Positions 1 through 32,000 of a stretch of 32,000 bases of DNA are shown here, one piece after another (positions within the stretch are counted from its first letter, which is position 1; every line of letters starts with the position of its first letter). The stretch lies in NCBI RefSeq assembly GCF_002075285.3, contig NZ_CP021983.2, positions 690,001-722,000 of the forward strand, read 5' to 3'. A program made the position numbers and the translations under genes. Below the pieces are notes generated by a model that was given only the letters and a program-made list of their open reading frames with translations, made no database searches and was not told the DNA's origin. Source of the stretch: Halomicronema hongdechloris C2206. Lineage in GTDB: Bacteria > Cyanobacteriota > Cyanobacteriia > Phormidesmidales > Phormidesmidaceae.

Positions 1-227
1 GCATTGTCAACGGTGTTTCCAGTGGCGGTGGGCTCAGAGGGTTGGGAGGAGCGCAGCACCGTCGTACCAGCGGTGGCAATCCCCGCCCCTAAGAGCACTA
101 GGGCTACGGGGGTGAGCCAGCGCCGCCCCTGGCGATGGAAGGGGACCTTGGCAACGGGACCTGCCTGCCCAGTCGAGGCAGAGTTGGCGTCATTGTGACG
201 GGCGTGATTCTGAGGTGAGTTGACCAT
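1..227 (-). CDS. 5' part of a membrane-anchored protein whose 3' end lies beyond the window start (family not established; the N-terminus resembles periplasmic adaptor-type anchors)
   Basis: A minus-strand ATG at 227-225 opens a stop-free frame to base 1: MVNSPQNHARHNDANSASTGQAGPVAKVPFHRQGRRWLTPVALVLLGAGIATAGTTVLRSSQPSEP... A basic stretch is followed by one hydrophobic helix. It is absent from the ORF track because it has no stop in the window. Track ORF 4..198(+) looks like its antisense shadow. Confidence 0.45.
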   Translation of the reverse strand, partial: MVNSPQNHARHNDANSASTGQAGPVAKVPFHRQGRRWLTPVALVLLGAGIATAGTTVLRSSQPSEPTATGNTVDN

Positions 228-522
228 GGGAGTAACCTTTGCGCAAGTAATGTAGCTGCAATCGATACCAGAGCTCGATGGCGAATCTCCTACTGTTGAG
301 GAAACGCTACGGCCGCCTGATGTCCGAGGTCAGTGCGAACTGGAGCCTAGGCGGATCGTGGCAGGATCTTTGCCGAGACCGTTAGAGCTCTTTACCATCT
401 ACCCTAACGAGACTCTATGACACGACCATGGCGAGGTTGTCACAAGGCTGTGAAGCTGCGTTCCCTACTTTGCGATCCCTACTTAGAGTTTTACCCCATG
501 CCCTTTCTACTGCCTGCCCCCT

Positions 523-1455
523 ATGCAACAGCGATTCCTACAGATTGCTTCGGTTGCCTTGGCTGTTAGCTTGTTTAGCTTAGCAGCCTGGCGATTAACT
601 CAGGAGTTCCAGCAGTATCCGCCCCAGCAAATTTGGCAAAGCTTACTGACGATTCCGACGGAATCGGCGCTGGTGGCAGCGGTCTTAGTCGTGCTCAACT
701 ACGGTGTGCTCACCAGCTACGATACGCTGGCGGTGCGATTTGTCAAACGGCCGCTGCGCTATAGCCAAACGGCACTGGTGGCCATTACCAGTTATGGCCT
801 CAGCAACAGCATTGGGTTTACTCTCTTGAGCAGCAGTGCCATTCGCTATCGTTTCTATCTCGCTTGGGGGCTGTCGCCTTTAACCATTGCCCGCATCATT
901 ATCTTTTGTAATCTCAGCTTCTGGGTGGGAGTGCTTACCCTATGTGGGGTTGTCTTTTTGACCGCTTCCTTGTCGCTGCCTGCCGCTTTGAACTTACCGT
1001 TTCAATCCTTACAGGTCTTGGGCAGCGTCTGTCTAGCCATTATCTTGGGGTACTTAGGCTGGAATGCTCTGAGCCAGAAGGCCTTGCAGATCGGTCGCTG
1101 GCGACTGCCCCATGTACCGATGAAGCTGGCTCTAGTCCAAGTTGCCGTCACCTCTCTGGACTGGGTCACAGAGGCAGCTATTCTGTACATATTGTTGCCG
1201 CCCTTGCCTCTGACTTTGCATGGCTTTGTGGGAGTCTATGTATTGGGGCAGCTGGCTGGGATCTTCAGCCATGTGCCAGGGGGATTGGGGGTGTTCGAGA
1301 CGGTGCTGCTGCTGATCCTATCGCCTCCCTTGCCAGCCGATGCCTTGCTGGCATCGCTGTTGGCGTTTCGGGCCATTTACTATGGCCTGCCCCTATTGGC
1401 AGCCTGCCTACTGTTGGGGAGCTATGAGTTACATCGCGATATGGAACGAGGCTAA
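523..1455 (+). CDS. polytopic membrane protein, flippase-like / lysylphosphatidylglycerol-synthase TM-region (UPF0104-type) family
   Basis: 310-aa ORF with many hydrophobic helices and a C-terminal HVPGGLGVFE motif typical of this family. Its stop at 1453-1455 lies 2 nt before the next start. Confidence 0.6.
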   Translation: MQQRFLQIASVALAVSLFSLAAWRLTQEFQQYPPQQIWQSLLTIPTESALVAAVLVVLNYGVLTSYDTLAVRFVKRPLRYSQTALVAITSYGLSNSIGFTLLSSSAIRYRFYLAWGLSPLTIARIIIFCNLSFWVGVLTLCGVVFLTASLSLPAALNLPFQSLQVLGSVCLAIILGYLGWNALSQKALQIGRWRLPHVPMKLALVQVAVTSLDWVTEAAILYILLPPLPLTLHGFVGVYVLGQLAGIFSHVPGGLGVFETVLLLILSPPLPADALLASLLAFRAIYYGLPLLAACLLLGSYELHRDMERG

Positions 1456-1457
1456 CT

Positions 1458-2030
1458 ATGTTTATCAACTACATCACCTTGATGCTGACCAATCTGGCCG
1501 CCGGGTTGGTCTTGCTAGCGGCCTATGTCTACTGGGGCTTAGACAGTAAGCAGCAGACCCTGTGGATTCCTGGGTTCGGAGTGGTCGGTGCGATCGCATT
1601 AGTCACCGGGCTCCCCATGATTTGGACCTGGCCAGTACCAGGGGTCTTCAACATGGCCTTCGGGGAATGCTCGGTGCTATTCGGCATTCTCTTCGCCGGT
1701 ACCTCCATCGCCCTCGCCCAGCGCTGGGAGCTTTTCACCTTAGCCGTCTACGGATTCTTCGCTGGCTTGGCCGCCATCGTCTATGGCATCCGCATCATCG
1801 ATCTGGGCCTGACCCTAAAACCCGTGGTTTCCGGCCTGGGCTTTATTCTCAGTGGCCTGGGCGGAGTCTGCGCCGCTCCCATGTTGTCCCTCAAGGGCAA
1901 TAAGGGCCTGCGACTCATCGCCGCGCTCATTCTACTCATCGCCGCCCTGATTTGGCTGTGGACGGATCTATTTGCCATCTGGAACCACATGCAAGGCTAC
2001 AGTGACTGGCAACCCCTGCCGATGCGGTGA
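1458..2030 (+). CDS. small polytopic membrane protein (possibly DUF981-like)
   Basis: 190-aa ORF that is almost entirely hydrophobic helices. Its ATG lies 2 nt after the upstream stop, suggesting an operon with 523..1455. Confidence 0.55.
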   Translation: MFINYITLMLTNLAAGLVLLAAYVYWGLDSKQQTLWIPGFGVVGAIALVTGLPMIWTWPVPGVFNMAFGECSVLFGILFAGTSIALAQRWELFTLAVYGFFAGLAAIVYGIRIIDLGLTLKPVVSGLGFILSGLGGVCAAPMLSLKGNKGLRLIAALILLIAALIWLWTDLFAIWNHMQGYSDWQPLPMR

Positions 2031-2132
2031 TTGATAGGCTGTGTTCCCTTAACCGCCCGTGCATCCCGGCTAACTCTGCTCCCAATCTCCGGCACAAACT
2101 TAAAACTTAAAATAGATCCGTGACTGGGCAGC

Positions 2133-2756
2133 ATGGCATCCATCATGACGGCACAAACGGCACCGCAATTCCAGCCCCTTTTGCTTCAGCTTCCGGATGA
2201 CGTGACGCTACAGGTCACGCCAGAGCAGTTCGCGGCCCTTGCGGCGGCCAACCGTGACCTGAAATTAGAGCGAACGGCAACCGGAGAATTGATTGTGAAT
2301 CCCCCCACTGGTGGTAAATCTGGTAAGCGCAACCTGAGCATCAGCACTCAGTTGGGCATCTGGTTTGAAGCCAATGATTCCCTGGGCGAAGCCTTTGATT
2401 CTTCTACCGGATTTGCATTACCCAACGGGGCCAATCGTTCTCCAGATGCTGCTTGGGTACGCCGGAAGCGGTGGGACGCTCTGACCCCAGAGCAGCAAGA
2501 GGGCTTTGTGCCGCTATGCCCAGACTTTGTGGTGGAACTGCGCTCAAAAACAGACGCCCTCAAAACGCTTCAGGCAAAGATGCAAGAATACATCGATAAC
2601 GGTGCCCAGTTGGGCTGGCTGATTGACCCGCAAACCCGACGGGTAGAAATCTATCGCCCCGGTAAAGCAGTGGAGATTTTGGAAAATCCTGACACGTTAT
2701 CGGGCGAATCGGTGTTGCCCGGCTTCACCCTGACCTTGCAACGCATTTGGACATGA
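2133..2756 (+). CDS. Uma2-family (DUF820) putative endonuclease
   Basis: Motifs read by eye: LERTATGELIVNPP, SPDAAWV, CPDFVVELRSKTD, YIDNGAQLGWLIDPQTRRVEIYRPG. This is the PD-(D/E)xK-like layout typical of Uma2 proteins. Confidence 0.75.
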   Translation: MASIMTAQTAPQFQPLLLQLPDDVTLQVTPEQFAALAAANRDLKLERTATGELIVNPPTGGKSGKRNLSISTQLGIWFEANDSLGEAFDSSTGFALPNGANRSPDAAWVRRKRWDALTPEQQEGFVPLCPDFVVELRSKTDALKTLQAKMQEYIDNGAQLGWLIDPQTRRVEIYRPGKAVEILENPDTLSGESVLPGFTLTLQRIWT

Positions 2757-2977
2757 TATCGATATACAGACACAGGCATCAGCAAAACTTGGGTTAGAGG
2801 ATATTTGGAAAGTCCCCTGCGACCTTACTTCAGACTGGCTTCTAGCCAACAGAACCATACGCTCTAAAACGCCTATCTTACTGGCCTTGCAGCCGAGTTT
2901 CCAAATGTCCTTATTAAAGGGGATGCCCAGCCTGAGGAATAGAATTGCAGTGATGGCTCAGCCAAGTTGAGGCGGTT

Positions 2978-3427
2978 ATGGAAGAGTTGCTGGAAATACG
3001 GGAATTATTACTAGCGAATCGGGTTGCTGATGCCTTGCAACTGGTCGAGGAAATGACGGAGATGAGCAAAGATGACAAGCTCAACAAGATTTTTAGCTTT
3101 GGCATCATCCTGCTCATCCATCTCATCAAACAAGCCGCGGAAGGACAATCCACTCGTTCCTGGGAAACGTCGATTTTGAATGCCGTTAAGCAAATTCAAC
3201 GAACCAATCGAAGACGTAAAGCGGGGGGCACCTATTTGACCTTGGGAGAATTGCGGGAAACTCTGGAAGATGCCTACAGTTCGGCGTTGCGACAGGCGGC
3301 ATTGGAGGCATTTGAAGGTCGCTATGAAGCAGCGGAGTTGGGGCAGATGGTTGACCAGAAAGCCATCATCGAGCAGGCGATCGCTCTCGTCTTGGAAGCG
3401 GCTGGCGATCGCAACACGGGTTCATGA
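2978..3427 (+). CDS. DUF29-like helical protein
   Basis: 149 aa. EEMTEMSKDDKLNKIFSFGIILLIHLIKQAAEGQSTRSWETSI resembles the DUF29 core (E-x-MG..., LL-HL-K, R-SW). It is a paralogue of 18323..18847. Confidence 0.5.
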   Translation: MEELLEIRELLLANRVADALQLVEEMTEMSKDDKLNKIFSFGIILLIHLIKQAAEGQSTRSWETSILNAVKQIQRTNRRRKAGGTYLTLGELRETLEDAYSSALRQAALEAFEGRYEAAELGQMVDQKAIIEQAIALVLEAAGDRNTGS

Positions 3428-3462
3428 CTCGACTAGGGCGATCATCGCTTTTGCATGCAAGG

Positions 3463-4221
3463 CTATGATTCTTTAGATAAATAGGGCTGTAGCTCTGCGG
3501 CTAGCCAAGGCATCGGTGGTGCTTGTTCATAATCAATAAAGTAGTCATAGCCGAGCTGTTCGTAGAGTTCGCTCAACAAAGATTGCACATTCAATAAAAC
3601 ATCTTCATCTTCTGGCCCCAGAGGCAGGGGAACTGCCGGAATCACATCAGACACGTTGAAGGCGTATAAATCTGCCAGCGGCCGCTGTGGGGCTCGGCTG
3701 ACCAAGATGCGATAATGACTTTGAGCCACATCTGGTTCCATCAAAAACGGCTGCCCTGCCCGCAGCAAATCAATCTCAACTAAGTGCGTTTGACTACCCA
3801 GAATCTGCTGTCGTTTGGCCATATATTTACTGCGACCCTCACCTCTTTTATTAGCTGGCGACAGTACCTCAAGCACGGTGACAACAATCTGGGTGGCTGC
3901 ATCTTTCACTTCTAGGTAAGACTGCTGCATTTCCATCGGGACTGGCACTCTGACTTTAACGGGGTGCCCTGTTGCCTTGGGCGTCGTGGCAATTGGGGTA
4001 GGATTAGTCTGTCGTTGCTGAATGCTGACGTCAGGTCGACCCATCGCCACGGTAAGCGCGTCGGTAACGGTATAAACCCACTTATCGGTGACCACTCGAT
4101 ATTTGGGCAGCAGTTGAGGCACAAGACGCCGAGCGATCGCGGCCACCAGCTGGTTATGGAAGTCTGACCAGTAATCAGGCTGTTCCAGATACGGATTCAT
4201 TCCTGGGAAAGGATTGGGCAT
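3463..4221 (-). CDS. DUF4058-family protein
   Basis: The N-terminus MPNPFPGMNPYLEQPDYWSDFHNQLV is the signature start of DUF4058 proteins, which are common in cyanobacteria. 252 aa. Confidence 0.75.
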   Translation of the reverse strand: MPNPFPGMNPYLEQPDYWSDFHNQLVAAIARRLVPQLLPKYRVVTDKWVYTVTDALTVAMGRPDVSIQQRQTNPTPIATTPKATGHPVKVRVPVPMEMQQSYLEVKDAATQIVVTVLEVLSPANKRGEGRSKYMAKRQQILGSQTHLVEIDLLRAGQPFLMEPDVAQSHYRILVSRAPQRPLADLYAFNVSDVIPAVPLPLGPEDEDVLLNVQSLLSELYEQLGYDYFIDYEQAPPMPWLAAELQPYLSKES

Positions 4222-4306
4222 GAGGGGGAGGGCGATCTCGTATGTCTATGATACTGTTGCCCATTTAGCCCGTTGCAGTACCGTAGGCTGGGCCTTGGAA
4301 ATGGCC

Positions 4307-4787
4307 TTAGGCAAGGGACTGCTCCAGGTCTTCGAGTTCTGCACTCAAGGGGCAGACGTGGTATGGCTCCAGGCTGAGCAAAAATTCAACCCGCGACATC
4401 CCAGCTAACTCTGCGGCCCGCCCAGAAGACAAGCGCCCCAGTTCGTACAGTTTGACCGCTGCCAGCACGGGCAGTTCGCGGGCAAACCCTGCAGCGTCGG
4501 TCTTTTCGGGTAGGAGTCTGAGATAATCTCACCTAACTACCCGAGAGACCCACTACCGTCATTCCCGCGGCGGCGGGAATCCAGGGAACAAACCTCGGCT
4601 TTGGCTCAGAATACTCTGCCTGGATTCCGGGTCGCGCTGCGCTTGCCCGGAATGACGGGATTCGGTTTCGCGGTAAGTCTGCTACCTCGAGAGACGGTAG
4701 TGGTCTGAGATCATCTCACCTAACTACCGTCTTTTCGGCCAGCAGAACTTTGTCGGGAATGTGGAGGACAATGGGATGGGTGGTCAT
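4307..4787 (-). pseudogene. UPF0175-family antitoxin gene interrupted by a 219-nt MITE
   Basis: Removing 4510-4728 plus one copy of the 10-nt duplication restores one frame: MTTHPIVLHIPDKVLLAEKT|DAAGFARELPVLAAVKLYELGRLSSGRAAELAGMSRVEFLLSLEPYHVCPLSAELEDLEQSLA*, with TAA at 4309-4307. The KLYE-G-LSSG-AAELAGMSR-EFL motif is typical of UPF0175. Confidence 0.7.
4510..4728. mobile_element. MITE-like palindromic insertion with a 10-bp target-site duplication
   Basis: It is flanked by GTCTTTTCGG at 4500-4509 and 4729-4738. The 25-nt end motif TCTGAGATAATCTCACCTAACTACC (4517-4541) recurs as TCTGAGATCATCTCACCTAACTACC (4704-4728). The interior holds GTCATTCCCGCGGCGGCGGGAATCCAGG (4558-4585) and, in inverted orientation, CCTGGATTCCGGG...CCCGGAATGAC (4619-4656). 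It has no coding capacity. Confidence 0.7.
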
Positions 4788-4859
4788 GGTGCAATTCACC
4801 TTTGCAGACACTTCTATTATCGCGGTGCGGGCACGGAAAATTGTCCGACCCATCCCCGG

Positions 4860-5210
4860 TCATGCGACTACTCTATCCTGACCAATTGACTGCTGATTTT
4901 CTGAATCTTGATGTTGTGCCAGAAACTCAGAAAACAACTCAAAAAACAGTTCAAATCCAGACCGTTCGTCAGCAGCATGGAGCAAGATGATTTGTGCCCA
5001 GGAGACCGTAGCACTGATCTTGAAACGCTGCTGAATCCAGGTTTGAAACTTTTCAAACTCTTTTTCTTCAGCCGTTATCTCAAGTCCCTGTTCCTGTCGC
5101 GAGAATGCATACCCACATAAAAACATGTATAGATTGCTGATGGAAGGGGTACCAACATACAGACCCGGCTGTTGATGTATTTTCCTAATTAGATTGTATA
5201 AACCCGCCAT
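4860..5210 (-). CDS. putative immunity-type protein (family not identified), downstream partner of 5250..5594
   Basis: The likely start is the ATG at 5210, preceded by AAGGAG (the track ORF begins at a TTG at 5228). MAGLYNLIRKIHQQPGLYVGTPSISNLYMFLCGYAF... It lies in a low-GC islet, 21 nt downstream of the toxin-like ORF on the same strand. Confidence 0.4.
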   Translation of the reverse strand: MAGLYNLIRKIHQQPGLYVGTPSISNLYMFLCGYAFSRQEQGLEITAEEKEFEKFQTWIQQRFKISATVSWAQIILLHAADERSGFELFFELFSEFLAQHQDSENQQSIGQDRVVA

Positions 5211-5249
5211 TATTAATCTCCTTGCCAAGAAATCAACACATTAAAAAGC

Positions 5250-5594
5250 TTAAAATTTTTCCAGTTCTATCACTTCAAACTCCCCACTCGCACAATCAAA
5301 ATCAGCCATCCATTCTGCTCTCTTCAATCCTTCTGATGAGAGATTGTCAAAAACCCTGCCATAGATCTCAATGCCTTGATGTACACCCGATTGCGCGATA
5401 CAGTCTAGACCAGCTTGCCAGCGCTGACTGACAATAAATTTGAGCCGACCGATCGCGGTCATCTGCAAATGCACACCGTGAATGCCGTTTGCTTTCAACC
5501 AAGCTTTGATCGCCGCGGCACAGTCAACACACTGAAATACGGTATAGCCTGAGATAATCTTAGCAACCTCCTCAAACACCTCATCCCTGGTCAT
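5250..5594 (-). CDS. stand-alone papain-fold-toxin-like (Tox-PL-type) domain protein
   Basis: 114 aa with a candidate Cys (FQCVDCAAAIKAWL) and His (SGVHQGIEIYGRVFDN) spaced as in papain-fold toxin domains. It is low in GC relative to its neighbours. The assignment is by eye only. Confidence 0.4.
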   Translation of the reverse strand: MTRDEVFEEVAKIISGYTVFQCVDCAAAIKAWLKANGIHGVHLQMTAIGRLKFIVSQRWQAGLDCIAQSGVHQGIEIYGRVFDNLSSEGLKRAEWMADFDCASGEFEVIELEKF

Positions 5595-5773
5595 GCCGTT
5601 ATCCAGACTCCCTTACTCATGCCTGAGCATCTCGGTGTTAACTGTTCTATCCAAATCAAGGCTCCTAGAGCTAGCCTATAATGCCCTAGCCGCTCTCAAC
5701 CCTCGATGTCTTTGGGGTATTGAAACTGAATAAGTTCTCATGATTCAGAGATAGGTAGTTTAGGAGACAGCAA

Positions 5774-8347
5774 ATGTCTGGAGGCAGACAAATGGGCATG
5801 GGGTCGCAGGCAAGTGGAATGCTGGCAGTGCTGCTGGTCGTCATGGGGGCAGAATTCCCTGTAGCTGCAACCGCTTCGGAACCTGCCGCTCTCATCGCTC
5901 AAGAACCCGAACCAGACGCCACGGCCCCCCTAGAGCGAGCCGAAGCGCTTAACCAGCAGGTGATTGAACTCTACCAAGCGGGACGGTATCAAGAGGCCAT
6001 TCCCCTGGCAGAAGAAGCCTTAGCCATTCGGCGCCAGCAGTTAGGGGAGCGCCATCCCCATGTGGCCGCCAGCCTCAACAACCTGGCATTGCTGTATGAG
6101 GCCCAGGGGCGCTATGGCGAGGCCGAGCCCCTCTATCAAGAATCCCTAGCCATTCGGCGCCAGCAGTTAGGAGAACGCCATCCCGCTGTGGCCCAAAGCC
6201 TCAACAACCTGGCATTGCTATATGTTGCCCAGGGGCGCTATGGGGAAGCCGAACCCCTATATCAAGAATCCCTCGCCATTCGTCGCCAGCAGTTAGGGGA
6301 GCGCCATCCCGATGTCGCCAGCAGCCTCAACAACCTGGCAGGGCTATATGTTGACCAAGGGCGCTATGGCGACGCCGAGCCCCTCTATCAAGAATCCCTA
6401 GCCATTCTTCACCAGCAGTTAGGGGAGCACCATCCCAAGGTGGCTGCTAGCCTTAACAACCTAGCAGTACTGTATTATGCCCAGGGGGAAACCACTCAGG
6501 CGGTGCGCAGCTTCCAGGCAGGCTTGGCCATCGAAGAGTGGCACCTGGAGATCAACCTGACGACGCTGACAGAGGCCCAACGCCAGGACTACGCCGCCAC
6601 CCTCTTCGGCACTACGGATGCGGCTATTTCCCTGTCGCTGCAATCGGCAGAGGCGCCACCCCTGGGGCTGACCACGTTGCTGCGGCGCAAGGGTCGCCTG
6701 CTGGAGGCGGGCAGCAGCAGTCTGCAACGCCTGCGCCAGAACCTCACGCCTGAAGACCAGACCCTGCTAGACAACCTCATTGATGTGCGTCAGCAACTGG
6801 CAGCCCTCACCTTCAATCCCCCGGAAAACCTGCCACCGGAGGAGTACCGATCGCAACTCGCTGCCCTGGAACAGCAGGACAGTGACCTATCTGCCACCCT
6901 GGCTCGTCGCAGTGCTGTATTTCGAGTAGAAGCCGAACCCGTAGAGATTGCCGCAGTACAGGCCCAGATCCCAGCCGATGGGGTGCTGGTGGAATATGCC
7001 CGCTATCACCCCTTTGATGCTAAAGCTAATCCAGCTAACCGCTGGGGTGACCCTCGCTATGCGGCCTACCTCCTCTTCCCCAATGGCCGCATTGAAGCCA
7101 TCGACCTGGGCGATGCCGCTGCCATTGACACTGCCGTGCAAGCCTTCACCACCCTGCTTCAAGACCCCCGCGCCGACCTACGGGGCGATCCCGCCACCAT
7201 CATCACCGAGATTGACCCCGACCGGATTGAGACGGTGACCAGCACCCTGCAGGCCCTGGTGTTGGATCCGATTGCACCCTATTTAGAGGGCCGTGAGCAT
7301 CTGCTGATCTCTCCCGACAGCCAGCTCAACCGCCTGCCCTTTGAGGCCCTGCAGACGGACGATGGTCGTTATCTGGTGGAGCAGTATCAAATCAGCTATC
7401 TCAACAGCGGTCGTGACCTGCTCAAATTCGACGTCCTAGATCCCAGCACAGCGCCCGCTGTCATTCTTGCCAATCCTGATTATGAGCAAGCCGCCCCTCG
7501 ACTCCGCTCGGGGCTCGACTCGGTAACTGGAAGCTACCCGAGCGGAGTCGTTGGCGAAGCTGCTCCGAAGGAGCTAGAGAGCCGGGGCGAGCGGTCGTCG
7601 AGCGGAGTCGAGCGGTCGTCGAGCGGAGTCGAGACGAACCGCCGCTCCACCGATCTCAGCCAACTTCAGGTCGAACCGTTACCCGGCACCGCCGCCGAAG
7701 CCGGAGCCATCCAACCCCTACTCCCCAACGCCACCGTCCTCACCGAAGACCAGGCCACCGAAAACGTGCTCAAGACCGTGCAGGCTCCCCGCATTCTCCA
7801 CATCGCCACCCACGGCTTCTTCTTAGAAGATCAACCCATTCCAGTCGCCGAGGAGAGTCGTGGCCTTAGCCTGGCCGCGGCTGACGGGCTGCGGGCACTG
7901 CCCCGCTTAACGGCCCCGGTGGAAAATCCCCTGCTGCGCTCGGGTCTGGCCCTGGCCGGATTCAACGCCCGCAGCAGCGGTGACGAAGACGGGGTCTTTA
8001 CGGCTCTGGAAGCCGCTAACCTCAACCTGTTTGGCACCCAGCTGGTCGTCCTCTCTGCCTGCGATACCGGCTTAGGTGACATTGCCAATGGCGAAGGGGT
8101 CTATGGTCTACGGCGGGCCTTTGCCATCGCCGGGGCCGAGACCCAGTTGATGAGCCTGTGGCAGGTGAGCGATACCGGCACCCAGAGTCTGATGGCGCGG
8201 TACTACGAGAAGTTAATGGCCGGTATGGGTCGTAGTGAAGCCCTGCGGGCGGTGCAGCTGGAGATGATCCGCGCAGGTGGACAATACAGTCGGCCCTACT
8301 ACTGGGCCGCCTTCATCCTGGCGGGGGACTGGCGACCTTTAGAATAG
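5774..8347 (+). CDS. TPR-repeat / CHAT-domain protein with a hydrophobic, signal-like N-terminus
   Basis: There are five near-identical 42-aa TPR_12-type units (LNNLALLY.AQGRYGEAEPLYQESLAIRRQQLGERHP.VA). The C-terminal CHAT motifs are ILHIATHGFF and LVVLSACDTG, with YYWAAFILAGDW at the end. The N-terminus reads MLAVLLVVMGAEFPVAATA. Confidence 0.85.
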   Translation: MSGGRQMGMGSQASGMLAVLLVVMGAEFPVAATASEPAALIAQEPEPDATAPLERAEALNQQVIELYQAGRYQEAIPLAEEALAIRRQQLGERHPHVAASLNNLALLYEAQGRYGEAEPLYQESLAIRRQQLGERHPAVAQSLNNLALLYVAQGRYGEAEPLYQESLAIRRQQLGERHPDVASSLNNLAGLYVDQGRYGDAEPLYQESLAILHQQLGEHHPKVAASLNNLAVLYYAQGETTQAVRSFQAGLAIEEWHLEINLTTLTEAQRQDYAATLFGTTDAAISLSLQSAEAPPLGLTTLLRRKGRLLEAGSSSLQRLRQNLTPEDQTLLDNLIDVRQQLAALTFNPPENLPPEEYRSQLAALEQQDSDLSATLARRSAVFRVEAEPVEIAAVQAQIPADGVLVEYARYHPFDAKANPANRWGDPRYAAYLLFPNGRIEAIDLGDAAAIDTAVQAFTTLLQDPRADLRGDPATIITEIDPDRIETVTSTLQALVLDPIAPYLEGREHLLISPDSQLNRLPFEALQTDDGRYLVEQYQISYLNSGRDLLKFDVLDPSTAPAVILANPDYEQAAPRLRSGLDSVTGSYPSGVVGEAAPKELESRGERSSSGVERSSSGVETNRRSTDLSQLQVEPLPGTAAEAGAIQPLLPNATVLTEDQATENVLKTVQAPRILHIATHGFFLEDQPIPVAEESRGLSLAAADGLRALPRLTAPVENPLLRSGLALAGFNARSSGDEDGVFTALEAANLNLFGTQLVVLSACDTGLGDIANGEGVYGLRRAFAIAGAETQLMSLWQVSDTGTQSLMARYYEKLMAGMGRSEALRAVQLEMIRAGGQYSRPYYWAAFILAGDWRPLE

Positions 8348-8420
8348 GCCACAATCACTCGTAGATTACGCTGACTATGCCTTTGGCAGGCGACGCCTAC
8401 GACGCCGCTCAGTCAGTGGC

Positions 8421-8882
8421 TCAGCCAGGCAAGATCTGGACTTCGTCAGCCAACACCGACAGTTCCACGCGATCGCCATATCCAATGCCCTCAATCTTCG
8501 GCATTAGAACCTCCAGATGATCCGGCCGCTGAACGTGCATCGGCTTCGTCTCCGGGTGAGGATAGTAGATCCAGCCGTCGAAGGTATTGCCGTTCCAGGT
8601 TAGACGGCAGCGCGAAAAGGAGAACGTTTCAGGATCGTGAGCATCCGTCCAGGCCATCTGCTCTAGCGTGATTTCCGGCTTCACTATGCGGACCTGATGA
8701 GGTGCTATCGCAACGTTCAGCGTCCCCAAAAAGTAAGGCCGCAGATCAACCCCCCGGGCCAAAAAATGGGGCCACTGCATTGCCAATGTCCCTCCTGGAT
8801 AAGGACTCTGCTGCGACAGTCCCGAAGCGACTCTATATCCCTGAACGATGGTGCCCGCTAGGGTTTGCCACTGGCGCATCAT
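8421..8882 (-). CDS. hypothetical protein (weak resemblance to DUF120 / CTP-dependent riboflavin-kinase-like barrel: PYPGGTL...GTLNV)
   Basis: 153-aa ORF with native-like codon usage. The functional call rests only on two short motifs. Confidence 0.45.
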   Translation of the reverse strand: MMRQWQTLAGTIVQGYRVASGLSQQSPYPGGTLAMQWPHFLARGVDLRPYFLGTLNVAIAPHQVRIVKPEITLEQMAWTDAHDPETFSFSRCRLTWNGNTFDGWIYYPHPETKPMHVQRPDHLEVLMPKIEGIGYGDRVELSVLADEVQILPG

Positions 8883-9147
8883 GGCTCTCTTGTTCTATCT
8901 GCTGAGAAAGTTAGCGACTGAAACACTAGTATCGCTGTGGTCAACCTGAACTGGTTGAGATGCGAGGGCCCCTAAAGGCCGGTCTAGCCCCTTAGGGGCG
9001 GCTACGCCAATGACCATCGCAACGTCATCGGCTCACCTTCAGCGCTGCTACCCTGTGCGCTCTCGCCCCCCTGAAGGTAATCACTCACTTCATTTTTCCC
9101 AGGCTACACTGAAATTGCTGGATTACCTTGCTTCTGGGCATCCACTC

Positions 9148-9545
9148 ATGACCTCCATTACCTTTGATGTTCCCCAGGATGTCTTCTCTGCGCTGAAGAC
9201 CTCACCCGATGAATTTGCGGCTGAATTGCGTCTGGCCGCTGCGATTTTCTGGTATCAGAAAGGACAAATCTCCCAAGAAAAGGCGGCCCAAGTTGCCGGG
9301 CTGGATCGAAATTGGCCTGGGTCTATACCCATGCTGGAAGTGAAGCGATTATTGATGATCTAGCGGCACGGCGATGTGCAGCAGCTCTGGAGATTCCGGT
9401 GCGGGGAACGCTGGGCTTGGTGCTGGTGGCCAAGCGGCGGGGCGAAATTGCGTCGGCTCGAACGGTGTTGAATCAGTTGCGACAAGCGGGGATGTATCTG
9501 TCGGATGCGGTCATGAATCGGGCGTTGCGGCTGGTTGGCGAGTAG
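9148..9545 (+). pseudogene. decayed UPF0175 antitoxin / DUF3368 (PIN-like) toxin pair fused by an internal deletion
   Basis: The ATG at 9148 gives MTSITFDVPQDVFSALKTSPDEFAAELRLAAAIFWYQKGQISQEKAAQVAGLDR (the UPF0175 N-terminal two-thirds), after which the frame degenerates. Overlapping ORF 9312..9545 carries only the C-terminal half of a DUF3368 toxin (GSEAIIDDLAARRCAAALEIPVRGTLGLVLVAKRRGEI...LVGE). Confidence 0.6.
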
Positions 9546-9689
9546 AGGACGCCAACCGTCAAAGCCTACAACTCGCCCTGGTTGGCCAAAGCACCCTCGT
9601 CACCTGCAAAGCAGTGGTACTGACTGTGCTGGCCGACTATGAAGCGGCTCTGGAGGCAGTGGGGCAGGCCCTTGCTCTGGAAGGAATGC

Positions 9690-10304
9690 TCAGCCACCGC
9701 CGATACCGGCAGTAAAAGTTTCTGATGCCAAGATGTTGAGGGCCCCGAGTTGAGTAGACACCACGGCGTCCTCTCCGGTCAGGGTGGCGACTTCCCGGTA
9801 GACGCCCTCCTGTAACACCAGCACTAGAATGGTTTCCGCCTGCGGATCAATAACCCAATATTCTGGGATGCCTAAGTCCTGATACTGCATTCGCTTGGCC
9901 ACATAGTCTCGGTTCCGCTGCACTTCCCCCGGACTGACAATTTCCATCACCAGCAGCGGCGGCGCCATAGACAGGCGAATGGTGTTGCGTGCTTTCAGTT
10001 GGGCAATGTGTTCGTCACGAATTACCGTCAGGTCGGGGAAACGGTTGCGGGGCTCTCCCCGCACCTCTAACTCCAGGCCGTGGCCCCGCATCCGCCGATG
10101 ACCTACCAGTGGCAACAGCAGGGCAAACAGCAGATTAGCAATTTCCACGTTGAAGCCGGATTCTGGGGGCACAGGAATTAACTCTCCATTAAACAGTTCA
10201 TAGAGATTATCTGTGCCGTCATCGTAGGCCAGGTACTCTTCAAAACTCTGAAATCGTGGCTTCAGTTGAACCATCGACGATTCCCCGGGAGCGATTGGGT
10301 TCAT
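9690..10304 (-). CDS. Uma2-family (DUF820) putative endonuclease
   Basis: Motifs: [71 protein letters not shown]. Confidence 0.8.
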
Positions 10305-10613
10305 TCTAGACCGACCTGGGGAAAGCCCCCTCGTATACGAAAGCTACTGCATCGGCACTAACAAGGCGATTCCTGGCTTGGCTATTGAGGTCATCTGCGG
10401 TCTGATGCCCTGGATGAGTTTCCTGAGACCTGTGGCTACGCGGAGCTCAGCTGCAGCGAAATGCTGCCTGACTTAGATATGGCGCTGTTAACGGCCTGTG
10501 TTCAAATCCCGAGTCCCTTAGCGGCAGCCCAAACATTCCATCAGGGGCTGCCAGCTCGGCCCCAATCGCCCCCAACCTCCGGTGAGGAAGAGCAGTCACG
10601 GCTGGATTGAGGC

Positions 10614-10722
10614 GGGTGCAGCAAAAAGGTGCGTGGATGCACCAATAAGCTGCACGGGACCACCAAAAAGGTGCGCGGGAGCAGCACAAGGATGAACGGA
10701 TGCAGCACAAGGGTGGGCTGGC
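10614..10722. repeat. five degenerate tandem copies of a ~21-nt unit
   Basis: Units: GTGCAGCAAAAAGGTGCGTGGA / TGCACCAATAAGCTGCACGGGA / CCACCAAAAAGGTGCGCGGGA / GCAGCACAAGGATGAACGGA / TGCAGCACAAGGGTGGGCTGG. They lie inside a ~750-nt stretch (10305-11024) with no credible ORF. Confidence 0.5.
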
Positions 10723-11024
10723 GGACTGCGGTGGTCATTTCGGGTAAGGGCGGCGCTACCTGAAATCCAGTTGCTCTCCCAGCATTGGGGGTTGGGGGGT
10801 CTACCTGGGAAGGATGGCCATGAGGTTCTCTCTATGGTGTCAGTAGAGATGGGGAGATGGGGAGATGAGGGAAAGTAGAATAGGAAAATGCCGGTGGATG
10901 TGGCGACTGGCGGTTCTCTATCAAGGGGTGACGGTGTCGGCAGCCTAGCCTTACTTAGGGCTTGGGGATCGTGTGCAGAGATGGGAGATGCGATCGCAAT
11001 GGCACATTCAACACCGGGGGCTGC

Positions 11025-11244
11025 TGGACGGTAGCAGATTTAGGGGTGCTGCCGGAGGATGGACGACGCTATGAAATTATTTGGGGTGCTGGAATACTGG
11101 ATTGCAGACCGTGAGCAGCGCAAGCTAGAGGTGTATCGCCGCGATCGCGGGGTGTTGAAACTGGCCCTGTCGTTGTATGCCAGGGACGAGTTGACGAGTC
11201 CGGTCTTGCCCGACTTTAGGGTGCAGATAAGCCAGTTTTTCTAA
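11025..11244 (+). pseudogene. Uma2-family gene remnant (N- and C-terminal pieces joined out of frame, central part deleted)
   Basis: One frame reads WTVADLGVLPEDGRRYEIIWG (Uma2 N-terminal motif). The adjacent frame reads GVLEYWIADREQRKLEVYRRDRG...LPDFRVQISQFF (Uma2 C-terminus, track ORF 11059..11244). Confidence 0.6.
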
Positions 11245-11305
11245 AGAGAAAGAAAGGCAAATTGATGGTGTATTGATAAGAGTAAATCAACTAAACGAGG
11301 AAAAA

Positions 11306-11518
11306 ATGGAGCAAGATTTTCTAATCACATTGACCAATGATCTAAAAGCTGAACTTGAAGCGGCGGCTTCTGATGAAGGGCAGTCAGCTGCAAGTCTGGC
11401 TCAAAAAGCCATTGCAGACTATCTGTTCAGTCGTCAGTTTCGTACTCTACGAGCTTATCTACTTGCGAAAGCACAGGATGATTACACTGACGAGGATATT
11501 TTTAAAATCGTATCGTGA
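11306..11518 (+). CDS. small antitoxin-like protein, partner of the decayed PIN gene downstream
   Basis: The ATG at 11306 is preceded by GAGGA (the track ORF starts at a TTG at 11273). MEQDFLITLTNDLKAELEAAASDEGQSAASLAQKAIADYL... is ribbon-helix-helix-like. It lies in a low-GC islet. Confidence 0.5.
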   Translation: MEQDFLITLTNDLKAELEAAASDEGQSAASLAQKAIADYLFSRQFRTLRAYLLAKAQDDYTDEDIFKIVS

Positions 11519-11704
11519 AAATCGTTAGAGGAACCTATTTGCCGCGATCCAGACGACGATATGATTTTGGCAACTGCCTTTACAGCAGATGCTAACTGTA
11601 TTATCACGGGTGACAAAGATTTATTGGTTCTGCAATCTATTAGAGAAGTTTCAATCCTTAAGCCTGCGGATTTCCTGGCTTATGAAGAAGCTTTCAATCA
11701 ATAG
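11519..11704 (+). pseudogene. C-terminal half of a PIN-family toxin gene (N-terminal half missing)
   Basis: Directly after the antitoxin stop, in the same frame: ...PICRDPDDDMILATAFTAADANCIITGDKDLLVLQSIREVSILKPADFLAYEEAFNQ*. The CRDP-DD...GDKDLL motif is typical of the PIN toxin C-terminus. No N-terminal PIN part and no start codon are present. Confidence 0.6.
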
Positions 11705-11716
11705 TTGATTACCTTT

Positions 11717-11940
11717 ATGACAGGCCGATCGCTACAGCTATCTGAGGCAGGGCAGCAGCAGGCGCGACAGGCACTGCTGGTGAGAAGCCTGACTCAAAAA
11801 GCGTCGCCTATGAGCATGCGATCGCATACTGGCTGACGCGCCATTCTGCCGCTGCCCAGCGCACGGAGTTCTTTGAGCAGCTACAGCAGCCCGACACCCA
11901 GGCTCAGCGCACCCACTGGCTACCGGTGCTGAGCATGTGA
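11717..11940 (+). pseudogene. small ORF split over two frames at an A5 run; its stop overlaps the start of 11937..13430
   Basis: ATG 11717 gives MTGRSLQLSEAGQQQARQALLVRSLTQK... and stops at 11834-11836. The -1 frame from the A-run at 11796-11800 continues SVAYEHAIAYWLTRHSAAAQRTEFFEQLQQPDTQAQRTHWLPVLSM* and ends in a GTGA overlap (11937-11940) with the next gene. Confidence 0.3.
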
Positions 11941-13430
11941 CGGCGAGCAATACCGTGCAGATGGTGGGTGAATTGTTGGCCCGCTGGTGGCGATCGCTCA
12001 GCCATCGCTTACCGGATGCGATCGCAGCGATCGCGGCCCGAACACCGCAACCCCATGGTCGATTGCCTCACCCCTATGACGATCGCAGTCAGCTTTTGGG
12101 GTGGTTGTTACAGCCCTGTTGGCCCCTGATTCAAGCCCAGCCCGAGACAGAAATTTTGACGGCTCTACAACAGCAGGTCTCGCTGCTTGGCCATGGCAGT
12201 TGTAGCCGGTTAATTGAATGCCATCTGGGGGTAGCACCTGCATTACAACATGACCTCCTGCGGCGATTGTTGACGGAGCCTGTCCCTCGTTATGAGGATA
12301 TCAAAACGGCTCTGGCACAGTGGATCGCCTCGCTATTGCCAGCCCATTTAGAGGTCGCCGATTTCCCGCTGGGCGATCGCTGGGAAGCGTTTTTATATGA
12401 GTCTTGGCCACCCGGCTGGCAGATTGTCCTGACGCTAGCGGTAGCGCATTGGGCCGGACGGGACCAAGGCTTATTCAACGCCATTTTGGCGGATGGCTTG
12501 TTTGGTCCCACTCACCATCTGGGGGCTAATTTGATGGTGCTGCGGGAAAGTGTAATGCTGGGAGCGGCTGAGTGGATCGCGCCTTATCTGGCAAGCTTGC
12601 CGCCTGATTGCGCCCAGACGATGAATTTTGCCTTTCTTGCCAAGGGGTTGCCTGCAGGGGCGGTTAAGCACATGTCACCGGCTGGGCAGGAGGCGATCGC
12701 GCAATGGCTGAGTCCCCATGTGCCCGATCAGGCCGTAACCCTATGGACGTTGATTAATCACCTGGCCGATGCTGCCCCCACAGCTCGGGAATTGCTCATC
12801 GCGCTAGTTCCCCAACTGCCAAAAAAGACGCGTCGACAGGTAGAGGTGCAACTACTACGGTTTCAGCCGATTGCGGCTCATCCACCTCTCGAAACCTTAT
12901 CAAAATCAGATCAACGCTTTTTGCTGGCCATGTATCAGGAGTGGGCGCAGCAAGATGAAGCAGCCTTGGAGCGGCTATTGGCAACGGCACGGGGCAAGCA
13001 AAATGATGCGGCAGTGAGCGCGAGCCGCGTTTTGGCTGACCTGGACAGCGGCCCTGTATCACTAGAAGACTGGGTGCCTCTGGTGCGATCGCGCTTTGTG
13101 GGGGTGAGGGTTAATGCCCTAACCGCCATGGCAACCCAGTTGGCCAAGCAGTCAGTTGCCGACGCTACTCTCAAGGACATTGCGATTGCTCTGGCCACAG
13201 AAGACAATCCCACCGTGGGGCGAAAATTTTGTGATCTGGTTGCTGAGTGGGTTCGTCGCCGACACCGAGTCCCGCCTGTAGTATCGAGGTGCTATCTCCT
13301 GCCAGCCAATAAGCGACTGGTCGGGGACGCGAGAGTTAGTCGCGAACGGCGTCCCTATGCGGAGTTATATCCCTTTTCGATGCGGGATGCGATGCCGCGC
13401 TTTGCGGTGCCGTTGACGCTTCAGAGTTAG
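11937..13430 (+). CDS. hypothetical protein, 497 aa, no family recognised
   Basis: Long ORF with a GTG start and native GC content. It is largely helical and Leu/Ala-rich, with no motif I can name. It is the last gene before the repeat-rich array trailer. Confidence 0.6.
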   Translation: MTASNTVQMVGELLARWWRSLSHRLPDAIAAIAARTPQPHGRLPHPYDDRSQLLGWLLQPCWPLIQAQPETEILTALQQQVSLLGHGSCSRLIECHLGVAPALQHDLLRRLLTEPVPRYEDIKTALAQWIASLLPAHLEVADFPLGDRWEAFLYESWPPGWQIVLTLAVAHWAGRDQGLFNAILADGLFGPTHHLGANLMVLRESVMLGAAEWIAPYLASLPPDCAQTMNFAFLAKGLPAGAVKHMSPAGQEAIAQWLSPHVPDQAVTLWTLINHLADAAPTARELLIALVPQLPKKTRRQVEVQLLRFQPIAAHPPLETLSKSDQRFLLAMYQEWAQQDEAALERLLATARGKQNDAAVSASRVLADLDSGPVSLEDWVPLVRSRFVGVRVNALTAMATQLAKQSVADATLKDIAIALATEDNPTVGRKFCDLVAEWVRRRHRVPPVVSRCYLLPANKRLVGDARVSRERRPYAELYPFSMRDAMPRFAVPLTLQS

Positions 13431-13553
13431 GAACCGGTTGTGGTGCTGAAAGGGTTATTGGGCAGGGTGATAAAACGTTCTGCTCTGGCCGTTGTGTTGG
13501 ATTATGAGCAAAGCCCTATGCCATACCGGTGATGAGGAATGGTGTGCTGCACA

Positions 13554-13725
13554 GATGGACTATTGCCTGTTTAAACAAGATTGGTCTTGTTTATAGATGG
13601 ACCATTGCCTGTCTAAGAAGGACTGACTTCATGCCAAGACGAACCATTCCCTGTTTAAACAACATTGGCCTTGTTTAAAGACGGACTGCTCTCTGTTTAA
13701 ATAGGACTGCCCTAGTTTCAAGAGG
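13554..13725. repeat. tandem repeat block with 42-nt period made of two ~21-nt half-units (core TGTTTAAA)
   Basis: Units start at 13554, 13596, 13638 and 13680, e.g. GATGGACTATTGCCTGTTTAAA-CAAGATTGGTCTTGTTTATA and GACGAACCATTCCCTGTTTAAA-CAACATTGGCCTTGTTTAAA. Seven of eight half-units carry (C/T)TGTTTA(A/T)A or TAGTTTCAA. Confidence 0.65.
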
Positions 13726-13750
13726 CTCTAGTTCCGGTTCAAGCCGAACT

Positions 13751-13782
13751 GGTAGTTAGGTGAGATTATCTCGGACCACTAC
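13751..13782. mobile_element. solo end of the same MITE family as 4510-4728, in inverted orientation
   Basis: GGTAGTTAGGTGAGATTATCTCGGACCACTAC is the reverse complement of the ...TAGTGGTC(T/C)GAGAT(A/C)ATCTCACCTAACTACC end seen at 4697-4728. Confidence 0.55.
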
Positions 13783-13949
13783 TAGACAACCGGTAGTGAG
13801 TAGAGTGGGCAAATTCATGATCCCTGTTCTTAGCAATGGTCGAGGGGCTTGGCTTGCCCACCAATGCTTTGAAAAGATGGGCATTGAGTAGATGAATGAC
13901 ACGCACTATTGAGCCTTAGAAAAGGCAATGCCCATCCTACGAATACTTT

Positions 13950-14214
13950 GGAAAACGGAAGGACGAGAGCGGAGAACGGAGAGTTTTAGAGGGAAGAAGC
14001 TCATGAGTCACAAATCATTCTGCATCGAACTTTTCCGTCCTCCATCCTCCGTTTTCCTGTTTTCAAACCGTTTCCATTAATTCAACTTCCGAAGAAGCAG
14101 TTGAAAGGACGGAAGAACGAGAGCGGAGAGCGGAGGATCATTCTCAATGGCTTTTCGCGGTTGTGAGTAATTCGGCATCAAGTCTTCCGTCCTCCGTCCT
14201 CCGGTTTTCAAACC
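13950..14214. repeat. two tandem copies of a ~110-nt imperfect long hairpin unit, each abutting a CRISPR repeat
   Basis: Copy 1 (13950-14069) has the purine arm GGAAAACGGAAGGACGAGAGCGGAGAACGGAGAG and the pyrimidine arm CTTTTCCGTCCTCCATCCTCCGTTTTCC, then TGTTTTCAAACC, then a degenerate repeat at 14070. Copy 2 (14104-14214) has GAAAGGACGGAAGAACGAGAGCGGAGAGCGGAGG and CTTCCGTCCTCCGTCCTCCGG, then TTTTCAAACC, then a repeat at 14215. Confidence 0.7.
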
Positions 14215-15038
14215 GTTTCCATTAATTCAACTTCCGAAGAAGTTTTGGGAGGAGCATCCCGCTCCCCAGCCGGATCCAGAGCCGTTTCCATTAATTCAAC
14301 TTCCGAAGAAGTTTTGGGTGAAGCGATTTGCTGAAACCATAATGCAAATCCTATCGTTTCCATTAATTCAACTTCCGAAGAAGTTTTGGGTCCAACTTGC
14401 AGCAATTGATCGCTTGACTCTGTTTGTTTCCATTAATTCAACTTCCGAAGAAGTTTTGGGTGGAGTTAACGCCCAAATCTCGTGTCCGAATATTGTTTCC
14501 ATTAATTCAACTTCCGAAGAAGTTTTGGGTCGAGGCCAGCCCGACCACCACGACTACCACCTCCATCGGGTTTCCATTAATTCAACTTCCGAAGAAGTTT
14601 TGGGTGGGTGATTCGAATGTCCATGAAAACGCAAACCAACGTTTCCATTAATTCAACTTCCGAAGAAGTTTTGGGCTTTGGGTGAAGGTGATTTCCAAAT
14701 TGCCCTTGAGTTTCCATTAATTCGACTTCCGAAGAAGTTTTGGGGCGGATGCAACGGTGTTTAGATTTGTTAACAACTGTTCCGTTTCCATTAATTCAAC
14801 TTCCGAAGAAGTTTTGGGAGGCTCTGCTGAAGTGCAAGTCCGGGGCGACCAAAACGTTTCCATTAATTCAACTTCCGAAGAAGTTTTGGGTTGGGTCGCC
14901 GACACCTGCGACGAGAACGGCGAGAACATGGGGTTTCCATTAATTCAACTTCCGAAGAAGTTTTGGGAGCGCGATCAGTTCCTCGCGGAGGTTGCTAGCG
15001 ATAGTTTCCATTAATTCAACTTCCGAAGAAGTTTTGGG
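14215..15038 (-). CRISPR. leader-distal block, repeat variant 1 (35 nt; plus strand GTTTCCATTAATTCAACTTCCGAAGAAGTTTTGGG), 12 repeats
   Basis: Repeat starts: 14215, 14284, 14356, 14426, 14495, 14570, 14641, 14710 (hybrid, with G at position 15), 14784, 14856, 14933, 15004. Confidence 0.95.
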
Positions 15039-15073
15039 GGCCCAACAGCAGCAACAAGCCGCAGAAGCCAGCA

Positions 15074-17055
15074 GTTTCCATTAATTCGACTTCCGAAGAA
15101 GTTGGCGACCCGCTACAGCTCCAGGTGCTCGGCTCTCCTAGATTCTCTGGTTTCCATTAATTCGACTTCCGAAGAAGTTGGCGACTGTATCTGTAGCCTT
15201 GTTTTCTAGCCTGGGGAGAGGTTTCCATTAATTCGACTTCCGAAGAAGTTGGCGACTTAAAGCTTACGAGAAAGGGCGAAGAGTGTTCTCTAGATGTTTC
15301 CATTAATTCGACTTCCGAAGAAGTTGGCGACAGTTTCTGATACACTCGCAGGGCAATAGCCATCTCCGTTTGTTTCCATTAATTCGACTTCCGAAGAAGT
15401 TGGCGACCTAGGGATTTTCGCTGCTTTTTCGCTGCCTTCTGAGTTTCCATTAATTCGACTTCCGAAGAAGTTGGCGACGAAATACACCATCTGCCAGTAC
15501 GCCCCGGGATACGTTGAGTTTCCATTAATTCGACTTCCGAAGAAGTTGGCGACTAAATATCGGGGGCTGCCCGTTGTTCCTCCTCAAGTTTCCATTAATT
15601 CGACTTCCGAAGAAGTTGGCGACCCGAGTCATTCGCAGAGTATTTAAGGGTTGAGCTCTGCGGAGGTTTCCATTAATTCGACTTCCGAAGAAGTTGGCGA
15701 CGGCGATCGAGGCGATCGAGGCGGGAGATGCCAATGAGGGTTTCCATTAATTCGACTTCCGAAGAAGTTGGCGACGGAGTTGAAAAATGCAAGAGTATTC
15801 AGTTTGGGCGAGACGGTTTCCATTAATTCGACTTCCGAAGAAGTTGGCGACAAGGATCAATGGGTGACAGTCCGCACTGCAACCTTTGTTTCCATTAATT
15901 CGACTTCCGAAGAAGTTGGCGACTAAACCTATCCTCGTGTTTGTAATACAAGTTGTATTACAAGGAGTTTCCATTAATTCGACTTCCGAAGAAGTTGGCG
16001 ACAAAAGGAGCATCGCCGTTTATTTGTTGGCGCTTATCTACAATGTTTCCATTAATTCGACTTCCGAAGAAGTTGGCGACCCTTAAAGAATCGATAAGGG
16101 TGAAGGGTGATTACAAGTTTCCATTAATTCGACTTCCGAAGAAGTTGGCGACCTTTAACAATGTCCCATTCAAGATTAAGGACGGGTTCGAAGAGTTTCC
16201 ATTAATTCGACTTCCGAAGAAGTTGGCGACCCAACGACGGGACAAAACAAGACTCCCCAACTCCCGCTGCTGAGGTTTCCATTAATTCGACTTCCGAAGA
16301 AGTTGGCGACTCGTAAATCTGTTGCAATTCAAGGCCCGTCGGTCGCGTTTCCATTAATTCGACTTCCGAAGAAGTTGGCGACCTCCAGACCCATAGGCTG
16401 AGGCTGAATTAACTGCTGTTTGCCTGCGTTTCCATTAATTCGACTTCCGAAGAAGTTGGCGACTCAGACAGGCGAGACCACAATTGACAAGTACGCAGTT
16501 TCCATTAATTCGACTTCCGAAGAAGTTGGCGACCTAAGGCACTCCTTAGTATTTCAGCTGGGGATTTAGTTTCCATTAATTCGACTTCCGAAGAAGTTGG
16601 CGACCTAAAAATATCCATATTGGACAAGCAGTACTCGGGTTTCCATTAATTCGACTTCCGAAGAAGTTGGCGACACTTGCTGTGCAGGTTGAATCATCCC
16701 CTCAGGCTATTTGAGTTTCCATTAATTCGACTTCCGAAGAAGTTGGCGACTTAATTGACTCTGGTCCCTCCGTCCATGTCTCTTTCCCAGTTTCCATTAA
16801 TTCGACTTCCGAAGAAGTTGGCGACTTGGCCGCGTGGATGAACCAATCGGGGCGTGAAATAATTGTCTGTTTCCATTAATTCGACTTCCGAAGAAGTTGG
16901 CGACTCATTGATAACGAAGTACGTGAAATTAAAACAGTAAACCCAGGTTTCCATTAATTCGACTTCCGAAGAAGTTGGCGACCTCAATGATGTCGGACAC
17001 TCTGGCAGCATGGCTTTGGGTTTCCATTAATTCGACTTCCGAAGAAGTTGGCGAC
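15074..17055 (-). CRISPR. leader-proximal block, repeat variant 2 (36 nt; plus strand GTTTCCATTAATTCGACTTCCGAAGAAGTTGGCGAC), 27 identical repeats
   Basis: Repeat starts: 15074, 15150, 15221, 15296, 15372, 15443, 15518, 15588, 15666, 15740, 15816, 15888, 15967, 16045, 16117, 16195, 16275, 16347, 16428, 16498, 16569, 16639, 16715, 16790, 16869, 16947, 17020. Confidence 0.95.
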
Positions 17056-17317
17056 CCCCTGGCTCTAGGAGCCCCGGGTTGTAAGCATTCTAGCGTGCAA
17101 TTTCGAGGGATAGCTCAGCCGCGGCCAGATCATCATCAAATCGCGCCTCTAAAACCGCTGAAACCCTTGCCCTACAAGCAGTCGAGGGATAGAACGAGAG
17201 AATGGGCCTTGCAGCCATTTCCGCTATCCCTCGCGGCGACACTGGCACACCATCAGATCACAGAGCAGCCAATGCTACTCCCTATAATGGGCCATATCGA
17301 CGCCCGAGGAGACCCCA
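17056..17317. promoter_or_regulatory. putative CRISPR leader (minus) and divergent promoter region of 17318..18100 (plus)
   Basis: This is a 262-nt intergenic region next to the newest-looking repeat. TATAAT lies at 17283-17288 and GAGGAG is 8 nt before the GTG at 17318. The 11-mer TCGAGGGATAG occurs at 17103-17113 and 17182-17192, and its complement CTATCCCTCG at 17224-17233. I could not pick a convincing minus-strand -10 box by eye. Confidence 0.45.
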
Positions 17318-18100
17318 GTGGATTGGATCAGCGGCATCGCGCAAACTCCGGCACCCACCGCCCAAGAGCTGGAACTACTGCGGCAGCAGATCGAGTTTCT
17401 CAAAGAGGCTAACGCCGAGCTAGAAGAGACCTTTGCCCGCTATGTCGACATGGTGCAATTGACCCTGAAAACGGCTGGCGGCGTTGTGGGGGTGGTGGCT
17501 GTTTTGGGAGCCGCCGTCTCCATCAAAAGCTTGCAAGACTTTCGCGCCACCCTCAAGAACGTCAATACCCGCGTGCGCGAGGAAGTCGAGCAGGTGATCG
17601 CCATCGCCCTGCGGCAAGAACGGCAGCGATTGCGGCGTCTAGAGAGCATCCTAGCCCGAGAAGACATTCCCGAACGCCTCTCCCTCACCTATTTAGTGCC
17701 CAGCACCAGACCCCAGCGGCAACTGCCCAGCCTCACCCGACTGTTAGACATTCTTGCGGGCCGGGGCTTTCAGCCAAAGTTGAGCTTTCAGCCTAGCTTC
17801 AGCGACCCCGCCGCCGCCCAGCAACAGCCTGATCTCACCACCGATATTGTGGTCTTAGATCTCTACCACGGCGGCTTCGCCCTCGATACCGAACGAGCCA
17901 ACCCCACCATCCAGGCGGTGGCGGCCAAGTTGCCCTCCCAGCAAGCGGCCCTGGTGGTGTACGGCAACGCCCGCTTTTACCAGGCCGTCACCGACCTGAC
18001 CGAGCAGGGCGAGTACTGCGGTGCCTCGAATAACCCCCTGTCGTTAGTGGCGCGGGTGCTGGAGGCGGCCTATGTCATGGATGCCGTCAGGGCTGGCTAA
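17318..18100 (+). CDS. membrane-anchored protein of unrecognised family; high-GC paralogue of 23250..24083
   Basis: 260 aa: an N-terminal coiled-coil-like segment, one hydrophobic helix (TAGGVVGVVAVLGAAVSI), a charged helix, then an alternating beta/alpha C-terminal domain. Blocks shared with 23250..24083 are LAxE...L..L...RGF; (V/L)V(L/I)D(L/F)xH(G/S)G; (A/I)LV(V/I)Y; Yx(G/T)(A/S)xN(N/T)P..L...V..AAYVxD. Confidence 0.7.
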   Translation: MDWISGIAQTPAPTAQELELLRQQIEFLKEANAELEETFARYVDMVQLTLKTAGGVVGVVAVLGAAVSIKSLQDFRATLKNVNTRVREEVEQVIAIALRQERQRLRRLESILAREDIPERLSLTYLVPSTRPQRQLPSLTRLLDILAGRGFQPKLSFQPSFSDPAAAQQQPDLTTDIVVLDLYHGGFALDTERANPTIQAVAAKLPSQQAALVVYGNARFYQAVTDLTEQGEYCGASNNPLSLVARVLEAAYVMDAVRAG

Positions 18101-18163
18101 CGCTGCAACCAGTACAATGGCCCTAAGAAACCCTTACCTGTGGCTCAACAGGAGGTGTTGGCG

Positions 18164-18274
18164 ATGGCTCCCCGCCCAAAACCGACAGCCGTTCCTATTT
18201 ATCAACTCAAAATCACCCTAAGGGATGCCAAACCACCGATTTGGCGATGGGTGCAGGGACCCAGCACCATCTAG
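18164..18274 (+). pseudogene. N-terminal 36-codon fragment of a plasmid pRiA4b ORF-3-like family gene
   Basis: AGGAGG then ATG 18164: MAPRPKPTAVPIYQLKITLRDAKPPIWRWVQGPSTI*. The YQLK-TL-D--PPIWRR motif marks the start of this roughly 200-aa family, and the frame is truncated by a TAG at 18272-18274. Confidence 0.5.
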
Positions 18275-18322
18275 ATGAGACCAATCGGCAGCTCAAGCGG
18301 ATTCGCTAAGGCAGAGGGCGAC

Positions 18323-18847
18323 ATGACGCAAGAACTCATGGATTTGAGGCGTAGCCTAATAGAGGGACGCTACGAGGATGCTTTGTTGCTGGTCGATGAG
18401 CTAGAAAGCATGGGGAAGCAGGCTATCCTACGCAACATCGAGTCTTTTCTCGTGCGATTACTGGTGCATTTGATTAAAAATCAGGTGGAACAGCGACTGA
18501 CTCATTCATGGCTCGTCTTGATTTCAGACTCCATTGTGCAGATTAGCAAGTTGAATCTACGCGATAACAAGACCAGCTACTACATCAAACCGGATGAGTG
18601 GGAGCCTTATCTGGAGGATGCTTTAGCAGAGGCTGTCCTACCCGCTAGTTTGGAGACCCTAGAGGGGAAGCTCAAGCCTAAACAACTCGCTGACCGCATC
18701 GATCGCTCCAGTGTGCTAGCGATGGCCAAACGGCTATTAAGCCTGATGTATGAAACCCCTCGCCGAGACTTGCCTGCCCGCATAAATACGGTGTTGGCAA
18801 CGCTGCCGGGTGGGGCAGAGTGGTTTGAGACAGATGACGTGGTATAG
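18323..18847 (+). CDS. DUF29-like helical protein
   Basis: The likely start is the ATG at 18323 (the track ORF begins at 18275). MTQELMDLRRSLIEGRYEDALLLVDELESMGKQAILRNIESFLVRLLVHLIKNQVEQRLTHSW... It is a paralogue of 2978..3427. Confidence 0.55.
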   Translation: MTQELMDLRRSLIEGRYEDALLLVDELESMGKQAILRNIESFLVRLLVHLIKNQVEQRLTHSWLVLISDSIVQISKLNLRDNKTSYYIKPDEWEPYLEDALAEAVLPASLETLEGKLKPKQLADRIDRSSVLAMAKRLLSLMYETPRRDLPARINTVLATLPGGAEWFETDDVV

Positions 18848-18854
18848 CCTGCTC

Positions 18855-19520
18855 TCACGACTCTGGAGACGACATCGCGGCTAGCCGTTGCCTGACCCAG
18901 GTGCGAAAGGCTATCTCGGCGGCGACTTCATCCTGCTGGGCGGTTTCTAGGAAACGGTAGAGATCTGCCTTGGCAATCCAGGGAAAGGTGGGGCTGTGGG
19001 GCACAGCTTGGTATGAGTCGCCCTGGAGTTGATAGATGCGCCAGGTTTGTCCGTCGTAGCGCCACAGTTCTGGCACCCCTAATGCAGCATAGAGGCGGTT
19101 TTTGTCGATGTCGGTGGAGGTGATATCGATCTCGACGACGAGGTCAGGGGGAGGATCTTGGGCTAGGTCAATGGTCCGGCCCGCGACTTGGGGTTGATTG
19201 TGAATGTAGTAGGCGTTATCAGGCTCGGCACCGCGATCGAGGTCAGGGCGATTGAGGGTGGTGGAGCGTAGGGATTTGAGCCGCAGCCCCATTTCTACGG
19301 CCAAAATCCGAATGAAAAGACCAATCAACTCGCTGGCATATTCGTGGTCTTCTAGGGGCATGACAATTTCTAGGGTGCCCTCAGCGTAGGTGAGATGGGC
19401 GGCCCGACTCTGGGGCAAGGCATGATAAATCTGCTGATATTGTTGCCAGGCTAATCCCCGTAGGGCGACCCGTTGTTCGCCCCGTTGGGTAGCTGGTGCT
19501 GGGGTTAGGGTTCTGGCCAT
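18855..19520 (-). CDS. Uma2-family (DUF820) putative endonuclease
   Basis: Motifs: TYAEGTLEIVMPLEDHEY, EPDNAYYI, PPDLVVEIDITSTDIDKNRLYAALGVPELWRYDGQ. Confidence 0.75.
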   Translation of the reverse strand: MARTLTPAPATQRGEQRVALRGLAWQQYQQIYHALPQSRAAHLTYAEGTLEIVMPLEDHEYASELIGLFIRILAVEMGLRLKSLRSTTLNRPDLDRGAEPDNAYYIHNQPQVAGRTIDLAQDPPPDLVVEIDITSTDIDKNRLYAALGVPELWRYDGQTWRIYQLQGDSYQAVPHSPTFPWIAKADLYRFLETAQQDEVAAEIAFRTWVRQRLAAMSSPES

Positions 19521-19580
19521 AGGATTGACAGGGTGAAGATGCTTCTATCGTAGCGAGTTGGGCTCAGGGGATAGAATGCC

Positions 19581-19654
19581 GCTGGCAGGCGATGCGATCG
19601 CAGACCTCTACGAACATCTTAGCCAGGTGTCTGGGGGGTTAGAGATGCGATCGC
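19581..19654. repeat. HIP1-capped palindromic intergenic repeat, copy A
   Basis: GCTGGCAGGCGATGCGATCGCAGACCTCTACGAACATCTTAGCCAGGTGTCTGGGGGGTTAGAGATGCGATCGC. The ends GCGATCGCAGACCTCTA and TAGAGATGCGATCGC are inverted. Confidence 0.7.
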
Positions 19655-19802
19655 GGGGTAGTGATGTAGACACTCAATCTCAGAAATGGCCTGTTCCAGG
19701 GGAATCGCTTCTTTCTGCATTTGGCACTGATTACATGGAGGGCGGGGAGGTAGGAATCTGTGAGATAGGATTCTGCTAGCCTACTGACTAAGGGGTAGCA
19801 AC

Positions 19803-20270
19803 ATGACTCAGCCATACAAAATTTACTTAGATGTCTGTTGCCTCAACCGCCCCTTTGACGGTTGGCAGCAAGATCGAGTTCGTTTTGAAGGGGAAGCCGT
19901 ACTGACAATTTTGCAACGAGTCCGGGCAGGAGAGTGGCAACTAATCAGTAGTGAAGCGGTTGAAGCTGAGCTAGAAAGGCTCCCTAACCCTGAAAAGCGG
20001 GAGAGTATTTTGCAACTACTCGACCTGGCAAGCATGACCGTAACGCTTGATGCCCAAATTGACCAGCGATCTCAAGCTCTAGAAAATTTGGGGTTTGGCC
20101 TTTATGATTCATTCCATATTGCCTGTGCAGAAACCACTGGCGTAGATATCCTGCTCACTACAGACGATCGACTACTCAAACGAGCTGCACGCTATAAAGA
20201 GGACATCTGGGTTCAACTCATGAACCCAGTGCCCTGGCTGATGGATGTTTTATCCATTCCGGAGGAATAA
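19803..20270 (+). CDS. PIN-domain protein (toxin-like)
   Basis: 155 aa. YLDVCCLNRPFD at the N-terminus, YDSFHIACAE and ILLTTDDRLLK later. This is a PIN-like arrangement of acidic residues. Confidence 0.6.
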   Translation: MTQPYKIYLDVCCLNRPFDGWQQDRVRFEGEAVLTILQRVRAGEWQLISSEAVEAELERLPNPEKRESILQLLDLASMTVTLDAQIDQRSQALENLGFGLYDSFHIACAETTGVDILLTTDDRLLKRAARYKEDIWVQLMNPVPWLMDVLSIPEE

Positions 20271-20274
20271 CATT

Positions 20275-20499
20275 ATGACACCCATTGAACTCAGACAACG
20301 AGGCTATCAGGCATTAGTGGATGCCCTAGGGGTAGTTGATGCCATTCGTTTTTTGCAGCAAGCAGGCTGGGGAATCGGTAACTACACCACGGAACGGCAT
20401 CAGTGGTTAACTCCGGTCACCCGACAGGAGTTTTGGCAAGATGTGCAGCGAATTCGGGATCAAAAATCGCACCCTCTATCTTCTGATTCAGAAACCTGA
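20275..20499 (+). CDS. small partner protein of the PIN gene (antitoxin-like, family unknown)
   Basis: The ATG at 20275 is preceded by GGAGGA and lies 5 nt after the PIN stop. MTPIELRQRGYQALVDALGVVDAIRFLQQ..., 74 aa. Confidence 0.5.
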   Translation: MTPIELRQRGYQALVDALGVVDAIRFLQQAGWGIGNYTTERHQWLTPVTRQEFWQDVQRIRDQKSHPLSSDSET

Positions 20500-20634
20500 C
20501 AAAGCCATGCCTTCGCATTGGGTTTTACTATAGCAATCACAGTTGAATTTCGAACAGCATTCCATAGACTATAGGCTTTGTAAGCGATTCTCATTCTAAA
20601 TTCAGTTAGGCTTGCTATATGTGCTGGTCGGAGC

Positions 20635-20710
20635 CTGGCCCGTGAGGGCGATCGCAGACCTCTATGAAAATCTTGGGCAGTTGTCTTAGGGGTGGTTAGA
20701 GATGCGATCC
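20635..20710. repeat. HIP1-capped palindromic intergenic repeat, copy B
   Basis: CTGGCCCGTGAGGGCGATCGCAGACCTCTATGAAAATCTTGGGCAGTTGTCTTAGGGGTGGTTAGAGATGCGATCC. Confidence 0.7.
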
Positions 20711-20912
20711 AGGGTGTGGTCAGTCTAGAAAACTCTCAGGTTAACTAAACAGTTATTAGGCCTGATGAAGGAAATGCTGTATGCTTCCAAGTGCCAGCGT
20801 TAGGGATATCTTGCCGGATGCTTCAGTGTTCTCTGCCGGAAACGCGGGACGGACATGATTCAGATGCAGAGATGGAGTTGTTAAAATCTAGGTTGAATGC
20901 TCGGGAAGTTTT

Positions 20913-21128
20913 ATGTCTCCATCCAATCTTTCCCAAATGACCTTTGATGATCTTCAGCAAATCATTGCTCAAATTGTAGACGAGCGCATTGAGCAGTATT
21001 TGGCGTCATCCCCGTTGAAGCAGCCTCCCATTAAAGAAACGTTATCCTCAATTTCTCAGCACCGCTGGACTCCACCGCCTGATGCTCCAACGGTTGTTGA
21101 AATGCTTCGTTCTGATCGAGAGCGCTAA
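20913..21128 (+). CDS. small antitoxin-like protein upstream of a vapC remnant
   Basis: 71 aa. Its TAA overlaps the ATG of the truncated PIN ORF (TAATG at 21126-21130). Confidence 0.45.
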   Translation: MSPSNLSQMTFDDLQQIIAQIVDERIEQYLASSPLKQPPIKETLSSISQHRWTPPPDAPTVVEMLRSDRER

Positions 21129-21244
21129 TGGCTGAGACATATGTTGTTGATGCTAGCGTGCTCTGCCAACTCTTTATTGACCAAGAACATACTCCCCATA
21201 CAGAAAAATTCTTTGCAGGTGTTCCCGATCTCTACGAAGCTTGA
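21128..21244 (+). pseudogene. vapC-type PIN toxin remnant (first 38 codons only)
   Basis: MAETYVVDASVLCQLFIDQEHTPHTEKFFAGVPDLYEA*. The YVVDASV start is typical of VapC, and the frame ends at 21242-21244. Confidence 0.6.
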
Positions 21245-21407
21245 TTGGCGGACAAAAATCTCATAGCTGGTGGCTAGAAGCCGCGCCTATACGACACTAG
21301 CGTAGCCATACCTGAAGGGGTATAACCCGCCAGTTCTTCGAATTGCTTCGCTAACGCGGGTTACCCGCTAAGTAAGATAGCTCATTAAGTATCTGAGGTA
21401 AGTTGTT

Positions 21408-21641
21408 ATGGACACTGTCAAACAGCGATTGATTCAAGAACTCGACAAAACGCCCACGCCCCTGCTTCAGGAAATTTTCGATTTCGTTCTGTTTCTCAAG
21501 CAGCGATACTCCCAAAATCAGCCGCATTTCTCAGCTGGGTGGCAACCTAACTTTTTTGAAGAAGTCATTGGTAGTTGGGAAGGCGAAAAACTCGTCCGGG
21601 AGGCTCAGCCAGACTATGAGCAGCGAGAGGAGCTTCTGTGA
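21408..21641 (+). CDS. antitoxin of the adjacent VapC (DUF2281-like N-terminus)
   Basis: MDTVKQRLIQELDKTPTPLLQEIFDFVLFLKQRY... It has a 4-nt overlap (GTGA) with the vapC start at 21638. Confidence 0.65.
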   Translation: MDTVKQRLIQELDKTPTPLLQEIFDFVLFLKQRYSQNQPHFSAGWQPNFFEEVIGSWEGEKLVREAQPDYEQREELL

Positions 21642-22048
21642 CTGCCTATCTGCTTGATACTAACGTTTGTATCAAACTCCTAAACGGAGATAATCCGCGG
21701 GTTATTCAACGGCTAGCAGCCCAGAAACCAGAAGAGATTTATCTGTGTACAATTACACAACTAGAGCTGTTCTATGGTGCATATCGCGGTACTAAGACCG
21801 ATAAAAATCTGCCCAAGTTAGCACGCTTCTTCTCTCAATTTACTATCCTGAGCTTCGAACCGTTAGCGGCTGAAATTGCTGGAAAACTCAGAGCGAGGCT
21901 CCATCAGCTCGGAACCCCTATTGGTGGCTATGATCTTCAAATTGCCGCGATCGCCTTGGCCTATCAACTCACCCTCGTAACCCATAATACCCGTGAGTTT
22001 GGCCGAGTGGAGGGATTGCTGTATGAAGACTGGGAAGCTCAGCCATAA
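21638..22048 (+). CDS. vapC: VapC-family PIN-domain ribonuclease toxin
   Basis: MTAYLLDTNVCIKLLNG..., ITQLELFYGA, GGYDLQIAAIAL, LVTHNTREFGRVEGLLYEDW. This is a full-length canonical VapC motif set. Confidence 0.85.
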   Translation: MTAYLLDTNVCIKLLNGDNPRVIQRLAAQKPEEIYLCTITQLELFYGAYRGTKTDKNLPKLARFFSQFTILSFEPLAAEIAGKLRARLHQLGTPIGGYDLQIAAIALAYQLTLVTHNTREFGRVEGLLYEDWEAQP

Positions 22049-22107
22049 CTATAATGTTCGATAGCGTTGTTTTTTTCTGTGTAATGATTAGAAATTCCCC
22101 TATGAGT

Positions 22108-22176
22108 ACGATCGCTGGCCTCTACGAAAATCTTGGGCAGGTGTCTGGGGGGATTAGAGATGCGATCGCTGGCTGG
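22108..22176. repeat. HIP1-capped palindromic intergenic repeat, copy C
   Basis: ACGATCGCTGGCCTCTACGAAAATCTTGGGCAGGTGTCTGGGGGGATTAGAGATGCGATCGCTGGCTGGC. Confidence 0.7.
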
Positions 22177-22205
22177 CACAGAGAAACCGCGATCGACAGA
22201 GTACT

Positions 22206-22571
22206 CTACAAGGTTAATGGTAAATATTCAATTCGGTCTTGATATTCATGGTCATTGGATGCGCCTGCAATTATCAGCAACTCTTCAATGATTTCCCCAA
22301 TATTGCGCCCTAAGTCCATGACTAGAATGCCAGGGATATGACGATCTTGAGCCAGGTGATCCGCCAAGTGCTTGGGCATCGATTTGCGATTATTGGTTAC
22401 CAGGATGAAGTTATGAACTTCGCACCAGATCAGGATGTCTGGATCTAAAGTCCCTTTGGCAGGTGCATCGGGATCACCAATAATTCTGACGATCAGTTCC
22501 GGCTCCCGGCGCACCAGTTGGGTTCGGTATAGGGGCGGAATATGCTCATCTAGCAAATACTGGAGGCTCAC
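22206..22571 (-). CDS. DUF5615-like (PIN-like) toxin-type protein
   Basis: MSLQYLLDEHIPPLY..., DPDILIWCEVHNFILVTNNRK. It sits directly downstream of a DUF433-like gene, which is the known pairing. Confidence 0.6.
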   Translation of the reverse strand: MSLQYLLDEHIPPLYRTQLVRREPELIVRIIGDPDAPAKGTLDPDILIWCEVHNFILVTNNRKSMPKHLADHLAQDRHIPGILVMDLGRNIGEIIEELLIIAGASNDHEYQDRIEYLPLTL

Positions 22572-22585
22572 GACGATGGAATTGT

Positions 22586-22918
22586 CTATGTTGTAGTCTG
22601 AGTAATAATGTTCTCAGGTTTAAGCTGCCGAAGTCGGAGTCGGGCGGGGGAGGGGTGTTGCCGTTGCTGTTCTCGCTGTTGACGAGCAAATTCCAACCAG
22701 TCGGCGATGTAGGCGCTGACCTCTTCTTTGTTGTGCAGGTAGTAGAGGATGGTGGCATAGACTTGCTCTAGGGTGACAGTATGAAATTGCTGAGCAATTT
22801 CTTCGGGGGTTTTGCCGCGATAAATATATTCGTACAGGATACTCTCGATGCCGATGCGGGTGCCGCTGATGCGGATATCGTCGGGGGCGAGGAAGGTGAA
22901 GTAGTCTTGGAGGTTCAT
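22586..22918 (-). CDS. DUF433-like antitoxin-type protein
   Basis: APDDIRISGTRIGIESILYEYIYRGKTPEEIAQQFHTVTLEQVYATILYY matches the DUF433 core. Confidence 0.65.
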   Translation of the reverse strand: MNLQDYFTFLAPDDIRISGTRIGIESILYEYIYRGKTPEEIAQQFHTVTLEQVYATILYYLHNKEEVSAYIADWLEFARQQREQQRQHPSPARLRLRQLKPENIITQTTT

Positions 22919-22990
22919 GGTTTTTCTAAGGGGGTGGCTACTTCTATTATGGCAATGGCTACATGGAAAGATCCTTTAGGGACCATCAGT

Positions 22991-23070
22991 GCGATCGCTG
23001 GCTGGCGATGCGATCGCAGACTTCTATGAAAATATTAAGCAGTTGTCGGAGCGACTGCTAAGGGTTGGAT
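22991..23070. repeat. intergenic repeat, variant copy D1
   Basis: GCGATCGCTGGCTGGCGATGCGATCGCAGACTTCTATGAAAATATTAAGCAGTTGTCGGAGCGACTGCTAAGGGTTGGAT. It shares the left half with copies A-C. The right half forms AGCAGTTGTCG-GAG-CGACTGCT. Confidence 0.65.
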
Positions 23071-23086
23071 GAGAGCGCATCATCGA

Positions 23087-23183
23087 CTGGCCCGTGAGGG
23101 CGATCGCTGCCCTCTATGAAAATATTGAGCAGTTGTCGGAGCGACTGCTAAGGGTTGGATCGTTGAGTGGTGATGCGATCGCC
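23087..23183. repeat. intergenic repeat, variant copy D2 (tandem to D1)
   Basis: CTGGCCCGTGAGGGCGATCGCTGCCCTCTATGAAAATATTGAGCAGTTGTCGGAGCGACTGCTAAGGGTTGGATCGTTGAGTGGTGATGCGATCGCC. Its left flank CTGGCCCGTGAGGGCGATCGC is identical to copy B. Confidence 0.65.
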
Positions 23184-23249
23184 GTAGGCAACATAGGCAT
23201 CATTGAACGTGTGATTTAGAGATCTTTAGTGCGGTTGTCTCAATTAAAA

Positions 23250-24083
23250 TCAAGATCTGTAAATGCTATCAGCTACATAAGCCGCGTCCACGACTGCCCC
23301 CATCAAGGCTACAGGAGTGTTAGCAGATGTGTAGTACTTAATTTCTGAAAAATCAGTTGTTAAAGTGTCTATAGCTGCTATCCTACCTTCACCAGGACGA
23401 ATATAAATAACCAATATTGGATTTCCTTTTCTAGAACTGAGGATTCGACTAATTGTATGCTTGAAGATATTTTCTCGCTCTTGAAAGATTTTCTGTCTAT
23501 CATCGTTTTGAGTCGAATAGGGATTTGGTAAAATCCCTGAATGCACGAAATCAATCACCAAAACTTTTGCGAAAGGAGTCCTTTCCTCTCGTAAGTCATG
23601 CCACTTATTCACCCGGAAGCCTCGATCTTCTAATAATGAATGTTCTAGTAGAGAAATATCCCTGTCGGAAGTCAAATGATAGTCAATAACAGTTTCACGT
23701 ACTACTCTTTCAGCCAGAAGACTACGATCTAGATCTTCAATTTCTTCTTTGACTAGAGGTTGAAGGTGAGTAGCTAGCTCTTGACGCGCTATTTCTCTTG
23801 CAACCTTCTTAGCGTCATCAAGGCTATTTTTGAAGAACCAAGTGAGTAACGCTCCGATGATGCCAAGGAAACCAAGGAAGGCACTATTCATCTTAAGAAT
23901 GAACTCTAGCTGCCGTGCTAACACCTCTGACTCAACTTGTCCGACTTGTGGAGATGTCGGCGGTAACTCTATAAGTTTATAGATAGCAATAACCGCAGCA
24001 GCTATACAAAGTATGAAAGTTAGTGGTCTAAGCCACTCCTGAACAATAAATTCTTGAATATTACTACGATTTCTTTTGCGCAT
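23250..24083 (-). CDS. membrane protein of unrecognised family, last gene of the cmr operon; low-GC paralogue of 17318..18100
   Basis: The likely start is the ATG at 24083 (the track ORF starts at a TTG at 24125, overlapping the upstream stop). 277 aa. Hydrophobic helices are LTFILCIAAAVIAIYKLI and AFLGFLGIIGALLTWFF. A charged helix follows, then a beta/alpha domain (VIDYHLTSDRD, LLEDRGFRV, KVLVIDFVHSG, ILVIYIRPG, KYYTSANTPVALMGAVVDAAYVADS). Confidence 0.7.
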   Translation of the reverse strand: MRKRNRSNIQEFIVQEWLRPLTFILCIAAAVIAIYKLIELPPTSPQVGQVESEVLARQLEFILKMNSAFLGFLGIIGALLTWFFKNSLDDAKKVAREIARQELATHLQPLVKEEIEDLDRSLLAERVVRETVIDYHLTSDRDISLLEHSLLEDRGFRVNKWHDLREERTPFAKVLVIDFVHSGILPNPYSTQNDDRQKIFQERENIFKHTISRILSSRKGNPILVIYIRPGEGRIAAIDTLTTDFSEIKYYTSANTPVALMGAVVDAAYVADSIYRS

Positions 24084-24121
24084 AAAGCAGGTTCTGATAA
24101 AAACACCTACAGACTGGCATC

Positions 24122-26203
24122 TCAAACGGAGATGGCGGTAAAGTTAACTGCATTCTGCAAGTCTTCTACAAATTTTTGACGTCCTGGCAAAGGATTTTCA
24201 GAGACATGATCCGTTCCGAAGACTGTAACCACTTGGTAAGACTGATTTGGGATATTGAGATTGTTAGAGGAAATCCAGACAAAGGACGGGGTGCCTAGCT
24301 CTCCACCTATGAATTCATTTCCAATCTTCTGCAGATTCTTGCCTTTATAGTCTGGATTATATAAAAAATCTAATGCTTTTCCACGGATTTCAGACGACTG
24401 ACCTTCTTGTGGCCAGTCATCTACCTGATTAGGATGTTTCATGTTAGGAGAAGGTATGAGGAAAATACCTGAGTTGACGTTCAAAACATCTTGATTACGC
24501 TTCCCCTTTCCTGGCCCTCCCGGATTACCTGGAGATAACGCACCTCTGGGATCTGCTTTCCTGACATCAGTAAAGCTTGTCTCTAAAGAAGTTAGAAAAT
24601 CTTGCCAAATTCCCTTATTACAATCCAGACGATCCTTTTTTTCGGGCTCCCAGTAGCATCCACGCAGTCCACTATGCTTTTTATCCTTGTTCCAATGAAG
24701 CGGGCGTCGGGCTCCACGTCCAACGCCACCTAAATGAATCGCTAGCTTGTATACATTCTGAATTAGTGCTAAATGACTTGGCTCTTGTGCTTCTAAAATG
24801 ACAGTTCCAGAGATTTTGTGTGGAATATTAACATCATTGAGAGAACTCTGATCTTCTTCAAATTCAACTTTAATGTCAATACTGCCGTGAACGGCTTTGG
24901 GTTCTAAAGCGCCGAAAAGTTTAGCTTCTAATTCTTTACAATGCTCTGGAGTGTAGAGACCCAGTGCAACAGCTCGAAACCAATACCGCAACATGCCACG
25001 AACTGCTGAAGGGCGGAACTCTCGTTGCCCTGAATCGGCACCGTAGATTCCTTGCGACCACAGCTCAAAGTGGTGTTTACTCTTATAAGGTGAAGATTCC
25101 TCGGGCCTAGTAAGGTCATTCACTTGGTGAGCTTGACCGTAGCCAGCACTTACACGAGATCCTAAGCCACTAGTCAGCATCGCTTGCTCTAGCCAATCCA
25201 TGACAACTTGAACATCTTCTGCCTTTCCTCGACTCGTATGAGTCAAGCCAATATTGAAGTTTAAATTCTGAAGAGACAGGATCTGATGGGGAGATGGACC
25301 ATATTTAACCTGATCACCTTGCCATATCCACTGAGGAGTTGCCACATCTACGCTAAGACTCGGAGCGGTAGGAAAAGCATCTAGAATTTCAACAGCAGCC
25401 ATAGACGCTTTTTCTCCTTGTAAGAATCCCAAGAGGTGATTGATTTCGTCACTACTTTTGTTAGCATCTCTGGCCCAGGATCTTAATATTCCTTTGATGC
25501 TACTCGCTGGTATGTAAGGAATTCCATAGATAGGATGCATCGCAGGGAGTAACCGCTCACGAAATCCCTGTAATCCACCCACACGAACCCGCCAGGGATA
25601 CTGTACAGAAACAATTGCTTTTTTGCTGTTTTTAGTGGCCAGGTCAGTAATTTCACAAGCTAGCAATTCAACTCTTTGATTCAGCCTTTCATAGAGATCA
25701 GTCCAATCTTTATCCGCACCTGCTGCATTAGCTAGGAGAACGCGAACGCGCTTGTCATCAATATCGAGAATCTCCTTTTTGATCGCAGAACAGTTGCAGG
25801 CATTATTCCTTTTTTCTTTGCTGATTCGCTTTAAGATTTTCTCGAAATCTGTTTCCTTGCGTGAATTACCTCTATTTAACTTCTCTGACTCTAAGAGTGA
25901 TTTTATTTCTCTGAGACGAGAACTTAGTCCTTGAATTGACAAAAGCTCAGATAATACTTCTTGCTTGCTGAAAAAATCTTCGTAATCATATTTTACTCCA
26001 GAAATACTTAATTCAAGATCATCGAGTTTAAGAACTTGTAGAGGTATTTTACTTCTATTCCTTGGAGATAAAATCTTGGAATTCCTTGACTTTTTAGATG
26101 GTTTGTTTGACCTGTTTTTGTTTGGTTTGTTTTCTGAAGGCAGTTGATTCTTCAAGAAAGCCAGATCTTGAAGAGTTGTCTTGTTCTTGTTATTGGATGC
26201 CAT
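24122..26203 (-). CDS. cmr6: type III-B RAMP fusion protein: N-terminal K/N/S-rich extension + Cmr6-like RAMP + Cmr1-like RAMP
   Basis: The ATG at 26203 lies 2 nt after the cmr5 stop. Cmr6-like motifs: YPWRVRVGG...HPIYGIPYIPASSIKGILRS ... GLGSRVSAGYGQ. Cmr1-like motifs: FRPSAVRGMLRYWFRAV ... KLFG ... HLGGVGRGARR. The first ~150 aa are low-complexity and basic (NKNKTT...NKPNKNRSNKPSKKSRNSK). Confidence 0.75.
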   Translation of the reverse strand: MASNNKNKTTLQDLAFLKNQLPSENKPNKNRSNKPSKKSRNSKILSPRNRSKIPLQVLKLDDLELSISGVKYDYEDFFSKQEVLSELLSIQGLSSRLREIKSLLESEKLNRGNSRKETDFEKILKRISKEKRNNACNCSAIKKEILDIDDKRVRVLLANAAGADKDWTDLYERLNQRVELLACEITDLATKNSKKAIVSVQYPWRVRVGGLQGFRERLLPAMHPIYGIPYIPASSIKGILRSWARDANKSSDEINHLLGFLQGEKASMAAVEILDAFPTAPSLSVDVATPQWIWQGDQVKYGPSPHQILSLQNLNFNIGLTHTSRGKAEDVQVVMDWLEQAMLTSGLGSRVSAGYGQAHQVNDLTRPEESSPYKSKHHFELWSQGIYGADSGQREFRPSAVRGMLRYWFRAVALGLYTPEHCKELEAKLFGALEPKAVHGSIDIKVEFEEDQSSLNDVNIPHKISGTVILEAQEPSHLALIQNVYKLAIHLGGVGRGARRPLHWNKDKKHSGLRGCYWEPEKKDRLDCNKGIWQDFLTSLETSFTDVRKADPRGALSPGNPGGPGKGKRNQDVLNVNSGIFLIPSPNMKHPNQVDDWPQEGQSSEIRGKALDFLYNPDYKGKNLQKIGNEFIGGELGTPSFVWISSNNLNIPNQSYQVVTVFGTDHVSENPLPGRQKFVEDLQNAVNFTAISV

Positions 26204-26205
26204 AG

Positions 26206-26709
26206 TTATTCTTTTGCCTCCCCAAGAATAGCGGTCGCCCAAAACCCCCATTCTTTAGCTAACTGCATAGCTAATCTGTTCAAAGCTGTATACTTTCGCA
26301 ATTCCATATTGACGAGTGTTTTTTCATCGCTTGCGTCATACCCATGACTCCAAATCACGAACTCTTCCTTGCTGAGATACTTTAACCGCTCTAGGAATAG
26401 GCCATAAACCTTGCCCTTATATTTTGTGTCTGAGGCCATGCCTATAGAAAACTTTTTGGCATCGCCTGTTAACCTGTGCAGGCCCCAAGCTGCAATATAG
26501 GTAGACAGGCCTTGTACTAAGCTACTTGATTTCTCGCAATATGATTTTGTTCTTTCATTAACTTCTTTTTCTGAAGGACGAGCATTAGGAAGTCTCCTTT
26601 CTTCTTTTTCTTTCTTGATGACTTCTGCAGCTAAATCGTGCAAATGACCTCGTAGATCGTGTAGTGCTTTATAGGCCTGTTGGCTAAATTCTCGACTATC
26701 GATATTCAT
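26206..26709 (-). CDS. cmr5: Cmr5-like small subunit (Cas11 family)
   Basis: 167-aa helical protein between cmr4 and cmr6, with an ATGA overlap with the cmr4 stop (26706-26709). The call rests mainly on position and size, and the sequence motifs are weak. Confidence 0.6.
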   Translation of the reverse strand: MNIDSREFSQQAYKALHDLRGHLHDLAAEVIKKEKEERRLPNARPSEKEVNERTKSYCEKSSSLVQGLSTYIAAWGLHRLTGDAKKFSIGMASDTKYKGKVYGLFLERLKYLSKEEFVIWSHGYDASDEKTLVNMELRKYTALNRLAMQLAKEWGFWATAILGEAKE

Positions 26710-27686
26710 GATTGAGCCTCCTGGGTCTTAGACTTATCTGTTTTGAGGCTGCTCCAGCCACGACCGAGTCCTTCTAGTCCGCCAAACTGCAATCGTTTTC
26801 CTAGCATATCTTGCAGGGAAGCTTTAACAGCTTCGTGGTTATCCACTCTGGTTTTATGTTCTGCCTTAGCCTTATCAATTTCTTCAGGCTTCATTCCTGG
26901 TTTTGGCTTGAAAGGGCGAATAGGCTTGGTCGCCCAAGGGAAAAATAAAACAGTTTCTGGAGGAATTGCTTCTTCCGAACGGAATGAGCCTCCTTTAACT
27001 GTCTTTTCATTTTCGTTTAAGGCAACTCTGACCTCTCGTTGCAGTCCTGTTTCCACTAACGAAACACAGTCCTCATTACTTAAAACCACTAGCCGCTGTT
27101 CTATCTCTCCAATGATTCCATTACCTGCTGTAATTGCTTTGATCTTCTTCGAAAGGGATTGGGTATCGACCGATGAGTCAATGTCATCAGGCTTTAATAG
27201 AGCTGTTTGTAGGTAAAGGGGTTCTGCCTTAAACGTTGCGATCGCTGATTTTGCCTTATTTCCTTCTAAGCCCTTAAGTTTCTTGTGACAATCCTCGGCA
27301 AACGTTTTAACGTTATCACCATCATTTCCCAGCCATCGACTCCAGCGCTCAAGCCAGAGCGGACAGGTAATCCAAACCAGATGATGACTCAGTGATGCGA
27401 TTGGGAAAAACAGAAGCGTGGCATCGGCAAACCAGACTTCTCCTTCTGTTGGTTGACCCCCACCTTCAATCTTTTGGCCAAAAAACGTTTGAACTGCATC
27501 TTTTAGTCCATCATTCTCGTACTTCTGCTCCATTGCTGCCCGAATGCGCCCTCGCACAGAAGAGGCAGGCATGTAAGGAAACTCGATATGCACTTCTCGG
27601 GCAATGCCCATCAGATTTCCCTCATCAGCACTCCCCCCTGTATGCAGCGGCGTGAATAAATACAAATAGGTCAAATAGTTATCCAT
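26706..27686 (-). CDS. cmr4: Cmr4 (Cas7-family backbone RAMP) of a type III-B complex
   Basis: MDNYLTYLYLFTPLHTGGSADEGNLMGIAREVHIEFPYMPASSVRGRIRAA aligns residue for residue with the canonical Cmr4 N-terminus. The C-terminal glycine loop is LQFGGLEGLGRGW. Confidence 0.85.
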   Translation of the reverse strand: MDNYLTYLYLFTPLHTGGSADEGNLMGIAREVHIEFPYMPASSVRGRIRAAMEQKYENDGLKDAVQTFFGQKIEGGGQPTEGEVWFADATLLFFPIASLSHHLVWITCPLWLERWSRWLGNDGDNVKTFAEDCHKKLKGLEGNKAKSAIATFKAEPLYLQTALLKPDDIDSSVDTQSLSKKIKAITAGNGIIGEIEQRLVVLSNEDCVSLVETGLQREVRVALNENEKTVKGGSFRSEEAIPPETVLFFPWATKPIRPFKPKPGMKPEEIDKAKAEHKTRVDNHEAVKASLQDMLGKRLQFGGLEGLGRGWSSLKTDKSKTQEAQS

Positions 27687-27690
27687 TTCC

Positions 27691-27750
27691 TTAGCAGTCT
27701 CCCCATAACAACATTCCGTAGTTCAGCTTTTTAAGGATGACGTTTCTCAT
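27691..27750 (-). pseudogene. 19-codon scar: first ~8 codons of a RelE/ParE-like toxin fused to a duplicated cmr3 3' end
   Basis: MRNVILKK|[11 protein letters not shown]. Its ATG overlaps the antitoxin stop (ATGA, 27747-27750). Nucleotides 27699-27727 are identical to the true cmr3 3' end at 28035-28063. Confidence 0.55.
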
Positions 27751-27965
27751 AGACGCTCGATCTCTGTAATGGCCTGTTCCAGAGGGATGGCTTCATCGTC
27801 ATCAGCCTTAGCCATATCAAAGGCATAGAGTGACTCAAGCTCTTCCAACTCCTCTAACAATTTTTGATACACCCCAATATCAAGCACGACGCCAATACGT
27901 TTCCCTTGGTTATCGACGAGGTAGCGTTCTCGCAAACTATCCATGTCTCCAGTCATCCTTAACAA
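27747..27965 (-). CDS. orphan type II antitoxin-like protein (Phd/YefM-RelB-like) embedded between cmr3 and cmr4
   Basis: ...LRERYLVDNQGKRIGVVLDIGVYQKLLEELEELESLYAFDMAKADDDEAIPLEQAITEIERL is a very common cyanobacterial antitoxin pattern. The start is ambiguous (TTG 27965, ATG 27956 or ATG 27944). No intact toxin lies downstream. Confidence 0.65.
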   Translation of the reverse strand: MLRMTGDMDSLRERYLVDNQGKRIGVVLDIGVYQKLLEELEELESLYAFDMAKADDDEAIPLEQAITEIERL

Positions 27966-28029
27966 ACTTGTCTGATGCTAGCCGGGTGGCACAAAGCCGC
28001 GCCCTGCAATAATCACGCATGGTGTTTCC

Positions 28030-32000
<3,971 letters not shown>

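Follow-up and report, generated by a model that had tools for sequence, protein, structure and literature searches.

Two diverged C3a55/Mem_02 membrane proteins, one beside a CRISPR leader and one at the end of the cmr operon, in a type III-B locus of Halomicronema hongdechloris

Membrane proteins of several kinds have been described from type III CRISPR-Cas loci. Cluster 55 of Shah et al. 2018 (C3a55) has seven members, with Nos7107_2836 as representative, and is associated with subtypes B and D; it was listed as a III-B/D accessory family and labelled 'ABC permease' (PMC6546367). The Mem_02 model used by PADLOC and CCTyper is described as 'Membrane protein (2TM) with a globular domain'. Hoikkala et al. 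2024 described Cam2, a protein with a variable number of transmembrane (TM) helices and a REC-like domain and with no kinase, from 26 type III loci. Two of these 26 loci adjoin SAVED-CHAT, and Cam2, a predicted membrane effector activated by cA3, was singled out as a priority by its describers (PMC11229360). Ligand binding by the REC-like fold is a published hypothesis and the activation of Cam2 by cA3 is a prediction (PMC11229360). Cam1 and Csx23 are type III membrane effectors activated by cA4, and their sensors are a CARF domain in Cam1 and a novel tetrameric domain in Csx23 (PMC11229360). For unassigned type III membrane proteins, Shmakov et al. have proposed membrane tethering (bioRxiv 10.1101/270033).

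The stretch of H. hongdechloris C2206 DNA analysed here (the window, 32,000 nucleotides) carries two members of one such family, referred to below as A, the ORF beside the CRISPR leader, and B, the last gene of the cmr operon (Table 1). An initial annotation of this DNA had called A at the position and length given in Table 1, and the call is correct. It had also argued from the presence of two copies that the family is functionally linked to this CRISPR-Cas type. This link is real, but it had already been catalogued, since the family corresponds to C3a55 (PMC6546367) and Mem_02 and fits the architecture of Cam2 (PMC11229360). The operon is of subtype III-B. Its cas10 has an intact GGDD cyclase motif at residue 638, and the frame is open to position 32000 with the N-terminus lying beyond the window. 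The small ORF between cmr3 and cmr4 has a homologue in locus L017 that is annotated 'RelB-like (weak)' (related loci are given here by our own numbers). Pfam searches of nearly all window ORFs of at least 80 aa outside the annotated genes found no CARF or SAVED effector, and thus A and B are the only candidate outputs of the locus besides any Cas10 HD domain that lies beyond the window. No kinase domain was found in the window ORFs scanned, and scans of the window with Rfam (gathering threshold) and for tRNA genes returned nothing.

Table 1. Features of the H. hongdechloris locus, in positions of the window.
Feature	Position	Strand	Remarks
STAND/NACHT-like NTPase remnant (~1220-aa gene)	11717..13430	+	tblastn fragments
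CRISPR array, 40 repeats	14070..17056	-	repeat analysis
CRISPR leader/divergent intergenic region	17057..17317		from the first (newest) repeat to the A start codon
TAGAAT, candidate -10 of the array	17087..17092	-	within the invariant CATTCTA block of the leader
TATAAT, candidate -10 of A	17283..17288	+	30 nt 5' of the GTG
A-type paralogue, membrane protein (A)	17318..18100	+	260 aa, GTG start; ORF and translation
B-type paralogue, final cmr operon gene (B)	23250..24083	-	277 aa, two TM helices and REC-like domain
cmr6/cmr1 fusion	24122..26251	-	709 aa; PADLOC Cmr6 and Cmr1, Pfam RAMPs
cmr5	26206..26709	-	PADLOC Cmr5 1.7e-13
cmr4	26706..27686	-	PADLOC Cmr4 7.8e-41
small antitoxin-like ORF between cmr3 and cmr4	27747..27965	-	homologue of an L017 ORF in the same place
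cmr3	28030..29229	-	Pfam Cas_Cmr3 1.8e-44
cas10/cmr2	29226..32000	-	PADLOC Cas10b, Pfam Cmr2_N

Sequence comparison confirms that A and B are homologues with a similarity far exceeding chance. BLASTP aligns the two proteins with 24% identity across 245 aa (E 3e-7), and a profile-profile comparison of the two subfamily alignments with hhalign gives 99.2% probability and E 8e-20 over 209 columns; the likeness that the initial annotation had proposed is therefore significant in the pairwise and in the profile alignment. It had also listed the blocks that the two proteins share, and most of these are seen in the BLASTP alignment: RGF, IVVLDLYHGG/VLVIDFVHSG, ALVVY/ILVIY and AV..LT/AI..LT (A/B), and near the C-terminus Y..(A/S).N.P..L...V..AAYV.D. 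The LAxE block, however, matches A alone and not B. Both the Mem_02 and the C3a55 profiles match A, B and every relative tested, near full-length for A and B. Against PADLOC Mem_02, A gives 1.8e-22 (profile positions 21-231 of 235) and B 4.6e-60; the values for C3a55 are 5.4e-19 and 1.7e-31. The A-type proteins are the most divergent branch, with E values of 1e-12 to 1e-30 compared to 1e-80 to 1e-100 for the Nostocales members. Searches of A and B against Pfam and NCBIfam gave only noise, with no permease or ABC match at E<=1, and the 'ABC permease' label of the family appears to be a mis-annotation, given the one or two TM helices predicted for its members.

The family is small. A profile of both subfamilies finds 177 clusters (50% identity) among 1.84 billion representatives, and all named or examined sources are cyanobacterial. 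Clustering by average linkage of p-distances, not equivalent to a true phylogeny, places ~33 clusters with the A-type and ~114 with the B-type and leaves several small groups. In these comparisons the family splits into two deep and old subfamilies with ~24% identity between them, each with its own conserved position, and the reading of A and B as very old, diverged paralogues within one family is supported. The close relatives of A form 26 clusters of 255-286 aa, all with an MDW..LAQ N-terminus. An A protein that had lost its N-terminus to the array was considered and rejected; 17318 is the first possible start past a stop codon, and A is not a truncated copy because all 26 close relatives are of this length and have the common N-terminus and a single TM helix. 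The sequence GAGGAG is found 6 nt 5' of the GTG. For B the start codon is likely the ATG at 24083, as the initial annotation had it, since a relative with 92% identity begins there. Judged from its sequence, A is an intact and probably functional member of the family and not the leftover of a replaced module.

The two proteins differ at the N-terminus and are alike in the globular domain that follows. Hydropathy indicates one strong TM helix in A, at about residues 45-74, and two hydrophobic N-terminal segments in B that are read as two TM helices. A is laid out as a short MDW..LAQ tail, a conserved ELELL.QQ..F helix, the TM helix, a long helix and a REC-like domain at about residues 121-260, and the single strong TM helix and weakly hydrophobic MDW..LAQ tail are found in A and in all 26 close relatives. 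On its C-terminal side the TM helix has a basic flank, and in A its N-terminal flank is acidic; on a reading of the translations this charge distribution places the C-terminal domain in the cytoplasm. AlphaFold2, run for A with a 110-sequence alignment, predicts a (beta-alpha)5 domain for residues 121-260 with pLDDT 96-98, while the TM region was modelled with low confidence (pLDDT 44-55). The model of B resembles that of A and has a confident (beta-alpha)5 C-terminal domain; B, too, has a long helix. In Foldseek comparisons with the PDB the top matches are receiver and pseudo-receiver domains, those of CpaE (N-terminal domain), PorX, ComE, DctD, AmiR, HupR and CheY4. Receivers prevail among the hits of A; its domain matches them with a probability of 0.96-1.0 but a TM-score (target) of only ~0.55-0.64, and the domain of B finds the same kind of receiver matches, more weakly. 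A profile search against PDB sequences gave no match at E<=10.

Canonical receiver domains have a quintet of residues, two Asp after beta1, an Asp after beta3, a Thr or Ser after beta4 and a Lys after beta5. Neither A nor B is matched by Pfam Response_reg, and of this quintet only the beta3 Asp, D181, is retained. In 110 sequences of both subfamilies G64, D181 and N238 are invariant and Y125 and Y215 are near-invariant. G64 is a glycine of the TM helix, D181 ends beta3 at the phospho-Asp position, N238 follows beta5 at the Lys position, Y215 is at the Thr/Ser position after beta4, and there is no acidic pair following beta1. The family thus resembles receiver domains of the CheY fold (CpaE 4n0p/4myr, AmiR 1qo0) in the (beta-alpha)5 fold and the Asp at the end of beta3, and it is unlike them in having Tyr for Thr/Ser after beta4, Asn for Lys after beta5, no Response_reg match and no kinase partner. 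Because D181, N238, Y125 and Y215 are conserved and the beta1 acidic pair is absent, the domain can be classed as a pseudo-receiver whose polar and aromatic pocket is conserved.

How does this family compare with the described systems? It shares with C3a55/Mem_02 an N-terminal TM region, a C-terminal globular domain and an occurrence in cyanobacterial III-B (and III-D) loci. A itself departs from that description by having one strong TM helix instead of two and an 18-residue insertion preceding it, and by usually adjoining the adaptation module or an array rather than the effector operon. The architecture is the very one that was published for Cam2. A and B have the N-terminal TM region, the C-terminal REC-like domain, a locus with a cyclase-competent Cas10 and no histidine kinase nearby, and the family likewise sometimes adjoins SAVED-CHAT. 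By this comparison of architectures the C3a55/Mem_02 family is very probably Cam2, although the description of Cam2, made from complete genomes, mentions neither two subfamilies nor a copy beside the adaptation module or leader. Cam1 and Csx23 share a common logic with A and B, in that TM helices are fused to a cytosolic nucleotide sensor (a putative one in A and B) in type III loci; their sensors are not REC-like, and no sequence similarity was detected in the PADLOC and Pfam scans. What is new here is modest: the two subfamilies, the distinct placement of the A-type, a conserved type of locus with two paralogues and a different reading of the GC contrast between them.

The initial annotation had placed A divergently at the leader of the CRISPR array, and this is correct. 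The array has 27 repeats of one variant on the leader side and 13 of an older variant on the trailer side, where a degenerate repeat closes it at 14070. Three observations indicate that it is read on the minus strand. The degenerate repeat and the older variant are at the far (14070) end. Four loci of different genera share a conserved stretch of ~230 nt next to the repeat nearest A. Between loci the repeats are conserved only at the end that would form the crRNA 5' handle on the minus strand (..ATGGAAAC), and the opposite end varies. Transcription of the array on the plus strand, into A, was rejected on these three grounds. With a minus-strand reading, the leader is the stretch of 261 nt that separates the last repeat from the A start. 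The conserved ~230 nt have their equivalents in L001, L002 and L010, a second array of L002 has the identical polarity, and in L019 the same leader and repeat lie 5' of a relative of A with 91% identity. A strict two-hexamer consensus scan of 16900-18400 returned no sigma-70 promoter and the -10 boxes in Table 1 were picked by eye, thus both are only candidates. The CATTCTA block that contains the box of the array corresponds to invariant columns 67-73 of the leader alignment.

The positions of the two subfamilies are different. The B-type gene is the last gene of the cas10-cmr3-cmr4-cmr5-cmr6/1 operon in five of five loci (the window, Thainema, the JGI contig, Egbenema and L021); those outside the window are L011, L012, L013 and L021. 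In all eight loci examined for the B-type or the Nostocales-type, a type III effector operon has the gene at its end. On Nostocales plasmids the members lie at the ends of III-B or III-D operons in convergent orientation, and the one on a plasmid of Nostoc sp. TCL26-01 adjoins a CHAT-SAVED gene at the end of the cmr operon. The A-type context is based on 15 informative loci and the 10 kb around the gene. Cas genes or CRISPR repeats are found within this distance in 14 of them, which are taken as III-B loci. L016 is the exception, with an orphan gene amid housekeeping genes whose surrounding 10 kb contain neither cas genes nor repeats. Nine of the 15 loci have a convergent cas2-cas4/cas1 module just downstream of the A-type gene; this module is the most frequent neighbour and has been lost from the window. 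Seven of the 15 have an array upstream, and the site most often occupied by the A-type is the one flanked by an array leader and the cas2-cas4/cas1 module. The initial annotation had described A as physically tied to the array leader; the association with CRISPR loci holds, but the tie to the leader is overstated, as only about half of the A-type genes adjoin an array. With cas genes or repeats near 14 of 15 A-type genes and all eight B- and Nostocales-type genes, the family is not one that is widespread with no CRISPR association.

The fullest layout is found in Thainema and JGI contig 0039. It runs from array 1 and its leader through A and the convergent cas2 and cas4/cas1 to array 2, a second leader and a cas10..cmr6/1 operon that ends with B. 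Compared with this layout, both the adaptation module and array 2 have been lost from the window, where the cmr operon also has the opposite orientation. A and B are found together in at least three genera, including those of the window, Thainema and the JGI metagenome contig. The A-type can also stand on its own. L017 and L024 have a complete cmr operon, and the A-type gene was the sole member of the family detected there; beside the cmr operon of L022, where no tblastn check was made, no other member was noted.

It has been suggested for unassigned type III membrane proteins, as cited above, that the membrane part serves as a tether, and this idea, being already published (bioRxiv 10.1101/270033), could be extended to the present family. 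B would then hold the Cmr complex, and A the adaptation machinery or array-proximal processes, at the inner membrane, with no signal-activated toxicity. The A-type genes that are tail-to-tail with cas2-cas4/cas1 (nine loci) or beside array leaders (seven loci) would fit such a role, as would the absence of recognisable catalytic residues from the domain. However, the A-type is also found at the ends or starts of cmr operons where there is no cas1 or cas2, tail-to-tail with cmr6/1 in L024 and divergent from cas10 in L022, and the window itself has no adaptation genes for A to anchor. A fold of the sensor type with invariant polar residues in its pocket (D181, N238) points to ligand sensing instead, and the cA3-type effector CHAT-SAVED is found together with the family. 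An anchor or scaffold without toxicity is therefore considered unlikely.

A second conceivable partner is the product of the gene upstream of the array. The remnant in the window consists of fragments that match residues 1-29, 494-533 and 620-1077 of a Thainema protein in tblastn. Its STAND/NACHT-like nature is indicated by Pfam hints for the full-length protein, and related loci have the gene upstream of the array or of the A-type gene. In L001, L005, L008 and L017 this ~1220-aa STAND-like gene lies upstream of the A-type gene on the same strand, and in L005 and L008 the A-type is directly 3' of it with no array between the two genes; in these two loci another partner for the A-type is conceivable. 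Taken further, the A-type could primarily be the partner or effector of a STAND/NACHT-like NTPase in an Avs-like innate system that is present in CRISPR loci through the clustering of defence genes. The STAND gene is absent, though, from L002, L004, L016, L022, L023 and L024, and the copy in the window has been destroyed, yet A is intact and constrained. The sister subfamilies are, in addition, embedded in cmr operons. Such a role for the A-type is very improbable.

The initial annotation had drawn attention to the different base composition of the two copies, and the contrast is real: A has a GC content of 0.61 and a GC3 of 0.74, and the values for B are 0.40 and 0.33. Within the operon of the window GC3 is 0.60 in cas10 and 0.62 in cmr3 and falls to 0.41 in cmr4, 0.38 in cmr5, 0.36 in cmr6/1 and the 0.33 of B. 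From this contrast it had been suggested that the locus once held a native module that was partly replaced, so that A would be a decaying or orphaned remnant of a native cmr module whose 3' half gave way to a low-GC import. Apart from the GC3 of A and B and the step between cmr3 and cmr4, this account can draw on the identity ranks, which are incongruent from gene to gene between loci, with cmr4 and cmr5 nearest to Thainema and A and B nearest to JGI 0039. It can also point to the window, which has lost cas1 and cas2 and whose cmr operon is turned round in comparison with Thainema and the JGI contig. The same drop from cas10/cmr3 to cmr4..B, however, recurs in the operons of Thainema, JGI 0039, Egbenema and the 92%-identical relative. 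As the step is present in all related operons examined and in this relative, the GC contrast is old and common to the relatives, and the idea that the low-GC half of the operon was imported recently was rejected.

The genes themselves give the same answer. The closest relative of A likewise starts with GTG, shares the leader and has a GC3 of 0.73. Compared to their closest relatives, A has a dS of 0.30 and a dN/dS of 0.14 and B a dS of 0.26 and a dN/dS of 0.15; both genes are under purifying selection. A retains every family-invariant residue, and its dS is equal to that of B. The A-type is a separate subfamily of ~33 clusters with a position of its own, it co-occurs with the B-type elsewhere, and in loci with both genes A is never operon-terminal. 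The incongruent identity ranks do suggest that the operon family has been a mosaic over a long timescale, but mosaic evolution of the operon family does not explain the A/B pair. With old subfamilies in positions of their own, a shared GC3 step and equal dS and constraint, the proposal of a partly replaced native module is not supported, and for A to be such a remnant is improbable in the extreme.

On balance it is somewhat probable that the A-type and B-type, sister subfamilies of C3a55/Mem_02, act as membrane-anchored cyclic-nucleotide effectors. This reading is supported by homology, family membership, fold, topology signals, synteny, purifying selection and the cyclase motif. In the proposed mechanism A would be anchored by one and B by two N-terminal helices, with the pseudo-receiver domain exposed to the cytoplasm. 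On binding of target RNA by the Cmr complex, the GGDD cyclase of Cas10 would make a cyclic oligoadenylate, with cA3 as the leading candidate; cA3 is favoured because of the SAVED-CHAT neighbour and the reasoning of the authors of Cam2 (PMC11229360). The cyclic oligoadenylate may then bind to the REC-like domain, in a pocket that D181, N238, Y125 and Y215 form where the beta-strands have their C-terminal ends, and the signal would be relayed by the long helix to TM helices that are presumably oligomerised. The membrane would be perturbed, with a loss of integrity or potential, and the infected cell may be arrested as a result. Why would one locus have two such proteins? As effectors, the two paralogues would be parallel or cooperating outputs of a single locus and not a native and an imported copy.

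The two proteins may also have separate functions. A is divergent from the leader and A-type genes are usually tail-to-tail with cas2-cas4/cas1, which raises the idea that A and B are non-redundant and that A links a response of the membrane or of signalling to the expression of the array or the acquisition of spacers; we regard this as decidedly unlikely. For such a role A might join B as the other subunit of a hetero-oligomeric channel, or it might be a membrane-bound sensor that licenses adaptation during infection. If it were true, the A-type would be a new functional class and not a second Cam2-like toxin.

For the family as a whole, the analysis corrects the 'ABC permease' label and removes the story of horizontal replacement that was based on GC content. 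A functionally uncharacterised family is made more tractable, as it now consists of two separately positioned subfamilies that are found together in some loci, and a complete cmr operon can also have just one of the two beside it, A-type or B-type, with no further family member found.

Genes of the A-type subfamily, to which the membrane-protein gene beside the CRISPR leader (A) belongs, occur in different settings in other genomes. Locus L017, taken as a whole, and locus L024 are complete III-B loci with an A-type gene, and the end of their cmr operons lacks a gene of the B-type, the subfamily of the paralogue that closes the cmr operon in the window. In L024 the A-type gene (350-1162) and cmr6/1 are arranged tail-to-tail, 11 nt apart. 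The A-type gene of L016 (10001-10813) has 55% identity to A and lies amid housekeeping genes, including those for acetyl-CoA synthetase and SSB; no cas gene or CRISPR repeat was found within 10 kb of it on a 4.5-Mb contig.

The CRISPR array (14070-17056) is built from two repeat variants that are arranged in blocks. The trailer-side block has 13 repeats ending in ..TTCAACTTCCGAAGAAGTTTTGGG and the leader-side block has 27 repeats ending in ..TTCGACTTCCGAAGAAGTTGGCGAC. These two kinds of repeat form separate arrays, two per locus, in related loci. Loci L001, L005 and L017 have an intact STAND/NACHT-like NTPase gene, located upstream of either the array or the A-type gene. The window copy has lost approximately residues 30-493, the NTPase part, and now consists of a 497-aa ORF with two additional short fragments. 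A 42-nt unit with the consensus AGACGGACCATTGCCTGTTTAAACAAGATTGGACTTGTTTAA is repeated four times in tandem (13535-13744) between this remnant and the array trailer.

Coordinates of features in and around the type III-B loci
Feature	Location	Strand	Remarks
Tox-PL-2 papain-fold toxin gene	window, 5250-5594	-	adjoins TPR-CHAT gene
TPR-CHAT protein gene	window, 5774-8347	+	126-nt tandem TPR repeats
STAND/NACHT-like NTPase gene remnant	window, 11717-13430	+	intact length ~1220 aa
Small ORF	window, 27747-27965	-	≤72 aa; in 343-nt cmr3-cmr4 gap
CHAT-SAVED protein gene	L015 (Nostoc sp. TCL26-01 plasmid), 12625-13959		444 aa; between cmr6 and family member

The genes that separate A from its paralogue include PIN, DUF433 and other toxin-antitoxin-like genes, and dispersed among them are four copies (at 20643, 22103, 23005 and 23095) of a repeat of ~50-60 nt that contains GCGATCGC (HIP1). 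This repeat may represent a small element that is mobile or prone to recombination. The neighbourhood of the Tox-PL-2 and TPR-CHAT genes looks like a defence/TA island because several Uma2, DUF29, DUF4058 and PIN genes are close by.

Along the cmr operon (23250-32000) GC3 falls from ~0.6 in cas10 and cmr3 to 0.33-0.41 in cmr4 through the terminal membrane gene. The same drop was observed across genera in every related operon examined (L011, L012, L013 and L021), and an ancestral chimera, frequent transfer or expression tuning are possible sources. The small ORF between cmr3 and cmr4 is homologous to an ORF at the equivalent site in L017 that is marked 'RelB-like (weak)', and it has no counterpart in the Thainema and JGI operons. 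The CHAT-SAVED gene in L015 fits with cA3-type signalling in loci where members of the C3a55/Mem_02 family occur.

Follow-up and report, generated by a model that had tools for sequence, protein, structure and literature searches.

Cam1, Csx23, and Cap1 have been characterised as cA4-gated type III membrane effectors, which depolarise the membrane or open a pore when the messenger binds. Cam2 (CRISPR-associated membrane protein 2) combines membrane helices with a REC-like domain and has been predicted to be a messenger-gated membrane effector, with cA3 as its predicted activator (Hoikkala, Graham & White, NAR 2024, PMC11229360). The type III loci in which Cam2 occurs have a Cas10 with the cyclase and without the HD domain, no known effectors, and no histidine kinase nearby, and the authors named the binding of Cas10 products by the receiver domain as a priority (PMC11229360). 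Literature searches turned up no experimental study that pursues Cam2 or another membrane effector with a receiver domain. A cluster named C3a55 (cluster 55, subtypes B and D) has also been described, with Nos7107_2836 as its representative (Shah et al. 2018). PADLOC holds a further profile, Mem_02, described as a "membrane protein (2TM) with a globular domain".

The 32,000-nucleotide stretch of Halomicronema hongdechloris C2206 DNA analysed here (the window) contains a gene for a 277-aa membrane protein of the Mem_02 / C3a55 family with a Cam2-like architecture (23250..24083, minus strand), as judged from its ORF and translation, PADLOC matches, homologues, and an AF2 model. The preliminary description of this DNA had presented the protein as unrecognised and as a candidate new effector. 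This does not hold, since the protein matches Mem_02 (E=3.9e-60, residues 41-273 aligned to profile positions 21-232 of 235) and C3a55 (E=1.5e-31). The Mem_02 profile presumably stems from the Shmakov 2018 survey. By sequence, the protein is a member of this small cyanobacterial type III accessory family, and it falls in a Leptolyngbya/Nodosilinea-type branch. This branch lies nearer to Mem_02 than to C3a55, the branch of the Nostocales. C3a55 itself is matched at 2.3e-92 by WP_015217685.1, the homologue from Anabaena cylindrica. A profile search of 1.84 billion representatives returned 177 relatives, all of 56-312 aa, and no fusion to another domain was found among them. Both the architecture and the proposed mechanism have already been published as Cam2.

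The type III-B locus

The cmr operon of the window is encoded on the minus strand. It comprises cas10/cmr2 (29226..31961; PADLOC Cas10b, 1032 bits), cmr3 (28030..29229; Pfam Cas_Cmr3, E=1.8e-44), cmr4 (26706..27686; PADLOC Cmr4, E=7.8e-41), the small-subunit gene cmr5 (26206..26709; PADLOC Cmr5, E=1.7e-13), and a Cmr6/Cmr1 fusion RAMP gene of 709 aa (24122..26251; Pfam RAMPs, PADLOC and NCBIfam Cmr6 and Cmr1). A motif search places the cyclase motif GGDD, which had been reported as retained and indeed begins at residue 638, at residues 638-641 of Cas10 (nt 30039-30050), while its first 200 residues contain no HD motif. This Cas10 is presumed to be the messenger source.

The ORF of the 277-aa protein runs from an ATG at 24083 to a stop codon at 23250-23252. 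It is far beyond a chance ORF, because it has 124 homologues (E 1e-165 to 1e-32) and its AF2 model reaches a mean pLDDT of 88. A 291-aa version starting at a TTG at 24125 has been rejected because the homologues begin at the ATG; the nearest homologue, which is 92% identical, is likewise 277 aa long. The gene follows the stop of the upstream Cmr6/Cmr1 fusion by 38 nt on the same strand, exactly as the preliminary description had it. A search found no terminator-like site, and promoter-like matches are not in excess (2 observed against 3.3 expected from shuffled sequence), the sole minus-strand match lying within cmr6/cmr1 and outside the 38-nt gap. Co-transcription with the cmr genes, which had been called almost certain, is therefore plausible. 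The low GC said to be common to the effector genes is shared by only some of them, as the gene itself (0.40) resembles cmr4, cmr5, and cmr6/1 (0.38-0.46) but not cmr3 and cas10 (0.53-0.56).

A CRISPR array of about 40 repeats (GTTTCCATTAATTCRACTTCCGAAGAAGT...; 14068..17082), located by repeat search, is also present in the window. Its repeat family recurs in L012-L016, L041, and L044-L046 (L numbers designate the loci compared) and accompanies cyanobacterial III-B loci. Directly downstream of the array lies a divergent paralog of 260 aa (17318..18100, plus strand) that was absent from the preliminary description. It has one membrane helix and a receiver-like domain (PADLOC, AF2, Foldseek), matches Mem_02 at E=1.8e-22 and C3a55 at E=5.4e-19 in PADLOC, and shares 27% identity with the 277-aa protein across the last 100 residues; its C-terminal domain is modelled by AF2 with pLDDT >90. 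The paralog subfamily is CRISPR-linked in four of the five contigs checked. Within 10 kb of the relatives of the first gene, no paralog was found in 40 genome loci, and in Thainema both paralogs are located on one contig.

The ORFs that were scanned in the window yielded no CARF or SAVED protein, in keeping with the earlier remark that no known messenger sensor is visible there, and no kinase. The TPR-CHAT gene at 5774-8347 was also weighed as the source of a partner effector. Its product, of a type often met in cyanobacteria, showed neither a SAVED nor a CARF domain. A truncated copy of a STAND-like gene of the ~1220-aa type occupies 11812-13430.

Protein architecture

The anatomy outlined in the preliminary description (a basic N-terminus, two hydrophobic helices, a linker, and a C-terminal beta/alpha domain) is reproduced by hydropathy and by the AF2 model. 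The N-terminus is basic (MRKRNR) and predicted to be cytoplasmic, and the two hydrophobic segments are centred at about residues 29 and 72. Membrane helix 1 (about residues 18-38; 23970..24032, minus strand) is placed by a hydropathy peak at residues 25-34 and an AF2 helix spanning residues 6-38. This helix is missing in the ~257-aa relatives, which, like the paralog, have one membrane helix where the 277-aa protein has two. Membrane helix 2 (about residues 64-85, MNSAFLGFLGIIGALLTWFF; 23829..23894, minus strand) has its hydropathy peak at residues 70-76. No part of the family is better conserved than this helix and the amphipathic segment ahead of it (residues 50-63), where Q58, F61, N66, G71, G77, W82, and F84 are invariant or near-invariant. 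Judged from the alignment, this conservation exceeds what a plain anchor would need.

A charged cytoplasmic stalk helix (residues 86-130; 23694..23828, minus strand) is predicted by AF2 to connect the membrane helix to the soluble domain, and the model shows a single continuous helix over residues 50-130 with pLDDT >90. AF2, Foldseek, and conservation delimit a receiver-like (CheY-type beta/alpha) cytoplasmic domain at residues 131-277 (23253..23693, minus strand), 147 aa of alternating beta/alpha structure in the model. Its conserved residues are Y135, R154-G155-F156, D178 and Y227 (which close strands 3 and 4, respectively), N255 (just past strand 5), and A268-Y269-V270. The polar and aromatic ones sit at strand ends. 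In receiver and flavodoxin folds, the strand ends are the ligand-binding region.

The fold of the soluble domain

Structure searches with the models of both proteins lead to receiver-type domains. The best Foldseek matches of the 277-aa protein are AmiR, CpaE, BrpR, and PhyR (best E=1.8e-3), and those of the paralog are CpaE, ComE, DgcR, PorX, XynC, PhoB, DctD, VicR, PmrA, and KdpE (best E=3.9e-4, probability ~1.0, TM 0.55-0.64 normalised by target). The E-values are modest throughout (3.9e-4 to 1e-2). The soluble domain is thus predicted to have a receiver/flavodoxin-type fold in two independent models. From the three folds guessed in the preliminary description, receiver and flavodoxin are retained and TIR is dropped, as the 277-aa protein has no TIR match in Pfam or PADLOC and no TIR structure is found among the top 50 matches. 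Its statement that the protein cannot be matched to CARF or SAVED agrees with profile searches (no match in Pfam, PADLOC, or NCBIfam) and with structure searches (none among the 50 best Foldseek matches for each of the two models). The identities CARF, SAVED, and TIR have accordingly been rejected. Neither paralog has a meaningful match in Pfam, NCBIfam, or PHROGs, and a profile search of the full set of PDB sequences gave no match. With hhalign, the family profile shows no significant similarity to CheY (probability 0.8%); the aligned part is just the helix-1/strand-2 turn, where "RGF" faces "LGF".

The comparison with REC domains and pseudo-receivers such as CheY, PhoB, the CpaE N-domain, and AmiR reveals both likenesses and differences. 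The 277-aa protein shares with them the order of the (beta-alpha)5 elements, the aspartate that ends strand 3 (D178), and the turn between helix 1 and strand 2, RGF against the LGF of CheY. In contrast, the acidic D-D pair after strand 1 is replaced with D-Y, the Thr/Ser after strand 4 with a tyrosine (Y227), and the Lys after strand 5 with an asparagine (N255), and the protein differs further in having no helix 2, no significant sequence similarity to REC domains, and no kinase partner. These active-site positions have been read from the secondary structure of the model and not from a superposition. A canonical phospho-accepting receiver (Pfam Response_reg) was searched for in Pfam and not matched, and D178 alone is kept of the four positions. 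Canonical phosphorylation has been rejected on these grounds, and phosphorylation of the modelled domain is unlikely because the active-site positions are replaced and a kinase partner is missing. To our knowledge, receiver domains have not been described as sensors of nucleotide messengers.

Genomic neighbourhoods of the relatives

All 40 genome loci of the family are cyanobacterial. Where the full 10-kb flanks are available (13 loci), cas genes or arrays belonging to III-B, III-D, or adaptation modules are found in 11. In the window, and likewise in six other complete III-B loci of cyanobacteria (L001, L012-L016), the cmr operon ends with a family member on its own strand; in those six loci the gene comes 12-239 nt past cmr6/1. 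Two contig fragments (L025, L028) also have the gene directly behind cmr6/1 in the same orientation. Relatives adjoin III-D cassettes in L008, L019-L022, L031, L034, and L039, and others adjoin RT-Cas1, Cas6, or arrays. The 277-aa gene is a type III accessory gene. The linked Cas10 proteins all keep GGDD and have no N-terminal HD motif (9/9).

The closest sister locus is L016, whose Cas10 is 72% identical. In this locus, the receiver-like half of the membrane protein is deleted and the slot is filled by a gene for a TIR-SAVED effector, the SAVED domain of which is closest to the nuclease-fused SAVED3 class. The family gene co-occurs with TIR-SAVED in the III-D loci L004, L008, L020, and L034. 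Several members directly follow STAND NTPase genes or adjoin adaptation genes, and members in L002 and L042/L043 are found among housekeeping genes. No histidine kinase or other partner conserved across the loci was found. Members occur with both III-B and III-D complexes and also away from either, a pattern easier to reconcile with a signal that diffuses than with a fixed protein contact.

Proposed mechanism and alternative explanations

The best reading of the 277-aa protein is that of a messenger-gated membrane effector, to which we give about an even chance. According to this mechanism, the Cmr complex would recognise foreign RNA, and the HD-less GGDD Cas10 would then make a nucleotide messenger. 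A cyclic oligoadenylate is the most plausible candidate, with cA3 weakly favoured. The messenger would bind a putative pocket at the C-terminal strand ends of the degenerate receiver domain (Y135, D178, Y227, N255), which in its bound state would probably be oligomeric. The change would travel through the rigid stalk helix to the conserved glycine-rich membrane helix, the membrane would be permeabilised or depolarised, and the infected cell would stop growing. The paralog beside the array may be a further effector of like kind. The TIR-SAVED gene in the L016 slot counts for this reading, as do the GGDD-bearing, HD-less Cas10 proteins of the linked loci and the conservation of membrane helix 2 and of the residues at the strand ends. 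Counting against it are the modest Foldseek E-values, the lack of significant similarity of the domain to CheY or any PDB sequence, the fact that receiver domains are not known to sense nucleotide messengers, the STAND NTPase and adaptation neighbours, which could point to another partner, and the members with a housekeeping neighbourhood (L002, L042/L043).

A role in membrane anchoring has been put forward for type III-linked membrane proteins that are uncharacterised (Shmakov et al. 2018), and the protein could accordingly be a tether or scaffold that holds either the Cmr complex or the adaptation machinery at the membrane, with the receiver-like domain as a protein docking module and no messenger sensing. 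The best structural matches are pseudo-receivers that work via protein contacts (CpaE, AmiR), and the paralog subfamily adjoins Cas4-Cas1/Cas2, RT-Cas1, and arrays and not effector genes. However, the subunits of the III-B and III-D complexes with which the family occurs differ, the family gene is sometimes far from any cas gene, and conservation of the membrane helix goes beyond the needs of an anchor. In addition, a soluble messenger-activated effector, and no second anchor, holds the slot in L016, and we regard the tether as unlikely. The gene order in other loci could point to a different partnership, in which the membrane protein would relay an envelope or membrane signal, or act as executioner for an adjacent STAND/HTH NTPase, and would be a defence-island neighbour of CRISPR loci not driven by Cas10. 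In L003, L009, and L023, a gene for a 471-483-aa HTH-STAND NTPase immediately precedes the family gene in the same orientation; a Uma2 gene separates the two in L019, and L007 carries part of such an NTPase gene where its contig ends. In L041, L045, and L046, the unit of array and paralog has a STAND-like gene of ~1220 aa ahead of it, and the window holds a truncated copy. Conservation is also seen in the extracytoplasmic stretch ahead of membrane helix 2. The III-B-linked members, the 277-aa gene included, are nevertheless inside the cmr operon without an adjoining STAND gene, every linked locus keeps the Cas10 cyclase motifs, and the loci share no conserved partner, histidine kinase or other, which makes such a module quite unlikely.

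The TIR-SAVED genes in the III-D loci L004, L008, L020, and L034 are genuine effectors alongside the family gene and leave room for a regulatory role. The receiver-like domain might then bind or degrade the Cas10 product, as a membrane-bound ring nuclease or sponge that acts as a sink or brake and does not kill the cell. This is improbable, given that in the window and most III-B loci no other effector was found to regulate, that a search for nuclease or phosphodiesterase motifs detected none, and that strong conservation of a membrane helix is not obviously required for a sink. An ordinary membrane or transport protein outside defence is the most improbable of the alternatives. The label "ABC permease" of C3a55 is used in Shah et al. 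2018 and in PADLOC, and a few members are indeed located among housekeeping genes, but the protein has no Pfam or NCBIfam transporter match, the family has just one or two membrane helices, and the CRISPR linkage is strong. The ABC permease identity has been rejected for these reasons.

The messenger-gated reading can be extended, more tentatively, to a degenerate receiver that would form a third class of Cas10-nucleotide sensor beside CARF and SAVED and would gate a one- or two-helix pore, with the two paralogs, one in the cmr operon and the other by the array and adaptation module, serving different messengers or stages; we consider this extension possible and somewhat doubtful. If true, the cyanobacterial III-B system would be a two-channel membrane-signalling defence. 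Should a Cas10 product prove to be a ligand of the receiver-like domain, the sensors of nucleotide messengers would include, besides CARF and SAVED, the commonest signalling domain of bacteria. The locus offers a clean test case, with a cyclase-positive HD-less Cas10, a terminal candidate gene, a second paralog, no other known effector in 32 kb, and a sister locus in which TIR-SAVED replaces the receiver-like half. For annotation, "ABC permease" or "hypothetical protein" would become [quoted passage not shown].

Comparison with known systems

With Cam1, Csx23, and Cap1, the 277-aa protein shares N-terminal membrane helices, a cytoplasmic domain (the ligand-binding one in those effectors), and a type III locus. 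The sensors differ: Cam1 has CARF, Cap1 a CARF-like domain with DUF4579, and Csx23 a fold unique to it, against the receiver-like domain here, and none of the three is found among the top 50 structural matches of either model. The cluster C3a55 differs in its label, as "ABC permease" is unsupported for the 277-aa protein by any Pfam or NCBIfam transporter match. In architecture, the likeness is to Cam2, as both have predicted N-terminal membrane helices of variable length and a receiver-like domain. As with Cam2, the gene is part of a type III locus with a cyclase-positive HD-less Cas10 and no histidine kinase among the ORFs scanned. The two differ in the company they keep, Cam2 having been reported beside NucC and SAVED-CHAT, whereas the family of the 277-aa protein co-occurs with TIR-SAVED.

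Gene and Operon Structure

The terminal gene of the type III-B operon encodes a 277-aa membrane protein on the minus strand (ATG at 24083, stop codon at 23250–23252). As the preliminary description stated, it follows by 38 nt, on the same strand, the gene for a 709-aa Cmr6/Cmr1 fusion (cmr6/1; 24122–26251, minus strand), upstream of which lie cmr5, cmr4, cmr3, and cas10. A TTG-started 291-aa version was rejected because the homologues begin at ATG; the closest of them, with 92% identity, has the same length of 277 aa. No terminator-like site was found. Promoter-like matches show no excess (2 found, 3.3 expected in shuffled sequence), and the sole minus-strand match lies inside cmr6/1, outside the 38-nt gap. 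The lack of a terminator-like site and of a promoter-like match in the gap makes co-transcription with the cmr genes plausible, but not almost certain as previously proposed.

A low GC content had been attributed to the effector genes as a group. This holds for the gene itself (0.40) and for cmr4 to cmr6/1 (0.38–0.46) but not for cmr3 and cas10 (0.53–0.56), and thus the operon is compositionally mosaic. The GC content drops from ~0.55 to ~0.42 at the cmr3/cmr4 junction, which suggests a point of insertion or recombination. A 72-aa ORF (27747–27965, minus strand), within the interval 27687–28029 between cmr3 and cmr4, resembles a RelB/Phd-type antitoxin by eye. A 41-nt direct repeat (27699–27739 and 28035–28075) brackets it and corresponds to a duplicated 3' end of cmr3. 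Similarly small ORFs (73 aa) occupy the equivalent position in two loci of relatives, L016 and L046, the latter with a weak RelB-like Pfam match.

A motif search placed the GGDD of Cas10 at residue 638 and detected no HD motif within residues 1–200. The scanned window ORFs yielded no CARF or SAVED protein, in agreement with the earlier remark that no known messenger sensor is visible.

A Catalogued Family

The protein had been considered unrecognised and a candidate new effector. A profile search does not bear this out, since nearly the whole protein length matches two type III accessory profiles of PADLOC, Mem_02 (E = 3.9e-60) and C3a55 (E = 1.5e-31). The gene joins a known, catalogued, still uncharacterised family and does not define a new one. 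Mem_02 is described in PADLOC as a “membrane protein (2TM) with a globular domain”, and we take it to derive from the 2018 survey of Shmakov et al. In that work, uncharacterised membrane proteins were found stably tied to type III loci, and membrane anchoring was suggested. C3a55 corresponds to cluster 55 in Shah et al. 2018 (representative Nos7107_2836; subtypes B and D). It carries the label “ABC permease”, for which no support was found.

Protein Architecture and Fold

An AF2 model built from 80 homologues (mean pLDDT 88) reproduces the anatomy first read by eye. A basic N-terminus is followed by membrane helix 1 (~residues 18–38), a short acidic loop, a continuous helix (residues 50–130) made up of an amphipathic segment, membrane helix 2 (residues 64–85), and a charged stalk, and finally an alpha/beta domain (residues 131–277). 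Hydropathy is consistent with two membrane segments. Because of the charge distribution and the positive-inside rule, the soluble domain is predicted to be cytoplasmic.

Foldseek against the PDB returned only receiver/flavodoxin-type structures among the matches listed, including AmiR, the CpaE N-domain, BrpR, and PhyR (best E = 1.8e-3). A second, divergent paralog in the window was modelled independently; its C-terminal domain (pLDDT >90) has the canonical (beta-alpha)5 order and matches mostly response-regulator receivers (CpaE, ComE, DgcR, PorX, XynC, PhoB, DctD, VicR, PmrA, and KdpE), the best with E = 3.9e-4, probability ~1.0, and a TM-score of 0.55–0.64 normalised by target. Neither model has a CARF, SAVED, TIR, Csx23, or Cam1 structure in its top 50 matches. 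Of the “flavodoxin, receiver or TIR-like” folds first envisaged, the former two are therefore retained and TIR is not, while the failure to match CARF, SAVED, Cam1, or Csx23 is upheld. Sequence similarity to receiver domains was found neither by Pfam, nor by a PDB-sequence profile search, nor by hhalign against CheY. Of the four conserved positions of the canonical receiver active site, only the strand-3 Asp is retained, and the term that suits the modelled domain best is degenerate receiver, or pseudo-receiver.

Conservation in the family is strongest in membrane helix 2 and the preceding segment (Q58, F61, N66, G71, G77, W82, and F84). The soluble domain conserves Y135, R154-G155-F156, D178, Y227, N255, and A268-Y269-V270. 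Y135, D178, Y227, and N255 are placed by the model at the C-terminal ends of strands 1, 3, 4, and 5, where receiver and flavodoxin folds bind their ligands; the RGF turn and the last helix hold conserved residues outside these ends.

Distribution and Genomic Neighbourhoods

All 124 close homologues are annotated “hypothetical”, none has a Pfam domain, and every one with a named source is cyanobacterial. A profile search of 1.84 billion representatives recovered just 177 relatives (56–312 aa) with no domain fusions among them, and the 40 loci in GTDB species representatives are cyanobacterial in every case. Among 13 loci with full 10-kb flanks, 11 contain cas genes or arrays, the exceptions being L002 and L027. 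The gene lies 12–239 nt after cmr6/1 on the same strand in L001 and L012–L016, and the contig fragments L025 and L028 show an equivalent adjacency. On plasmid pANACY.01 of Anabaena cylindrica PCC 7122, the gene for the homologue WP_015217685.1 and the cmr operon are convergently oriented, with 44 nt between that gene and cmr6/1. Elsewhere the gene adjoins a type III-D cassette of Cas10, Csx10, Csm2, Csm3, Csx19, and Csx21 (L008, L019–L022, L031, L034, and L039), and it is accompanied by TIR-SAVED in L004, L008, L020, and L034. Other members adjoin Cas6 or CRISPR arrays. The nine linked Cas10 proteins, six from III-B and three from III-D loci, all keep GGDD, and none of them shows an N-terminal HD motif.

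An HTH-STAND NTPase and a one-helix family member form a recurrent pairing, of which we know of no published description. In L003, L009, and L023 the gene directly follows the NTPase gene on the same strand, with RT-Cas1 adjacent; in L019 a Uma2 gene lies between the two, and in L007 the STAND gene is incomplete, lying at the end of the contig. The NTPases are 471–483 aa long, and RT-Cas1 adjoins the pairs where flank is present.

Degraded copies of the gene occur in L021, L025, L026, L027, L033, and L035. They would fit a costly gene; alternatively, they may reflect assembly errors in metagenome bins or general decay of CRISPR loci.

The Second Paralog and Its Surroundings

The second paralog, overlooked in the preliminary description, encodes 260 aa (17318–18100, plus strand) directly after a CRISPR array and matches Mem_02 (1.8e-22) and C3a55 (5.4e-19). 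It shares just 27% identity with the main protein over the last 100 residues, and its single membrane helix comes after an acidic coiled-coil segment. The subfamily of this paralog counts 26 members. Four of five contigs checked place them beside Cas4-Cas1/Cas2, RT-Cas1, a ~1220-aa STAND-like gene, arrays of the same repeat family, and cmr operons, and the fifth among housekeeping genes. Thainema carries both paralogs on a single contig.

The array (14068–17082) has ~40 repeats in two variants, ending ...GAAGTTTTGGG up to ~15041 and ...GAAGTTGGCGAC from 15072 onward, as if two arrays had been joined; its first repeat (14068) is degenerate. Just upstream, the presumed leader contains a 42-nt unit in four tandem copies and a 27-nt repeat in two copies (13535–13744, 13955–14135). 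A truncated copy of the STAND-like gene (11812–13430, plus strand) covers residues ~493–1078 of 1222 and changes frame; L041, L045, and L046 carry the full gene, with RT-Cas1 on one side and the array-plus-paralog unit on the other. No cas1, cas2, or cas6 was found in the window. A TPR-CHAT protease-like gene encoding 857 aa (5774–8347, plus strand) lies ~6 kb from the array; no SAVED or CARF domain was detected in it, and its link to the type III system is putative. A different CHAT protein adjoins the second-paralog relative in L045.

Three toxin-antitoxin-like pairs separate the paralogs (19803–20499, 21408–22048, and 22206–22918), comprising a PIN gene and the small ORF downstream of it, a second PIN gene preceded by a small ORF, and DUF433 paired with DUF5615. 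Near-identical copies of the DUF433/DUF5615 pair and the PIN gene occur in Nodosilinea sp. P-1105 (L040) and L016. A dispersed 50–61-nt repeat rich in GCGATCGC sites, probably a small intergenic repeat element of cyanobacteria, occurs five times (19589–19654, 20643–20714, 22103–22172, 23005–23070, and 23095–23160), between these pairs and immediately downstream of the gene for the membrane protein.

Proposed Role

L016 is the closest genome relative of the window locus (Cas10 72% identical, neighbouring PIN gene 95% identical). At its positions 8292–9956, the membrane protein is reduced to residues 1–121, with an in-frame stop, and the receiver-like half is missing; a 407-aa TIR-SAVED gene begins ~90 nt past the end of the remnant's homology. 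The same slot thus holds either the gene or a genuine messenger-activated effector; among the contextual arguments for an effector role, this is the strongest. The SAVED domain of this protein is nearest to the nuclease-fused SAVED3 class of PADLOC. As Cap4-type SAVED domains sense cyclic trinucleotides, this lends weak support to cA3 as the messenger.

The reading we favour, at about even confidence, is that of a Cam2-type membrane effector gated by a messenger. It draws on membership in the family, linkage to type III loci, a cyclase-positive Cas10 without an HD motif, the receiver-like fold, the pattern of conservation, and the replacement seen in the L016 slot. The protein would bind a messenger ligand, oligomerise, transfer the signal through the stalk, and damage the membrane. 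Among the rival readings, a membrane tether, in line with the anchoring suggested for such proteins, is unlikely. A regulatory or STAND-linked module, which the NTPase pairing would accommodate, is quite unlikely, and a messenger sink, in which the Cas10 product would be bound or degraded to limit signalling, appears improbable. An unrelated transporter is very improbable.

Comparison with Known Systems

The preliminary reading of the locus is confirmed as an observation and supported in part as an interpretation, but the family is not new. The locus offers a good experimental entry point to the question of whether a receiver-like domain can sense CRISPR messengers. Cam2, described from 26 type III loci by Hoikkala, Graham, and White (NAR 2024, PMC11229360), has N-terminal membrane helices of variable length and a REC-like domain; its authors predicted a cA3-gated membrane effector, modelled as a trimer, and no later experimental work on it was found in the literature. 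The 277-aa protein shows all the descriptive features of Cam2, a likeness at the level of description.
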